NCBI GenBank assembly: GCA_017547545.1
Contig: JAFYPJ010000027.1
Location: forward strand, 1-59,812
DNA: 59,812 bases
Direction of reading: 5' to 3'
Source: Clostridia bacterium
GTDB lineage: Bacteria; Bacillota; Clostridia; Oscillospirales; CAG-272
This document shows, one piece after another, positions 1 to 59,812 of the stretch. The notes under the pieces were generated by a model that did no database searches, was not told the origin of the DNA, and saw nothing but the letters and a program-made list of their open reading frames with translations. A program made the position numbers and the translations under genes. Within the stretch, counting starts at the first letter, position 1; every line of letters starts with the position of its first letter.

Positions 1-1578
1 TCCTGTTTTCTTTCCTCAGGTATAACAATGATCCTCAGCTGGATAAATTACTATAAATTTCTTTTCCGTAACGATCCTTTTCTTTTCGGAGATATTGCCA
101 TAGCCGGAGAAGCAAAGGTAATGACACAAAGCTATAAAGTGGTTTTAACTCCTCTTATCATTGCAATAATGGTATTGATAGTGATATTTTCCGTAATAAT
201 GCTGTTTTATTTCAGAGTACCCATAAAAAGAGTGATGCCCAGAATAATACTTGTACTCCTTGCTTTACTTGTAGGAAATTACGGTTTTATACACATATAT
301 CTTAACGAGGACATATATGCCGAAGCTCTTGATGTTGAATTTATTCAGATGTGGGCGCCAAATGATCAGTTTATATCAAGAGGCTTTTTGTACCCATTCA
401 TCTACAGCACTCAAACCGCCTTTGACAGGGCTCCCGAAGGTTATAATGAGAATGAAGTAAAGGATATCCTTTCTGCTTATACATATGCAGATATTCCCGA
501 GGATAAAAAGGTAAACATAATAAGCGTTATGCTTGAATCCTGGGGGGATCTTTCAAAGTTTGACTGTATTGAATTTGAAAATGATCCCTATGAAATTTTA
601 GAACCTCTTTATGAAAAGGGGTACAGCGGTGAGCTTGTTACCGATATATTTGCCGCAGGAACCGTAACAAGTGAGCGTCAGTTCTTAACGGGAAGCTCAA
701 GTAGCGGTGAATACAGAATGGCAACCAATTCCTATGTTTGGTATTTCAAGGAACAGGGGTATAAAGTAGAAGGCGGTCATCCAAGCTATCCATGGTTTTA
801 CAACAGAAAAAACATAAATATGAATCTTGGATTTGACGATTATTATTTTGACGACGACCACTATATGGCACTTAATGAAGGTCAGCGTCTTGCCGATAAT
901 ATGATTGTATTTCAGGATTTGATGGATATGTTTGACAAAACTGTTGAAAAGGGAGAATATTATTTCAATTTCAGCGTTACATATCAGAGTCACGGTCCCT
1001 ACGGTTACAATGTAGGTTATGAATCTCCCTATATTGTAAATAAGGGATACAGCGATGATATTTTCAATAATGTAAATAATTATCTGAGCTGTATGGATGC
1101 CACCAACAGATCTGTGGTTTGGCTGGCAAATCGGGTGTTTGAAAGACAGGAACCGGTGGTGCTTATATTGTTCGGAGACCATATGCCCGGCTTGGGTGAA
1201 AATAATTCGGGCTATCATGAGCTTGGAATCAATATAGATCTTTCAAGTGAGGAAGGCTTTAAGAACTATTATTCCACCCCCTATCTGATTATTGCAAATG
1301 ATGCGGCAAAGGAAAAACTCGGCTGTGATTTTTCAGGAAAAGGTCCTGCAATAGCTCCGTATTTTCTTATGACGGAATTCTTTGAGCTTGCAGGCTACAA
1401 GGGTGATGAGTTTGCCCAGTATGTAGCGGATGCTTCCGAAAAATATGATGTGTATCACAGTGCAGGTCTTATATTTAAGGATGGGGCTGTAGTTTATGAT
1501 ACTGCCGCTTCTGATGTTGTAAATGAATTGCGCAAGGTTGAATACTATAGGAGAAACAACTTCAGTTACGCAGATTAA
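1..1578 (+). CDS. LTA-synthase/sulfatase-family membrane protein, 5' end probably off-window
   Basis: The frame is open from nt 1 (track ATG at 28). Hydrophobic helices (LTPLIIAIMVLIVIFSVIMLFYF, IILVLLALLVGNYGF) are followed by an alkaline-phosphatase-like ectodomain with the LtaS-type LILFGDHMPGLG motif. Confidence 0.65.
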   Translation, partial: SCFLSSGITMILSWINYYKFLFRNDPFLFGDIAIAGEAKVMTQSYKVVLTPLIIAIMVLIVIFSVIMLFYFRVPIKRVMPRIILVLLALLVGNYGFIHIYLNEDIYAEALDVEFIQMWAPNDQFISRGFLYPFIYSTQTAFDRAPEGYNENEVKDILSAYTYADIPEDKKVNIISVMLESWGDLSKFDCIEFENDPYEILEPLYEKGYSGELVTDIFAAGTVTSERQFLTGSSSSGEYRMATNSYVWYFKEQGYKVEGGHPSYPWFYNRKNINMNLGFDDYYFDDDHYMALNEGQRLADNMIVFQDLMDMFDKTVEKGEYYFNFSVTYQSHGPYGYNVGYESPYIVNKGYSDDIFNNVNNYLSCMDATNRSVVWLANRVFERQEPVVLILFGDHMPGLGENNSGYHELGINIDLSSEEGFKNYYSTPYLIIANDAAKEKLGCDFSGKGPAIAPYFLMTEFFELAGYKGDEFAQYVADASEKYDVYHSAGLIFKDGAVVYDTAASDVVNELRKVEYYRRNNFSYAD

Positions 1579-2486
1579 AGTATTAAAGATTTAAAAAGCA
1601 TTTTTCTTATTGAAACATATATCGGAATAAGATCGCTTGGCGGCAGAGGGTTTTCACCTCTGCCGCATTCTATTGTATAGGCAGGGAGTTTAAAGGTGTT
1701 TACATACCAATCCTTCAAGCCGCCGTAAGAGGCGGCTTTTTCTTTTGGAAGAGTGTGGGTGTATCCGGAATATAAAGCGAGCATTTTTGCCGCACGAACA
1801 CTTCCTTTAGGTTCAAAACCGTTGTAACCCGAATATATCTCCTCTCCTTGGCTATGGAAAGAAAACAGATATTTAAAGGGGGAAATAACACGGATAAAAT
1901 TACACAAGGCTGCAGTTTCGGGTTCGCTTTCGGGATATTCGCCTGAAAAACGCTGTGAACAGGGTGTACTGATGCCCATTTCCTTTTCAAGCTCTTTGTA
2001 TTCGTAAAATCCTGCATCATAATTGTGGTTAAGGTCAACCCCTCTTATGTTTGCCTGCCATTTGGAAAAATCCGTACCGTTATTCATTTTGATAAGTCTT
2101 TGATAAAGCGGCATTTCCTCATTTGCTCCGTGTATGTACAGCTCAACACCGTCGGGATTCAGCATGGGGACCATGTAAATACACCGTGTTCGGAATATGT
2201 ACTCAGGATCTATTCCGTATATTTTTGTTCCTGTTTTTATACAGCAACAGAGCTCCTCTAAAAATTTCAACAGTATTCCCGATGTTATATGCTCTGCACC
2301 GTGGTGGCAGCCCACATACAGAAGATTTGTTTTTCCTGTTCCTATCCTTACTGCGGGTATCGGTTTGCCCAAAACCGAGCTCCCCAAAGTTGTCATAAAC
2401 AGTATCGGGTTATCGGTGGCAATGCGGTTAAGAGTGTTGATAACAAAGTTGTGGTCTGTTGGAGTATGATATATCTTCTTGTTCAT
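1575..2486 (-). CDS. M14-family zinc carboxypeptidase (gamma-D-glutamyl-meso-diaminopimelate peptidase-like)
   Basis: Track ORF 1575..2618 trimmed to the ATG at 2486 (MNKKIYHTP), which has AAGGAG 5 nt upstream. Zn-ligand motifs HHGAEH (HxxE) and FHSQGEE are present, plus MLNPDGVE and DLNHNYD. Confidence 0.75.
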   Translation of the reverse strand: MNKKIYHTPTDHNFVINTLNRIATDNPILFMTTLGSSVLGKPIPAVRIGTGKTNLLYVGCHHGAEHITSGILLKFLEELCCCIKTGTKIYGIDPEYIFRTRCIYMVPMLNPDGVELYIHGANEEMPLYQRLIKMNNGTDFSKWQANIRGVDLNHNYDAGFYEYKELEKEMGISTPCSQRFSGEYPESEPETAALCNFIRVISPFKYLFSFHSQGEEIYSGYNGFEPKGSVRAAKMLALYSGYTHTLPKEKAASYGGLKDWYVNTFKLPAYTIECGRGENPLPPSDLIPIYVSIRKMLFKSLIL

Positions 2487-2542
2487 ATTTTCTCCTTGGA
2501 GTTTTGTTTTATATATATGCAGAATAATAAAAAAATAAACTA

Positions 2543-2556
2543 CGAACATTTGTTTG
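2543..2556 (+). promoter_or_regulatory. LexA operator (Cheo/SOS box) CGAACATTTGTTTG
   Basis: One mismatch to the Gram-positive GAAC-N4-GTTC core. It lies 57 nt upstream of lexA and overlaps the -35 hexamer. Confidence 0.7.
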
Positions 2557-2582
2557 ACAATTTTGATAGTATATGTTATAAT
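2554..2582 (+). promoter_or_regulatory. sigma-A-type promoter of lexA (TTGACA-17-TATAAT)
   Basis: Perfect -35 TTGACA at 2554-2559 and perfect -10 TATAAT at 2577-2582, with a 17-nt spacer. Confidence 0.7.
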
Positions 2583-2612
2583 GATATAAAATGTTGTTGA
2601 AAGGGGTTTGTT

Positions 2613-3221
2613 ATGCAACCGTTAACCGCCAAGGAACAAAAGGTATATGATTATATATTTGAAACCATCAACCGTGAAGGCTTTTCTCCAAGCATACGCG
2701 ATATTCAGATGAATGTGGGTATAAAAAGCACATCTACCGTTCATGCATATCTTTCAAAATTGGAGGAAAAAGGATATATAAATAAAGAAGGGAAAAAGAG
2801 CAGAAGTGTTCGCTTGGGCGGAGCAAGACCTCAAAACCGTCAAAGCACCAAGGTGCCGATATTGGGCAAGGTTACAGCCGGAATGCCTATTTTGGCGGTA
2901 GAAAATTTTGAGGGTTTTTTGGAATTTCCTCTTTTAAACCGTTCTTACGGGCATAACGAACTGTTTGCATTGCGTGTTTCGGGTGAAAGTATGATAGAAG
3001 CGGGTATTCTTGACGGGGATATCGTTGTTATCAGAAAGGAACAGTATGCGGAGAACGGGGAGATAGTTGTTGCACTTTTGGAGGACGAAGCAACGGTTAA
3101 AACATTTTATAAAGAAAACGGACACTATCGTCTTCAGCCTGAAAATCCAACAATGGATCCGATTATAACTGACGAAGTATATATTCTCGGTAAAGTAGTC
3201 AGCGTTATCAGATATTATTAA
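2613..3221 (+). CDS. lexA: LexA transcriptional repressor (S24 self-cleaving)
   Basis: N-terminal winged HTH (SIRDIQMNVGIKSTSTVHAYLSKLEEKGYI), Ala-Gly cleavage site (VTAGMP), catalytic Ser (SGESM) and Lys (VVIRK). Confidence 0.95.
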   Translation: MQPLTAKEQKVYDYIFETINREGFSPSIRDIQMNVGIKSTSTVHAYLSKLEEKGYINKEGKKSRSVRLGGARPQNRQSTKVPILGKVTAGMPILAVENFEGFLEFPLLNRSYGHNELFALRVSGESMIEAGILDGDIVVIRKEQYAENGEIVVALLEDEATVKTFYKENGHYRLQPENPTMDPIITDEVYILGKVVSVIRYY

Positions 3222-3236
3222 AATGTTGTTTTTTTA

Positions 3237-3265
3237 TTGACTTTAAATAAGTATTATATTATAAT
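3237..3265 (+). promoter_or_regulatory. candidate sigma-A promoter TTGACT-17-TATAAT
   Basis: TTGACT at 3237-3242 and TATAAT at 3260-3265, 40 nt upstream of the ATG at 3306. Confidence 0.45.
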
Positions 3266-3305
3266 AATGCTATCTAATAAAATCAAAATACGGAGGTATT
3301 TAATT

Positions 3306-4385
3306 ATGGATAAAGTTAGAGTGGGCATAATCGGTTGCGGCGGTATAGCAAACGGTAAGCATATGCCTTCACTTGCACAGGTTAAAGAGTGCGAAATGGT
3401 TGCTTTCTGCGATATCGTTGTAGAAAAAGCAGAGGCTGCTGCAAAGAAGTTTGGCGCAGAAGGTGCAAAGGTTTACGCAGATTACAAAGAACTTCTTGAA
3501 GATAAGACCATTGATGTTGTACATGTGTGTACACCTAACCGTTCACACAGCTTTATTACGGTTGATGCGCTTGAGGCAGGCAAGCATGTTATGTGTGAAA
3601 AGCCTATGGCAATCAACACAGTAGAAGCTCAGAAAATGATAGATGCTGCAAAGCGTACAGGAAAGAAACTTACTATCGGTTATCAGAACAGACACCGTCC
3701 CGATTCTCTCTATATGAAGCAGGAAGCTATGGACGGAACATTTGGTGAGATCTATTATGCCAAGGCTATTGCGCTTCGCCGCAGAGCAGTTCCTACCTGG
3801 GGTGTGTTCCTTAACGAATACGAACAGGGCGGCGGTCCTCTTATTGATATCGGTACTCACGCGCTTGACCTTACCCTCTGGATGATGGATAATTACAAGC
3901 CCAAGTGTTGTCTCGGTACTACATATCACAAGCTTAACAAGGATACACAAACAGGTAACGCATGGGGAGACTGGGATACAGAAGCATTCACAGTTGAAGA
4001 TTCTGCTTTCGGTTTCATTGTAATGGAAAACGGTGCTACCATCAATCTTGAATCCTCTTGGGCTCTTAACAAGCTTGATTCAAGAGAAGCTATTACCACA
4101 GTATGCGGTACAAATGGCGGCGCTGATATGCTTGACGGTCTTCGTCTTAACGGTGTAAGACACGGCAGAAAGTTTACTACCAAGATCAGCTTTGATGCAG
4201 GTGGAGTTGATTTCTATGAAGGCGGTAACGGTGACGATCCTGCATTCCGTGAAGCAAAGCTTTGGATAGATGCTGTTATCAATGATAAGGCACCCTTTGT
4301 TCTTCCCGAACAGGCATTTGCCATCACCCAGATTCTTGAAGGTATCTACGAGTCTGCAAAGACAGGTACTGTTTACAACTTCTGA
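3306..4385 (+). CDS. Gfo/Idh/MocA-family NAD(P)-dependent oxidoreductase
   Basis: Track ORF trimmed to the ATG at 3306, with GGAGG 9 nt upstream. Rossmann start MDKVRVGIIGCGGIANGKH and the family motif MCEKPMA. Confidence 0.85.
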   Translation: MDKVRVGIIGCGGIANGKHMPSLAQVKECEMVAFCDIVVEKAEAAAKKFGAEGAKVYADYKELLEDKTIDVVHVCTPNRSHSFITVDALEAGKHVMCEKPMAINTVEAQKMIDAAKRTGKKLTIGYQNRHRPDSLYMKQEAMDGTFGEIYYAKAIALRRRAVPTWGVFLNEYEQGGGPLIDIGTHALDLTLWMMDNYKPKCCLGTTYHKLNKDTQTGNAWGDWDTEAFTVEDSAFGFIVMENGATINLESSWALNKLDSREAITTVCGTNGGADMLDGLRLNGVRHGRKFTTKISFDAGGVDFYEGGNGDDPAFREAKLWIDAVINDKAPFVLPEQAFAITQILEGIYESAKTGTVYNF

Positions 4386-4403
4386 TAAAGTGAGGAATTA
4401 CAG

Positions 4404-5372
4404 ATGAAACTCGGTCTTTTAGTTAGCCTTTACAGAAATGAACCCCTTGATGAGGTTCTTTCAAAGATAAAGGAAAAAGGTATAGAAATGATTGAAATCG
4501 CGGCGGGAGGTTACGGTGGAAATGATCATTGTAATCCTGCAGAGCTTTTGGCAGATGAGGAAAAATTCCTTGAATTTTCCCATATCATCGATAAGCACGG
4601 ATTAAAGATCTCTGCATTTTCGGTTCACGGCAATCCCGTGCATCCCAACAAGGAAATTGCAAAGAAGTTTGATGAGGATTACCGTAACTGCGTTCTTTTG
4701 GCAGAGCGTATGGGTGTTGATACTCTTACTCTTTTCTCCGGCTGTCCCGGCGGTTCTCCTGAAGATAAAACCCCCAACTGGGCAACCTGTGCCTGGCCGG
4801 ATGATTTCCTCGCGGTTCTTGATTATCAGTGGAATGAGGTTCTTATTCCTTATTGGAAGGAAGCAGGCGCATTCGCTGTTGCTCACGGAGTAAAGAAACT
4901 TGCTTTTGAAATGCATCCCGGTTTCTGTGTATACAATCCCGAAACCTTGCTTAAATTAAGAGCAGCTGTTGGTCCTGTTATCGGATGCAATTTCGATCCC
5001 TCTCATATCGTATGGCAGGGAATGGATCCTGTTGCCGCTATTCGCGAGCTTGAGGGCGCTATATATCATTGTCATGCAAAGGATACAAAGGTTGATAAAT
5101 ATAATACAGCAAAGAACGGTGTTCTTGATACCAAGCATTATAGCGATGAATTGCACCGTGCATGGGTATTCCGTTCTGTTGGTTACGGTAACGATATGAC
5201 CTATTGGCGTGATATGATAAGCAATCTTCGTTTAACAGGCTATGATTATGTAATGTCTATTGAGCATGAAGACAGCGTAATGAGTATAGATGAAGGCTTT
5301 GATAAAGCAGTATACTTCTTAAAACAGGCTATAATAAAAGAAGAAAAGCCCACCAGCATGGCTTGGGCATAA
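4404..5372 (+). CDS. sugar phosphate isomerase/epimerase (xylose-isomerase-like TIM barrel)
   Basis: 322 aa, 18 nt after the oxidoreductase gene. Typical AP-endonuclease-2/xylose-isomerase-like pattern (FEMHPG, NFDPSH, SIEHED metal-ligand-type motifs). Confidence 0.75.
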   Translation: MKLGLLVSLYRNEPLDEVLSKIKEKGIEMIEIAAGGYGGNDHCNPAELLADEEKFLEFSHIIDKHGLKISAFSVHGNPVHPNKEIAKKFDEDYRNCVLLAERMGVDTLTLFSGCPGGSPEDKTPNWATCAWPDDFLAVLDYQWNEVLIPYWKEAGAFAVAHGVKKLAFEMHPGFCVYNPETLLKLRAAVGPVIGCNFDPSHIVWQGMDPVAAIRELEGAIYHCHAKDTKVDKYNTAKNGVLDTKHYSDELHRAWVFRSVGYGNDMTYWRDMISNLRLTGYDYVMSIEHEDSVMSIDEGFDKAVYFLKQAIIKEEKPTSMAWA

Positions 5373-5467
5373 CGCTTGCAGAATTTGAAAAACGATGTGA
5401 ATGTGGACCCCAAAACTCGGCAAGATCGTTTCGGGGCATCCCATCGGTTTTCGCGGAAAAGTGTGAA

Positions 5468-5501
5468 AAAGTGGTGTGAATTCGACATTCGCACCACTTT
5501 T
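5468..5501 (+). terminator. hairpin terminator candidate after the isomerase gene
   Basis: AAAGTGGTG...CACCACTTT stem, extendable through TGAAT/ATTCG, followed by only a short T run. Confidence 0.45.
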
Positions 5502-5618
5502 GAGTACTTGTTTAACTATATTGGGAGTTATTATTTTAAAATCTTATTTGTTTTTGAAGGTGAATCAAACTTATTATAGTTTTTCTTTCACATTCCCGAC
5601 AGTTTTTTTAACAGCCTT

Positions 5619-5642
5619 AAGCATCCTTCGGGATGCTTTTTT
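5619..5642 (+). terminator. rho-independent terminator
   Basis: AAGCATCC-TTCG-GGATGCTT tetraloop hairpin whose 3' arm runs directly into a 6-T run (TTTTTT, 5637-5642). Confidence 0.75.
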
Positions 5643-5647
5643 GATGA

Positions 5648-5676
5648 TTGACACAACCTTTATTATATGATAAAAT
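5648..5676 (+). promoter_or_regulatory. sigma-A promoter with extended -10 (TTGACA-17-TGaTAAAAT)
   Basis: TTGACA at 5648-5653, TG at 5668-5669 and TAAAAT at 5671-5676. It lies directly after the terminator and 32 nt before the ATG at 5708. Confidence 0.55.
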
Positions 5677-5707
5677 TAAATAACGAAACTCAAAAAGGAG
5701 TATATTT

Positions 5708-7762
5708 ATGGATCAGAAATACAAGGCTCTGTTTACCCCTTGGAAGATAGGTAATGTAGAGATAAAAAACCGAATTGTTTTGTGCCCCACGGGCGGTACA
5801 TCCTTATTTGGTTGGTTTGAGCTTACCGGCTGTCATTTTGATAAGGAAGCGGCAAATCATTTTCTCAAAAGAGCTCAAAATAATGTTGGACTTATTATTC
5901 CCGGAATTGCACCGTTGCGTGACACCTTTTGGGGAAAATGGCTTTGGCAAAATCCGAAAATGTTTGAAGAACTCAAGGAATATATGGACGAGATACACAA
6001 AACCGGAGCCAAGCTGTTTGTTCAGCTTACTGCCGGTATGGGCCGTTCCTGGGCAATCACAGAGCTTGTTGCACCGCTGCATAAAAACAAGCTTACGCGT
6101 GCACTTATCAAACCCATTATTGATACCAACCATGAGTTGGCATCCCCTTCAGCTCAGAAATCCCGTTGGGCGCACGATATCGAGTGCCCTGAAATGACAA
6201 TAGAACAGATTCACGAAATTATTGAGGCCTTTGCAAAAACCGCCAAGCTCTGCAAGGATGCAGGAGTTGACGGTGTTGAAATACATGCTGTTCATGAGGG
6301 TTATCTCCTGGATCAGTTTGCTATTGAATTTTTCAATAAGCGTACCGATGAATACGGCGGAAGCTTTGAAAACCGCTACCGTTTCGCAGCAGAGATAGTA
6401 AAGGAGATCAAAAAGGTATGCGGTGATGATTACCCTGTTTCTCTGCGTTATTCGGTAGAATCCAAGCTGAAGGATTTTTGCTACGGTGCAATGCCGGGTG
6501 AAGAGTATACCGAGGTAGGCAGAGCTATGGCAGAAAGCGAAAGGGCTGTTAAATATTTGCAGGATGCAGGCTATGATATGCTTAATGCCGATAACGGTAC
6601 ATATGACTCCTGGTATTGGGCGCATCCTCCGATGTATATGCCGGAAAACTGCAACCTTGAGGATGTAGCACATATTAAGAAATTTGTTGATATACCCGTT
6701 GTTTGTGCCGGCAGAATGGATATTGATGTTGGTGCAAAGGCTGTGGAAGAAGGGGCAATTGATGCTGTTGGTGTTGCCCGTCAGTTCCTTACAGACGGTG
6801 AATGGGTTACAAAGGTTATAGAAGACAGATTGGAGGATATCAAGCCCTGTATCTGCTGTCATAGTGCCTGCTTTAATTTTTCATCCTCCAAAGGGCATGC
6901 AAATACTCAGGATCTCAAGGATACTATGGGACTTTCGCGTTGCGCGCTTAACCCCGAAACGATGCAGTCTGAAAAATATTTTATTAAACCTGCAAAGAAA
7001 CAGAAGAATATTGCAGTTGTTGGCGGCGGTATAGGCGGTATGGAAGCGGCTATTCTTTGTGCAAAACGCGGGCACAAGGTTACTCTTTACGAAAAGAGTA
7101 ATAAATTGGGCGGTGTGTTTGTAGCTGCGGCTGCTCCCGATTTTAAGGAAAAAGATAAGGCTCTTATTGCATGGTATATCCGTGAGCTTGCAAAGTACCC
7201 TATTACAGTAAAGATGAATACCAAGGTGAAGGATGTAAAAGCTCTGTGTGTCGATGAGGTTATTGTTGCAACCGGTGCTGTGGCAAAAAGTATGCCCGTG
7301 AAGGGTGTGGACAGAGCAATAGAGGCTATAGATTATTTGCTTGGCCATAAAGCTGTTGGTGAAAAGGTAGTTGTTATCGGTGGAGGTCTTACAGGCTGTG
7401 AAATTGCTTACGATCTGTATCTCAAGGGCAAAAAGCCTGTAATTGTTGAGATGCAGGACGATCTTATTACAACACCCGGTATCTGTCTTGCAAATACAAG
7501 CTATCTCCGCGATTTCTTTAAGACCAACAAGGTTCCCGTTTATCTCGAAACTGCACTCTCGGAAATAGGAAACGAAAGTGTTACATTAAAGAGCAAGGCA
7601 GGAGAGAGTGTTTGCGTGGATGCCGATTCTGTAATTCTTTGTGTTGGTTATAAGCCCGATCCTATTGCAACCAAGGGCGTTCATGTTATAGGTGATGCAA
7701 AGAGCGTAGGTAACCTGCGTACTGTTATATGGCAGGCATGGGATGTTGCCATGAAGCTTTAA
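5708..7762 (+). CDS. FMN/4Fe-4S/FAD enoate reductase / 2,4-dienoyl-CoA reductase-family oxidoreductase
   Basis: 684 aa. The N-terminus is an Old-Yellow-Enzyme TIM barrel (FTPWKIGNVEIKNRIVLCP, GVEIHAVHEGYLLDQF). A 4Fe-4S motif follows (CICCHSAC...RCALNP), then a dinucleotide fold IAVVGGGIGGMEAAI. Confidence 0.85.
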   Translation: MDQKYKALFTPWKIGNVEIKNRIVLCPTGGTSLFGWFELTGCHFDKEAANHFLKRAQNNVGLIIPGIAPLRDTFWGKWLWQNPKMFEELKEYMDEIHKTGAKLFVQLTAGMGRSWAITELVAPLHKNKLTRALIKPIIDTNHELASPSAQKSRWAHDIECPEMTIEQIHEIIEAFAKTAKLCKDAGVDGVEIHAVHEGYLLDQFAIEFFNKRTDEYGGSFENRYRFAAEIVKEIKKVCGDDYPVSLRYSVESKLKDFCYGAMPGEEYTEVGRAMAESERAVKYLQDAGYDMLNADNGTYDSWYWAHPPMYMPENCNLEDVAHIKKFVDIPVVCAGRMDIDVGAKAVEEGAIDAVGVARQFLTDGEWVTKVIEDRLEDIKPCICCHSACFNFSSSKGHANTQDLKDTMGLSRCALNPETMQSEKYFIKPAKKQKNIAVVGGGIGGMEAAILCAKRGHKVTLYEKSNKLGGVFVAAAAPDFKEKDKALIAWYIRELAKYPITVKMNTKVKDVKALCVDEVIVATGAVAKSMPVKGVDRAIEAIDYLLGHKAVGEKVVVIGGGLTGCEIAYDLYLKGKKPVIVEMQDDLITTPGICLANTSYLRDFFKTNKVPVYLETALSEIGNESVTLKSKAGESVCVDADSVILCVGYKPDPIATKGVHVIGDAKSVGNLRTVIWQAWDVAMKL

Positions 7763-7775
7763 GGAGAAATAAAAA

Positions 7776-9059
7776 ATGATGAAATTAACCGATGAACAAA
7801 AGAAAATATTAGATGGCGAAAAGGGCGAAACTCTTGCAAAGGTTATGAAAACTCTTGTTAATTACGGTGAGATCTTCGGGGCAAGTGAGCTTGTTCCGGT
7901 AACAAGTAAGTATAACCACCTTGTTACCTCCTTTGGCTTAAAGGCTCTTGGACCGGTGTACGAGCTTATGAATCAGCTTATTGAAGCGGATGCTACTTCA
8001 ACACAAAAGTTTTCCTGCGATCCCCGTCCCATAGACAAAAATGTTCCGTCTAATTTTCTTCAGAATTTTATATTCAATAACTTTATGTACAGCCGTCAGG
8101 ACTTTTATGAAGGTCAGTTGACCAGCCTTGGTCTTATGGATAAAAATGCCTTCACCTGTGCTTGCTATATGGATGAGGTGGGTAATAAGCCACAAAAGGG
8201 GGAGGTGCTTTCCTGGGCGGAATCCTCTGCAGTGGTGTATGCCAATTCTGTTCTTGGTGCACGGTGCAACCGTAATTCGGGTATTATTGATCTTATGGGT
8301 TCTGTGCTCGGATATGTTCCTAAATTCGGTTTTCTTACCGATGAGGGCAGAAAAGCTACATGGATAGTTGAGATAAAAACCACAAAGAAACCGGAAGCAC
8401 AGCTTTTAGGCTCTGCCATTGGTATGAAGGTTATGGAAGAGGTTCCGTATGTTCGTGGCCTTGATAAATGGCTTGGCAATGAGCTTACCGATGAAGCCTG
8501 TACATATCTTAAAGACTTTGGCGCGGCTACCGCCTCCAACGGTGCGGTTGGTCTTTACCATATAGAAAATCTTACTCCCGAAGCTGTTGAAATGGGTGAG
8601 GAGCTTATAAATGAGGGCGCGCAGACCTATGTTATAGATGATGCGGAGCTTGAAAGAGTTTATAAGAGTTACCCTGTTATCTGGAAAAATGAGAATGCAA
8701 AACCCAAGCTTTGCTTTATGGGTTGCCCTCATATGAGCCTTGAACAGCTTAAATCCTGGACCGATAAGGTTGAAGCGGGACTAAGGAAAAGCGGTAAAAA
8801 GAAGGTGGTTATTCCTACCGTATTTACGGCGGCTCCAGGTGTTCTTGAAGAGTTTAATAAAACCGATTATGCAAAGCGTCTTTCGGATACAGGGGTTATT
8901 ACATCCTATATTTGTCCTCTTATGTATATGAATAATCCTCTTTGCGGTAAAATGCCCGTAATCACTTCAAGTAATAAGTTAAGAACATATACAACTGCAA
9001 GATATTATACCGATGATGAAATACTTGCACAGATCACAAAGGGAGGGAATAATGCATGA
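7776..9059 (+). CDS. aconitase X large (catalytic, DUF521) subunit
   Basis: The N-terminus MKLTDEQKKILDGEKGETLAKVMKTLVNYGEIFGA is typical of DUF521/AcnX. 427 aa, with AAGGAG upstream. Confidence 0.75.
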   Translation: MMKLTDEQKKILDGEKGETLAKVMKTLVNYGEIFGASELVPVTSKYNHLVTSFGLKALGPVYELMNQLIEADATSTQKFSCDPRPIDKNVPSNFLQNFIFNNFMYSRQDFYEGQLTSLGLMDKNAFTCACYMDEVGNKPQKGEVLSWAESSAVVYANSVLGARCNRNSGIIDLMGSVLGYVPKFGFLTDEGRKATWIVEIKTTKKPEAQLLGSAIGMKVMEEVPYVRGLDKWLGNELTDEACTYLKDFGAATASNGAVGLYHIENLTPEAVEMGEELINEGAQTYVIDDAELERVYKSYPVIWKNENAKPKLCFMGCPHMSLEQLKSWTDKVEAGLRKSGKKKVVIPTVFTAAPGVLEEFNKTDYAKRLSDTGVITSYICPLMYMNNPLCGKMPVITSSNKLRTYTTARYYTDDEILAQITKGGNNA

Positions 9060-9499
9060 AACAGTTTAAAGGCCGTGTAATTGCAAAGGGAAGTGTAACT
9101 GCCGTGGCTCTTGTATCCCATGGCGGACTTAATACCCTTGCATCCTTCCAGAAGGCACTTCAGTTTGGAGATAAAAAGGCAACCTGCGGAGACCAGAATA
9201 ATCCGGATCTTTACGGTAAGCAGATGGTGGGAAAGGCTCTTTGCCTTCCCATGACCATAGGTTCAACCACAGGCGGCATGGTGTTATACTGTGCCTGCTC
9301 AATGAAGCGTCAGCCGGCTTGCATGCTTTTCTCCAAGCCTATTGATTCCTTGGCGGCAGCAGGAGCGGTACTTGCCGATGTTTGGCTTGATGATGTCAGC
9401 ATGCCCGTTATAGACAGTTTGGGTGATGAATTCCTCGAATATGTAAAGGACGGTATGAAAATTACTGTACACGATGACGGTACGGTTGAAGTGGAATAA
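9056..9499 (+). CDS. aconitase X swivel-domain (DUF126) small subunit
   Basis: 147 aa. ATGA start/stop overlap with the large subunit. FKGRVIAKGSVTAVALVS...GKALCLPMTIGSTTGGMVL is the typical AcnX swivel pattern. Confidence 0.75.
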   Translation: MKQFKGRVIAKGSVTAVALVSHGGLNTLASFQKALQFGDKKATCGDQNNPDLYGKQMVGKALCLPMTIGSTTGGMVLYCACSMKRQPACMLFSKPIDSLAAAGAVLADVWLDDVSMPVIDSLGDEFLEYVKDGMKITVHDDGTVEVE

Positions 9500-9504
9500 G
9501 ACAG

Positions 9505-9540
9505 AGAATAAGGAGCATTTTTGCTCCTTATTCTAATTTC
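9505..9540 (+). terminator. rho-independent terminator
   Basis: 13-bp perfect stem AGAATAAGGAGCA/TGCTCCTTATTCT with a TTTT loop, followed by an AT-rich tail. Confidence 0.8.
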
Positions 9541-9625
9541 GCTCAAAGTGGTGTACTGTTCATTCTTTTGTCACCTGTTCATCACTTTCAAATTTTACAA
9601 TAATAAGGAAGGGGGCAGCATAATA

Positions 9626-10342
9626 GTGTATCAGAATGTTTTTAAAAGATATGAGCTTAAATATATTATTACCAAAGAACAAAAGCGGTATTTACTTGAT
9701 TTGTGTGCCCCGTATATAAAGGCAGATAAATACGGTCATTCTACCGTAAGGAACATATATTATGATACCGACAATTACCGTTTGATACGCCGTTCTTTGG
9801 AAAAACCCATGTATAAGGAAAAAATAAGGCTGAGAAGCTACAGTAAAGCAGATGAAAACGGTATAGTATTTGCAGAATTAAAAAAGAAATATGATTCTGT
9901 TGTTTATAAAAGACGCTTGGCAGTTTCAATTGAAAATGGTGAGAAATGGTTGTGCGGTGAAGGAGAAAGTCCTGTAATAAATCAAATTTCCAAGGAGATT
10001 GACTATTTTATCGGTTATTATCAGGGACTGAAACCCAAGGTTTTTCTTTCCTACGAAAGAGAGGCATATTATTTAAATAATGATATGAATTTCCGTATCA
10101 CATTTGATGAGAACATACTATTCAGAAAAGACAGACTTTCTCTTTGTGAAGATGTTTTTGGGCAAGCACTGATATCTTCGGACTTTGTACTTATGGAATT
10201 AAAGACCGCGGGTGGAATCCCGTTATGGCTTACACATATACTTTCAGAACAAAAAATTTATAAAACCGCGTTTTCAAAATACGGGAACGCGTATCAAAAA
10301 TTATATTTAACGGAGAAGAATAAAAATGGACTCAATATTTAA
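9626..10342 (+). CDS. VTC-domain (polyphosphate-polymerase-like, triphosphate-tunnel fold) protein
   Basis: Track ORF 9521 begins inside the preceding terminator, so I trimmed it to the in-frame GTG at 9626, which has AAGGAAGGGGG 10 nt upstream. YQNVFKRYELKYIIT...IRLRSY...VLMELKT are tunnel-strand motifs typical of bacterial VTC-domain proteins. Confidence 0.65.
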   Translation: MYQNVFKRYELKYIITKEQKRYLLDLCAPYIKADKYGHSTVRNIYYDTDNYRLIRRSLEKPMYKEKIRLRSYSKADENGIVFAELKKKYDSVVYKRRLAVSIENGEKWLCGEGESPVINQISKEIDYFIGYYQGLKPKVFLSYEREAYYLNNDMNFRITFDENILFRKDRLSLCEDVFGQALISSDFVLMELKTAGGIPLWLTHILSEQKIYKTAFSKYGNAYQKLYLTEKNKNGLNI

Positions 10343-11018
10343 AGGAATATTTGACAGCGATATTGTTACTGTTATATCCCCAAAGGATTTTATATTTTGC
10401 ATTTGTATTTCCCTGGTTGCGGGTTTAATTATGGCTTTATGTTATATGTTTAAAACCCGTTATACCAAAAGCTTTATTTTTACACTTGCGTTATTGCCCT
10501 CTGTTGTTTGCGTTGTTATAATGATGGTGAACGGAAATGTGGGTGCGGGTGTTGCCGTGGCAGGTGCCTTCAGTCTTGTAAGATTTCGTTCGGCTCCCGG
10601 TAGTGCCAAAGAAATAGTAACCCTCTTTCTTGCAATGGCCGCAGGTCTTATAGCAGGTATGGGTTATCTTGTATATGCTCTTTTGTTTACGGTAATAATG
10701 TGTATTATGCTTATGGTGTATAATCTTTTGGATTTCGGAACAAAAAAGCATAAGGAAAAATATAAAAATATTCGTATTACGATTCCCGAAGATCTTGATT
10801 ATACCGGTGTTTTTGATGAAATATTTGAAAGATATACAAAAGAATATGAGCTTACAGGTGTAAAAACTACAAACATGGGGAGCATGTTCAGACTCACTTA
10901 TGATATTGTTCTTTTGGATGTTGCTAAAGAAAAAGAGCTTATAGATGAGCTGAGGGTAAGAAACGGAAATCTTGAAATAACCGTTTCAAAGCAAGCCCAA
11001 AATATTACGGAGCTTTGA
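10326..11018 (+). CDS. DUF4956-family integral membrane protein
   Basis: Four to five hydrophobic helices and the family-typical AFSLVRFRSAPGSAKEI segment. It overlaps the VTC gene by 17 nt. Confidence 0.65.
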   Translation: MDSIFKGIFDSDIVTVISPKDFIFCICISLVAGLIMALCYMFKTRYTKSFIFTLALLPSVVCVVIMMVNGNVGAGVAVAGAFSLVRFRSAPGSAKEIVTLFLAMAAGLIAGMGYLVYALLFTVIMCIMLMVYNLLDFGTKKHKEKYKNIRITIPEDLDYTGVFDEIFERYTKEYELTGVKTTNMGSMFRLTYDIVLLDVAKEKELIDELRVRNGNLEITVSKQAQNITEL

Positions 11019-11019
11019 T

Positions 11020-12816
11020 ATGAAAAGAATTTTAGCGGTGTTGTTGGCTCTGTTTTGCCTGTTATCATTGGTTGGCTGTTCAAAAAAAGAAACGGTAGAG
11101 AAATCGAATAATGAAACAGTAGCTATAGATAAGGTTGTGGAGTCTGAGGATTTTGATTGGGAGTATGATGAGACAGAAAGTGTAAGGATCACGCTTAACA
11201 AAAACAGCGCAGAAAGCTCTTCTGATTCGGTAAGAATATCAGAGGGTGTTATAACAATTACTAAGGAAGCAACCTATATTATTTCGGGTACTCTTGATAA
11301 CGGCATGATAATTGTTGATACCACAAAGAAAGCAAAGCCCAGGCTTGTGCTTGACGGTACGGATATAACAAGCAAGGATTCTGCCGGTTTATATATTCTT
11401 GAAGCGGATAAGGTTACCGTAACTTTGGCAGAGGGCACCCAAAACCGAATTGCTAATACATCCGGATTTGAAAACTCTGTTGATGAAAAGATCGACGGTG
11501 CTGTTTTTTCGAAAAAGGATCTTGTGTTTAACGGTAAAGGAAGCTTGAGTGTAGAATCTGCGAAAGGGCACGGAATATGCGCAAAGGATGAATTGAGCAT
11601 TGTACAGGGAGAGTACAGAATCAACGCCAAGCTCCATGCCTTTGATGTCAATGATTGTGTTGTAATAAATGACGGTACATTTGTTCTTGAGTCAGGTAAG
11701 GATGGAATCCATTGCGAAAACAACGAGGATGAAAATTGCGGCTTTATATATATAGAAAACGGTGATTTTGATATTACTTCTTCGGGTGACGGTATAAGTT
11801 CGGGCAGCTATTTACAGATAGCAAACGGCAGATATAATATCAAAAGCGGCGGCGGTTCGGAAAATGCTTCTGAAAAAAGCTCTGATGATTGGGGTATGCG
11901 ACCTAACGGCAATACGGGAAATTACAAGCTTTCTGTTACACAATCAAGTGAAACGGAAAGTACAAAGGGCTTTAAAAGCAAAGTATGGATGAAAATATCG
12001 ACAGGGGAATTTGATGTAAATTCTGCTGATGACAGCTTTCATTGTGCAACAGAAATGAATATTGAGGGCGGGATTTTCAATATTTCTACAGGTGATGATG
12101 CCTTTCACTCTGATGAGACAATGAATATTTTGGGCGGATGCATTAATATCAGCAAATGTTATGAGGGTTTTGAAGCATTGAATATCACAATAAGCGGCGG
12201 CGAGCTTACTGCTTTTGCTGACGATGACGGAATAAATGCCGCAGGCGGTAGTGATTCAAGCGGATTCAGAGGCCCGTTTTCGGGCAACAGTTCATCCGGA
12301 AGTATTGTGATAAGCGGCGGAACCTTGAATATCAGCGCAAACGGTGACGGAATAGATTCAAACGGTTCTCTTTCGGTAACGGGAGGAAATATATATATAG
12401 ACGGTCCCACTTACGGTGACACCTCAACCCTTGACTACGAAACAGAAGGTTCTGTAAGCGGAGGTGTTTTTGTGGGAACGGGAGCTGTTGGAATGAATAT
12501 GTGCTTTGATTCCTCTTCAAGTCAGGGTGTTATTATGATCGCTTCATCGGGAAAGGGCGGCAGTATAATAACACTTGCAAATTCAAAGGGTGAAACTGTT
12601 ATAGAGCATACTGCAAAGCAAGACTTTGACTGTGTTATTCTAAGCTCTGCCGATATAGTATCGGGAGAAAGCTATACTCTTTCAATTGACACTACAACAA
12701 AAGAAATAACAATGACTTCTCTTATATACAGTGAGATGCATTCATTTGGCGGTATGCCCGGCGGTAATCCCGGTGGACCCGGTGGTAATCCCGGTGGCAT
12801 GCGTCCCTTCAGATAA
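11020..12816 (+). CDS. secreted lipoprotein with parallel-beta-helix-like repeats (Cthe_2159-type carbohydrate-binding family)
   Basis: Lipobox LLSLVGC|S. Repeated GDGISS / DDGINA / GDGIDSNGS turns. Gly/Pro tail GGMPGGNPGGPGGNPGGMRPFR. The start is 1 nt after the DUF4956 stop. Confidence 0.55.
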   Translation: MKRILAVLLALFCLLSLVGCSKKETVEKSNNETVAIDKVVESEDFDWEYDETESVRITLNKNSAESSSDSVRISEGVITITKEATYIISGTLDNGMIIVDTTKKAKPRLVLDGTDITSKDSAGLYILEADKVTVTLAEGTQNRIANTSGFENSVDEKIDGAVFSKKDLVFNGKGSLSVESAKGHGICAKDELSIVQGEYRINAKLHAFDVNDCVVINDGTFVLESGKDGIHCENNEDENCGFIYIENGDFDITSSGDGISSGSYLQIANGRYNIKSGGGSENASEKSSDDWGMRPNGNTGNYKLSVTQSSETESTKGFKSKVWMKISTGEFDVNSADDSFHCATEMNIEGGIFNISTGDDAFHSDETMNILGGCINISKCYEGFEALNITISGGELTAFADDDGINAAGGSDSSGFRGPFSGNSSSGSIVISGGTLNISANGDGIDSNGSLSVTGGNIYIDGPTYGDTSTLDYETEGSVSGGVFVGTGAVGMNMCFDSSSSQGVIMIASSGKGGSIITLANSKGETVIEHTAKQDFDCVILSSADIVSGESYTLSIDTTTKEITMTSLIYSEMHSFGGMPGGNPGGPGGNPGGMRPFR

Positions 12817-12823
12817 CAATTAT

Positions 12824-12852
12824 TGCACCGCTTATGCCAAGCGGTGCATTTT
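12824..12852 (+). terminator. rho-independent terminator
   Basis: TGCACCGCTT-ATGCC-AAGCGGTGCA followed by TTTT. Confidence 0.8.
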
Positions 12853-12917
12853 CATCTTGTTGACAAAATTCTGCAAATAGTATATAATGAGTGAACTTGA
12901 ACAAGTTGGAGGAAACG

Positions 12918-13970
12918 ATGAAAAAGAACGGTAAGATAGAAATTTTGAGATTTCTTTTGTGTATTGTGGTTGTTTTTTATCATATAAATAAAGATCTTTG
13001 GCCGGACGGTAAAGTGTTTGGAGATTTCTTTACTCTCTTTAATCATGGCAGAACCGCTGTGGAGTTTTTCTTCTTGCTCACAGGTTTTCTCATGGCAAAA
13101 AGGGTGCATAAAATCCATAAAACAAGAACAAATTCGATAGGAGAAGAAACTGTAAGTTATTTATACCGAAAAATAAAGAGCGTTATAGCTCCTTATACCG
13201 TAATATCCATAGTAACGATAGTTTATTCTTCCTTTGTGGTAAATGATATAGTTACCTTTGTGGCAGAGCGTGCCCCCAGCCTTATATTTTTACAGCGAAC
13301 CGGTATAGAGGACGAAGGCTTTATAACTGTTGGCTGGTATCTTGGCTCTATGTTCTTTGCCATTGCCGTTATATACCCCTTCCTTCTTAAATTCTATGAC
13401 AGTGTTTCGCTTATTGCGGCACCTGTAGTTTCTTCTATGCTTATAGGCTTTTTTATCTACAGATACGGATATATGCCTCAGGCAGCCTTTGGCTTGTTTA
13501 TGCATCATTCAAATCTCCGTGCTGTTGCCATGATACTTTTGGGTGTGTTCTGTTACAGAACGTGCATTTATATGAAAAGCAGAGCCTGGGCAAAATGGAA
13601 ATGGGTTCTTCTTGCAACAGTTGAAAATATTTGCTGGATAATATCCCTGTTCTATCTTTTCTCCAATGCACCCATGAAGTACGAAGGTCATATTACATAT
13701 CTTATGGCTATTGCCATAACAATTTCATTCTCAAGAGATATGGATTATAAGATCTATAATAATAAGTTTGTAGGATACCTTGGAAGAATCAGTCTTCCCA
13801 TATATCTTTCACAAACCCTGCCGAGAATGATAGTATATTTCCATTTCCCAAAATCGCCCGATTATATTAAGATAATTATAGTTGTATTGGGAAGTGTATT
13901 TATTGGTGTGGTTTATGATCTGTTCTCCAATATAATAATAAAACAGAGAAAGAAAAAGGTTCTTGCATAG
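12918..13970 (+). CDS. acyltransferase-3-family membrane O-acyltransferase
   Basis: Trimmed to the ATG at 12918, with GGAGG 5 nt upstream. Polytopic membrane protein with the family N-terminal motif ILRFLLCIVVVFYHI. Confidence 0.7.
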   Translation: MKKNGKIEILRFLLCIVVVFYHINKDLWPDGKVFGDFFTLFNHGRTAVEFFFLLTGFLMAKRVHKIHKTRTNSIGEETVSYLYRKIKSVIAPYTVISIVTIVYSSFVVNDIVTFVAERAPSLIFLQRTGIEDEGFITVGWYLGSMFFAIAVIYPFLLKFYDSVSLIAAPVVSSMLIGFFIYRYGYMPQAAFGLFMHHSNLRAVAMILLGVFCYRTCIYMKSRAWAKWKWVLLATVENICWIISLFYLFSNAPMKYEGHITYLMAIAITISFSRDMDYKIYNNKFVGYLGRISLPIYLSQTLPRMIVYFHFPKSPDYIKIIIVVLGSVFIGVVYDLFSNIIIKQRKKKVLA

Positions 13971-13998
13971 GACCTTTTTTGTAAAGAACAGAGGTAAT

Positions 13999-16500
13999 AT
14001 GGAAAAGGCAAAATTTAATGTAACCGGAATGACCTGTGCCGCTTGCAGTGCCAATGTGGAAAAAAGAGTTAAAAGGATAAAGGGTATTGAAAGGGTGGAG
14101 GTAAATCTGCTTTCAAACAGTATGAGTGTTGATTTCGATCCTGCCCTTACCAACGAAGGTGAAATAATAGCCGCAGTTTGCGAGATAGGCTACAGAGCAA
14201 GCAGACGGGAGTTACACAATAAAAAAGAATCAGATAAATCAGACAGCACTAAAGCCGAGCAGAAAAATATGCTTAAACGGTTTCTTGTTTCCGTGCTTCT
14301 TATATTGCCCCTTATGTATGTTTCGATGGGGCATATGCTGCATCTGCCCATGCCGTCATTTTTTACAGGTACGCAAAATGCCCTTGCAGGAGCAATAACC
14401 CAAATGCTTATCTCAACGGCAGTCATATTTATTAACCGTAAGTTTTTTGTTTTGGGATCAAAGGCTCTTATTAAGTGTTCTCCCAATATGGATACTCTTG
14501 TAATGATAGGCTCCGGAGCCTCATATATTTACGGTATCATCGTAATATACCGTATGGTGTATGCTTTGGGAAACGGAGATATGGAGGCGGTGGCTGTACA
14601 TTCCCATGATCTGTATTTTGAATCTGCTGCCATGATACTTACCCTTGTAACCCTTGGTAAATATCTTGAAGCTCGCTCAAAAGCAAAAACCACCTCTGCT
14701 ATAGATAAGCTTATGGATCTTTCTCCGAAAACTGCAACGGTACAAAGGGGAGAAACAGAGGTTACCGTGGCAGTATCTGATATAGTTAAAGGTGATATAG
14801 TTGTTGTAAAGCCGGGCGAAAGTGTTGCGGTGGACGGAATAATTATATCGGGGAGCGGGTATATTGACCAGTCTGCCGTTACGGGAGAAAGCATTCCCGT
14901 TGAAAAAAAGGCAGGGGATCAGGTTATTTCTGCCACAATAAATAAAAATGGCACTTTCCGTTTTGAGGCCTCAAGGGTTGGAGAGGAAACTACCATAGCT
15001 CAAATAATCCGTATGGTGGAGGAGGCAAGCAGTACAAAGGCTCCCATTGCGAGACTTGCGGATAAAATAAGCGGCATTTTTGTTCCTGCGGTTATGTTAA
15101 TAGCTCTTTTTACCTCAATTGTCTGGTTGGCTTTAGGCTATAGCTTTGATTTTGCGTTTTCTCTTGCCATTTCCGTCCTTGTGATATCCTGTCCCTGTGC
15201 CCTCGGTCTTGCTACTCCTGTGGCTATCATGGCGGGAACAGGCAAGGCGGCGCAGTACGGTATACTTGTTAAATCTGCCGAGGCACTTGAAAATCTTTGT
15301 AATATTGATACGGTGGTACTTGATAAAACGGGTACCGTAACAAGAGCAGAACCTTCTGTAACCGATATATACTGTATTTCATGCAATGAAAATGAGCTTT
15401 TAAAGAATGCATATACCCTTGAATCACAAAGTGAGCATCCGTTGGCAAATGCGATATGCCGATATGCAAAGGAACATGGAATCATCTGCTTTGAAGCAAA
15501 GAAATTTAATGCTGTTTCGGGAAGAGGGGTTAGCGCTTCAACAGATGACGGTATGATTTATGGCGGAAATGCTGCCTTTATGGAGGAACAGGGAATAGCT
15601 GTTCCGGGTAATCTTGCCGAAAAATATGCCAAAGAAGGCAAAACCCCGTTGTATTTTGCAAAAAACAAGGAGATATCCGGTATAATAGCCGTAGCCGACA
15701 AGGTGCGTGATGAAAGCGTTGAAGCTATAGCTGCGTTGAAGAAAAAGGGAATATATACGGTTATGCTGACCGGAGATAATTCAATTACAGCAAATGCTGT
15801 GCATGAAATTGCAGAAACCGATGAGGTTATTGCCGATGTTATGCCAAAGGATAAGGAAGCTACCATTCAAAAGCTTCAGCAAAGAGGCAAAAGGGTTGCC
15901 ATGGTTGGGGACGGAATTAACGATGCTCCCGCCCTTACCCGTGCCGATGTTGGTATAGCTATCGGTGCAGGAACAGATATTGCCATAGATTCTGCCGATA
16001 TAGTTTTGATGAAAAGCAGTTTATTGGATCTGCTTTGTGCACTTGAACTTGGCAAAAAGGTTATGAATAACATCCGTATGAATCTGTTCTGGGCATTTTT
16101 CTATAATGTTTTGGGTATTCCTTTGGCGGCAGGTGTGCTGTTTATACCCTTTGGCTTAAAGCTTGAACCAATGATTGGTGCAGCGGCAATGAGCCTTAGT
16201 TCTGTTTGCGTTGTAAGTAATGCATTGAGACTTTACGGATTTAAAAATAAATATCAAAAAGAAATTTTAATTGAAAGGGAAGATGTTAAAATGGAAAAGG
16301 TTATAAAAATTGAAGGTATGATGTGCATGCATTGTAAGGCTCATGTTGAAAGGGCTCTTCTGGAAACAGAGGGTGTATGCGATGTAAGAGTTGATCTTGA
16401 GGCTAAAACCGCAACGGTCAGTATGGAGAATGAAATTGCAAATGAACTTCTTTCAAATGCAATAACGGCTCAAGGATATACTGTTTTGGACATCAAATAA
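13999..16500 (+). CDS. copA: copper-translocating P1B-type ATPase
   Basis: N-terminal HMA domain (GMTCAAC), CPC transmembrane motif (SCPCALGLATP), DKTGT phosphorylation site, GDGINDAP hinge and a second, C-terminal HMA domain (GMMCMHC). Confidence 0.92.
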   Translation: MEKAKFNVTGMTCAACSANVEKRVKRIKGIERVEVNLLSNSMSVDFDPALTNEGEIIAAVCEIGYRASRRELHNKKESDKSDSTKAEQKNMLKRFLVSVLLILPLMYVSMGHMLHLPMPSFFTGTQNALAGAITQMLISTAVIFINRKFFVLGSKALIKCSPNMDTLVMIGSGASYIYGIIVIYRMVYALGNGDMEAVAVHSHDLYFESAAMILTLVTLGKYLEARSKAKTTSAIDKLMDLSPKTATVQRGETEVTVAVSDIVKGDIVVVKPGESVAVDGIIISGSGYIDQSAVTGESIPVEKKAGDQVISATINKNGTFRFEASRVGEETTIAQIIRMVEEASSTKAPIARLADKISGIFVPAVMLIALFTSIVWLALGYSFDFAFSLAISVLVISCPCALGLATPVAIMAGTGKAAQYGILVKSAEALENLCNIDTVVLDKTGTVTRAEPSVTDIYCISCNENELLKNAYTLESQSEHPLANAICRYAKEHGIICFEAKKFNAVSGRGVSASTDDGMIYGGNAAFMEEQGIAVPGNLAEKYAKEGKTPLYFAKNKEISGIIAVADKVRDESVEAIAALKKKGIYTVMLTGDNSITANAVHEIAETDEVIADVMPKDKEATIQKLQQRGKRVAMVGDGINDAPALTRADVGIAIGAGTDIAIDSADIVLMKSSLLDLLCALELGKKVMNNIRMNLFWAFFYNVLGIPLAAGVLFIPFGLKLEPMIGAAAMSLSSVCVVSNALRLYGFKNKYQKEILIEREDVKMEKVIKIEGMMCMHCKAHVERALLETEGVCDVRVDLEAKTATVSMENEIANELLSNAITAQGYTVLDIK

Positions 16501-16635
16501 TGTATTTTATGTAATATTATTTAGATTTATGTATATTTTTGTACTTGACAATAACCCAAAATATATGTAAACTATATATGAATGTATATTTTCCGATTTA
16601 AAAAGCGTAAATCTTAAAGGATGGGGGGGCGTTTA

Positions 16636-18018
16636 ATGAACAGAATGAAGTACAGTATTGTTCTGCGTTTTGTAAAGATATTGAATGTGCTTATGATTAC
16701 GGCGCCGTTTTCTTTGGCATGGTTTTTATATTATACAAATAACGGAAAGCCTGATACCGTTGGTATATGGGGAGAAATTGCTTTAATTGGAATGCTTATG
16801 TTTTTATATGTAGCATTTGCCCGTGTCTATGATGCTTTTATGATCTCTTCAAGCAGAATATCGGAAATGATATTCAGCCAGGTTCTTTCTGCATTTATCA
16901 GCGATTCTCTTGTTTTTGTGGTAGTATGGCTTTTAATGCCTAAGTTCCCCAATGTTATTCCCATTCTTTTGACCTTTGCTACGCAAGCTGTTATATCCGC
17001 ATTATGGTGTCTTATATCCCATAAGCTCTATTTTGCCGTAGTTCCGCCGAGGCGTTCGGCAATAATTTATGATATACGTGAGGATTTCAGACATCTCATC
17101 AGCGAATACGGTCTTGAAAAAAAGTATAAGGTTGAGCTTGTGCTCAAGGATGACGAATGCCTTGAAAATCTTGATACTTTAAAAGGTATGGAAACCGTAT
17201 TTTTGATCGGTATTTCAAGCTCTAACCGAAACGATATCCTTAAATATTGTATAGACAATTGTATTCAGGTATATCTTATTCCTCTTATAAGTGATGTTCT
17301 TTTAAGCGGTGCAAAGCAAAGACATATGTTCCATCTTCCCATGCTCCGTACAGAAAGATATAACCCCAGTCCCGAATATCTCTTTTTCAAACGCTTGTTT
17401 GATATAGTAAGCAGTCTTTCGGTTCTTATCCTTGTTTCGCCTTTGCTTTTAGTTACGGCTGTAGCAATAAAGCTGTGTGATTGGGGCCCTGTATTCTATA
17501 AGCAGCGTCGCATGACCAAGGACGGCAGGGTGTTTAATGTGCTGAAATTCAGATCTATGCGTGTGGATGCGGAAAAGGACGGTGTAGCCCGTCTTTCTAC
17601 AGGTACAAAGGATAACAGAGTAACTCCTGTCGGAAAGATAATCCGTAAGTTCAGAATAGATGAGCTTCCTCAGTTATTCAACATTTTAGGCGGCAGCATG
17701 AGTGTTGTGGGACCCCGTCCCGAACGCCCCGAAATTGCGGCTCAGTATGAAGAAGATCTCCCCGAATTCCGCCTTCGCTTACAGGCAAAAGCAGGTCTTA
17801 CGGGATATGCCCAGGTATACGGAAAGTATAACACAACTCCCATAGACAAGCTGAAGATGGACCTTATGTACATATCCAACCCCGGATTTTTAACAGATCT
17901 TTCTCTTATTTTTGCAACTATAAAGATTCTGTTTGTGCCCGAAAGCACAGAGGGAGTTGCGGAGGGACAGGTTACCGCATCTTCTAATAACGAGAAAAAA
18001 GAAAAACAAAATGTATAA
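16636..18018 (+). CDS. polyprenyl-phosphate hexose-1-phosphate transferase (WbaP/EpsL-type bacterial sugar transferase)
   Basis: N-terminal TM helices and the C-terminal sugar-transferase domain (FKRLFDIVSSL...PVFYKQRRMTKDGRVFNVLKFRSM...DELPQLFNIL...SVVGPRP). The ATG at 16636 is preferred because of the G-rich RBS upstream. Confidence 0.85.
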   Translation: MNRMKYSIVLRFVKILNVLMITAPFSLAWFLYYTNNGKPDTVGIWGEIALIGMLMFLYVAFARVYDAFMISSSRISEMIFSQVLSAFISDSLVFVVVWLLMPKFPNVIPILLTFATQAVISALWCLISHKLYFAVVPPRRSAIIYDIREDFRHLISEYGLEKKYKVELVLKDDECLENLDTLKGMETVFLIGISSSNRNDILKYCIDNCIQVYLIPLISDVLLSGAKQRHMFHLPMLRTERYNPSPEYLFFKRLFDIVSSLSVLILVSPLLLVTAVAIKLCDWGPVFYKQRRMTKDGRVFNVLKFRSMRVDAEKDGVARLSTGTKDNRVTPVGKIIRKFRIDELPQLFNILGGSMSVVGPRPERPEIAAQYEEDLPEFRLRLQAKAGLTGYAQVYGKYNTTPIDKLKMDLMYISNPGFLTDLSLIFATIKILFVPESTEGVAEGQVTASSNNEKKEKQNV

Positions 18019-18020
18019 AA

Positions 18021-18053
18021 AATAAACCCGAAGGTTTTCGGGTTTATTTTTTT
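18021..18053 (+). terminator. rho-independent terminator
   Basis: AATAAACCCGAA-GGTT-TTCGGGTTTATT followed by TTTTT. Confidence 0.85.
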
Positions 18054-18252
18054 ACTATATAGGAATTTGCTTTATTTTGCGAGATTGAAAGATTGGTTAA
18101 TTATTAAAGATTTGGGCACAGCACTTGCTGCTTTAAGGAGAAAAATCTTTTTCTTGCACAACTTTGTTAAAAATTATACAAATAAACTAAAATGCAAAAG
18201 AGTTTTTTTCACTTTTTGTAAATATTTTTTAGTATAAAAATGGTCTAAACCC

Positions 18253-18281
18253 TTGATTATTATTGAAAAATGTGATAAAAT
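18253..18281 (+). promoter_or_regulatory. candidate promoter of the mdh-fumC-hdr-flx-frd operon (TTGATT-17-TGaTAAAAT)
   Basis: -35 at 18253-18258 and an extended -10 at 18273-18281, 72 nt upstream of the ATG at 18353. Confidence 0.4.
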
Positions 18282-18352
18282 AAAATGATTAGTTATTTAT
18301 TTAACGAATTTGTGAATAAGCCTAATAAAATAAATGAAATGAGGACTTTTAA

Positions 18353-19303
18353 ATGAACAAGATTACCATTATCGGCTCCGGAAGCGTAGGATCTACCATT
18401 GCATACACCATGATAGTTCAGGGCATTGCATCCGAAATCGTTATGATAGATATCAATGGCGAAAAAGCAGTGGGTGAAGCTCTTGATATCAGACAGGGTA
18501 TTCCGTTTTGTTCCCCCGCAACAGTATATGCAGGCTCCTACAGTGATGCAAAGGGTTCAGACATAGTTGTAATTACTTCCGGTATTCCGAGAAAGGCCGG
18601 TCAGTCCCGTCTTGATCTTGCTCAGATCAATGTGGATATGATTAAAACCGTTTCTACGGAAATTGTTAAGTATGCTCCCGATGCTACCTATGTAATAGTA
18701 AGCAATCCCGTTGACATACTTACATATGCTTTTCATAAGTATTCCGGTATTCCCGAAGAAAGAATAATCGGTTCGGGTACTATTCTTGACACCGCGCGTC
18801 TTCGTGCAAGAATTGCGGAATATTATAATATCAGCCAGAAAAATGTTCATGCCTATGTTCTCGGAGAGCATGGTGATTCCTGCTTTATTCCCTGGTCGCT
18901 TGCCAATGTTTCGAATGTTCCTGCCTGTGATTTCGGTAATTCGGTTAAGGAGCTTGGAAGTCATACCATTTACCCCGCATTTAAAGAAGCAGATATAGAA
19001 GATTATGTTAGACATTCCGGTGCAAGCGTTATTCAGCGTAAGGGCGCTACCTTCTATGCGGTTTCAATTTCCGTATGCCATGTTTGTAAGTGTATTTTAA
19101 GCGGTATAGACACAACGATGACCGTTTCCACCATGCTTCACGGTGAATACGGTATTGATGATGTTTGTTTAAGTCTTCTCAATGTTGTGGGCAGTCAGGG
19201 AGCGCACAGCAAAGTTATGCTTCCCATGACCGATGAAGAAATAGTTCTTCTTCACAACAGCGCAAACTGTTTGAAAAATATTATCAACAGCGTTAACTTT
19301 TAA
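18353..19303 (+). CDS. LDH-fold 2-hydroxyacid dehydrogenase with Arg at the Gln102 position; predicted malate dehydrogenase
   Basis: IIGSGSVGS Rossmann fold, DTARLR and GEHGDS motifs of L-LDH, but the specificity loop reads SGIPRKAGQSRLDL (LDH: AGANQKPGETRLDL). It lies directly upstream of the fumarase gene. Confidence 0.7.
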   Translation: MNKITIIGSGSVGSTIAYTMIVQGIASEIVMIDINGEKAVGEALDIRQGIPFCSPATVYAGSYSDAKGSDIVVITSGIPRKAGQSRLDLAQINVDMIKTVSTEIVKYAPDATYVIVSNPVDILTYAFHKYSGIPEERIIGSGTILDTARLRARIAEYYNISQKNVHAYVLGEHGDSCFIPWSLANVSNVPACDFGNSVKELGSHTIYPAFKEADIEDYVRHSGASVIQRKGATFYAVSISVCHVCKCILSGIDTTMTVSTMLHGEYGIDDVCLSLLNVVGSQGAHSKVMLPMTDEEIVLLHNSANCLKNIINSVNF

Positions 19304-19346
19304 TATGTAATATTATTTTGAAATAAACTGAAAGGACATATAGATT

Positions 19347-20723
19347 ATGGATTACCGTATTGAACATGACTCCATGGGTGAGGTTAAGGTTCCTTCAGAC
19401 CGCTATTGGGCGGCACAGACACAGAGAAGTCATGAAAACTTTGAAATAGGCGTTGGTATTGAAACCATGCCCCGTGAAATAGTTCATGCTTTTGGTATAC
19501 TTAAAAAGGCTGCCGCTATGGCAAATAATGCCTTAAAGCCTGAAAAGATGACAAATGAAAAGCTTGGTGCTATCTCTGAAGCATGCGATGAGGTTATGAG
19601 CTTAAAGCTTATAGAGCATTTTCCCCTTGTTGTGTGGCAAACAGGAAGCGGCACACAGTCGAATATGAACACAAATGAGGTTATTGCAAACCGCGGTAAT
19701 GAAATTTTGGGTAAGAAGCTGCTTCATCCCAACGATGATGTAAACATGAGCCAGTCCTCTAACGATACATTTCCTACAGCGATGCATATTGCAGCAGTCC
19801 TTATTCTTGAAGATAAGCTTATTCCCGCAATAGAAACACTTATTGCAACATTCAAGCGCCTTGAAGAAGAAAATCAGGGTATTGTTAAGAGCGGCAGAAC
19901 CCATCTTCAGGATGCTACCCCCATCACATTCAGCCAGGAGATCAGCGGTTGGCGCTCCAGCCTTGAAAAGGATGTTGAGCTTATTCGCCGTTCTGTAGAT
20001 CCCTTGCGTGAGCTTGCCCTCGGCGGAACTGCAGTTGGTACAGGTCTTAATACTCCCAAGGGATTTGATACAACAGTTGCACAAAAGGTTTCTGAAATTA
20101 CAGGAAAGCCCTTTGTAACTGCAGAAAATAAGTTCCATGCTCTCACCTCTAAGGATGAGCTGGTATTTGCACACGGTGCAATCAAGGCACTTGCGGCAGA
20201 TATGATGAAGATAGCAAACGATGTTCGTTGGCTTGCTTCCGGTCCCCGTGACGGTCTTGGTGAGATTTTTATTCCCGAAAACGAGCCCGGCTCCTCTATT
20301 ATGCCCGGTAAGGTTAACCCAACCCAGTGTGAAGCGGTTACAATGGTAGTTGTTCAGGTTATGGGTAACGATGTTGCGGTATCCATGGCTGCTTCTCAGG
20401 GTAATTTTGAACTTAATGTATTTATGCCGGTATGTATATACAATTTCCTTCAGTCTGCGCGTCTTATGGCAGAGGCTATTCTCTCATTTAATAAGAACTG
20501 CGCCGTTGGTATTAAGGCAAACAAAGAAAAGATGCATCATAACCTCCATAACTCCCTTATGTTGGTTACGGCTCTTAACCCCTATATCGGTTACGAAAAT
20601 GCCGCTAAAACTGCAAAGAAGGCATTTAAAGATAATATTTCTCTTAAGGAAGCATGTGTAGAGCTTGGATTCCTTACAGCAGAAAAATTTGATGAAGTAT
20701 TCCATCCCGAAGAAATGGTATAA
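19347..20723 (+). CDS. fumC: class II fumarate hydratase
   Basis: 458 aa with the fumarate-lyase signature GSSIMPGKVNPTQCE and a typical FumC N-terminus (YRIEHDSMGEVKVPSDRYWAAQTQRS). Confidence 0.95.
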   Translation: MDYRIEHDSMGEVKVPSDRYWAAQTQRSHENFEIGVGIETMPREIVHAFGILKKAAAMANNALKPEKMTNEKLGAISEACDEVMSLKLIEHFPLVVWQTGSGTQSNMNTNEVIANRGNEILGKKLLHPNDDVNMSQSSNDTFPTAMHIAAVLILEDKLIPAIETLIATFKRLEEENQGIVKSGRTHLQDATPITFSQEISGWRSSLEKDVELIRRSVDPLRELALGGTAVGTGLNTPKGFDTTVAQKVSEITGKPFVTAENKFHALTSKDELVFAHGAIKALAADMMKIANDVRWLASGPRDGLGEIFIPENEPGSSIMPGKVNPTQCEAVTMVVVQVMGNDVAVSMAASQGNFELNVFMPVCIYNFLQSARLMAEAILSFNKNCAVGIKANKEKMHHNLHNSLMLVTALNPYIGYENAAKTAKKAFKDNISLKEACVELGFLTAEKFDEVFHPEEMV

Positions 20724-20738
20724 AACGGAGGTAATTCA

Positions 20739-21530
20739 ATGAAAATGAGTTATTTTCCCGGTTGTACCCTGAAGAACAAGGCAAAGGATCTTGACGAGTA
20801 TGCTCGCAAGTCTGCCGAGGTTCTCGGTATAACTTTGGAAGAAATAGAAAATTGGCAATGCTGCGGTGGTGTGTTTACCACATCTAAAGATGAAATTGCT
20901 ACAAAGCTTTCTTCTGTTCGTGCATTGATGGATGCAAAGAGCAAAGAACAGCCCCTTGTAAGCGTTTGCTCCGCTTGCCATAATGTAATCAAGCAAACCA
21001 ATCATGCTATGCGTAATGACAGTGAGTTTGCTGATAAGGTGAACAGATATATGTCTGAAAATGAGCCTTATAACGGTGAAACAGAGGTTCTTCATTACCT
21101 TGAAATGTTAAGAGACAAGGTTGGCTTTGATTCACTTAAAGAAAAGGTTGTAAATCCCTTGAAGGGTAAGAAGATAGGCGCATACTACGGATGTCTGCTT
21201 CTTCGTCCAAATTCCGTAATGGCAATGGATGATCCTGAAAATCCCACAATTATGGAAGAGCTTATCAAGGCCATTGGTGCTACCCCGGTTGTATACGGCA
21301 TGCGCAATGAATGCTGCGGCGGCTATGTTTCGGTGGAAAGTCCTGAGCTTGCAAAGAAGAAGAGCGATGCCGTTGTTGCAAATGCAAAGGCGCAGGGTGC
21401 GGATATGATCATTACCGCATGTCCTCTCTGCCGTTACAATCTTATAAAGAACGGTGCAGATATTCCCGTAGTTTATTTCACAGAGCTTTTAGCTCAAGCG
21501 CTTGGTGTTAAGGAGGCAGAAAATGAATAA
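20739..21530 (+). CDS. hdrB: HdrB-like protein with two CCG cysteine-rich domains
   Basis: Two repeats of Cx..CCGG..CxxC: FPGC...QCCGG...CSACHN and YYGC...ECCGG...CPLCRYN. Confidence 0.8.
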   Translation: MKMSYFPGCTLKNKAKDLDEYARKSAEVLGITLEEIENWQCCGGVFTTSKDEIATKLSSVRALMDAKSKEQPLVSVCSACHNVIKQTNHAMRNDSEFADKVNRYMSENEPYNGETEVLHYLEMLRDKVGFDSLKEKVVNPLKGKKIGAYYGCLLLRPNSVMAMDDPENPTIMEELIKAIGATPVVYGMRNECCGGYVSVESPELAKKKSDAVVANAKAQGADMIITACPLCRYNLIKNGADIPVVYFTELLAQALGVKEAENE

Positions 21531-21912
21531 AAAGGATCTCCTTCGCGAAGAAATTATCCGCCGTAGCGGAGTAAACCCTAAAAAATGTATGAAGTGCGGT
21601 AAGTGTTCAGGTACTTGCCCTGCATATGAAGAAATGGAATTTCATCCCCATCAGTTTGCATCTATGATAGATTCGGGTGACATCGAACCCCTTATTGCCT
21701 CCGAATCTGTTTACAAATGCCTTTCATGTTTTGCCTGTGTTGAAAGATGCCCCAGAGGTGTTGAACCCGCAAAGCTTATAGAGGCAGTACGACTTTCGGT
21801 TATCCGTGAAAAGGGTGCAAACCGTATGACTGCAAATGATGTTCCCGCAATGGTTGACGAAGAAACTCCTCAGCAGCTTTTAGTCAGCGCATTCAGAAAA
21901 TACACAAAGTAA
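21523..21912 (+). CDS. hdrC: HdrC-like 2x[4Fe-4S] ferredoxin-domain protein
   Basis: Trimmed to the ATG at 21523, with GGAGG 6 nt upstream and an ATGAATAA overlap with the hdrB stop. Cluster motifs CMKCGKCSGTCP and CLSCFACVERCP. Confidence 0.75.
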   Translation: MNKKDLLREEIIRRSGVNPKKCMKCGKCSGTCPAYEEMEFHPHQFASMIDSGDIEPLIASESVYKCLSCFACVERCPRGVEPAKLIEAVRLSVIREKGANRMTANDVPAMVDEETPQQLLVSAFRKYTK

Positions 21913-21925
21913 GGAGGAATAGACA

Positions 21926-23920
21926 ATGCAAAGAATTGGTGTTTTTGTTTGCTGGTGCGGCAGTAATATCGCAGGAACTGTTGATGTAAAAGCGGTTGCC
22001 GAAGCACTTAAAAGCGAACCCGGTGTAGTTTATTCCACCGATTATCAGTATATGTGCTCTCAGGCAGGTCAGGATCTTATAGTCCAGGCTGTTAAGGACA
22101 ATAACCTTACAGGTCTTGTTATCTGCTCCTGTTCACCCCGTATGCATGAGGCAACCTTCCGCAAAACTGCGGCAACTGCAGGTCTTAACCCCTACATGGT
22201 AGAGATTGCAAATATCCGTGAGCAGTGTTCCTGGGTACATAAGGAAATGCCTATAGGAACAGAAAAGGCAATAATTTTAGGTAAGGCGGCTGTTGCTAAG
22301 GTTAACCTTAACACTCCTCTTACCCCCGGTGAATCCCCCGTTACCAAGAGAGCTCTTGTAATCGGCGGCGGTATCGCAGGTATTCAGACCGCCCTTGACA
22401 TTGCTGACGCAGGTTTCCCTGTGGATATCGTGGAAACCAAGCCTACAATAGGCGGTAAAATGGCTCAGCTTGATAAAACATTTCCCACCCTTGACTGTGC
22501 GGCTTGTATTTTAACACCTAAAATGGTTGATGTTGCACAGCATGAAAAAATCCGTATATTCTCATACAGTGAAGTAGCAGAGGTGAAGGGGTTTGTTGGT
22601 AACTTTGATGTTACTATTAAAAAGAAGGCAAGATTTGTTGACGAAACAAAGTGTACCGGTTGCGGTGACTGTGTTGACAAATGTCCTATGAAAAAGAATC
22701 CCAATGAGTTCAATATGGGTATGGATAACCGCCCTGCAATCTATATTCCTTTTGCACAGGCAGTACCCAAGGTGGCAACCATTGATGCAGGAGCTTGCAC
22801 AATGCTCAAGAAGGGCAAGTGCGGACTTTGCTCCAAGGTTTGCGGTGCAGGTGCTATAGACTATACTCAGAAGGATGAATTTATCAGCGAAAAGTACGGT
22901 GCAATCGTAGTTGCAACAGGCTTTAATGTTATAAGCATGGATAAATTTGATGAATATGCTTATAATCAGTCTAAAGATGTTATTACATCTCTTGAATTTG
23001 AGAGACTTACAAATGCTGCAGGTCCTACTGCCGGCAAGCTTCTTCGTCCTTCAGACGGTAAGCATCCCCATAAGATAGTATTTGTACAGTGTGTTGGCTC
23101 AAGATGTGAAAACTGCGCAGAAAAGGGTAAGGAATATTGCTCCAAGATCTGCTGTATGTACACAGCTAAGCACGCAATGCTTACAAGAGATAAATATCCG
23201 GATACAGATGTAACCGTATTCTATATAGATGTCCGTACTCCCGGTAAGAACTTTGATGAATTCTACCGTCGTGCCGTAGAAGAATTCGGAGTTAAATATG
23301 TTAAGGGTATGGTTGGTAAGATCGTTCCCGAAGGCGAGGTGTTGAAGGTTCAGGCATCCGACCTTATAAATAATAAGCAGATGCATATTGATGCCGATCT
23401 TGTTGTGTTGGCAGCGGCAATTGAACCGGATAAATCTGCAAGACCTTTGGCAACTATGCTTACTGCAAGTATGGATACAAATGACTTCTTTACAGAAGCA
23501 CATCCCAAGCTCCGTCCCGTAGAAAGTCCCACCGCAGGTGTGTTCCTTTCCGGTGCTTGCCAGGGCCCCAAGGATATTCCCGAAACGGTATCTCAGGCAG
23601 GTGCGGCAGCATCCAAGGTTATCGGACTTCTCTGCAAGGATAAGCTTCTTGGCAATCCTTGTATCGCAGGTTCAAACGAGCTTATGTGTAACGGTTGTTC
23701 CTCCTGTGAAAGAGTTTGTCCTTACGGTGCTATTACCTATTTGGATAAAGAATTCCGTATGCCGGACAGAACAACAAAAATTCGCCGCGTAGCATCGGTA
23801 AATCCTGCGGTTTGTCAGGGTTGCGGTGCTTGTACCGTTGCTTGCCCCAGCGGTGCAATGGATCTTCGCGGCTTTGCAAACGATCAGATCATGGCGGAGG
23901 TAGATGCAATATGCAAGTAA
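21926..23920 (+). CDS. hdrA: HdrA-like FAD/Fe-S flavoprotein (bifurcating-type subunit)
   Basis: 664 aa. N-terminus IGVFVCWCGSNIAGTVD, FAD fold ALVIGGGIAGIQTALDIADAG, and several CxxCxxCxxxCP motifs (CTGCGDCVDKCP, CNGCSSCERVCP, CQGCGACTVACP). Confidence 0.85.
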   Translation: MQRIGVFVCWCGSNIAGTVDVKAVAEALKSEPGVVYSTDYQYMCSQAGQDLIVQAVKDNNLTGLVICSCSPRMHEATFRKTAATAGLNPYMVEIANIREQCSWVHKEMPIGTEKAIILGKAAVAKVNLNTPLTPGESPVTKRALVIGGGIAGIQTALDIADAGFPVDIVETKPTIGGKMAQLDKTFPTLDCAACILTPKMVDVAQHEKIRIFSYSEVAEVKGFVGNFDVTIKKKARFVDETKCTGCGDCVDKCPMKKNPNEFNMGMDNRPAIYIPFAQAVPKVATIDAGACTMLKKGKCGLCSKVCGAGAIDYTQKDEFISEKYGAIVVATGFNVISMDKFDEYAYNQSKDVITSLEFERLTNAAGPTAGKLLRPSDGKHPHKIVFVQCVGSRCENCAEKGKEYCSKICCMYTAKHAMLTRDKYPDTDVTVFYIDVRTPGKNFDEFYRRAVEEFGVKYVKGMVGKIVPEGEVLKVQASDLINNKQMHIDADLVVLAAAIEPDKSARPLATMLTASMDTNDFFTEAHPKLRPVESPTAGVFLSGACQGPKDIPETVSQAGAAASKVIGLLCKDKLLGNPCIAGSNELMCNGCSSCERVCPYGAITYLDKEFRMPDRTTKIRRVASVNPAVCQGCGACTVACPSGAMDLRGFANDQIMAEVDAICK

Positions 23921-24345
23921 AAGAATATAAGCCTTTAATTGTGGCATTCTGCTGTAACTGGTGTTCTTATGCAGGTGCCGACCTTGCAGGTAACAACCGT
24001 TTAAACTATCCTGCAGATGTTAAGATTATCCGTGTGCCTTGCTCCTGCCGTGTAAATCCCATGTTTATACTCCGCGCATTTCAGCGCGGTGCAGATGGAG
24101 TGATCCTTTGCGGTTGCCACCCCGGTGACTGTCATTATACATCCGGTAATTATTACACCCGCCGCCGTATGGCAATGCTTTTCTCAATGCTTGATTACCT
24201 TGGCATTGAAAGAGAGCGTACCCGTGTTGAATGGGTTTCCGCGGCTGAAGGTGCAAAGTTTGCCGCTACTATGAATGAGTTTGTTGAAGCAGTCAGTGCT
24301 CTCGGCGAAAACAAGAGATTGGAGGATTTACGATGCAAAAGATAA
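23911..24345 (+). CDS. mvhD: MvhD/FlxD-like [2Fe-2S] electron-transfer protein
   Basis: Trimmed to the ATG at 23911, which overlaps the hdrA stop. LIVAFCCNWCSYAGADLAG...RVPCSCRVNP...ILCGCHPGDCHY is the hallmark of the methyl-viologen-reducing hydrogenase delta subunit family. Confidence 0.8.
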   Translation: MQVKEYKPLIVAFCCNWCSYAGADLAGNNRLNYPADVKIIRVPCSCRVNPMFILRAFQRGADGVILCGCHPGDCHYTSGNYYTRRRMAMLFSMLDYLGIERERTRVEWVSAAEGAKFAATMNEFVEAVSALGENKRLEDLRCKR

Positions 24346-25328
24346 CTCGTGAACAGCTCCTTGACAGAGCAGTTGCCCTCCTTTCGGACGGTACCGTAAA
24401 TTCCGTGCTTGGATGGCAGAAGGGTGAATTTGATTATGATGTTACCCCCCATATTTTCAAAAGTGCGGATGAGTTGAAGGAAGGCTTTGTATGGAATGAT
24501 TTCTGTTATGCCAACTTCTCTAAATATCTTGTATTAAAAACAGACCGTATTGAAGGTAAGCTTTTGGTATTCCTGAAGCCCTGCGATACATACAGCTTTA
24601 ATCAGCTTCTCACCGAGCATCGTTTTGACCGTGAAAAGGTTTATGCTATCGGTGTTGGCTGCGAAGGAATGGTTGATGTAAATAAGCTTAAGGCTGCGGT
24701 AGACGGTATTTCTTCAATCGAGGCTACCGAAGAAGGCCTTAAGGTTACAACAATATATGATGATGAGCCTACCGTTGTTGCAATAGAAAATGTTCTTCTT
24801 GAAAGATGTGTTAATTGCAAGAGCAAGAAGCATGTTGCATACGACGAGCTTATGGGTGAGGAAGGCGAGATCATAGATTCTGCGCGTTTTGATGAAGTAG
24901 CAGCTCTTGAGGCTATGACTGCTGATGAGAGATTTGCTTTCTGGCAGAATGAGCTTTCCAAATGTATTCGCTGCAACGCTTGCCGCGATGCTTGTCCTGC
25001 CTGTACCTGTGAAAACTGCGTATTTAACAACCCCAATTCCGGTGTTGAAACAAAGGCACCCGTAACCTCTTTTGAAGAGCAGATGTTCCATATCATCAGG
25101 GCTTACCATGTAGCAGGCAGATGTACCGACTGCGGAGAATGTTCCAGAGTATGTCCTCAGAACATTCCTCTCCACCTTCTCAACCGTAAATTCATTAAGG
25201 ATATAAATGAATGCTACGGCGATTATCAGGCGGGAGAAGAGGTTGGTATGAGAGCTCCCCTTGTAGATTACACACTTGAGGACCTTGAGCCCGGTGAAGT
25301 ATTGAATAGGAGGGGTGAAGATGCGTAA
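24333..25328 (+). CDS. polyferredoxin-type 4Fe-4S protein (FlxC-like)
   Basis: 331 aa, with GGAGG 7 nt upstream, overlapping the mvhD end. Cluster motifs CIRCNACRDACPACTCENC and CTDCGECSRVCP. Confidence 0.6.
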   Translation: MQKITREQLLDRAVALLSDGTVNSVLGWQKGEFDYDVTPHIFKSADELKEGFVWNDFCYANFSKYLVLKTDRIEGKLLVFLKPCDTYSFNQLLTEHRFDREKVYAIGVGCEGMVDVNKLKAAVDGISSIEATEEGLKVTTIYDDEPTVVAIENVLLERCVNCKSKKHVAYDELMGEEGEIIDSARFDEVAALEAMTADERFAFWQNELSKCIRCNACRDACPACTCENCVFNNPNSGVETKAPVTSFEEQMFHIIRAYHVAGRCTDCGECSRVCPQNIPLHLLNRKFIKDINECYGDYQAGEEVGMRAPLVDYTLEDLEPGEVLNRRGEDA

Positions 25329-26343
25329 GTGTTCTCTTGAAAAAATAAATCTTGTTTTTGCGGAAATTGCAAAGGCATACACCTTATATCTTCCCACCGA
25401 TCAGAATGATTCAAGTGCAAAGTTCACTAAATGGGAAGAGGGAAGCGTGTGGAGCAATGCGCTCAATACGGTAAGAAGCCCCAAGGACTTTTTCTTCCCC
25501 CAGGCCGAAGATCTTATGGAATTTAAGGTTGAAGGCAAAAATATAGATATTACCGATATCAGACAAGAATCCGAAGATTTCGTTATCTTTGGTGTAAGAG
25601 CGTGTGATGTTAAGAGCTTTGAGATCCTTGACAGAGTATTTTTGGTTGATCCCGTGGATAGCTTTTATGCATCCCGCCGTGAGCACGGTATTATTGTTTC
25701 GTTAGCTTGTACAAAGCCTTCCGAAACCTGTTTCTGTACCACTTTCGGTATTGACTGTACAGAACCTGCAGGTGATGTGAGTATTTGGAAAACCGAAACA
25801 GAGCTATACTGGCAGGCAAATACCGAAAAGGGAGAAAAACTGCTTTCTTATGTTGATTCTCTTACAGAGGATGCAAACACAAAGGCAGTTGATGAACAGA
25901 AGGAAAAAACTTCTGTTGTTATGAAAAAGCTTCCTTTGGCAAATCTTACAACCGACGGATTCGGTGCAGGCAAGACCATGGAACTTTTTAACAATGAGGC
26001 ATGGGATGAGCTTTCCCAAACCTGTCTCGGTTGCGGTACATGTACTTTTGTATGTCCTACATGTCAGTGCTATGATATCAAAGATTTTGATACAGGTAAC
26101 GGTGTTATCCGTTACAGATGCTGGGATTCCTGCATGTATTCCGAATTTACCAAGATGGCACACGGTAACAACCGTCTTACCCAAAAAGAGCGTTTCCGCC
26201 AGCGTTTCATGCATAAGCTTGTATATTATCCCGAAAATAATGACGGTCTGTACAGCTGTGTAGGATGCGGAAGATGCTTGGCAAAGTGCCCTATCTCTAT
26301 GAATATAGCAAAAGTAATGAAGAAGATCGGAGGGGAGAAATAA
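25321..26343 (+). CDS. AsrA/HydB-like 4Fe-4S protein (FlxB-like)
   Basis: ATG at 25321 in an ATGCGTAA overlap with the upstream stop. Motifs CLGCGTCTFVCPTCQCYD and CVGCGRCLAKCP match the anaerobic sulfite reductase A / sulfhydrogenase beta pattern. Confidence 0.65.
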   Translation: MRKCSLEKINLVFAEIAKAYTLYLPTDQNDSSAKFTKWEEGSVWSNALNTVRSPKDFFFPQAEDLMEFKVEGKNIDITDIRQESEDFVIFGVRACDVKSFEILDRVFLVDPVDSFYASRREHGIIVSLACTKPSETCFCTTFGIDCTEPAGDVSIWKTETELYWQANTEKGEKLLSYVDSLTEDANTKAVDEQKEKTSVVMKKLPLANLTTDGFGAGKTMELFNNEAWDELSQTCLGCGTCTFVCPTCQCYDIKDFDTGNGVIRYRCWDSCMYSEFTKMAHGNNRLTQKERFRQRFMHKLVYYPENNDGLYSCVGCGRCLAKCPISMNIAKVMKKIGGEK

Positions 26344-27176
26344 TGAATATGCGTGAAGAAACCCTTATTCCCAAGGTTGGTGTTATTACCGATGTTCGTA
26401 TTGATACCCCTGATATCAAAACCTTCAGAGTAGTTACTCCCGACGGTAAAAAGGCATTCGATCACCGTCCCGGTCAGTGTGCAATGCTCTCTATTCCCGG
26501 TGTTGGTGAAGCAATGTTTTCCATTACCTCCTCACCTACAAATGAGGAATATATGGAATTTTCAATCAAAAAGTGCGGATGCGTAACCGAATGGTTGCAT
26601 CAGGCAGAGGTTGGTCAGCAGTTGACTATCCGCGGTCCCTACGGAAATCCTTTCCCTGTAGACGATGTTTTTGCAGGAAATAATATGTTATTTATTGCAG
26701 GCGGTGTTGGTCTTGCTCCTCTTCGTTCTGTAATAAACTACTGCCGTCATTATCGTGACCGTTACGGTAAAATAGATATCGTTTACGGTTCCAGAAGCAA
26801 GGATGACCTCCTTGACTATAAGGAAATAATCGACGAATGGGCGACCGATGCAGGAGTAAATGTACACCTTACTATCGATAACCCTCAGGATGGTTGGGAC
26901 GGTCATGTAGGCTTTGTTCCTAACTATGTTAAGGAGCTTGGCTTCGATACAGATAAGATCGCGGTTCTTTGCGGTCCTCCCATAATGATCAAATTTACAC
27001 TTGAGGGACTTCGTGCTCTCGGTTTTGAAAAGACACAGGTTTATACAACTCTTGAGCTTCGTATGAAGTGCGGTGTTGGTAAGTGCGGAAGATGCAATGT
27101 TGGTGCAAAGTATGTATGTAAAGACGGCCCCGTGTTCCGCTTTGATGAGTTGGATGAATTACCCGACGAATATTAA
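26343..27176 (+). CDS. AsrB/HydG/PyrK-like FAD + NAD(P)H-binding protein with C-terminal [2Fe-2S] (FlxA-like)
   Basis: ATG at 26343 in a TAATG overlap. Flavin motif MFSITSSP, NAD(P) motif LFIAGGVGLAPLRS and the 2Fe-2S motif CGVGKCGRCNVG. Confidence 0.7.
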   Translation: MNMREETLIPKVGVITDVRIDTPDIKTFRVVTPDGKKAFDHRPGQCAMLSIPGVGEAMFSITSSPTNEEYMEFSIKKCGCVTEWLHQAEVGQQLTIRGPYGNPFPVDDVFAGNNMLFIAGGVGLAPLRSVINYCRHYRDRYGKIDIVYGSRSKDDLLDYKEIIDEWATDAGVNVHLTIDNPQDGWDGHVGFVPNYVKELGFDTDKIAVLCGPPIMIKFTLEGLRALGFEKTQVYTTLELRMKCGVGKCGRCNVGAKYVCKDGPVFRFDELDELPDEY

Positions 27177-27199
27177 GAAGAGAAAGATTGGTGAATAAT

Positions 27200-27874
27200 A
27201 TGGAAAAGATGGTTAATATTTTTCTTTTCGGTAAGAAATATGAAGTACCCTCTAATCTGACCATTATGTCAGCTATGGAATATGCAGGCTACCAGCTTGT
27301 ACGCGGATGCGGTTGCCGTAACGGTTTCTGCGGTGCTTGTGCTACCATATACCGTATAAAGGGAGATCGCGAGCTCAAGGCGTGTCTTGCTTGTCAGACT
27401 ACCGTTGAGGATAACATGTATATTGCAACACTTCCTTTCTTCCCCCTTGTTAAGCAGGGCTACGATATCGAAAAGATCAGTACAACTGAGGCTGTTATGA
27501 TGCAGCTCTACCCTGAAATTTATGCTTGTGTTGGTTGTAATGCATGTACCAAGGCTTGTACACAGAGCCTTAATGTAATGCAGTATATCGCATACGCTCA
27601 ACGCGGTGATTTTGAAAACTGTGCCGAAGAGTCCTTTGACTGTGTAATGTGCGGTGTATGTTCCTCCCGTTGTCCTGCAGGTATTTCTCATCCTCAGGTT
27701 GCAATGCTTGCTCGCCGTATCAACGGTAAGTATCTTGCTCCCGGATGCGGACACCTTGAAGACAGAGTTAAGGAAATTAAAGACGGTGAATTCACCGAGC
27801 TTATCGAAGCTCTTATGCAGAAGCCTGTTGAAGAACTCAAAGAGCTTTACAATACCCGTGAAATAGAGAAATAA
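27200..27874 (+). CDS. succinate dehydrogenase/fumarate reductase iron-sulfur subunit-like protein
   Basis: N-terminal plant-type 2Fe-2S (CGCRNGFCGACATIY...CLAC), then CVGCNACTKAC and CVMCGVCSSRCP. The start is either ATG 27200 or ATG 27209 and the RBS is weak. Confidence 0.7.
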   Translation: MEKMVNIFLFGKKYEVPSNLTIMSAMEYAGYQLVRGCGCRNGFCGACATIYRIKGDRELKACLACQTTVEDNMYIATLPFFPLVKQGYDIEKISTTEAVMMQLYPEIYACVGCNACTKACTQSLNVMQYIAYAQRGDFENCAEESFDCVMCGVCSSRCPAGISHPQVAMLARRINGKYLAPGCGHLEDRVKEIKDGEFTELIEALMQKPVEELKELYNTREIEK

Positions 27875-27887
27875 GGAGGGAATTACG

Positions 27888-29492
27888 ATGTATTCTGAAT
27901 TTTATAAAGAATCCCTTGAAGCGGTTGCGGCTGCAAGAGCCGAAAATATTGCTATGGAGCCTCAGAGAATGACCGCAGAGCAGAAGGAAACCCTTCTTAA
28001 AACATATCACCCCGACTACCGTGAGGATCAGTTCTCTGAACTCAAGGTTGGTCCCAATAAGGGTGATAAAGTACCCCATGAGCTTTGTGCTATGCTTGAA
28101 GCTCATTCCAGAATTACAGCAGACTGTGTAGACCTTACAAAGCCCGACTACGAAACTGATGTTCTCGTTATCGGTGGCGGCGGTGCAGGTACATCTGCTG
28201 CAATCGAAGCTCACGAGGCGGGCGCTGATGTAATGATTGTTACCAAGCTCCGTATGGGTGATGCTAACACCATGATGGCAGAGGGTGGTATTCAGGCGGC
28301 TGATAAGCCTAACGATTCTCCTGCTATTCACTTTGTAGACGCATTCGGCGGCGGTCACTTTGCTGCAAAGCGTGACCTTTTGGCAAAGCTCGTTTGCGAT
28401 GCTCCCGAAGCTATACAGTGGCTCTCCAACCTCGGTGTTGAATTTGATAAGGAAGCAGACGGTACTATGGTTACAACCCACGGTGGCGGTACTTCCAGAA
28501 AGCGTATGCATGCAGCAAAGGATTACTCCGGCGCTGAAATCATGAGAACTCTCCGTGATGAGGTTCTTAACAGAAATATCCCCGTAGTAGATTTCACCGC
28601 AGCTATTGAGCTTATTCTTGATGATAAGGGTAATGCTGCCGGTGCGGTTCTTATGAATATGGAAACAAAGGAACTCATGGTTGCAAAGGCAAAGACCGTT
28701 GTTATCGCAACAGGTGGTGCAGGCCGTATGCATTACCAGGGATTCCCCACCTCCAATCATTACGGTGCAACTGCCGACGGTCTTGTTTTAGGTTACCGTG
28801 CAGGTGCAAAGCTCCTCTATGCTGAAACCCTTCAGTATCATCCTACCGGTGCTGCTCACCCTGAACAGATCTTTGGTGCACTTGTTACCGAAAAGGTTCG
28901 TTCTCTCGGTGCTAAGCTGGTTAACAGAGACGGTAAGGTGTTCATGCATCCCCTTGAAACCCGTGATGTAACTGCGGCTTCCATTATCCGCGAATGCTCC
29001 GACCGTGAAAACGGTATCGAAACAGGTAACGGTAAGGCAGTATGGCTTGATACTCCCATGATCGAAGCTATCGGCGGTGAGGGAACAATTGAAAAGAGAA
29101 TTCCCGCTATGATGCGTATGTACATGGCTTACGGTATTGATATCCGTAAGGAGCCTATCCTTGTATACCCCACACTCCATTACCAGAATGGTGGTCTTGA
29201 TATCAACGTTAACGGTATGACAACTAACATCGACAACCTCTTTGTTGCAGGTGAAGCTGTTGGTGGTATCCACGGTAAGAACCGTCTTATGGGTAACTCC
29301 CTCCTCGATATCATCGTATTCGGACGTAACGCAGGTATCAACGCTGCTAAGACCGCAAAGGATGTTGAGGTTGGTGCTCTTACTCTCGATCACATTGCTA
29401 AGTTTGAAGCTGAACTTGCAGATGCAGGTGTTGAAACCGATGCCGTATCTCCCAAGCTCCTTCCTAACTATACAAAACAGAAGAACATCTAA
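27888..29492 (+). CDS. succinate dehydrogenase/fumarate reductase flavoprotein-like subunit (non-covalent FAD type)
   Basis: DVLVIGGGGAGTSAAIEA, LQYHPTG, VTEKVRSLGAKLVN and GLFVAGEAVGGIHGKNRLMGNSL motifs. Asn replaces the FAD-linking His (GDANTMMAEGG versus E. coli FrdA RSHTVAAEGG). Confidence 0.8.
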   Translation: MYSEFYKESLEAVAAARAENIAMEPQRMTAEQKETLLKTYHPDYREDQFSELKVGPNKGDKVPHELCAMLEAHSRITADCVDLTKPDYETDVLVIGGGGAGTSAAIEAHEAGADVMIVTKLRMGDANTMMAEGGIQAADKPNDSPAIHFVDAFGGGHFAAKRDLLAKLVCDAPEAIQWLSNLGVEFDKEADGTMVTTHGGGTSRKRMHAAKDYSGAEIMRTLRDEVLNRNIPVVDFTAAIELILDDKGNAAGAVLMNMETKELMVAKAKTVVIATGGAGRMHYQGFPTSNHYGATADGLVLGYRAGAKLLYAETLQYHPTGAAHPEQIFGALVTEKVRSLGAKLVNRDGKVFMHPLETRDVTAASIIRECSDRENGIETGNGKAVWLDTPMIEAIGGEGTIEKRIPAMMRMYMAYGIDIRKEPILVYPTLHYQNGGLDINVNGMTTNIDNLFVAGEAVGGIHGKNRLMGNSLLDIIVFGRNAGINAAKTAKDVEVGALTLDHIAKFEAELADAGVETDAVSPKLLPNYTKQKNI

Positions 29493-29509
29493 TCGGAGGC
29501 GCACGAAAT

Positions 29510-30766
29510 ATGGAATTATTTGGCGGTGTTATCCCCGTAACAGGTGTATCATTCTTCCTTTTCTGTATATTTGCGGTACTTTTTGCAGGTTACGCCATAG
29601 GAAGAATTACCATCAAGGGCGTTTCCCTTGGTGATGCAGGTGTATTTATTATTGCTTTGCTCTTCGGTGCACTTTTCTGCGCCGAAGGCTCAAGCATCAT
29701 TCCCGAAGAACAGATGGCAAACTGGGGTCATTGGCTGGATTTAACCGAAACTCTCGGTCTTATCCTCTTTGTAACCAGTGTTGGCTTCATTGCAGGCCCC
29801 AAGTTCTTTGCAAATATGAAAAAGAACTTTACAAGCTACGTTCTTTTAGGTTTAATCATTATCATCGCAGGCGGTCTTGCAGCGGTTGGCTGTGTATTGC
29901 TTGGTGATAAGGTGTTCGGTTACGGTGCAGACACCATTAAGGATATTGACGGATTTGTTGCAATGATAGTTGGTCTTCTTTCCGGCTCTCTTACCTCTAC
30001 CCCCGCATTCAGCGCGGCTAAGGCAACGGTTGCTCCCGAATATCAGGGTCTTGTATCCGTTGGCCACGGTATTGCTTATATCTTCGGCGTTATCGGCGTT
30101 GTTCTCTTTGTTCAGCTTGTTCCCAAGCTTGCAAAGGCAAATATGGAAGAAGAAAGAGCAAAGATCGCTATTCCCGCAAAGGAAGATATTAAGGCTAAGG
30201 TTAGCAAGCTTTTCCATATGGACCATATGGGTATCTGCGTATTCTCCCTTGCAGCTATTCTCGGTACCTTCGTAGGTAAGATCAAGATACCCTTGAGCAA
30301 TCAGGGCCTTGAAGGAACCTGCTTCTCCCTTACAACCACAGGCGGCTGCCTCTTGGTTGCTCTTATCATCGGTCATTTCGGCAGAGTTGGTAAGATCAGC
30401 CTTATGCCTGCAGATACAACACTTAAGCTCTTCCGTGAGCTCGGTCTTGTACTCTTCCTTGCAGGTGCAGGTATCCCCGGCGGTCAGGAGTTCGTTGCTA
30501 ACTTTAACGCAATGTACTTTGTATACGGTATTATCATGACCGTTGTTCCTATGATCATAGGCTTCCTCTTTGCAAAGTATGTATTAAAGCTGCCCCTTCT
30601 CAACAACCTCGGTTCTCTTACCGGCGGTATGACATCAACTCCCGCCCTCGGTACCCTTATCGGTACTGCAGGTACAGAGGATGTGGCTGCAGCTTATGCG
30701 GCAACCTATCCTATTGCTCTTATTGCAGTAGTACTTGTTTCTCAGTTTATAATAATCATATTCTAA
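29510..30766 (+). CDS. AAEx (aspartate:alanine exchanger / YidE-YbjL) family transporter; candidate dicarboxylate exporter
   Basis: 418 aa polytopic protein with a duplicated permease region (GRITIKGVSLGDAGVFIIALLFG ... GKISLMPADTTLKLFRELGLVLFLAGAGI). GGAGG RBS. Confidence 0.65.
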   Translation: MELFGGVIPVTGVSFFLFCIFAVLFAGYAIGRITIKGVSLGDAGVFIIALLFGALFCAEGSSIIPEEQMANWGHWLDLTETLGLILFVTSVGFIAGPKFFANMKKNFTSYVLLGLIIIIAGGLAAVGCVLLGDKVFGYGADTIKDIDGFVAMIVGLLSGSLTSTPAFSAAKATVAPEYQGLVSVGHGIAYIFGVIGVVLFVQLVPKLAKANMEEERAKIAIPAKEDIKAKVSKLFHMDHMGICVFSLAAILGTFVGKIKIPLSNQGLEGTCFSLTTTGGCLLVALIIGHFGRVGKISLMPADTTLKLFRELGLVLFLAGAGIPGGQEFVANFNAMYFVYGIIMTVVPMIIGFLFAKYVLKLPLLNNLGSLTGGMTSTPALGTLIGTAGTEDVAAAYAATYPIALIAVVLVSQFIIIIF

Positions 30767-30782
30767 AAACAATAAAAAATTT

Positions 30783-30815
30783 GTCAGGCATCTTTCATGG
30801 GTGCCTGACTGTTTT
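30783..30815 (+). terminator. terminator hairpin closing the 12-gene operon
   Basis: GTCAGGCA...TGCCTGAC stem followed by TGTTTT. Confidence 0.6.
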
Positions 30816-31000
30816 AATATACAGTGGGTCGATTCTTTTCATGCAGTATGTTTATACTAAAATGTGTGGTTTGCATAGATTCAATGTCCGATATATTTTG
30901 AAATATGGTAATATATAAAGAAAAATAGTATAAAATAATGAAAATTAGCACTCTGCCTTTGTAATTAACAAATAATTCACAATAAAAATTGGTAAAACTA

Positions 31001-31029
31001 TTGACATATTCCTAGTATAGTGGTAAATT
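31001..31029 (+). promoter_or_regulatory. hrcA operon promoter (TTGACA-17-TGgTAAATT)
   Basis: Perfect -35 at 31001-31006 and an extended -10 at 31021-31029, immediately upstream of CIRCE. Confidence 0.55.
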
Positions 31030-31041
31030 ATAAACATAGAT

Positions 31042-31068
31042 TTAGCACTTGAATTCAATGAGTGCTAA
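31042..31068 (+). promoter_or_regulatory. CIRCE operator (HrcA binding site)
   Basis: TTAGCACTT-GAATTCAAT-GAGTGCTAA, one mismatch to TTAGCACTC-N9-GAGTGCTAA. It lies 19 nt upstream of hrcA. Confidence 0.92.
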
Positions 31069-31086
31069 AAACGGAGGTGAAAAGAT

Positions 31087-32166
31087 ATGGGAATAGAGTT
31101 TTCGGATCTCAGTGACAGAAAAAAGATGATCTTAAAAGCAATAATTGATGCCCATATACGCGGGGGTGAGCCTGTTGGCTCAAAATATCTTACACAGAAT
31201 CTGCCTATAAGTATTTCTTCCGCCACCATTCGTAATGAAATGTCTGAGCTTGAGGAATTAGGCTTACTTGAACAGCCCCATACCTCAGCAGGCAGAGTGC
31301 CAAGCGAATACGGCTACCGTTTCTATGTTAACTCACTTATGAAAAGCTATGAGATGACAATGAACGAGCTTCAGGAACTGAACCGTCTTACAAAGAGTAA
31401 AGTGGAAAGGCTGGATGAGATTCTTGAGGGTGCGGCACAGGTAATGGGTAACCTTACAAATTATACTGCACTTGCTTTTCGGGGGAGGAACAGAGCAACT
31501 GTTATAACCCAGTTTAAAACCATGCGTATGGGAATGGGAAAATTCCTTTTGGTTATGATGACAAGTGAGGAAAGCGTACAAACCAAGGTTATCAATCATA
31601 GCTTTGAATTGAGTGATGAAACTCTTGAAAGGCTTGAAGCGGTATTAAACAGATACCTTTGTAATGTTAATCTTGAAAGCGTTACACTCTCTGAAATTTC
31701 CGAAATGGAAAGGGTAGTTGGCTATGATGCTGCGCCCCTTATAAGTCCGATTGTTAAGGGTGTATATGATGTGCTTAATCAAGGCGGATCGGATGAACTG
31801 AAATTTGCAGGGGTTGACCGTTTACTCCAATATCCTGAATTTTCGGATGTAGGTAAATTCAGGCAGCTGCTTGGAGCAATGGAAAAGAAAGACGATATAT
31901 TGGATATCGTTTCTCATTCAAAAAAAGATGAGATAAATGTATATATCGGTTCCGAAAATTCGGTGGATGTTATGAATAATTCTACTTTGATTTTCAGAAC
32001 CATAACACAAAACGATAAGGTTGTAGGTGCTATAGGCGTTATAGGTCCCTGCCGTATGGACTACTCAAAGGTTATAGCCACTATAGATTATCTTTCCCGA
32101 AATATCCAGCAAATGATGGATTCGGATAAACTGCTTCCCGGAAGCGAAAGTGAGGAAAATAAATGA
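31087..32166 (+). CDS. hrcA: heat-inducible transcription repressor HrcA
   Basis: LSDRKKMILKAIIDAHIRGGEPVGSKYL N-terminus. First gene of the canonical hrcA-grpE-dnaK-dnaJ order. Confidence 0.93.
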   Translation: MGIEFSDLSDRKKMILKAIIDAHIRGGEPVGSKYLTQNLPISISSATIRNEMSELEELGLLEQPHTSAGRVPSEYGYRFYVNSLMKSYEMTMNELQELNRLTKSKVERLDEILEGAAQVMGNLTNYTALAFRGRNRATVITQFKTMRMGMGKFLLVMMTSEESVQTKVINHSFELSDETLERLEAVLNRYLCNVNLESVTLSEISEMERVVGYDAAPLISPIVKGVYDVLNQGGSDELKFAGVDRLLQYPEFSDVGKFRQLLGAMEKKDDILDIVSHSKKDEINVYIGSENSVDVMNNSTLIFRTITQNDKVVGAIGVIGPCRMDYSKVIATIDYLSRNIQQMMDSDKLLPGSESEENK

Positions 32167-32732
32167 CAGAAGAGATAAAAGAAGAATTGAAGGAAGAAGT
32201 TCAGGAGTCTCCTGAAGTTACTTCCGAAGAAGTTTCGGAAGAAAAACCCAAAAAAGCAAAGAAAAAAGCAGATAAAAAGGAAGAAGCTTATAAAAAGGAA
32301 ATTGAAGCCTTAAAGGCGGAAATTGCCGATCAAAATGATAAATATCTTCGTGTAGTGGCAGAATATGATAATTTCCGCCGCCGTGCACAGAAGGAAAGAG
32401 AAAGCGCATACACCGATGCTTATGTTGATGCAATCAAGGAGATTCTTCCGGTTATCGACAATCTTGAAAGAGCAACCGCATTCAGCGATAATGACAAGGT
32501 TTCAGAAGGTGTTGCCCTTACCTTAAACCAGTTCAAGGCAACTCTTGAAAAAATGGGTGTATCGGAAATTGAAGCGGAAAAAGGTACAAAATTTGATCCC
32601 AATTTTCACAATGCGATGATGCATGTTGACGATGAATCCCTTGGAGAAAATGAGATATCCTCGGTTCTTCAGAAGGGCTATATAAAGGGTGAAAAGGTTA
32701 TCCGTTACTCAATGGTAATCGTTGCAAACTGA
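32163..32732 (+). CDS. grpE: nucleotide exchange factor GrpE
   Basis: ATGA overlap with hrcA. Acidic/Lys-rich N-terminus, then YLRVVAEYDNFRRRAQKE and a FDPNFHNAMMHV-type C-terminus. Confidence 0.93.
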   Translation: MTEEIKEELKEEVQESPEVTSEEVSEEKPKKAKKKADKKEEAYKKEIEALKAEIADQNDKYLRVVAEYDNFRRRAQKERESAYTDAYVDAIKEILPVIDNLERATAFSDNDKVSEGVALTLNQFKATLEKMGVSEIEAEKGTKFDPNFHNAMMHVDDESLGENEISSVLQKGYIKGEKVIRYSMVIVAN

Positions 32733-32819
32733 TTATCAGAAAGTTTAAAACAGAAAAAACAACACAAATGTGTTTATATAAAAATCAAAAGAACTTTACC
32801 TATTTAGGAGGAAAATAAA

Positions 32820-34661
32820 ATGGCAAAGATTATTGGTATCGACTTAGGTACAACAAACTCATGTGTAGCAGTATACGAAGGTGGCGAGCCTATCGTCATC
32901 CCCAATCCCGAAGGTGCAAGAACAACACCTTCCGTAGTAGCATTTTCAAAAGACGGTGAAAGAATGGTAGGTCAGGTTGCAAAGCGCCAGGCCATCACAA
33001 ATCCCGATAAAACAATAATGAGTATCAAGCGTGAAATGGGTACAAATTATAAGGTAGCTATAGACGATAAGAACTATACTCCTCAGGAAATTTCCGCAAT
33101 GATACTCCAGAAGCTTAAGGCTGATGCAGAGGCATATCTCGGTTCAACAGTTTCACAGGCAGTTATCACCGTACCCGCATACTTCTCTGATGCTCAGCGT
33201 CAGGCAACAAAGGATGCAGGTAAGATAGCAGGTCTTGAGGTTATGAGAATTATCAATGAGCCTACAGCAGCTGCTCTTGCATACGGTATGGATAAGGAAC
33301 AGGATCAGAAGATTCTTATCTTCGACCTTGGCGGCGGTACATTCGATGTATCTCTTCTTGAAATTTCCGACGGTGTATTCGAAGTTCTTGCAACCGCAGG
33401 TAACAACCGTCTCGGCGGTGATGACTTTGATAAGAGAGTTATAGACTGGATCGCAGAAACCTTTGCGAAGGAAAACGGCGGTCTTGACCTGAGAAAAGAC
33501 AAGATGGCTCTCCAGAGACTCAAGGAAGCTGCAGAAAAGGCAAAGATCGAGCTTTCCGGTATGGCATCCTCAAATATCAACCTTCCCTTTATTACAGCGG
33601 ATGCAACAGGTCCCAAGCATTTTGACGCAACTCTTTCCAGAGCAAAGTTTAATGAGATTACAGCAGATCTTGTTGAAGCAACAATGGAACCCACAAGACG
33701 CGTTCTTAAGGATTCCGGTCTTTCGGCATCTCAGGTAGATAAGGTTCTCCTTGTTGGCGGCTCCAGCCGTATTCCCGCAGTTCAGGAAGCTGTTAAGAAT
33801 TTCATTGGCAAGGATCCCTTCAAGGGCATCAATCCCGACGAATGTGTAGCTCTCGGTGCGGCTGTTCAGGCAGGTGTACTCGGCGGTGATGTTAAAGACC
33901 TTCTCCTTCTTGATGTTACACCCCTTTCTCTCGGTATCGAAACACTCGGCGGTGTATTTAACAAGATAATAGAAAGAAATACAACAATTCCTACCAAGAA
34001 GAGCCAGATCTATTCCACAGCAGCAGACGGTCAGACCTCTGTTACCGTACATGTTCTTCAGGGCGAAAGAGAAATGGCAAGCGGTAATACAACTCTCGGT
34101 CAGTTCAATCTTGACGGTATTGCTCCTGCTCCCCGCGGTGTTCCTCAGATCGAAGTAACCTTTGATATTGATGCTAACGGTATCGTTAATGTAACAGCAA
34201 AGGATAAGGGTACAGGTAAGGAACAGCATATCACTATAACTTCTTCCACCAATATGAGCCAGGAAGATATAGACCGTGCTGTTAAGGAAGCAGAGAAGTT
34301 TGCGGAAGAGGATAAGAAGCTCAAGGAAGCTGTTGAAATAAAGAACAAGGCAGAATCCATGATCTTCCAGAGCGAAAAGACTCTTGGCGAAATCGGAGAT
34401 AAGGTTTCCGAAGAAGATAAGGCTCCGGTAAAGGAAGCTCTTGAAAAGCTCAAGGAAACAGTAAAGACAGATAATACAGATGCTATCAAGGCTGATACAG
34501 AAGCACTTGAGCAGGCATTCTACAAGATATCCGAAAAGCTTTACCAGCAGAGCGGTGCGCAGGGTGATCCCTCCGGATTCGCAGGTGCACAGGGTGGCGC
34601 AGATGCAGGTACAGACGGAACATACTACAATGCCGATTACGAAGACAAGACCGGCGAATAA
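32820..34661 (+). CDS. dnaK: molecular chaperone DnaK (Hsp70)
   Basis: [25 protein letters not shown] and [14 protein letters not shown] signatures. 613 aa. Confidence 0.98.
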
Positions 34662-34683
34662 TAACTAATTTGAGCGTGAAAGG

Positions 34684-34714
34684 AAATGCACACCCTCTTT
34701 GAAGGTGTGCATTT
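34684..34714 (+). promoter_or_regulatory. intercistronic stem-loop between dnaK and dnaJ
   Basis: 11-bp perfect stem AAATGCACACC/GGTGTGCATTT with a 9-nt loop and no strong T run. Possibly a partial terminator or processing site. Confidence 0.5.
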
Positions 34715-34730
34715 ACACGGTTTTATAAAG

Positions 34731-35861
34731 ATGGCAGACAAAAGAGATTACTATGAGGTGTTGGGTATCCAGAAGGGTGCAAATGAGGATGAAATAAAAA
34801 AGGCTTATCGTAAGATGGCAAAAAAATATCATCCCGACCTTCATCCCGGCGATAAAGATGCAGAAGCAAACTTCAAAGAAGTAAATGAAGCATATTCGGT
34901 GCTTTCGGATGCGGATAAAAAAGCAAGATACGATCAGTACGGTCACGCAGGAGTTGATCCTTCCATGGGCGGTGACGGTGGATTCGGTGGATTTGGAGGC
35001 TTCGATTTTGGAGGCTTTGGAGGATTTGGCGATATTTTCGGAGATTTCTTCGGGGGAAGTTCCGGCCGTACAAGAAACGGACCGATGCGCGGTCAGGATA
35101 TTACCGTTGAGGTAACGGTAACCTTTGAAGAATCGGCATTCGGATGTAAAAAAGAAATAAACTACAAAAAGATAGAAAAATGCAGTGACTGTTCAGGTAC
35201 AGGGGCTAAAAAAGGAACACAACCCGAAACCTGCTCAATTTGTCACGGAACAGGTACGGTAAGGGTGTCTCAAAGAACACCGTTAGGTGTTATTCAGTCA
35301 ACCCGTCAGTGTGACAATTGCCGCGGAACAGGTAAAATTATTAAGAATCCTTGTGATAATTGCCGCGGAACAGGTTATGTAAAGGTTGCAAAGAAGCTTG
35401 ATGTAACCATTCCCGCAGGTATTTCGGACGGGCAGAGAATTTCTCTTCGCGGTATGGGTGATGACGGAAGAAACGGCGGTCCTTCGGGAGATCTCCTTAT
35501 TTATGTAACCGTTCTTTCTCACAGCATTTTCCAACGCAGAGGTTATAATATTCTTTGCGATGTACCCATAACCTTTACAGAAGCGGCATTGGGTGCGGAA
35601 ATAACCGTTCCCACACTTGAAGGCGATGCAAAATTTATAATCCCTGAAGGTACACAAACAGGCAGTACATTCAGATTAAAGGGAAAGGGTATTCCCAATC
35701 TGAACAATCCTAAAAATAAGGGTGATCTTGAATTTACCGTAATGCTTGAAGTTCCGAGAAATCTTGATTCAAAGCAGAAGGAGCTGCTTCGTAATTTTGC
35801 CGATGCATGCGGCGAAAAAAATTATCAGAAAAAGAAGAAATTTTTCGATAGAAAAAAATAA
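34731..35861 (+). CDS. dnaJ: molecular chaperone DnaJ
   Basis: Trimmed to [14 protein letters not shown]-domain with HPD (KKYHPDLHP), a G/F region and four CxxCxG zinc-finger repeats. Confidence 0.95.
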
Positions 35862-35879
35862 AAGGGCAGGAGACAAAAA

Positions 35880-36809
35880 ATGAACTGGACTCAGTTAAAG
35901 GTTACATGCAAAACCGAGGATCTTAATTCGGTTACGGCAGTTATGAGTATGCTTGATAATCATCTTATGATAGAAGATTACAGTGACATAGAAACAGGTC
36001 TTAATACTATTTATGGTGAGCTTATCGATGAAAGTATACTTAATGCAGATAAAACCCATGCAAAGGTAAGCATGTATATAGATGAAAGAAATAATTATAA
36101 CGATTATCTTCTTTTTATCAAAGAAAGACTTCGCGCACTTGGATTAGAGGACAAAACCACAATAGAGATAATCGGTGTGGACGAAGAGGATTGGGAAAAT
36201 AACTGGAAGCGTTTCTATAAGCCCTTGAAGATAGGCGAGAATCTTATGATAGTTCCCATGTGGGAGGATTATGAGGCAAAGGACGGTGAGGTTATTGTTA
36301 AAATGGATCCCGGTCTTGCCTTTGGCTCCGGAACCCATGAAACAACCAAGCTGTGCGCAACTCTTATTGAAAAATACATGGAACCCGGAATGCATGTTCT
36401 TGATGTTGGAACAGGCAGCGGTATTCTTGCAATATGCGAATCCAAATTGGGAGCAAAGGATATAAATGCTTATGATATAGATCCCATCGCGGTTAGGGTT
36501 GCAAAGGAAAATGCAGAAAAGAACGGTGTTTACAATATAAATTGCGGAGTATCCGATCTTTTGCGGGATGTAGATATGACCGGCGGTGCATATGATTTTG
36601 TAAGTGCCAATATTGTTGCGGATATAATTATCCGTATGACTCCCGAGCTTTCAAGAGTTACCAAAATAGGTTCACTTGTTTGTGTTTCAGGTATAATTGA
36701 AGAATATGCAAGAAATGTAATTGAATGTATGGAGCTTCATAATTTTGGCATAGTGGATATTATGACCGATAAGGATTGGAAGGGTATTTTATTCAAAAGA
36801 TTGGCTTGA
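35880..36809 (+). CDS. prmA: ribosomal protein L11 methyltransferase
   Basis: MDPGLAFGSGTHETTKLC and the SAM motif LDVGTGSGILAI. Canonical position after dnaJ. Confidence 0.9.
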   Translation: MNWTQLKVTCKTEDLNSVTAVMSMLDNHLMIEDYSDIETGLNTIYGELIDESILNADKTHAKVSMYIDERNNYNDYLLFIKERLRALGLEDKTTIEIIGVDEEDWENNWKRFYKPLKIGENLMIVPMWEDYEAKDGEVIVKMDPGLAFGSGTHETTKLCATLIEKYMEPGMHVLDVGTGSGILAICESKLGAKDINAYDIDPIAVRVAKENAEKNGVYNINCGVSDLLRDVDMTGGAYDFVSANIVADIIIRMTPELSRVTKIGSLVCVSGIIEEYARNVIECMELHNFGIVDIMTDKDWKGILFKRLA

Positions 36810-36825
36810 TTATTTGCATATAAAA

Positions 36826-36850
36826 ACAGAGATTTTTTCTCTGTTTTTTC
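36826..36850 (+). terminator. rho-independent terminator
   Basis: ACAGAG-ATTTTTT-CTCTGT followed by TTTTTC. Confidence 0.7.
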
Positions 36851-36933
36851 TTTTTTGGGGATAAAAAATCGGTTTGTGCAATATCTACAATATATATAAA
36901 TTGTTAATATTCTATAAAAAATAGCTTGATTAT

Positions 36934-36962
36934 TTGACAAATTGACGAATTTGTAGTATAAT
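36934..36962 (+). promoter_or_regulatory. consensus sigma-A promoter TTGACA-17-TATAAT
   Basis: Perfect hexamers at 36934-36939 and 36957-36962. This predicts a ~170-nt leader before the ATG at 37142. Confidence 0.6.
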
Positions 36963-37141
36963 TGCATAGGAATCGGGGGCTAAAACTGTGAAAGTTTGCT
37001 ACTTTGCTATATTGATAAAGTTGTTCACTTTATTATAGTTTGTGATATTTCACAAAAAGTGCAAACACCGAAAGCTTTCGACTGTTTTTTTACATATAAT
37101 AATAAATAATAATTTTTAGGATTCGTAAAGGGGATTCATGT

Positions 37142-38227
37142 ATGTCAAACAGACTTTTTCAAGGCATTATCCAGCAGATGAAGGATGCCATAGACCGTAC
37201 CATTGGTATAATTGATGAAAACGGCACGGTTATTGCCTGCAGCGAGCTTACAAGAATAGGCGAAACACGCTTAGGTGTAAGGGAAGAGTTGGCTTATTCT
37301 GATGATATATTGTGTGCAAAGGGTTATACCTACCGTGCAGTTGGCAATAACATCAAATCCGAGTATGTTATGTTTATTGAGGGCGAAGATGAGTTTGCTC
37401 GCACAAATTCACTCATTATGGCACTTATGCTTAACCACATAAAGAGCCTTTATGATGAAAAATATGATAAGAGTTCATTTATTAAGAATATCATTCTTGA
37501 TAATATTCTTCCCAGTGATATTTATATCAAATCAAAGGAACTTCATTTCAATACCGATGTATACAGAATAGTATATCTTATCAAGTTTTACGGAAAGCTT
37601 GATGTTGTTCCTTTTGATCTTGTACAGAACATGTATCCCGATAAATCCAAGGATTATGTTATAAGTGTTGGCGAAAATGATATCGTGCTTGTACGCGAGG
37701 TTAAGCCTAACTATGATTCCAAGGAAATAGAAAAGGTTGCCCATACAATGGCAGATACATTCTCCGGTGAGTTCTACACCAGAGTATCTATCGGTATAGG
37801 TACAGCAGTAGATAATATAAAGGATCTTGCCCGTTCTTACAAGGAAGCACAGGTTGCTATTGAAGTTGGCAAGGTGTTTGATACAGAAAAGAATATAATC
37901 AGCTATGAAAATCTCGGTATAGGCAGACTTATTTATCAGTTGCCTACCACACTTTGTGAGATGTTCTTACAGGAAGTTTTCAAAAAAGGTTCGCTTGAAT
38001 CTCTTGATTCCGAAACTCTTATGACTATACAGTGTTTCTTTGAAAACAACCTTAATGTTTCGGAAACTTCCAGAAAGCTGTTTGTACATAGAAATACTCT
38101 TGTTTACAGACTTGAGAAAATACGCAAGCTTACCGGTCTCGATCTCCGTGAGTTCGAGCATGCTATTACCTTTAAGGTAGCATTGATGGTAAAGAAGTAT
38201 CTTACATCTAAGCCGGTTAAGTTCTAA
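37142..38227 (+). CDS. PucR/CdaR-family transcriptional regulator
   Basis: C-terminal PucR-type HTH (NLNVSETSRKLFVHRNTLVYRLEKIRKLTGLDL). 361 aa. Confidence 0.75.
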   Translation: MSNRLFQGIIQQMKDAIDRTIGIIDENGTVIACSELTRIGETRLGVREELAYSDDILCAKGYTYRAVGNNIKSEYVMFIEGEDEFARTNSLIMALMLNHIKSLYDEKYDKSSFIKNIILDNILPSDIYIKSKELHFNTDVYRIVYLIKFYGKLDVVPFDLVQNMYPDKSKDYVISVGENDIVLVREVKPNYDSKEIEKVAHTMADTFSGEFYTRVSIGIGTAVDNIKDLARSYKEAQVAIEVGKVFDTEKNIISYENLGIGRLIYQLPTTLCEMFLQEVFKKGSLESLDSETLMTIQCFFENNLNVSETSRKLFVHRNTLVYRLEKIRKLTGLDLREFEHAITFKVALMVKKYLTSKPVKF

Positions 38228-38274
38228 ACTGTGTCATAACCTCGGCACGGTACAATCAAAGGAGGTAAAAACAC

Positions 38275-38955
38275 ATGATTGAATTCAAGAATGTGAGCAA
38301 AAAGTATCCTAACGGTACCCTTGCTCTTGACGATGTAAGTTTAACTATCAATGACGGAGAATTCGTATTTATTGTAGGTGAGTCGGGTGCAGGTAAGTCC
38401 ACCATGCTCAAAACTCTTTTCCGTGAAGAAAAGATAACCTCAGGTTCTCTTATCGTTGACGGTTTCGATCTTAAAAAAACACGCAACCGCAAAATCCCGT
38501 ATTACCGTCGCAAACTCGGTATAGTTTTCCAGGATTTCAGACTTTTCCATGACAAAACTGTATTTGAAAATGTAGCATTTGCGATGCGTGCGGTTGGCGA
38601 ATCCACAAAATCCATAAATCGCCGTGTTCCCACAATCTTAAGCATAGTTAACCTTCAGGATAAGGTTAAATGCTTTCCAAGGGAGCTTTCCGGCGGCGAA
38701 CAGCAGAGAGTTGCTTTGGCGCGTGCTCTTGCAAATAATCCCAGCATTATCATAGCAGACGAGCCTACGGGTAATATAGATCCCAAGCTCAGTCTTGAAA
38801 TTATGAATCTTCTTATTAAGATACATAAGCACGGTAAAACTGTTATCGTTGTTACTCATGAGAAAAACTTTGTTGACTATTTCCAGCAGAGAGTTATTAC
38901 AATCAAGGACGGAAAGGTAGTTGACGACAAGGTAGGAGGTATGTTCGATGCGTAG
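38275..38955 (+). CDS. ftsE: cell division ATP-binding protein FtsE
   Basis: Walker [13 protein letters not shown] signature LSGGEQQRV and Walker B IIIADEP. Followed by ftsX with an 8-nt overlap. Confidence 0.92.
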
Positions 38956-39874
38956 ATATAGCCTTGGATACCTTATATCCCAGACCTTTAAGAGTCTTAC
39001 CCGTAATTCCATGATGACCTTTGTATCGGTTGCGGTTCTGGTTTCTTGTCTTGTGGTTATGGGAACCTTTGCACTTCTTATAGGTAATATTGAAGTTAAC
39101 CTTAACAAATTAGGCGATCTCAATCAGATTGTTGTTTTCTGTAAGCTTGGTCTTGAGGATGAAGCAGTTGATGAGATAGGTACACAGATACGCGCTTTAA
39201 GCAATGTTAAAAAGGACGATGTTAAGTTTGTTTCAAATGAACAGGCACTTTTAGAGGAAAAGGAAAAATACAAAAAATCCTCCAAAGTGTTTGAAAACAT
39301 GGAAAAGGATAATCCTTATCCCGATAGCTTTGTTATTACATACAAGGATGCCGAAAAGGTAGCCGACCTTGAATATGAGCTCAGCAACATCGAAGGCATT
39401 GAAACAGTAAAATGCCGTGCAGATCTTGCACAAACCATAGACAGCATTAAAAACGGTGTTATTATTGCATTTACAGGTTTTCTTGCAATACTTTTCTTTG
39501 TAAGCATATTTGTAATAATCAACACGATCAAGCTTGCAGTTATGGCGAGAAGACAGGAAATTTATATTATGCGTTATGTTGGCGCAACAAGAAGCTTTAT
39601 CACCACACCCTTTATACTTGAGGGTATCAGCATTGGTGTTTTTTCAGCCGGTATATCATTCCTGATCCAGTGGTTCGGATATTCAAAGCTCACAGATGTG
39701 GTAGGTTCGGATTACTATATGTTGGACTTCCTTAAATTCTCGGATAAGGTTAATGTATTTGGCTTTTTTGATACAAACATAACATTGATAGTACTTGTTT
39801 CCTTCCTTTCGGTTGGTATTATAACCGGTATTATAGGAAGTATGATATCGCTTCGTAAATATCTCAAAGCATAA
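38948..39874 (+). CDS. ftsX: cell division permease-like protein FtsX
   Basis: One TM helix, a large extracellular loop and three C-terminal TM helices. Conserved IYIMRYVGAT motif. Confidence 0.9.
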   Translation: MRRYSLGYLISQTFKSLTRNSMMTFVSVAVLVSCLVVMGTFALLIGNIEVNLNKLGDLNQIVVFCKLGLEDEAVDEIGTQIRALSNVKKDDVKFVSNEQALLEEKEKYKKSSKVFENMEKDNPYPDSFVITYKDAEKVADLEYELSNIEGIETVKCRADLAQTIDSIKNGVIIAFTGFLAILFFVSIFVIINTIKLAVMARRQEIYIMRYVGATRSFITTPFILEGISIGVFSAGISFLIQWFGYSKLTDVVGSDYYMLDFLKFSDKVNVFGFFDTNITLIVLVSFLSVGIITGIIGSMISLRKYLKA

Positions 39875-39896
39875 AATTCTGCTAAAGGAGGTTTAT

Positions 39897-41111
39897 ATGA
39901 AAAGAATCAGAAAAAAAATAATTGCAATAACCGCCTTTGCGGTAGCATTATTTGTAATTTTCAGCGCAATTCCCATGAACAGAACAAGGGTTAATGCTAT
40001 AGACACCAGTGTAGAGGCAGAAGAAGCGTTAAGAGATAAGATAAAGGATCTTCAGGGCAAGCAGGATGAGTTGGAAGCGGATATACAGGCTTCAAAATCC
40101 GAGCAGCTTGAAACAGAACAAAAGCTTGAATATCTGAATTCTCTTATCTTTACAACAAACGAAGAAATTGTTGCAACAGAAACTCTTATCGAAGAGTTTA
40201 CCCAGCTTTTGGAGGATACACAGGCTCAGATAGAAGCAACAAAGCTTCAGTTGGAAGAGAACTTTGAATCACTTAAATTAAGACTTAATTATTCTTATGT
40301 AGAGGGTGATGCAAGCTATCTTGAAATGTTGCTTGACTCAAAAAGTTTTGTAGAATTTCTCACATCAGCAGAGCGTGTAGGATACATGCTTGAAAGTGAC
40401 CGTATATTACTTGAAGAAACAGAAGCTGCCCTGGAACAGCTTGAAGTACAGGAAGCAACCTATGATTCGGCACTTGAAGAGCAAAAGGCTCTTAAAGTAG
40501 ATCTTGAAGCTGTTGTTGCGGAAAGCGAGCTCTTAACCGAAGAAGCCAACGCATATATTGCTCAGCTTGAAGAAGAGCAGGCAGAACTTGAAGAGGATTA
40601 TGAAGCATTGATCGCCATGGAAGAAGAGTTCAATGCGGAAATTGAGGCAATCCTTGCCGCGCGTATCCCTCCGCCTTCTTCCTCCGGATCAAACGGAGCT
40701 AATTATGCTCCAGAATTTGGCGGAACCTTTATCAAGCCCTTGCCCGGAGGTACTTATTATGTTTCCTCCGAATACGGTTGGAGAACCCTTTGGGGATATC
40801 AGAATTTCCATTTGGGAATAGATCTTGCAGCCCCTGCAGGAACTCCCGTATATGCTTCTGCAGCAGGTACGGTAGTAACCTCTGCATATCATTACAGCTA
40901 TGGATACTATGTTCTTATAGATCACGGTGACGGCTTTGCAACCCTTTATGCTCACAACAGTGCGCTTTATGTAAATTCCGGTTCCTATGTTGCCCAAGGA
41001 CAAAAGATCGCTGCTGTAGGTACAACAGGTTCTTCTTCGGGTAACCATCTGCACTTTGAGGTGAGAGTTAACGGAAGCACCACAAATCCCAGATCCTATG
41101 TTGGATTCTAA
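39897..41111 (+). CDS. coiled-coil + M23 (LytM) peptidoglycan metalloendopeptidase (EnvC/PcsB-like FtsEX partner)
   Basis: Signal anchor, ~230 aa of Glu/Leu-rich coiled coil, and a C-terminal M23 domain (HLGIDLAAPAGTPVYA ... GNHLHFEV). Confidence 0.85.
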   Translation: MKRIRKKIIAITAFAVALFVIFSAIPMNRTRVNAIDTSVEAEEALRDKIKDLQGKQDELEADIQASKSEQLETEQKLEYLNSLIFTTNEEIVATETLIEEFTQLLEDTQAQIEATKLQLEENFESLKLRLNYSYVEGDASYLEMLLDSKSFVEFLTSAERVGYMLESDRILLEETEAALEQLEVQEATYDSALEEQKALKVDLEAVVAESELLTEEANAYIAQLEEEQAELEEDYEALIAMEEEFNAEIEAILAARIPPPSSSGSNGANYAPEFGGTFIKPLPGGTYYVSSEYGWRTLWGYQNFHLGIDLAAPAGTPVYASAAGTVVTSAYHYSYGYYVLIDHGDGFATLYAHNSALYVNSGSYVAQGQKIAAVGTTGSSSGNHLHFEVRVNGSTTNPRSYVGF

Positions 41112-41230
41112 TATATTTATATAGTTATAATGTGGCATTGGCAGATTATTTCTGCCATGCCATATTCCCTATATATAAATAATCCGCTTTTGAGTTAATA
41201 TGACTTTTTTCCCATATAACGGAGTGTATA

Positions 41231-42430
41231 ATGAAAAAAAGATTTTCTATACTTACCTTTACAGTTGCGGTATTGGCGGCAATAATAATAACATTTCAGG
41301 TAACTTATGTTTCCTGTTATATGGTATACAGAAACAAATCGGCAAAAGAACAAAACAGCTTTACCGATATGGATATGCTTAGTGCCATAGATTATGTATA
41401 TTCAAATTACTATTACGGTGATATGGATAAGGATGCCCTTGAAGAAGCCCTTATTTACGGATATATTTACGGTACCGGAGATAAATACGGTGAATATATG
41501 GATGCCGAGAGCTATGCGGAATTTACCGATGACAATAATGGTAAAAATGTAGGTATAGGCTTGAATGTTATATATAACGATGAAATGGAAGCTATTGAGG
41601 TAATAAATATTACCCCGGACTCTCCTGCAGAAAAAGCAGGAATTATAATAGGCGACCTTATTGTTAAGGTGGGCGATGAGCTTGTTAGTGATGCGGGTTA
41701 TTATTCATCCCTTGCAATGATGCAGGGAGAGAAGGATACCGCTGCAGAATTTACTGTAAGCAGAAACGGCAAAGAAATTGAATTTTCGGTAATTCGTACA
41801 GAAATAACCCAACATACCGCAGTTGGCAGAATGTATTTAGACGGTATAACGGGAGTAGTGCGTATCGAAGAATTTGATGCAACCACCTTTGAACAGTTTA
41901 AATCGGCAATAAAGGAGCTTAAAAAACAGGGCGCCGAAAGATTGGTATTTGATGTAAGGCAAAACCCGGGCGGTGATCTTGAAAGTATAGTTTCGGTGTT
42001 GGATTACCTTCTTCCCGAAGGACCGATTATCCGTATTGAGGATAAGGACGGTAACGAGACAACAAGAGATTCGGACAAAAAGCATCTTGATATGCCAATG
42101 GCGGTACTTGTAAATGAAAATACCGCAAGTGCGGCAGAGCTGTTTGCTTCTGCTTTGCAGGACTATAAGGCGGCAACCATAGTGGGCAAAACCACCTATG
42201 GAAAGGGAAGTATGCAAACTATTATTCCACTTAATGGAGGTGCAGCACTTCGTCTTACCTTTAAAATGTATAAGCCACCTTTTTCGGATAGCTATGACGG
42301 TATCGGTGTTGTTCCCGATATTGATGTTGCTTTGTCCGGGGAAGTTGAAGATATAAGTTTATATAAGCTTACGGATGAAAATGACACTCAGCTTATAAGA
42401 GCAATTGAATTTTTAAATACAAGAAAATAA
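41231..42430 (+). CDS. S41-family C-terminal processing protease
   Basis: N-terminal anchor, a PDZ region (GIGLNV...SPAEKAGIIIGDLIVKV), and the catalytic region RLVFDVRQNPGG...TASAAELFA...GKGS. Confidence 0.85.
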   Translation: MKKRFSILTFTVAVLAAIIITFQVTYVSCYMVYRNKSAKEQNSFTDMDMLSAIDYVYSNYYYGDMDKDALEEALIYGYIYGTGDKYGEYMDAESYAEFTDDNNGKNVGIGLNVIYNDEMEAIEVINITPDSPAEKAGIIIGDLIVKVGDELVSDAGYYSSLAMMQGEKDTAAEFTVSRNGKEIEFSVIRTEITQHTAVGRMYLDGITGVVRIEEFDATTFEQFKSAIKELKKQGAERLVFDVRQNPGGDLESIVSVLDYLLPEGPIIRIEDKDGNETTRDSDKKHLDMPMAVLVNENTASAAELFASALQDYKAATIVGKTTYGKGSMQTIIPLNGGAALRLTFKMYKPPFSDSYDGIGVVPDIDVALSGEVEDISLYKLTDENDTQLIRAIEFLNTRK

Positions 42431-42449
42431 TTTTTAAGGAGATAAAATC

Positions 42450-42923
42450 ATGGCAGAACCTATTGTAGTAACCCCCGAAGGTTTAAAAAAATTACAGGAC
42501 GAATTAGAATATTTAAAGTCCACAAAGCGTAAGGAAAATGTTGAAGCTATCAGAGTTGCGCTTTCCTTCGGTGACCTTTCCGAAAACAGCGAATACGATG
42601 AGGCAAAAACCGAGCAGGGTAAAACAGAAAGCCGCATCATTGAGCTTGAAGAAATGCTCAAAAATGTAAAGGTTATAAGCGAAAATGAGATAAAAACAGA
42701 TATTGTAAATGTTGGTAATGTAGTTCTTGTTTTTGATGTTGATTTTGATGAAGAAATAGAATACAGCGTAGTTGGTTCTACCGAAGCTAATCCTATTGAA
42801 AACAAGATTTCAGATCAGTCTCCCATAGGCAAGGCACTTTTAGGCGCAAAGGTTGGCGACACAGTTACCTTTGAAACTCCCGGTGGAGAAGCAAGCTTAA
42901 AGATATTAAAGATTTCTAAGTAA
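42450..42923 (+). CDS. greA: transcription elongation factor GreA
   Basis: 157 aa. [13 protein letters not shown] acidic-tip motif and the C-terminal [18 protein letters not shown]. Confidence 0.95.
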
Positions 42924-42937
42924 TAAAGGACGAAAAA

Positions 42938-44878
42938 ATGGAAAAGACAAAAGTAAATGAAGCAGCAGTTCAGGAAGATCTTTCCGAAATTCTGCAGATC
43001 AGACGAGATAAGCTTGCTGCACTTCGTGAAGCAGGTAAGGATCCCTTTGAAATAACTAAATTTGATTTTACACATACAAGTGATACAGTAAAGAATAATT
43101 TTGACGAGCTTGAAAATCAGACCGTAGTTCTTGCAGGAAGAATGATGAGCCGCCGTATCATGGGTAAGGCATCCTTCTGTCACCTTCAGGATAATGACGG
43201 TAAAATTCAGGTTTATGTTAAGAGAGATGATGTTGGCGAGGATGTATATCCCGAATTCAAAAAGTGGGATATCGGTGATATCATAGGCATCAAGGGCTTT
43301 GTATTCAAAACTAAAACAGGTGAAATTTCTGTTCATGCTCAGGAGATCACACTTCTTGCAAAGTCACTTCTTCCCCTTCCCGAAAAATTCCACGGTTTAA
43401 CAGACCGCGAAACAAGATACCGTCAGAGATATGTTGACCTTATAGTTAATCCTGAGGTTAAGGATACCTTTGTTAAGCGTAGTCTTATACTTCGTGAGCT
43501 TCGTCATTTCCTTGATTCCAAGGGATTTTTAGAGGTTGACACACCCATTCTCACTCCCTTTGAAATAGGTGCATCCGCAAGACCTTTCTATACTCACCAC
43601 AATACCCTTGATATGGATATGGTTCTTCGTATCGAAACAGAGCTTTATTTAAAGCGTCTTATTGTTGGCGGTATGGATAGAGTATACGAGGTTGGCCGTA
43701 TCTTCCGTAATGAGGGTATGGACCCCAAGCATAATCCCGAATTTACATCTATCGAGCTTTATCAGGCATACACCGATTACCATGGCTTAATGGATCTTGT
43801 TGAGGATATGATGAAAACTGTTACTTTAAAGGTTTGCGGTACACTTCAGATTCCCTACCAGGGACACATTATTGATATTTCCAATTGGGAAAAGCTTACC
43901 ATGGTTGAGGCTGTTAAGAAATACAGTGGAGTTGACTTCAATAAGGTTGAAAGTGACGAAGAGGCTATTGCTCTTGCAAAGGAACATAAAGTTGATCTTC
44001 CCGAAATTCCTTCAAAGGGTGCGATTATTGCAGAATTCTTTGATGCATTTGTTGAAGAAAAGCTTATTCAGCCTACCTTTATCTACGATTATCCCGTAGA
44101 AATAAGTCCTCTTGCAAAGCGTAAGCCTGAAGATCCCATGTTTACAGAGCGTTTTGAATACTTCATTAACGCAACAGAATTCGGTAACGCATTCTCTGAG
44201 CTTAACGACCCCATAGATCAGAAGCAGAGATTCGAAAAGCAGGTTGCAGACCGCAAAGCAATTGAACCCGATACAAAGGCAGAGGTAGACTATGACTATA
44301 TCAACGCACTTGAATACGGTATGCCTCCTACAGGCGGTTTAGGCTTTGGTATTGACCGTCTTGTTATGCTTCTTACAGACAGCGCATCTATCCGCGATGT
44401 TCTTCTTTTCCCCACAATGAAGCCTACAGAGACTCCCAAGAAGGAAAAGGCGGAAGCAAAGACAGTTGAAGTTGCCCCCGCAGTTGAAGCAAATGAAATA
44501 ATAGATTTTTCCAAGGTTGAGATTGAGCCTCTCTTTGCAGACTGTGTTGACTTTGAAACCTTCTCTAAATCTGATTTCAGAGCAGTTAAGGTGAAGGCTT
44601 GCGAAGCAGTTAAAAAGAGTAAAAAGCTTTTACAGTTCACTCTTGATGACGGAACAGAAAATGACCGTACAATTTTAAGCGGCATCCATGCCTTTTATGA
44701 GCCTGAAGAACTTGTAGGTAAAACTCTTATTGCAATTACAAATCTTCCCCCCAGAGCAATGATGGGTATTGAATCCAACGGTATGCTCCTTTCTGCAATT
44801 CATACCGAAGAAGGCGAAGAAAAGCTCCACCTTCTTATGGTTGATCCCCATATCCCCGCAGGCGCAAAGCTTTATTAA
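42938..44878 (+). CDS. lysS: class II lysine--tRNA ligase fused to a C-terminal Trbp111/MetRS-C-type tRNA-binding domain
   Basis: Core of ~495 aa (RQRYVDLIVNP, VYEVGRIFRNEG, GGLGFGIDRLVML), then a Lys/Glu linker and ~125 aa DFSKVEI...KVKACEAVKKSKKLLQFTLDDG...ILSGIHAFYEPEELVGK...NLPPRAMMGIESNGMLLSA. Confidence 0.9.
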   Translation: MEKTKVNEAAVQEDLSEILQIRRDKLAALREAGKDPFEITKFDFTHTSDTVKNNFDELENQTVVLAGRMMSRRIMGKASFCHLQDNDGKIQVYVKRDDVGEDVYPEFKKWDIGDIIGIKGFVFKTKTGEISVHAQEITLLAKSLLPLPEKFHGLTDRETRYRQRYVDLIVNPEVKDTFVKRSLILRELRHFLDSKGFLEVDTPILTPFEIGASARPFYTHHNTLDMDMVLRIETELYLKRLIVGGMDRVYEVGRIFRNEGMDPKHNPEFTSIELYQAYTDYHGLMDLVEDMMKTVTLKVCGTLQIPYQGHIIDISNWEKLTMVEAVKKYSGVDFNKVESDEEAIALAKEHKVDLPEIPSKGAIIAEFFDAFVEEKLIQPTFIYDYPVEISPLAKRKPEDPMFTERFEYFINATEFGNAFSELNDPIDQKQRFEKQVADRKAIEPDTKAEVDYDYINALEYGMPPTGGLGFGIDRLVMLLTDSASIRDVLLFPTMKPTETPKKEKAEAKTVEVAPAVEANEIIDFSKVEIEPLFADCVDFETFSKSDFRAVKVKACEAVKKSKKLLQFTLDDGTENDRTILSGIHAFYEPEELVGKTLIAITNLPPRAMMGIESNGMLLSAIHTEEGEEKLHLLMVDPHIPAGAKLY

Positions 44879-44888
44879 GATAAAAGTT

Positions 44889-44930
44889 AAGGACTATGAT
44901 GTGTATTTTTTCATCATAGTCCTTTTAATT
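44889..44930 (+). terminator. rho-independent terminator after lysS
   Basis: 13-bp stem AAGGACTATGATG/CATCATAGTCCTT followed by TTAATT. Confidence 0.75.
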
Positions 44931-44992
44931 TTAAACTACCAAGCCTTTACCACTTCCGTGGTGAGGGGTTGTTCTTTTTTGTGCAGCCAACG

Positions 44993-45026
44993 AAAAAACC
45001 TCTGCCGACAAAAGCAGAGCGTTTTT
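44993..45026. terminator. bidirectional terminator hairpin
   Basis: AAAAAA-CCTCTGC-loop-GCAGAG-CGTTTTT. The T run on the minus strand would serve the XRE gene. Confidence 0.55.
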
Positions 45027-45038
45027 AAATATTCTTGA

Positions 45039-45269
45039 TTAGTCTTCTTCCAAGAGCTTGGCAGGGGATACTTTTAATACTTGCGCGATCTTGAATAAGG
45101 TTTCAAGCGAAACGCCACGCACCGTACCGGTGCCTTCAACCTGACCAACAAAGCTTACACTTTTGCCGATAAGTTCAGCAAAATATTCTTGCGTAAAACC
45201 TGCTTTTCTTCTGTAATATGCAATCTTCAGTCCAAGAGTTATATACTTATCCGGAAATTCTGTCTTCAT
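45039..45269 (-). CDS. XRE-family helix-turn-helix transcriptional regulator
   Basis: 76 aa. LGLKIAYYRRKAGFTQEYFAELIGKSVSFVGQVE is the classic Cro/C1 HTH. Confidence 0.85.
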   Translation of the reverse strand: MKTEFPDKYITLGLKIAYYRRKAGFTQEYFAELIGKSVSFVGQVEGTGTVRGVSLETLFKIAQVLKVSPAKLLEED

Positions 45270-45347
45270 TTTGTCACTCCTTTTCCTTTATACATATATA
45301 TTACTGAAAAAAGGAGTAATTTATTATAAGAAACAACTGCAGATATA

Positions 45348-45362
45348 TTCACTTTAAGTGAA
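45348..45362. promoter_or_regulatory. 15-bp perfect palindrome TTCACTT-T-AAGTGAA (candidate XRE operator)
   Basis: Lies in the divergent 140-nt intergenic region. Its left arm coincides with a -35-like TTCACT placed 17 nt before TATAAT (45371-45376). Confidence 0.4.
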
Positions 45363-45409
45363 AGAAGGTATATAATAAGTAAAAAATTATTTACTCTGGA
45401 GGAATATAT

Positions 45410-45880
45410 ATGCACGATAATGCCTGCTGCTTTTTCTGTCACAGAACCATAAACGAAACCGACGAACTCAGAACTAAAATAACCGAAGTTGTTGAAAGAC
45501 TGATTAAGGACGAAAATGTAGATACATTTTTGTTCGGAAGCAAAAGTCAATTCGCCAGCCTCTGCCTCAAGCTCGTGACCAAATTAAAAGAAAAATACCC
45601 ACACATAAAGCGAATCTATGTGCGGGCGGAATTTCCGATTATAAATGAAAGTTATACGGCATACTTATTAAAATCCTACGACGAAACCTATTATCCCAAA
45701 AAGCTTCACGGTACAGGCAGAGCCGCCTATGTAGAGCGTAATTACGAAAAGATAAACAAGAGCAAATATTGTATCATTTATTACAATGAACAAAATGTTC
45801 TTGCCGGTTTCAAAAGTGGCACTAAAATTGCTCTTGATTATGCAATCAAAAAGGGCAGGAATATTATTTTACTTGATTGA
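45410..45880 (+). CDS. SLOG-superfamily protein (DUF1273/YpsA-like), divergent
   Basis: CCFFCHR (family: CxFTGHR), KYPHIKRIYV, ERNYEKINKSKYCIIYY and KIALDYAIKKGRNIILL match the DUF1273 layout. The Gly-rich loop is replaced by FGSKSQFA. Confidence 0.55.
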   Translation: MHDNACCFFCHRTINETDELRTKITEVVERLIKDENVDTFLFGSKSQFASLCLKLVTKLKEKYPHIKRIYVRAEFPIINESYTAYLLKSYDETYYPKKLHGTGRAAYVERNYEKINKSKYCIIYYNEQNVLAGFKSGTKIALDYAIKKGRNIILLD

Positions 45881-45931
45881 AAAACAAGTTTTTATATGCT
45901 ATAATAACTAAAAATTAAAAGGAGATGCGTA

Positions 45932-46297
45932 ATGAAAAGGGAAGAGCTTTTTAAAAGCATATTAAATCAGGATAAGGCACCGGTTGTAGTATGTGATATG
46001 GAGTCTACCATTGTATATATGAATCCTTCCGCAATTGCCAGGTATCATGGGGATCTTACAGGGAACAGTATAAAAGACTGTCACCCTGCTGCCGCAAATA
46101 AAAAAATAGATCTGGTACTTGAGTGGTTTGGCAAGAGTAAAGAGAACAACATTGTTTTCACATATCATAACAGGGAGGAAAACAAGGATGTGTATATGGT
46201 AGCTCTTCGGGATTTAAAGGGTACTCTTATCGGATATTATGAAAAGCATGAATTCCGCAATAAAGAAAATTCAAATCCTTATCATTTTTGTGTTTAA
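45932..46297 (+). CDS. stand-alone PAS-like domain protein
   Basis: 121 aa. The PAS-like pattern PVVVCDMESTIVYMNPSAIARYHGDL...VFTYHN...VYMVALRDLKGTLIGYYE. Family call by eye only. Confidence 0.4.
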   Translation: MKREELFKSILNQDKAPVVVCDMESTIVYMNPSAIARYHGDLTGNSIKDCHPAAANKKIDLVLEWFGKSKENNIVFTYHNREENKDVYMVALRDLKGTLIGYYEKHEFRNKENSNPYHFCV

Positions 46298-46317
46298 TAA
46301 GAGCATAAGATCATATA

Positions 46318-47310
46318 CTAAATAACTATTTTGTCAATTTTCTGTAGTTCTTCTTCGCTGAATGAAAGATTTTTTGTCATATTAAGGTTTTCAATTATTT
46401 GTTCGGGCTTTGAAGCACCTATAAGGACACTTGTGATCTCTTGGCGGCGGTATAGCCATGCAAGAGACATCTGCGCAAGTGTCTGATTTCTGTTTTTGGC
46501 AATTTCGTTGAGCTTTTCTGTTTTGTAAATTAATTCTGCAGAAACAGAAGCTTCTTTTAAAAATCTTCCGTCCGTCATTATACGGCTATCCGTTGGGATT
46601 CCGTTAAGATAGCGGTTACTCAAAAGCCCCTGTGCCAAGGGGCTGAAGATTATCATACCCTTTTTTTCCGAAATTGCGGCATCAAGAATTCCGTTTTTTT
46701 CAACAGTTCTGTCTAATATAGAATATCGGTTTTGATTTATCACAAAGGGGCAATGAAGTTCGTTTAATATTTTTGCAGCCTCTTTCATTTTGGTCCCCTC
46801 ATAATTTGAAAGTCCAATATACAGAGCTTTTCCGCTTTTTACAATATCATTAAGAGCCCACATGGTTTCATAAAGGGGGGTATCGGGATCGGGACGGTGG
46901 TGATAGAAAATATCAACATATTCGAGCCCCATTCTTTTAAGGCTTTGGTCAAGGCTTGCAATAAGATACTTTCTGTTTCCGTTATCTCCGTAAGGTCCTT
47001 GCCACATATTATAGCCGGCCTTTGTACTGATTATCAATTCATCGCGATATGCCCTCATATGTTCGTTTAGGATTTTTCCGAAATTCCTTTCGGCACTTCC
47101 CGGAGCAGGCCCGTAATTATTTGCTAAATCAAAATGAGTGATACCGTGATCAAAGGCGGTAAAACACATTCTGCACATATTTTCAAAGTTGGAATTATCG
47201 CCGAAATTATGCCATAAGCCAAGGGATATGGCAGGAAGCTTTAATCCGCTGTCACCGCATTTTCTGTATATCTGTGAATCGTATCTGTTTTCCTTTGCGC
47301 TGTATTTCAT
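46318..47310 (-). CDS. aldo/keto reductase (YghZ / L-glyceraldehyde-3-phosphate reductase-like)
   Basis: Trimmed to the ATG at 47310 (MKYSAKENRY), with AAAGGGGAAAG upstream. Motifs LPAISLGLWHNFG, HFDLANNYG and VDIFYHHRPD. Confidence 0.85.
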   Translation of the reverse strand: MKYSAKENRYDSQIYRKCGDSGLKLPAISLGLWHNFGDNSNFENMCRMCFTAFDHGITHFDLANNYGPAPGSAERNFGKILNEHMRAYRDELIISTKAGYNMWQGPYGDNGNRKYLIASLDQSLKRMGLEYVDIFYHHRPDPDTPLYETMWALNDIVKSGKALYIGLSNYEGTKMKEAAKILNELHCPFVINQNRYSILDRTVEKNGILDAAISEKKGMIIFSPLAQGLLSNRYLNGIPTDSRIMTDGRFLKEASVSAELIYKTEKLNEIAKNRNQTLAQMSLAWLYRRQEITSVLIGASKPEQIIENLNMTKNLSFSEEELQKIDKIVI

Positions 47311-47428
47311 AACTTTCCCCTTTTCGGTTGAATTTAATATAATTATTATAACCCGTAAATAAAAACATTTCAATATTTTATTATATTCTTATAGTTTAAT
47401 ATATAATTTGTAATATTATGTAACATTA

Positions 47429-47457
47429 TTGAAAAAACACTGTTGGTGTGTTATAAT
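47429..47457 (+). promoter_or_regulatory. promoter TTGAAA-17-TGtTATAAT
   Basis: -35 at 47429-47434 and an extended -10 at 47449-47457, 56 nt upstream of the ATG at 47513. Confidence 0.5.
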
Positions 47458-47512
47458 GTAGGCAACACAGTAGTATTGAGAGAAATATTGCAAGATTTAC
47501 AGGAGGTTTAAA

Positions 47513-49081
47513 ATGTTTATAACAAAAAGAAAGATTATTGCATTGGCTTTAACACTTATTTTCCTTTTGAGTCTTTGTGCGTGCGGTGGCAAAAAGGATA
47601 ATTACAGCGTTGGTACTCTAACAGAGGATGGCAAATTGGTATGGTATTTCGGCGGTGACGGACTGTTTTCGGCGGATACTGATGTAGAAAGCTATTTTGA
47701 GGGTATAGATGACACGGTTGATCCGGCAAGCATATACAGTTCTTTGGAGTTTACCGAAGAAATGATATACGGTTCTTATACACTTAATAACAGTGAAAAG
47801 GATATTGATAAGGTAAGAGAAGATATTCCTTTTGAAGAAGTAAATTTCAAGGACGGTGCTCTTAGTGTATCATCACTTCCCGTAGCTGTATTTTTCGGCG
47901 CAGATCATGTTTGTAACTCAGAAACCTCTTACAATTACGGAGATTTTCAGGATGTGAAAGATATAGAGGTTGCTGTTATCAAGCTTGCAACCAAAGATAA
48001 GGTTGGTACTGTTATCTGTTCCTATGAACTTAACGGTAACAGCGTTACATTCAAACAGCTTGAGCAGAACAATAAAGCCGGAGAGGATTTCAGCTATGAA
48101 TATACCGGTGTTGAATTTACATACAATTTTGAACTTTGCGGTCCTTATTTCACATTTTCCAAGGGTACAAGCTCTCTTCAGTTAAAGGCATTCTGCTTTA
48201 CCGAAAATGTGAGCGACAAGGCAGGAATCAGCGGATATTCTCTCATTGATTCTCCCCTTATAGACGAACTTGATTATTTTGCAAGCTCGGAAAATTGGAA
48301 CTATGCTGTAAGACGCGATGGCAGCTATTATGATACCTCTGCATACAAAATGACCGATGACGGCATATTTACCGCATATCTTTCCGATAAGCCCGTAGAA
48401 GGCGAAGAAGAGGTTTTCACAAATCAGTATGCATATATTATACAAAGTGATGCAAGTGCATTCTTTAACACTTTCGGTATAATCCTTCTTGATGGTGAAA
48501 AGCAGTATTATTATACCGATGATATTACCGCAAGAGAAGCGCGTACTCTTGAAGATCAGGGTGTTGATGTAAGCGGACTTACAGAGGAAAAGATAAAGGA
48601 AATTGCAGAAAAGAAATCTGATCTCTTTGATGATCTTTACAATGAATTTGAAACGCAGGGAATCAATGTAACAGTTAACCGCAGTACAGGTGAAATTGCA
48701 ATGGATTCCTCCGTATTGTTCGGTGGAGATTCTGCCCTTCTCAATGATGAAGGAAAGCAGCTGCTTGATAAGTTCCTTGCGGCATATACATCTATTATCT
48801 ACAGTGAAAAATATGACGGCTTTATAACCAAAACAATGGTTGAGGGCCATATTGCACCAATTGCAGGCAGTACCTATGAAAGCGGACTTCCTCTTTCGGA
48901 GGAAAGAGCCAATAATGTTAAGGATTATTGTGTTTCATCAGAAACAGATTCAAGACTTTCTTCAACTCTTGAAGCGGTAGGTTTGTCTAATACCAAGCCT
49001 ATATACGATGCAAACGGTGAAGTTGATCTTGCAGCATGCAGAAGAGTATCTTTCCGTTTCTTAGTGAATATCGAAGAGTAA
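47513..49081 (+). CDS. lipoprotein with C-terminal OmpA/MotB-like peptidoglycan-binding domain
   Basis: Lipobox LLSLCAC|G. The C-terminal ~130 aa (SSVLFGGDSALLNDEGKQLLDKF...VEGHIAP...LSEERANNVKDY...NTKPIY...CRRVSFRF) resembles OmpA_C. Confidence 0.6.
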   Translation: MFITKRKIIALALTLIFLLSLCACGGKKDNYSVGTLTEDGKLVWYFGGDGLFSADTDVESYFEGIDDTVDPASIYSSLEFTEEMIYGSYTLNNSEKDIDKVREDIPFEEVNFKDGALSVSSLPVAVFFGADHVCNSETSYNYGDFQDVKDIEVAVIKLATKDKVGTVICSYELNGNSVTFKQLEQNNKAGEDFSYEYTGVEFTYNFELCGPYFTFSKGTSSLQLKAFCFTENVSDKAGISGYSLIDSPLIDELDYFASSENWNYAVRRDGSYYDTSAYKMTDDGIFTAYLSDKPVEGEEEVFTNQYAYIIQSDASAFFNTFGIILLDGEKQYYYTDDITAREARTLEDQGVDVSGLTEEKIKEIAEKKSDLFDDLYNEFETQGINVTVNRSTGEIAMDSSVLFGGDSALLNDEGKQLLDKFLAAYTSIIYSEKYDGFITKTMVEGHIAPIAGSTYESGLPLSEERANNVKDYCVSSETDSRLSSTLEAVGLSNTKPIYDANGEVDLAACRRVSFRFLVNIEE

Positions 49082-49090
49082 TTAAAAAAC

Positions 49091-49119
49091 AGCAGGACCG
49101 TGAACTTCATGGTCCTGTT
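49091..49119 (+). terminator. hairpin terminator candidate
   Basis: AGCAGGACC-11 nt-GGTCCTGTT stem. The T run is weak. Confidence 0.4.
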
Positions 49120-49148
49120 AACAAATTTAAGAAATAAAAAACAGTATA

Positions 49149-49907
49149 ATGAATAGTTATCTTAAAAATCTTGAAAAAATAGAATTTGTTATAACAAACT
49201 CGTGTACGGGAAAATGTAAGCATTGTTCAGAGGGAAACCATTTATCCAACGGCATATCTATAGATGTTGAAGCAGCAGTAAATGCTTTAAAAGCTGTTAC
49301 GGAAATATATAAAATTAAAACCGTAATGACCTTTGGCGGTGAGCCCCTTTTGCATCCCGAAACTGTGGCGGCCATTCATTGCGTTGCCCGTGATAGGGGG
49401 GTGGAAAAAAGGCAGGTTATTACAAACGGATTTTTTTCAAAGGATAGTAACTGTATACATAAGGTTGCGCGGATGCTTTTTGCGGCGGGTGTAAATGATC
49501 TGCTGCTTTCGGTGGATTGTTTTCATCAGGAATTTATTCCTAGTGATACGGTAAAACTGTTTGCAGAAGAGGCCTTGAGTGTAGGATTGCCTATCCGCAC
49601 ACAGCCTGCATGGCTTGTTAGTAAAGAGGATGATAATCCGTTTAATCTTAAAACAAAGGAAATACTGTCCGAATTTAAAAAAATCGGTATAGAAGAAAAC
49701 AAGGGGAATGTCATTTTCCCTCAAGGAAATGCTCTTGTATATTTCAAAGAGTATTTCGCGGATAATATCCCTGAAAACCCTTATATCGAGGATCCCGAAA
49801 ATATCAGGTGCATATCCTTTGATCCTCAAGGGAATGTTCTTGATGAAAGTATCTATAAAAAGGATATAAAGGAAATTTTGAACAACTATAAACCAAAGTT
49901 AAGGTGA
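49149..49907 (+). CDS. small radical SAM protein
   Basis: CTGKCKHC (CxxxCxxC) at residues 19-26 and the GGEPLL motif. 252 aa. No obvious Shine-Dalgarno site. Confidence 0.7.
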   Translation: MNSYLKNLEKIEFVITNSCTGKCKHCSEGNHLSNGISIDVEAAVNALKAVTEIYKIKTVMTFGGEPLLHPETVAAIHCVARDRGVEKRQVITNGFFSKDSNCIHKVARMLFAAGVNDLLLSVDCFHQEFIPSDTVKLFAEEALSVGLPIRTQPAWLVSKEDDNPFNLKTKEILSEFKKIGIEENKGNVIFPQGNALVYFKEYFADNIPENPYIEDPENIRCISFDPQGNVLDESIYKKDIKEILNNYKPKLR

Positions 49908-49916
49908 GGTGAAAGT

Positions 49917-50951
49917 ATGCCGTTACAAATAATTCGCCGGGATATAACAAAAATGCAGGTGGATGCCATTGTAAATACTACCAATGAAGAAATGGTCGGT
50001 TACAGCGGTGTTGACCTTGCTGTACACGAAGGTGCAGGGCCTATGCTTGATGCAGAATGCGCCAGGATAGCTCCGCTTGGACTTGGTACGGCTAAAATTA
50101 CAAGCGGATATAATCTCGATGCCAAGTATATTATTCACACTTCCGGTCCTGTATGGCAAGGCGGACTTGTTGGAGAAAGCATTATATTGAAATCCTGCTA
50201 TATCGAATCTCTCAAACTTGCTGTGGTTCACGGTTGCAATTCTATCGCTTTTCCCCTTATTTCATCCGGTACATACGGCTATCCAAAAGACCAAGTGTTA
50301 AAATTTGCTATTCAGGTAATAACGGAATTTCTGTTTGAGCACGAATTGACGGTATACATCTGTGTATATGACCGAAGCTCCTATGAGTTCAGCAAAGAAT
50401 TGTTTTCAGATATTACCGAATTTATAGAAGACGAGGATGAAGAGAAAGAACAGGAAGATTTATACGAAGATAGTTCGGAATCTGCGGATCTGTTATGCGA
50501 ATCCATAATATTAAAGGAAGCTTTACCCACGGTGGGAAAAGCCGAAGCCTGCAAATGTAAATATAACAGAGCCACCGATAAAAATCTCGAAGAATATATG
50601 AAGGCAATGGATAAGTCCTTTGCATACAAGTTGTTCGACCTGATCGACGAACGGGGCATGACCGATGTTGAGTGTTATAAAAAAGCCAACATAGACAAAA
50701 AGACCTTTTCTAAAATCAAATGTAATCCAAATACATACAGACCGTCTAAACAAACTGCCGTTGCCTTTGCAATAGCTCTGAAATTGAATTTAGACGAAAC
50801 ACAGGCTCTGCTTGCATCTGCCGGACTTACATTATCGCGCAGTTTTGTGTTTGATAAAATAATCCGTTATTTTATTCAAAAGGAGATCTATGATATTTTT
50901 GAAATAAACGAGGCATTGTTTGAATTCGATCAAGTGCTTTTGGGTTGTTGA
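49917..50951 (+). CDS. MacroD/YmdB-type macro domain fused to a C-terminal XRE-like HTH domain
   Basis: Macro motifs DAIVNTTNEEMVGYSGVD, AKYIIHTSGP and SIAFPLISSGTYGYP. An acidic linker follows, then MTDVECYKKANIDKKTFSKIK...QTAVAFAIALKLNLDETQALLASAG. Confidence 0.8.
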   Translation: MPLQIIRRDITKMQVDAIVNTTNEEMVGYSGVDLAVHEGAGPMLDAECARIAPLGLGTAKITSGYNLDAKYIIHTSGPVWQGGLVGESIILKSCYIESLKLAVVHGCNSIAFPLISSGTYGYPKDQVLKFAIQVITEFLFEHELTVYICVYDRSSYEFSKELFSDITEFIEDEDEEKEQEDLYEDSSESADLLCESIILKEALPTVGKAEACKCKYNRATDKNLEEYMKAMDKSFAYKLFDLIDERGMTDVECYKKANIDKKTFSKIKCNPNTYRPSKQTAVAFAIALKLNLDETQALLASAGLTLSRSFVFDKIIRYFIQKEIYDIFEINEALFEFDQVLLGC

Positions 50952-50998
50952 TTAAAAGTCTCCCGGCAAGCGACCATTTCAATTTAATAAACCGGTAT

Positions 50999-51046
50999 AA
51001 TGTGGTTGTAAGGTTAAGAAAGCCTTGCAACCACATTTTCTTTTTG
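50999..51046 (+). terminator. strong rho-independent terminator
   Basis: 15-bp stem AATGTGGTTGTAAGG/CCTTGCAACCACATT (one G-U pair) followed by TTCTTTTT. Confidence 0.8.
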
Positions 51047-51058
51047 GAGGTATGCAAG

Positions 51059-51856
51059 ATGATTGGCGTAATTATTGGTGACGTTGTAGGCTCAAGATTT
51101 GAGTTCGATAACTACAAGTCAAGGGACTTTGAGATGTTTGATAAGGAGTGTGATTTTACAGACGATTCAGTTATGACGCTGGCAATAGCAAAGGCTCTGC
51201 ATCCGTACGAAACTATTACCGATTACGAGGTTTTCAAGAAAGAACTTGTAGCGGTAATGCATGAGGTTGGAATGAGATACCCTCACTGTGGCTATGGTGG
51301 TCGTTTCTGCGTGTGGATGATGAAGAACCATACAGAACCCTATAATAGCTATGGAAATGGTTCTGCGATGCGTGTAGCACCAGTAGGGTGGTTTGCAAGC
51401 ACGCTTGAAGAGTGCGAAGCGTTGGCGGCGGCAACGGCAGAGGTAACTCATAACCACCCGGAAGGAATAAAGGGTGCGGTCGCGGTAGCCGGAGCAATTT
51501 ATCTCGCAAAAACCGGCAGTACAATGGAGGAAATCAAGGAATACATCAAACAGTATTACACCATCGACTTCACCCTTGATGAAATTCGTGAAGATTACGA
51601 TTTTTACGAGATCTGCCAGAAATCGGTTCCCCAGGCATTGGAAGCGTTCTTTGAATCCACAAGCTTTGAGGATGCAATTCGTAATGCCATCTCCATCGGT
51701 GGCGACAGCGATACCATTGCAGCAATAACCGGATCTGTTGCCGAAGCCTTTTACGGCACAGATAATGATATGAAAGATACGGTACTTTCATATCTGGATA
51801 CCTATCTTTTAGAAATTGCCGAAAACTTTGTAAAGAAATTTATTGATAAGGAGTAA
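51059..51856 (+). CDS. ADP-ribosylglycohydrolase (ARH/DraG family)
   Basis: Trimmed to the ATG at 51059, with GGAGG 8 nt upstream. Motifs GDVVGSRFEF, TDDSVMTLAIA, GNGSAMRVAPVG and GGDSDTIAAITGSVAEAFYG. Confidence 0.85.
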   Translation: MIGVIIGDVVGSRFEFDNYKSRDFEMFDKECDFTDDSVMTLAIAKALHPYETITDYEVFKKELVAVMHEVGMRYPHCGYGGRFCVWMMKNHTEPYNSYGNGSAMRVAPVGWFASTLEECEALAAATAEVTHNHPEGIKGAVAVAGAIYLAKTGSTMEEIKEYIKQYYTIDFTLDEIREDYDFYEICQKSVPQALEAFFESTSFEDAIRNAISIGGDSDTIAAITGSVAEAFYGTDNDMKDTVLSYLDTYLLEIAENFVKKFIDKE

Positions 51857-51861
51857 TAATC

Positions 51862-52524
51862 ATGGAAAGAAAAAATAACATTACAGAACTCGTATTTATT
51901 CTCGACAGAAGCGGATCTATGTCCGGCCTTGAATCGGATACTATCGGAGGTTTTAACTCTATGATCGAAAAGCAACGCAAGGAATACGGCGAATGCTATG
52001 TATCTACAGTGCTCTTTGATAATGACAGTGAAGTGCTTCATGACAGAGTGAAGCTTTCCGAGATCAAAGCTATGACCGACAAAGAATATACCGTCCGCGG
52101 CTGTACAGCTCTTATAGATGCACTTGGCGGTGCGATTCATCATATTGGTAACATTCACAAGTATGCTCGCCCCGAGGATGTACCGGCACACACGATGTTT
52201 ATTATCACCACCGACGGTCAGGAAAATGCAAGTCATAAATATACAAGCCAGAGTGTTAAACGCATGATCGAGCGTCAGAAAGAAAGGTACGGTTGGGAAT
52301 TCCTTTTCATCGGTGCGAATATTGATGCAGTGGAAACAGCGGCAAAATACGGTATAGACAGGGAGCGTGCGGTAAATTATAATGCCGACGGCAAGGGCAC
52401 CAAAATTCTATATGAATCGGTATCCAAGGCGGTTTGCAGTATGCGTAACTGCGATGCGGTTTGTGCGGATTGGAGCGAGGAAATCAATGCCGATTATCAA
52501 AAAAGAAGCAAAAAATCCCGCTAA
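51862..52524 (+). CDS. cytoplasmic von Willebrand factor A (vWA) domain protein
   Basis: MIDAS motif VFILDRSGSMS, plus GCTALIDAL and IITTDGQEN. 220 aa, starting 5 nt after the ARH stop. Confidence 0.8.
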   Translation: MERKNNITELVFILDRSGSMSGLESDTIGGFNSMIEKQRKEYGECYVSTVLFDNDSEVLHDRVKLSEIKAMTDKEYTVRGCTALIDALGGAIHHIGNIHKYARPEDVPAHTMFIITTDGQENASHKYTSQSVKRMIERQKERYGWEFLFIGANIDAVETAAKYGIDRERAVNYNADGKGTKILYESVSKAVCSMRNCDAVCADWSEEINADYQKRSKKSR

Positions 52525-52598
52525 AGTCCGTTTTTTTGGACATCCAAGAATTTATAATGATATCAGAAAGCTCAGAAAAAACAAAATTGGAGGTTATT

Positions 52599-52763
52599 AT
52601 GGATAAAGGATTTTTTGGAATGCTTTTTGATTTAGACGGCAACGGTGAACTAGACAGCTTTGAACGGGCGTGTGATCTTGGTACTTTTGTTTCGATGCTG
52701 GAGGAAGAAGAGAAAAAAGAATTTTTCGATGATACCGGACTTGACACCGATGATTTTGAATGA
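52599..52763 (+). CDS. 54-aa acidic miniprotein with a canonical EF-hand loop
   Basis: GGAGG 5 nt upstream. The loop DLDGNGELDSFE fits the 12-residue D-x-D-x-N-G-x-L-D-x-x-E consensus. Confidence 0.5.
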   Translation: MDKGFFGMLFDLDGNGELDSFERACDLGTFVSMLEEEEKKEFFDDTGLDTDDFE

Positions 52764-52806
52764 TCTTTTTTGGTGTGTCAGAAACATTCGGAGATTGTTG
52801 TGAGAA

Positions 52807-52941
52807 ATGGATGATTACAATGCATTCAAAAGTACAATGAACAATTCGGAAGGCGGATGTGAAATCGGCTGCCTTTCTCCCGGAGTGATTGCCTTTCTTG
52901 TGATTTTGCTTGTCATATATCTTATAGGCAAACTTGGTTGA
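52807..52941 (+). CDS. possible 44-aa small membrane protein
   Basis: The ATG..TGA ORF is below the track cutoff. It has a C-terminal hydrophobic helix (VIAFLVILLVIYLIG) and a weak RBS. Speculative. Confidence 0.2.
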   Translation: MDDYNAFKSTMNNSEGGCEIGCLSPGVIAFLVILLVIYLIGKLG

Positions 52942-53022
52942 AATATGAAGCAAGAAATGGTATAATCAGAGTAATACAATACTTGAATTATTTAGGTTTA
53001 TATGCTATGATAAGAGAAGAAA

Positions 53023-53232
53023 ATGTCAAAAATACTAACAAAGGAAGAATTTAAGGAGCATCTTCATAAATATTATACCGAGCATTTCGGTAAAAGGGAA
53101 AGTGATATATTTTATGAATCCGACGCAGTCAATGTAATAACTTTTTTGCGTAACGGGAAATTTATTACCCTAAAATGTCATATTCTCAGCGGCGAGATTG
53201 AGAAATTTATTGAGGAAAGTTCAAAAGAATAA
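53023..53232 (+). CDS. hypothetical 69-aa protein
   Basis: ORF preceded by an extended -10 (TGgTATAAT, 52958-52966). No recognisable motif. Confidence 0.3.
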   Translation: MSKILTKEEFKEHLHKYYTEHFGKRESDIFYESDAVNVITFLRNGKFITLKCHILSGEIEKFIEESSKE

Positions 53233-53331
53233 AACGGTATAATAATTGTTTTATTTCGTATTCTTGAGATAATGCAGTTTGGCGAGCAAATAGAGACTAC
53301 GGATGGTATACGAATATAACGGAGTGTATAT

Positions 53332-53817
53332 ATGAAAAAAGTAATAGTGATCGGCTGTCCCGGAGCAGGCAAATCTACCTTTTCAAGGCTGCTTGGCGAA
53401 AAAACGGGTTTGCCTCTTTATCATCTTGATCTTATATGGCATAAGGCAGACAGAACCACCGTATCCCGCGCAGAATTTGATAGTGAGCTTAAAAAACTTA
53501 TTATGAAAAATGAGTGGATAATAGACGGAAATTACGGCAGAACTCTTGAAATGCGCCTTAAGGCTTGCGATACGGTTTTTCTTTTCGATCTTCCCACAGA
53601 GCTATGCCTTGAGGGAGCACTTTCTCGTATAGGTAAAAAACGTGAAGATATGCCTTGGGTTGAGGAGACTTTTGACGGGGAATTTAAGGAATGGATACTG
53701 AATTTTAATAAGGATCAGATGCCGTTGGTATATTCCTTGCTCGAAAAATATAAGGATAAAAATATAATTATTTTCAAATCGCATAAGGAGGTTGATGAAT
53801 ATGTTAAAGGACGGTAA
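53332..53817 (+). CDS. P-loop NTPase (adenylate-kinase-like / topology-modulation-protein-like)
   Basis: Walker A VIGCPGAGKSTF at the N-terminus. 161 aa. Confidence 0.7.
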   Translation: MKKVIVIGCPGAGKSTFSRLLGEKTGLPLYHLDLIWHKADRTTVSRAEFDSELKKLIMKNEWIIDGNYGRTLEMRLKACDTVFLFDLPTELCLEGALSRIGKKREDMPWVEETFDGEFKEWILNFNKDQMPLVYSLLEKYKDKNIIIFKSHKEVDEYVKGR

Positions 53818-54433
53818 GGGTGAAATGTTTTTCCCCGGAGAGGATTGGAGAGTTGAGAGAAAGAAAAAGACGCACGCGCTTAATCAGGAATACAATTCTT
53901 TAACTGAATATCAACCCGAAAAAAGAAAAGAGATCTTACGCGAAATACTTGGGGAGCTTAACGAAAATGTCGTTTGTCAGGGCCCTGTAACCTTTCACTA
54001 CGGTATACATACAAAAATAGGAAAGAATACCTTTATAAATTTCAACTTCACCTGTCAGGATGATTGCGAGGTAACGATAGGTGAAAATTGCGATTTCGGT
54101 CCCAATGTTACTATTGTTACTCCCATACATCCTCTATTACCCAATGAAAGAAGGGCACTTATGTGCCCTGACGGTGTTGGCAGACGCCTTTGTTATGCAA
54201 AGTCCGTTCATGTTGAAGATAACTGTTGGATATGTGCGGGTGTAACCATTCTCCCCGGTGTCACAATTGGTAAGGGTTGCGTTATCGGTGCGGGAAGTGT
54301 TGTAACCAAGGATATTCCGCCATTCTCCTTTGCCGCAGGAAACCCCTGCCGGGTTATCCGTGCCATAACCGAGGCAGATTCTATGGTAAATATGCCTGAA
54401 ATTTTGGGTGACTGCAAGGTTATTGAAGAATAG
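53801..54433 (+). CDS. maltose/galactoside-type sugar O-acetyltransferase (hexapeptide repeat)
   Basis: Left-handed beta-helix repeats (NCWICAGVTILPGVTIGKGCVIGAGSVVTKDIPPFSFAAGNPCRVIR). The ATG at 53801 lies 9 nt after GGAGG. Confidence 0.8.
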   Translation: MLKDGKGEMFFPGEDWRVERKKKTHALNQEYNSLTEYQPEKRKEILREILGELNENVVCQGPVTFHYGIHTKIGKNTFINFNFTCQDDCEVTIGENCDFGPNVTIVTPIHPLLPNERRALMCPDGVGRRLCYAKSVHVEDNCWICAGVTILPGVTIGKGCVIGAGSVVTKDIPPFSFAAGNPCRVIRAITEADSMVNMPEILGDCKVIEE

Positions 54434-54497
54434 ATATTGAAAAAACGATTATAATGTGATATAATAAAGTATCAATAAATTTTAAAGAGGTAATAAA

Positions 54498-55364
54498 ATG
54501 AATAAGCTTACAGATTGTTTTGAATTATCAAATGGCGTTAAGGTTCCTTGTCTCGGCTTTGGTACATATCTGATGCCTGCAGAGGAAACAAAGGCTTCTG
54601 TTCTTGCGGCATTAAAGGCAGGTTACCGTCATATCGATACCGCTTTTGCTTACGGTAACGAAGCTCCCGTTGGTGAAGCTATTAAGGAATCCGGCATTGC
54701 CCGTGAAGATATTTTTGTAACAACCAAGCATTGGATAATCGACCGCGGCTACGAAAAAACACTTGCTGCAATTGATACATCCCTTGCTAATCTCGGTCTT
54801 GATTATATCGACCTTTACCTTATCCATTGGCCTTGTGTTGAAAAGGTTACTCCCGATTGGGCAAAGATTAACGCTGAAACATGGCGCGGTTTTGAAGATG
54901 CTTACAAGGCAGGAAAAATCAAGGCTATCGGTGTAAGTAACTTCCAGAAGAAGCATATTGATGCACTTAATGAATATGCCGAAATCAAGCCTATGGTGAA
55001 TCAAGTTGAATTCCACCCCGGTTACCTCCAGATGGATACCGTTGAATACTCAAAGGAGCAGGGAATGCTTGTTCAGTCCTTCTGTCCCCTTGCAAACGGT
55101 GCTGTATTTAAGGATGATACAATGAAGGCAATGGCAGCGAAGTATGAAAGAAGTGTTGCACAGCTTACCCTCCGCTTTGTACTTCAGTGCGGTCTTAATC
55201 CCCTTACAAAGTCAGTTAACCCTGCAAGAATTGAAGAAAATTCAAAGATCTTTGATTTTGAAATTTCTGCCGAGGATATGGAAATAATTAAAGCACTTCC
55301 CGAAATGGGCTTTACAGGATGGCTTCCCGAAGAAGCTCCTGCTGATGCACTTGTAAACGGTTAA
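54498..55364 (+). CDS. aldo/keto reductase (DkgA/YvgN-like)
   Basis: GFGTY, GYRHIDTAFAYGNE and LDYIDLYLIHWP motifs. 288 aa. Confidence 0.88.
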   Translation: MNKLTDCFELSNGVKVPCLGFGTYLMPAEETKASVLAALKAGYRHIDTAFAYGNEAPVGEAIKESGIAREDIFVTTKHWIIDRGYEKTLAAIDTSLANLGLDYIDLYLIHWPCVEKVTPDWAKINAETWRGFEDAYKAGKIKAIGVSNFQKKHIDALNEYAEIKPMVNQVEFHPGYLQMDTVEYSKEQGMLVQSFCPLANGAVFKDDTMKAMAAKYERSVAQLTLRFVLQCGLNPLTKSVNPARIEENSKIFDFEISAEDMEIIKALPEMGFTGWLPEEAPADALVNG

Positions 55365-55371
55365 ATGTTTC

Positions 55372-55398
55372 GATCCCGTATTTTATACGGGATCTTTT
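55372..55398 (+). terminator. rho-independent terminator
   Basis: GATCCCGTA-TTTTA-TACGGGATC followed by TTTT. Confidence 0.85.
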
Positions 55399-55495
55399 AT
55401 TTATGAATTTTTAAATGACAAATTGTGAATATATATTGCATTCCGGTAATATCTGTGATATAATAATTATATTATGATATGTGAGGTGAACATAG

Positions 55496-56233
55496 ATGTT
55501 TTGTAATAAATGCGGTGCCGAAATAAAGGATGATGCGAAATTTTGTCCCTATTGCGGAGATTCTAATGATGGGGATGAAAAAACTATACAACTTTTGAAA
55601 AAAGAAGCGGTATCGCCATCGTATTATAATGAAGCTGCAAATACTGCTCCTCAAAAACGAAAGAAGCCTGTTGTAGGAATTATTATAGGTGTTTTGGTGG
55701 CTGTTCTGGCATTAGGGTTGATTGTTACTCTTTTAATAGTCGGTCTTATAGCTGCAGGTATAGGCGGTGCAAGCTTTTTGAGCTTTAAAAATGATAAGGG
55801 TGAAAAGATAGAGCTTGAAGAAGATGATGATATGTTTGAAATTGAGCCCTATGAAACTAAGGAATATAAAGCTCCGGAAACAGAATATGAGCCTATAGTG
55901 GAAACAGAAGCAATAGAAACTGTTGCTCCTCCCGAAGAATCGGATCCCTTGAAATATTTCGTTGAAAACTGTGACAGTATGTATTTCACTTCCGATTATA
56001 TCAAACAATTTGATGAGGTGGATTGCCGCTGCGCAAGAAATGCACCTTATGCACGTCATGGAAGAATATTCCAAACGGACTCACTTACCGAGTATTTTAT
56101 GCAGTTTGATTGGTATAATCCCCGTATACATCCGGATTATTTCAATGAAAGCGTTTTGAATGCATACGAGCTGTCTAACAGGGATCTTATCATAGAATAT
56201 GAAAAGCAAATGAAATATAATAATTACAGATAA
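55496..56233 (+). CDS. zinc-ribbon / TM / YARHG-domain protein
   Basis: N-terminal CNKCGAEIKDDAKFCPYCG, one TM helix, and a C-terminal ARNAPYARHGRIF (YARHG) motif. Confidence 0.7.
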   Translation: MFCNKCGAEIKDDAKFCPYCGDSNDGDEKTIQLLKKEAVSPSYYNEAANTAPQKRKKPVVGIIIGVLVAVLALGLIVTLLIVGLIAAGIGGASFLSFKNDKGEKIELEEDDDMFEIEPYETKEYKAPETEYEPIVETEAIETVAPPEESDPLKYFVENCDSMYFTSDYIKQFDEVDCRCARNAPYARHGRIFQTDSLTEYFMQFDWYNPRIHPDYFNESVLNAYELSNRDLIIEYEKQMKYNNYR

Positions 56234-56256
56234 TAAAACAATATAAGGAGAATATT

Positions 56257-57606
56257 ATGAAAAAAAGAATTTTAAGTATTTTATTGACATTGGCAATACT
56301 TCTCTCTTGCATTTCGGCTTTTGGAATCACATCAAACGCAGGATATACAACCTCGGAAGGACAACTTCCTTTTACAGATATAAGCTTTGATGCCTGGTAT
56401 TATGAAAGTGCGGAATTTTGTTATATTAACGGTATTATAAACGGTCAGGGTAATACATATACCTTTGCACCAAATGTTACCCTTACAAGAGCAACATTTG
56501 TTGTTATGTTAGGAAGAGTTTTGGATGCTGATCTTTCATATTATACATACTCCAGCTTTACTGACTGTCCTGTTGGTGAATGGTATACCGCAAGTGTGGA
56601 ATGGGCGGCAGGAAACGGATATGTAAACGGTACAGGTAACAATAAGTTTTCACCCAATGCTTCCATAACCCGCGAGCAGGCTGCAGTAATGTTTTCAAGA
56701 ATTCTTGAAAAGCAGGGTTATGTTATAAGCGTTTCCGGGGATATTCTTTCCTCCTATAAGGATGGAAAAAATGTATCCGATTGGGCAAAGAACGGTGTTA
56801 TGCAAACTCTTGCATCAGGGCTTATCGGAAGCACAAACAGTAATTACAGTGAATTTTCTCCCCATATGACTATGACAAGAGCCCAGGCAGCGAAAATGTT
56901 TACATCATTGATAAGAGAATATCTTAGCGCAAAATGCAAGCATGATTATAAAGATGCAACTTGTACAAAGGGCATGACCTGCAGAAAATGCGGTATTGTT
57001 GAATCTCTTCCTACAGGCCATTACTGCAATTATCTCAGCTGTGATAACGGTGACAACTGTATAAATTGCGGCTTGTATATCGATGCTCTCGGTCATACTA
57101 CAACCATGGGAGTTTGCGGCCGTTGCGGTCAAGAGGTATTTAGTTCAGATTATAAAAAAGTATCATATTATATGGTTCAACACGGAACTGCCGGTGAAAA
57201 CTATCAGAAATACTACCTTATAAATTATATGGATTATTCGGACGGTGATTCGGATTATTGCGAATTAATATACTATCCTTCCTCGGCAAGTTTTGATATT
57301 TATTATCTTTACGAATTTGCAGACGGTGACTATGTGTATATTACAATAGGTATCCCCGGTGTTTTGTCAAGCTATAATGTTCAAGCTGTTTATATAGATG
57401 CTTATTATGAGGATATTCTCTATTATGCAGAAGGAACTGTAAGCACTTATACTCAAGACTTTACATGCAGTTATTATGACGGTTCTTCCTCTAATAAAAG
57501 TAGCTTTATGGCTATGGTAGACCAGGCTGTTGAAAATGCAATTTTCCATACAGACATAATGTTAAACAATCTTTGCGGTGAAAGCAGTGCTGCGTTCGGT
57601 TTTTAA
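56257..57606 (+). CDS. secreted SLH-domain cell-wall protein with Cys-rich C-terminal region
   Basis: Signal peptide. Three SLH-like repeats (FTDIS..AWYYESAEF, FTDCPVGEWYTASVEWAAGNGYVNG, YKDGKNVSDWAKNGV), then multiple CxxC pairs. Confidence 0.7.
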   Translation: MKKRILSILLTLAILLSCISAFGITSNAGYTTSEGQLPFTDISFDAWYYESAEFCYINGIINGQGNTYTFAPNVTLTRATFVVMLGRVLDADLSYYTYSSFTDCPVGEWYTASVEWAAGNGYVNGTGNNKFSPNASITREQAAVMFSRILEKQGYVISVSGDILSSYKDGKNVSDWAKNGVMQTLASGLIGSTNSNYSEFSPHMTMTRAQAAKMFTSLIREYLSAKCKHDYKDATCTKGMTCRKCGIVESLPTGHYCNYLSCDNGDNCINCGLYIDALGHTTTMGVCGRCGQEVFSSDYKKVSYYMVQHGTAGENYQKYYLINYMDYSDGDSDYCELIYYPSSASFDIYYLYEFADGDYVYITIGIPGVLSSYNVQAVYIDAYYEDILYYAEGTVSTYTQDFTCSYYDGSSSNKSSFMAMVDQAVENAIFHTDIMLNNLCGESSAAFGF

Positions 57607-57617
57607 TACAGCTTTAT

Positions 57618-57652
57618 AATACAATGTCCCCCGTTACGGGGGATATTGTATT
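57618..57652 (+). terminator. terminator hairpin
   Basis: AATACAATGTCCCCCG-TTA-CGGGGGATATTGTATT, a 16-bp stem with one G-U pair. Confidence 0.7.
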
Positions 57653-57684
57653 AAATTTTATTATTGCAAAAACAAAGGAAATAT

Positions 57685-58686
57685 ATGAAAACTCAAATTT
57701 ATGCAACCTTCGGGCCTTCCTGCAAGGATATAAAAACACTTAAAAAAATGGTAGAAAACGGGCTGTGCGGAATGAGATTGAATCTGTCTCATTTATCCTT
57801 ACCCTGCGCAAAAGAATATATAGATAATTACAGGCAGGCCGCCAAAGAGTTTGGCACAGATATTCATCTGCTCATAGATATGCAGGGCCCGGAGCTTCGT
57901 GTGGGTGATACTGAGGATATTGTCTTAGAATGCGGAATGTATTATAACAATATCCCTTTGCCGGCTGAAGTTATTTCTTCAATAGAGGAAGGCGATAAGG
58001 TTTTATTTGATGACGGAAAGCTCCTTTGTACGGTTACAAAGGAAAAAAGCTTTTATGTTATAAGAGGCGGTTTACTTAAAGCACACAAAAGTGTTAAAGT
58101 TGAAGGCAAGGATATAAAAATGCCTTGTTTAACTGAACATGATATAAAAAACATCAGGCACGCCAAGGAATACGGTGTTACAGCCATTATGCAGCCCTTT
58201 GTGCGCGATGCACAGGATATTATGAATGTGAGGGCTGTGTTGCGTGAAAACGGCGCAGAGGGCTTGAAAATCCTTGCTAAAACAGAGAATAGAATTGCTG
58301 TTGAAAATTTAAAAAGCATTGTTAAGGAAGCAGACGGTATTGTAATAGCACGAGGCGATCTTGGTAACGATATGCCCTTATGGGAACTGCCGGGTGTACA
58401 AAAACAGATAGAGGAAGCCTGCAAAAATGCAAACAAGCCGTATATCGTGGTAACACAGATGCTTGCATCCATGGAAAATTCTCCTGTTCCCACCCGTGCA
58501 GAGGTTTCTGATATATTTCATGCCGTTTACCACGGGGCATTCGGAGTTATGATAACGGGGGAAAGTGCTATAGGAAAATATCCGGTTGAAGCAGTAAAAT
58601 ACCTTGCCAAAACCGCAGAAAATGCAGAATTCCTGCGCCGGTCCAAGGCAGATTCCGATAGTTTCATCAATGCAAAAACAGAGTAA
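57685..58686 (+). CDS. short pyruvate-kinase-like protein (A/B domains only, no C-terminal domain)
   Basis: Trimmed to the ATG at 57685. PK motifs MRLNLSH, DMQGPELRVG, LAKTENR, ARGDLG, TQMLASM, PTRAEVSD and GESAIGKYP. The protein ends at 333 aa, directly before a terminator. Confidence 0.75.
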   Translation: MKTQIYATFGPSCKDIKTLKKMVENGLCGMRLNLSHLSLPCAKEYIDNYRQAAKEFGTDIHLLIDMQGPELRVGDTEDIVLECGMYYNNIPLPAEVISSIEEGDKVLFDDGKLLCTVTKEKSFYVIRGGLLKAHKSVKVEGKDIKMPCLTEHDIKNIRHAKEYGVTAIMQPFVRDAQDIMNVRAVLRENGAEGLKILAKTENRIAVENLKSIVKEADGIVIARGDLGNDMPLWELPGVQKQIEEACKNANKPYIVVTQMLASMENSPVPTRAEVSDIFHAVYHGAFGVMITGESAIGKYPVEAVKYLAKTAENAEFLRRSKADSDSFINAKTE

Positions 58687-58716
58687 AGGGTTGAAATTTA
58701 ACATTTCAACCCTTTT
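58685..58716. terminator. bidirectional terminator between convergent genes
   Basis: 13-bp stem AAAGGGTTGAAAT/ATTTCAACCCTTT flanked by A and T runs. Confidence 0.8.
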
Positions 58717-58720
58717 AAAA

Positions 58721-59746
58721 TTATAATAATACTTCTTTTCCTGTTTCGGCAGATTCATAAATGGCATTAAGAATCTTAATCATATTGATACCCTGTTGGG
58801 GAGTGAATATAGGATCGGTACCGTTCTGAACCACATCGGCAAAATGACGGATCGCACCGTCATGTCCCCAGCTTCCGCGAGGATGAGGATATTCATCGCA
58901 CATTGTTCCATGTCGTTCAATGAAAAGTCGAAGATCATCATTTTCAATTATTGCACCGGCTTTTGTGCCGCGGAGCTCAACATATCTTGTATCGCTTATT
59001 ATATTTGATTCCCAGCTGAATTCAAGAGCAAGAGAAGCACCGTTATCAAACTTAATATAACCTGTTGCCATATCTTCAACATCAAAGGTGTAATCATGGT
59101 TATTGTTGAATTTATTAAATGTGGTTCCCGTAACACTTACAGGCTTGGGATTACCCATAAGGTACATGGCAAGGTCTATCATATGAACGCCAAGGTCTAT
59201 AAGTGGACCGCCGCCGGATTCTGCCTTTTTTGCAAACCAGGAACCGGGTTTCGGAACACCTCTTTTGCGTACCCAGGCGCAACGGGCATTATATATTTCC
59301 CCGCATTCTCCGTTGTCAATCATTTTCTTCAGGTGTATAGCGGCAGGAGTAAAGCGGTTGTTACGCATTGCCATAAGAACACGGCCGTTTTTATCAGCTG
59401 CATCTCTCATAGCTTCAACCTCTTTAGCGGTCATTGCATCGGGTTTTTCGGTTAAAACATGCTTGCCTGCATTAAGCATTTCTATTGCAACGATAGAATG
59501 GAGATAGTTGGGAGTGCAAATATCTACGGCATCAACATTTTCATCCTTTGCTATATCTTTATAGTCGGTAGTAGTATATGCATTTGCACAGCACTTATAT
59601 TTTCCTTTTAAATAATCGAAACGAGTGGTATCGATATCACAAAGGGCAACTATTTCAATACCGTCATTTTTTTCATAGTTTGATAAGTGAGCACCGTCGG
59701 CAATGCTGCCGCAACCAACGATTGCAACTTTAAGTTTGTTAGCCAT
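58721..59746 (-). CDS. Gfo/Idh/MocA-family oxidoreductase
   Basis: LKVAIVGCGSIADGAH Rossmann start and the LTEKPDA family motif. AGAGGA RBS. Paralogous in type to 3306..4385. Confidence 0.85.
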   Translation of the reverse strand: MANKLKVAIVGCGSIADGAHLSNYEKNDGIEIVALCDIDTTRFDYLKGKYKCCANAYTTTDYKDIAKDENVDAVDICTPNYLHSIVAIEMLNAGKHVLTEKPDAMTAKEVEAMRDAADKNGRVLMAMRNNRFTPAAIHLKKMIDNGECGEIYNARCAWVRKRGVPKPGSWFAKKAESGGGPLIDLGVHMIDLAMYLMGNPKPVSVTGTTFNKFNNNHDYTFDVEDMATGYIKFDNGASLALEFSWESNIISDTRYVELRGTKAGAIIENDDLRLFIERHGTMCDEYPHPRGSWGHDGAIRHFADVVQNGTDPIFTPQQGINMIKILNAIYESAETGKEVLL

Positions 59747-59812
59747 AGTAGTTTCCTCTTTATTTGAAAAAGTTTATACTTGAATTATACATAAATTATT
59801 ATTGAAAATCAA

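Follow-up and report, generated by a model that had tools for sequence, protein, structure and literature searches.

A conserved succinate operon in an uncultured gut Clostridia bacterium, predicted to connect an anchor-less fumarate reductase to a Flx-Hdr module

Introduction

Pseudoclostridium thermosuccinogenes possesses a "succinate operon" (CDQ83_RS03365-03315) that consists of a fumarate hydratase gene, seven Flx-Hdr genes, two fumarate reductase genes and a gene for a putative succinate transporter (PMC7282089). RNA-seq showed that this operon is co-induced about 4-fold at low CO2 (Koendjbiharie et al. 2020, PMC7282089). The same organism makes no succinate under high H2 (PMC7282089), as expected if ferredoxin reduction were coupled to it. 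The hypothesis of ferredoxin-coupled fumarate reduction is put forward in PMC7282089, which cites a 2019 preprint by Koendjbiharie and van Kranenburg (10.20944/preprints201912.0288.v1). Genes resembling tfrAB are clustered with flx/hdr in the rTCA clusters (korABCD, tfrAB and flxABCD-hdrABC) of tubeworm symbionts and Thioflavicoccus (PMC6315080), and with mvh/hdr in a TFR, OGOR, Mvh and Hdr cluster of Cloacimonadota (PMC8542988).

Here we describe a related locus from an uncultured gut Clostridia bacterium. It lies in a 59,812-nucleotide stretch of DNA, which is called the window below.

Results

Layout of the operon

The ORF list places twelve same-strand genes (positions 18353-30766) between two terminator hairpins. 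Family searches gave the order LDH-fold dehydrogenase, class II fumarase, HdrB, HdrC, HdrA, MvhD/FlxD, FlxC, FlxB, FlxA, Fe-S protein, fumarate-reductase-type flavoprotein and AAE transporter. The features are as follows.

18017..18052, no strand assigned: bidirectional terminator hairpin, 16-bp stem between A and T runs, closing the upstream sugar-transferase gene; 5' boundary
18053..18352, + strand: AT-rich leader/promoter region of 300 nt, with a promoter-like, TG-extended TTGATT-17-TAAAAT at 18253-18281
18353..19303, + strand: LDH-family NAD dehydrogenase (Ldh_1_N, Ldh_1_C), predicted malate dehydrogenase (MDH; oxaloacetate to malate)
19347..20723, + strand: class II fumarate hydratase (FumC; Lyase_1, FumaraseC_C), GSSIMPGKVNP motif
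20739..21530, + strand: HdrB-like protein, two complete CCG motifs (10 Cys), PF02754 in two stretches
21523..21912, + strand: HdrC-like protein, two CX2CX2CX3CP motifs (TIGR03290, Fer4_8); start overlaps the hdrB end
21926..23920, + strand: HdrA, FAD and poly-[4Fe-4S] flavoprotein (HdrA2 model, 781 bits)
23911..24345, + strand: MvhD/FlxD-type [2Fe-2S] connector (PF02662 FlpD, E 2.9e-55; VhuD, 131 bits); overlaps the hdrA stop
24333..25328, + strand: FlxC-position polyferredoxin, 17 Cys (generic Fer4 dicluster models only)
25321..26343, + strand: FlxB-position AsrA/HydB-type Fe-S protein (Fer4_22, E 9.8e-30)
26343..27176, + strand: FlxA-type FAD / NAD(P)H / [2Fe-2S] protein (NAD_binding_1, FAD_binding_6, DHODB_Fe-S_bind)
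27200..27874, + strand: FrdB-like Fe-S subunit (Fer2_4, Fer4); alternative TTG start at 27188
27888..29492, + strand: fumarate-reductase-type flavoprotein, here FrdA (PF00890, E 5e-70)
29510..30766, + strand: AAE-family (Asp-Al_Ex) transporter, 418 aa (PF06826, two repeats; TIGR01625, 124 bits, above the cut-off of 72)
30783..30809, + strand: intrinsic-terminator-like hairpin, 11-bp stem with 6 G-C pairs, then TGTTTTAATA; 3' boundary

Start/stop overlaps join hdrB to hdrC (ATGAATAA at 21523), hdrA to mvhD (ATGCAAGTAA at 23911), flxC to flxB (ATGCGTAA at 25321) and flxB to flxA (TAATG at 26341-26345), while the flxC ATG at 24333 lies 13 nt ahead of the mvhD stop. The remaining intergenic gaps are 13-43 nt. 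The ORF list and start assignment bear out the tight same-strand packing claimed in the initial annotation; all five overlaps, the gap lengths, the AT-rich 300-nt upstream region and the hairpin at 30783 are present as it had described them. Eleven terminator-like sites were found inside the block compared to 13.0 expected from shuffled sequences, which is no excess. A search of the leader (18053..18352) found no Rfam family.

The Hdr/Flx module

Profile searches confirmed all of the family calls made in the initial annotation, with qualifications for three proteins that are given below. HdrB aligned over its full length with the HdrB chains 8rvv_B and 5odc_B (136 bits) and scored equally against the MFR SdhE and HdrB models. 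All ten of its Cys are conserved in 56/56 orthologues, as are the eight Cys of HdrC (57/57) and, across orthologues, every motif Cys of MvhD and the FrdB-like protein. HdrA residues 3-661 matched residues 5-648 of 5odc_A, a structurally characterised bifurcating HdrA, with 682 bits, and HdrA is the presumed site of bifurcation. FlxC, the first of two proteins called AsrA/HydB-type polyferredoxins, is a polyferredoxin that matched generic Fer4 models only, and it is syntenic in all loci (66-80% identity). FlxB matched ShyB (175 bits), HydB (170) and AsrA (151), each under its cut-off. FlxA, presumably the entry point for NADH, scored 191-225 bits with the HydG and AsrB models.

The FrdBA-like pair

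In profile searches the FrdB-like subunit (224 aa) matched, colinearly, E. coli FrdB (1kf6_B, E 3.6e-8) as well as further SdhB chains. TIGR00384 gave 28 bits, well below its cut-off of 88. The protein called SdhB/FrdB-like is related to that family only distantly. It has a [2Fe-2S] motif (C39, C44, C47 and C65) and two 4-Cys cluster motifs. Among distant relatives, C39 is nearly invariant (at least 90%) and the other 11 Cys of these motifs are invariant. The family search found no CCG domain in it.

For the flavoprotein FrdA, the SdhA/FrdA-like family call stood, although the C-terminal domain (Succ_DH_flav_C) is absent and the top NCBIfam match was TfrA (336 bits, covering model positions 6-419 of 546) rather than SdhA/FrdA (280 bits); NadB scored 274 bits, and all were below the curated cut-offs. 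An N-terminal extension of 88 residues is present. The best Foldseek match of its AF2 model (pLDDT 93.8) was E. coli FrdA (1kf6_A, E 6.9e-37), and a NadB structure was also among the matches. All six dicarboxylate-binding or catalytic residues of SdhA/FrdA are kept: H318, T334, E335, R359, H431 and R466 correspond to SdhA H242, T254, E255, R286, H354 and R399. The kept residues and the FrdA fold of the model support a fumarate-type active site. The covalent-FAD His (SdhA H45) is replaced by N127, an Asn in 79/80 orthologues, and FAD is predicted to be bound non-covalently. Loss of this His points to fumarate reduction rather than to oxidation of succinate.

The TfrB model matched the FrdB-like protein, HdrC and HdrB colinearly, at model positions 18-92, 132-219 and 262-487. 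Because one model spans all three, a Rosetta-stone argument suggests FrdB-HdrC-HdrB contact. The nine redox proteins are soluble: none has a transmembrane segment (19-residue segment, Kyte-Doolittle cut-off 1.6), consistent with the reported lack of an FrdC/D or SdhC/D anchor.

Genes flanking the redox core

The predicted MDH scored 340 bits with the LDH subfamily model (cut-off 339) and 276 with the MDH model PRK06223 (cut-off 283). Where LDH has its specificity-determining Gln (Q102), the aligned residue is Arg, and it is Arg in 46/46 orthologues. FumC exceeded the TIGR00979 cut-off (715 vs 664.75 bits) and fell below that of AspA (462 vs 681). The AAE-family protein has nine hydrophobic segments (19-residue window, Kyte-Doolittle) and is a putative succinate exporter or C4-dicarboxylate exchanger.

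Conservation of the arrangement

We surveyed 80 species-level genomes, each of them a Clostridia MAG from gut or rumen. Wherever the contig was long enough, the hdrBCA-mvhD-flxCBA-frdBA core kept both its colinear order and its spacing, and the nine-gene arrangement is therefore not due to chance. This survey, which the initial annotation had proposed, showed strict co-inheritance of frdBA with the other seven genes across species; MDH, FumC and AAE genes flank the core in most of the genomes. In a more distant locus (L081), a gene for a 55%-identical FrdA lies directly 3' of hdrA-mvhD-hdrC-hdrB-frdB, beside a 2-oxoacid:ferredoxin oxidoreductase (kor). FrdBA-type genes also occur without Hdr: with a NuoF-like NADH module in marine Gammaproteobacteria, and as stand-alone pairs, single genes and one fusion. 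Since such Hdr-free pairs exist, the FrdBA module does not require Hdr and could work in a simple NADH- or ferredoxin-dependent manner.

Discussion

Predicted pathway and electron flow

The explanation that we favour, with a probability of roughly 0.6, is that the twelve genes form a self-contained succinate operon that serves fermentation by its reductive C4 branch, as their content predicts, and that they encode a nine-subunit Flx-Hdr-Frd complex in which fumarate reduction is coupled by bifurcation at HdrA. The Arg-102 LDH-family enzyme would reduce oxaloacetate to malate, FumC would dehydrate malate to fumarate, the cytoplasmic complex would reduce fumarate to succinate, and the AAE transporter would export succinate or exchange it for external C4-dicarboxylate. 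We infer complex formation, NADH as donor, direct HdrB-to-FrdB transfer and ferredoxin reduction. NADH would donate at FlxA (FAD, [2Fe-2S]), and FlxB, FlxC and the MvhD-type FlxD would relay the electrons, in this order, to the HdrA FAD. The high-potential branch would run through HdrC, HdrB and the FrdB clusters, reach the non-covalently bound FAD of FrdA and end at fumarate. HdrB most likely serves as a wire that carries electrons to FrdB, not as a disulfide reductase. In archaeal TfrB these modules are, in effect, fused. The ten retained CCG Cys of HdrB are also compatible with a real disulfide substrate and count against a wire-only view.

The most likely coupling would be 2 NADH + Fd(ox) + fumarate -> 2 NAD+ + Fd(red) + succinate. 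With potentials of -320 mV for NADH, +30 mV for fumarate and about -450 mV for ferredoxin, this net reaction is exergonic. These thermodynamics, together with the family membership of HdrA (682 bits vs 5ODC), make bifurcation to ferredoxin plausible. If it occurs, a quinone-free fermenter could use Rnf or a hydrogenase to conserve energy from the reduction of fumarate. No ferredoxin, Rnf or hydrogenase gene was found within the 60-kb window, which weighs against this reading.

Alternative explanations

It could be speculated that Flx and Hdr only wire NADH to FrdBA and that no ferredoxin is reduced. NADH alone is thermodynamically sufficient, and the FrdBA relatives paired with a single NuoF-like NADH/FMN subunit indicate that a simple NADH dehydrogenase can feed the module. 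Nevertheless, a seven-subunit set with a full-length bifurcation-type HdrA would be an expensive wire, every cluster ligand is conserved (84-97% identity across species), and the H2 effect on succinate formation (PMC7282089) argues for coupling; we consider this explanation unlikely. That FrdBA is a stand-alone fumarate reductase using ferredoxin or another donor, with Flx-Hdr serving separate redox balancing, would fit the lone pairs, single genes and fusion found elsewhere. It is improbable here, as the nine genes stay together throughout the 80 genomes of the clade, the translationally coupled junctions are kept and the TfrB fusion links the Frd and Hdr modules.

Another possibility is a two-enzyme system in which Flx-Hdr reduces a small-molecule or protein disulfide and the resulting thiol is oxidised again by FrdBA, in the way that archaeal TfrAB oxidises CoM-SH and CoB-SH. 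Both complete CCG motifs of HdrB, the best family score of FrdA and the annotation of related genes as tfrAB in two papers (PMC6315080, PMC8542988) are in its favour. However, TfrAB carries its thiol-oxidising CCG domains in TfrB, and the short FrdB here lacks them. Family searches of the twelve genes found no DsrC-like or thiol-carrier gene and, to our knowledge, non-methanogenic Clostridia do not make CoM or CoB, so we regard this system as quite improbable. Finally, the flavoprotein might be an L-aspartate oxidase or another enoate/2-enoate reductase of the FAD_binding_2 superfamily, given scores below every curated cut-off, a NadB score close to that of SdhA/FrdA, the NadB structure among the fold matches and the missing C-terminal domain. 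This is very improbable: E. coli FrdA is the top fold match, TfrA has the best family score, and the operon supplies fumarate via MDH and a bona fide FumC. In the active-site comparison with L-aspartate oxidase, which the initial annotation had named as an alternative, the position of NadB Glu121, which we take to be NadB-specific, is His in 80/80 orthologues.

Comparison with known systems

Quinol:fumarate reductases (FrdABCD/SdhABCD, e.g. E. coli 1KF6) share their fold and every catalytic residue with the flavoprotein, and the FrdB-like subunit has in common with them the layout of one [2Fe-2S] and two cubane-type motifs, with remote profile similarity. The operon lacks their FrdC/D anchor, quinone step, covalent-FAD His and Succ_DH_flav_C domain, and both C-terminal cluster motifs are 4-Cys whereas SdhB has one 3-Cys motif. 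All seven subunit types of Desulfovibrio vulgaris FlxABCD-HdrABC (Ramos et al. 2015) occur in the window with intact cofactor motifs, but in reversed order (hdrBCA-flxDCBA). In place of a DsrC-type disulfide acceptor frdBA is attached, and fumarate is therefore the proposed high-potential acceptor.

Methanothermobacter thiol:fumarate reductase TfrAB (Heim et al. 1998) is likewise soluble and anchor-less with non-covalent flavin (predicted for the window), and it is the system whose TfrA and TfrB models match FrdA best and FrdB, HdrC and HdrB colinearly. In the window, however, the CCG module is a separate HdrB within the HdrABC/Flx set. The flavoprotein is extended at its N terminus and has no counterpart of the C-terminal third of TfrA, and the donor is presumably NADH instead of CoM-SH/CoB-SH. 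Fumarate-reductase-type genes are also embedded among hdr/flx or hdr/mvh in the clusters of PMC6315080 and PMC8542988, and L081 (kor with hdrA-mvhD-hdrCB-frdBA) has a context of this type. Those clusters were proposed for autotrophic CO2 fixation, whereas the window encodes a fermentative oxaloacetate-to-succinate branch with a transporter.

The closest system is that of P. thermosuccinogenes, also a Clostridia fermenter, whose operon has the same order and gene count by published description; orthology likewise rests on that description. The window differs in its extra 5' MDH gene and its uncultured mesophilic gut lineage. With this order and hypothesis in print, and related clusters in PMC6315080 and PMC8542988, the novelty that the initial annotation saw in the Hdr/Flx-fumarate reductase set was overstated. 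Its narrower claim holds: the literature searched contained no biochemically described complex of this composition, or an orthologous one. The operon of the window is real, and it is another case of a layout and an idea that are already published as predictions.

The operon and its surroundings

In an ORF listing of the window, the interval 18353-30766 holds twelve open reading frames, all on the + strand. In order they encode an LDH-fold dehydrogenase (g1, 18353-19303), a fumarase (g2), HdrB, HdrC and HdrA (g3 to g5), an MvhD/FlxD protein (g6), proteins at the FlxC and FlxB positions (g7 and g8), FlxA (g9), an FrdB-like protein (g10), an FrdA-type flavoprotein (g11, 27888-29492) and an AAE transporter (g12); g3 to g11 (20739-29492) form a nine-gene redox core. 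Five of the junctions, inspected together with the translations, are start/stop overlaps:

21523, + strand, hdrB/hdrC overlap, ATGAATAA
23911, + strand, hdrA/mvhD overlap, ATGCAAGTAA
24333, + strand, mvhD/flxC overlap, with the ATG within the end of mvhD
25321, + strand, flxC/flxB overlap, ATGCGTAA
26341-26345, + strand, flxB/flxA overlap, TAATG

The other intergenic gaps of the operon are 13-43 nt long, with a GGAGG-like ribosome-binding site in each. A bidirectional hairpin (18017-18052) marks the 5' boundary, and a hairpin followed by a T-rich tail (30783-30809) marks the 3' boundary. Terminator-like sites within the operon were at or below expectation (11 found, 13.0 expected from shuffling). 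Since Rfam gave zero matches over the whole window at the gathering threshold, the 300-nt leader appears to be without a riboswitch. The operon is a real feature and had been read correctly in the initial annotation: the twelve-gene same-strand block, its five overlaps and 13-43 nt gaps, and its limits, including a terminator at 30783, all reappeared in the ORF listing, the junctions and the two boundary hairpins.

The operon is flanked by unrelated housekeeping genes, with a heavy-metal P-type ATPase and a sugar transferase upstream and hrcA-grpE-dnaK-dnaJ-prmA downstream. Taken per kilobase, G+C content ranges from about 0.35 to 0.49, and the GC skew stays positive over almost the entire window. 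The hrcA gene heads its row and is preceded by a repeat:

30948-30960 (approximate), half-site-like sequence TTAGCACTC, about 90 nt further upstream of the repeat
31042-31068, CIRCE-type inverted repeat TTAGCACTtgaattcaatGAGTGCTAA, just 5' of hrcA
31087-32166, hrcA

Elsewhere in the window we observed four further groups of genes. For the first of these, the pairing of an OYE-type protein with AcnX suggests an uncharacterised hydratase/reductase pathway.

5708-9059, 684-aa OYE (Oxidored_FMN) plus Pyr_redox_2 protein, enoate/2,4-dienoyl-CoA-reductase-like, with an AcnX (aconitase X) homologue directly 3'
9521-12816, VTC-domain and DUF4956 protein pair, then a 598-aa Cthe_2159-family carbohydrate-binding protein
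42938-44878, lysyl-tRNA synthetase-type class II enzyme of 646 aa with an extra C-terminal tRNA_bind domain
47513-50951, 522-aa ORF without a Pfam family; next on this strand come a radical SAM protein and a Macro-domain protein (344 aa)

Dehydrogenase, fumarase and transporter

Both LDH/MDH domains are present in g1. By sequence it sits in the LDH clade: it just passes the NCBIfam LDH subfamily (340 bits, cut-off 339), scores below the curated MDH models (PRK06223, 276 vs 283; TIGR01763, 213 vs 352), and every one of its best matches in the PDB is an LDH. Alignment to LDH 4m1q places an Arg at the Gln102 position, as the initial annotation had claimed, and also matches R109, D168, R171 and H195 of LDH-like malate dehydrogenase. 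The specificity Arg is kept in 46/46 recovered orthologues, and an Arg occupies this position also in the C. thermocellum protein deposited as an LDH under PDB 1y6j. The likely substrate of g1 is oxaloacetate, and the enzyme appears to be a naturally occurring version of the classic Q102R switch from LDH to MDH.

The g2 product passes the class II fumarase equivalog fumC_II (715 bits, cut-off 664.75), carries the motif GSSIMPGKVNP of the GSSxMPxKxN type, and fails the aspartase (AspA) model. The g12 product belongs to the AAE transporter family, with two Asp-Al_Ex repeats (PF06826, two stretches), nine hydrophobic segments and a score of 124 bits against TIGR01625 (cut-off 72). Its 418 aa fall about 140 residues short of the AspT/YidE models (553-562 positions), the gap coinciding with their TrkA_C region.

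The Hdr/Flx module

HdrA (g5) is full length, aligns over its whole extent with 5odc_A, a bifurcating HdrA of known structure (682 bits over residues 3-661; 781 bits against the HdrA2 model), and has the FAD and multiple [4Fe-4S] domains of its family. HdrB (g3) contains two CCG domains and aligns with structurally solved HdrBs, HdrC (g4) has two 4Fe-4S motifs, and the Cys residues of the motifs in both proteins are all conserved in orthologues. Adjoining these genes are those for the FlxABCD side of an FlxABCD-HdrABC set: g6 is MvhD/FlpD (FlpD, E 2.9e-55), g8 is AsrA/HydB-type (Fer4_22 and AsrA/HydB models), and g9 is an AsrB/HydG-type FAD/NAD/[2Fe-2S] protein (NAD_binding_1, FAD_binding_6 and DHODB_Fe-S_bind). 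Profile searches thus upheld the family assignments made initially for g1 to g6, g8, g9 and g12; g7 matches generic Fer4 dicluster models only and is assigned to FlxC by position.

Hydrophobic segments of transmembrane type are absent from all nine redox proteins, and the operon encodes no anchor subunit for a fumarate reductase, in agreement with the earlier observation that FrdC/D and SdhC/D are missing.

A divergent FrdBA pair

The protein identical to g11 is named "FAD-dependent oxidoreductase" in the database; its near relatives carry Ruminococcaceae or Oscillospiraceae names and distant ones fall in a protein cluster named merely "FAD-binding protein". Pfam FAD_binding_2 spans residues 91-472, and Succ_DH_flav_C (PF02910) gave no Pfam match. 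Among curated families archaeal TfrA scores highest (336 bits vs cut-off 718, model positions 6-419 of 546), followed by SdhA/FrdA (TIGR01812, 280 bits vs 567) and NadB (TIGR00551, 274 bits vs 453), so that all three scores are under their cut-offs. An AlphaFold2 model built from a 32-sequence alignment was confident (pLDDT 93.8, pTM 0.92). Its top structural match was E. coli FrdA (1kf6_A, E 6.9e-37, TM 0.71), and next came flavocytochrome c3 fumarate reductases, SdhA and NadB.

We mapped the active site by a phmmer alignment to E. coli SdhA. Residues H242, T254, E255, R286, H354 and R399 of SdhA correspond to H318, T334, E335, R359, H431 and R466 of g11, where R286 (R359) is the proton donor. 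All six are unchanged in 80/80 orthologues, and the 32-sequence alignment, which extends down to 32% identity, shows no variation at five of the six, T334 being the exception. The initial call of an SdhA/FrdA-like protein therefore holds as to the fold and the catalytic His/Thr/Glu/Arg/His/Arg set, not as to membership of the canonical family. Placement with aspartate oxidase, named at the outset as grounds for abandoning that call, did not emerge: the position of the NadB-specific Glu121 (E. coli) is His198 in g11 and in 80/80 orthologues. Two further features are the replacement of the covalent-FAD histidine H45 of SdhA by Asn127, and a confidently modelled helical extension (residues 1-88) with a conserved HPDY...G-x-N-x-G motif, common to relatives down to about 41% identity.

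The partner protein g10 has the SdhB/FrdB layout, with a [2Fe-2S] Cys set (C39, C44, C47, C65) in an N-terminal domain and then two four-Cys cubane-type motifs. Among relatives at 30-52% identity, C39 is nearly invariant and the other 11 of the 12 cluster Cys are fully so. It fails the SdhB model (TIGR00384, 28 bits, cut-off 88), its Pfam domain is Fer2_4 rather than Fer2_3, and it lacks a CCG domain. A profile built from g10 matched E. coli FrdB (1kf6_B, E 3.6e-8) and many SdhB chains, including eukaryotic ones, among PDB sequences, all in colinear register. The AlphaFold2 model of g10, from a shallower alignment, was too poor for a fold search (pLDDT 59, pTM 0.44). Together, g10 and g11 make up a divergent, soluble fumarate reductase pair of the TfrA/FrdA type that lies outside the canonical complex II families.

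The NCBIfam model of archaeal TfrB was matched by g10 at positions 18-92, by g4 at 132-219 and by g3 at 262-487. TfrB is thus, in effect, an FrdB-HdrC-HdrB fusion, and g10, g4 and g3 are therefore predicted to contact each other.

Distribution and modularity

A genome scan gave at least 586 stretches encoding a relative, of which the best 80 were taken as loci. These 80 are distinct, stand at 81-89% identity, and all come from MAGs of Clostridia of the gut or rumen; the hosts are goat, sheep, yak, buffalo, roe deer and humans (Hadza and Nepali samples). The initial annotation had proposed a neighbourhood survey, and we searched the 80 loci with 12 window proteins by tblastn. The genes of the core hdrB-hdrC-hdrA-mvhD-flxC-flxB-flxA-frdB-frdA shared a strand and kept their order, with nearly identical spacing, in every sufficiently long locus. 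In most of the 80, FumC and MDH were found 5' of the core and the AAE gene 3' of it. Some protein clusters of the metagenome collection have thousands of members.

More distant FrdA relatives have other neighbours:

811-9771 of L081, a contig from a sequencing run: four-gene 2-oxoacid:ferredoxin oxidoreductase directly 5' of hdrA-mvhD-hdrC-hdrB-frdB-frdA; FrdA 55% identical to g11; no flx genes within the 10-kb contig
9366-12891 of L082-L084, marine Gammaproteobacteria MAGs: overlapping frdB-frdA-NuoF-like (Complex1_51K) triplet; FrdA 47% identical to g11; surrounding genes of aerobic type (cytochrome c)

Others are a bare frdB-frdA pair, a bare single gene or an FrdB-FrdA fusion. FrdBA is therefore a portable module and occurs with Hdr/Flx, with Hdr beside a 2-oxoacid:ferredoxin oxidoreductase, or with a NuoF-like NADH dehydrogenase.

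Proposed pathway and alternatives

The best-supported reading of the operon is a cytoplasmic reductive branch from oxaloacetate through malate and fumarate to succinate, which is then exported. Fumarate would be reduced by an Flx-Hdr-Frd complex. On the basis of cofactor content and the solved Hdr architecture, NADH would enter at FlxA and its electrons would reach the HdrA FAD by way of FlxB, FlxC and FlxD. The route would continue through HdrC, HdrB and FrdB to the FrdA FAD and fumarate, and HdrA would force the second electron of each pair onto ferredoxin. With standard potentials of -320 mV for NAD, about +30 mV for fumarate and about -450 mV for ferredoxin, the reaction 2 NADH + Fd(ox) + fumarate -> 2 NAD+ + Fd(red) + succinate is clearly exergonic. 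Four elements of this scheme are our inference: that the proteins form a complex, that NADH is the donor, that HdrB passes electrons directly to FrdB, and that ferredoxin is reduced. In a bolder form of the scheme HdrABC would have lost any thiol/disulfide chemistry: the high-potential electron of bifurcation would go from the HdrB non-cubane clusters to FrdB-FrdA, protein to protein, with the fumarate C=C bond as terminal acceptor. Quinone-free Clostridia of the gut and rumen, hundreds of species, would then carry out a cytoplasmic "fumarate respiration" with energy conserved via reduced ferredoxin and Rnf. We put the probability of this at 0.45, a little short of even.

Two other pathways were considered and rejected. 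An aspartate pathway (aspartase, NadB and AspT) was set aside because g2 passes FumC and fails AspA, g11 is without the NadB Glu, and g1 is of the oxaloacetate type; succinate oxidation, the reverse direction, because the covalent-FAD histidine is absent and the operon context is reductive. There are four main rivals. One possibility is that g11 acts on a different substrate; its sub-threshold family scores leave room for this, and its catalytic residues favor fumarate. Another is that Flx-Hdr and FrdBA are functionally separate enzymes; FrdBA does occur as a bare pair in distant relatives, and the matches to the TfrB model argue for contact with HdrB and HdrC. A third is that the system is a non-bifurcating NADH:fumarate reductase. 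The L082-L084 triplet may be a three-subunit, soluble enzyme of that activity, and there the partner is NuoF-like; in the window it is the Flx-Hdr set with its HdrA. Finally, a Tfr-like thiol shuttle would fit TfrA as the best curated family of g11, and fits less well a TfrB-type subunit divided among g10, g4 and g3.

A complex that works as we propose would be the first demonstrated case of Hdr-type bifurcation with fumarate as high-potential acceptor. It would account for energy conservation in Clostridia that form succinate yet have neither quinones nor a membrane-bound fumarate reductase. Given the at least 586 stretches, the gut and rumen origin of the 80 best loci and the clusters with thousands of members, the pathway could be a significant overlooked route to succinate, and hence to propionate, in gut ecosystems.

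Comparison with known systems

The Hdr/Flx-fumarate reductase hypothesis, raised in the initial annotation, is already in print: the "succinate operon" of Pseudoclostridium thermosuccinogenes comprises fumarate hydratase, seven Flx-Hdr genes, two FR genes and a putative transporter, and is about 4-fold co-induced at 1% CO2 (PMC7282089). The accompanying statement that no biochemically described complex of this composition was known agrees with our full-text literature search, which covered few subscription-journal papers and found no purification, assay or structure. This kind of operon is thus predicted and transcript-supported in the literature. The idea would hardly surprise a specialist, and the enzyme is a candidate for Hdr-type bifurcation onto a C=C bond that lends itself to direct testing. 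To the published idea we add residue-level support for fumarate as the probable substrate, an unusual flavoprotein architecture (extended at the N terminus and lacking both the C-terminal domain and the covalent-FAD histidine), an argument from the TfrB fusion for a predicted contact of FrdB with HdrB and HdrC, evidence that FrdBA combines as a module with different partners, and a very wide, strictly syntenic spread in gut and rumen Clostridia.

Related clusters have been reported. In the rTCA clusters of tubeworm symbionts and Thioflavicoccus, korABCD and tfrAB are interspersed with flxABCD-hdrABC, and a joint complex was proposed (PMC6315080); the L081 arrangement resembles those of the tubeworm symbionts. 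TFR, OGOR, Mvh and Hdr occur within a single cluster in Cloacimonadota (PMC8542988). An hdr plus frd candidate from PMC8671834 was dropped, being an ordinary sdhCDAB cluster. The gene order of the window is that of the P. thermosuccinogenes operon, as known here from its published description (PMC7282089), with MDH in addition; the P. thermosuccinogenes genome does not figure among the 80 loci. For this species, which is in culture, CRISPRi tools exist (PMC9044749), a paper that, like PMC13014828, gives no further information about the enzyme. Archaeal TfrB, on the other hand, carries its own CCG domains, whereas in the window these lie on the separate HdrB (g3) and not on g10.
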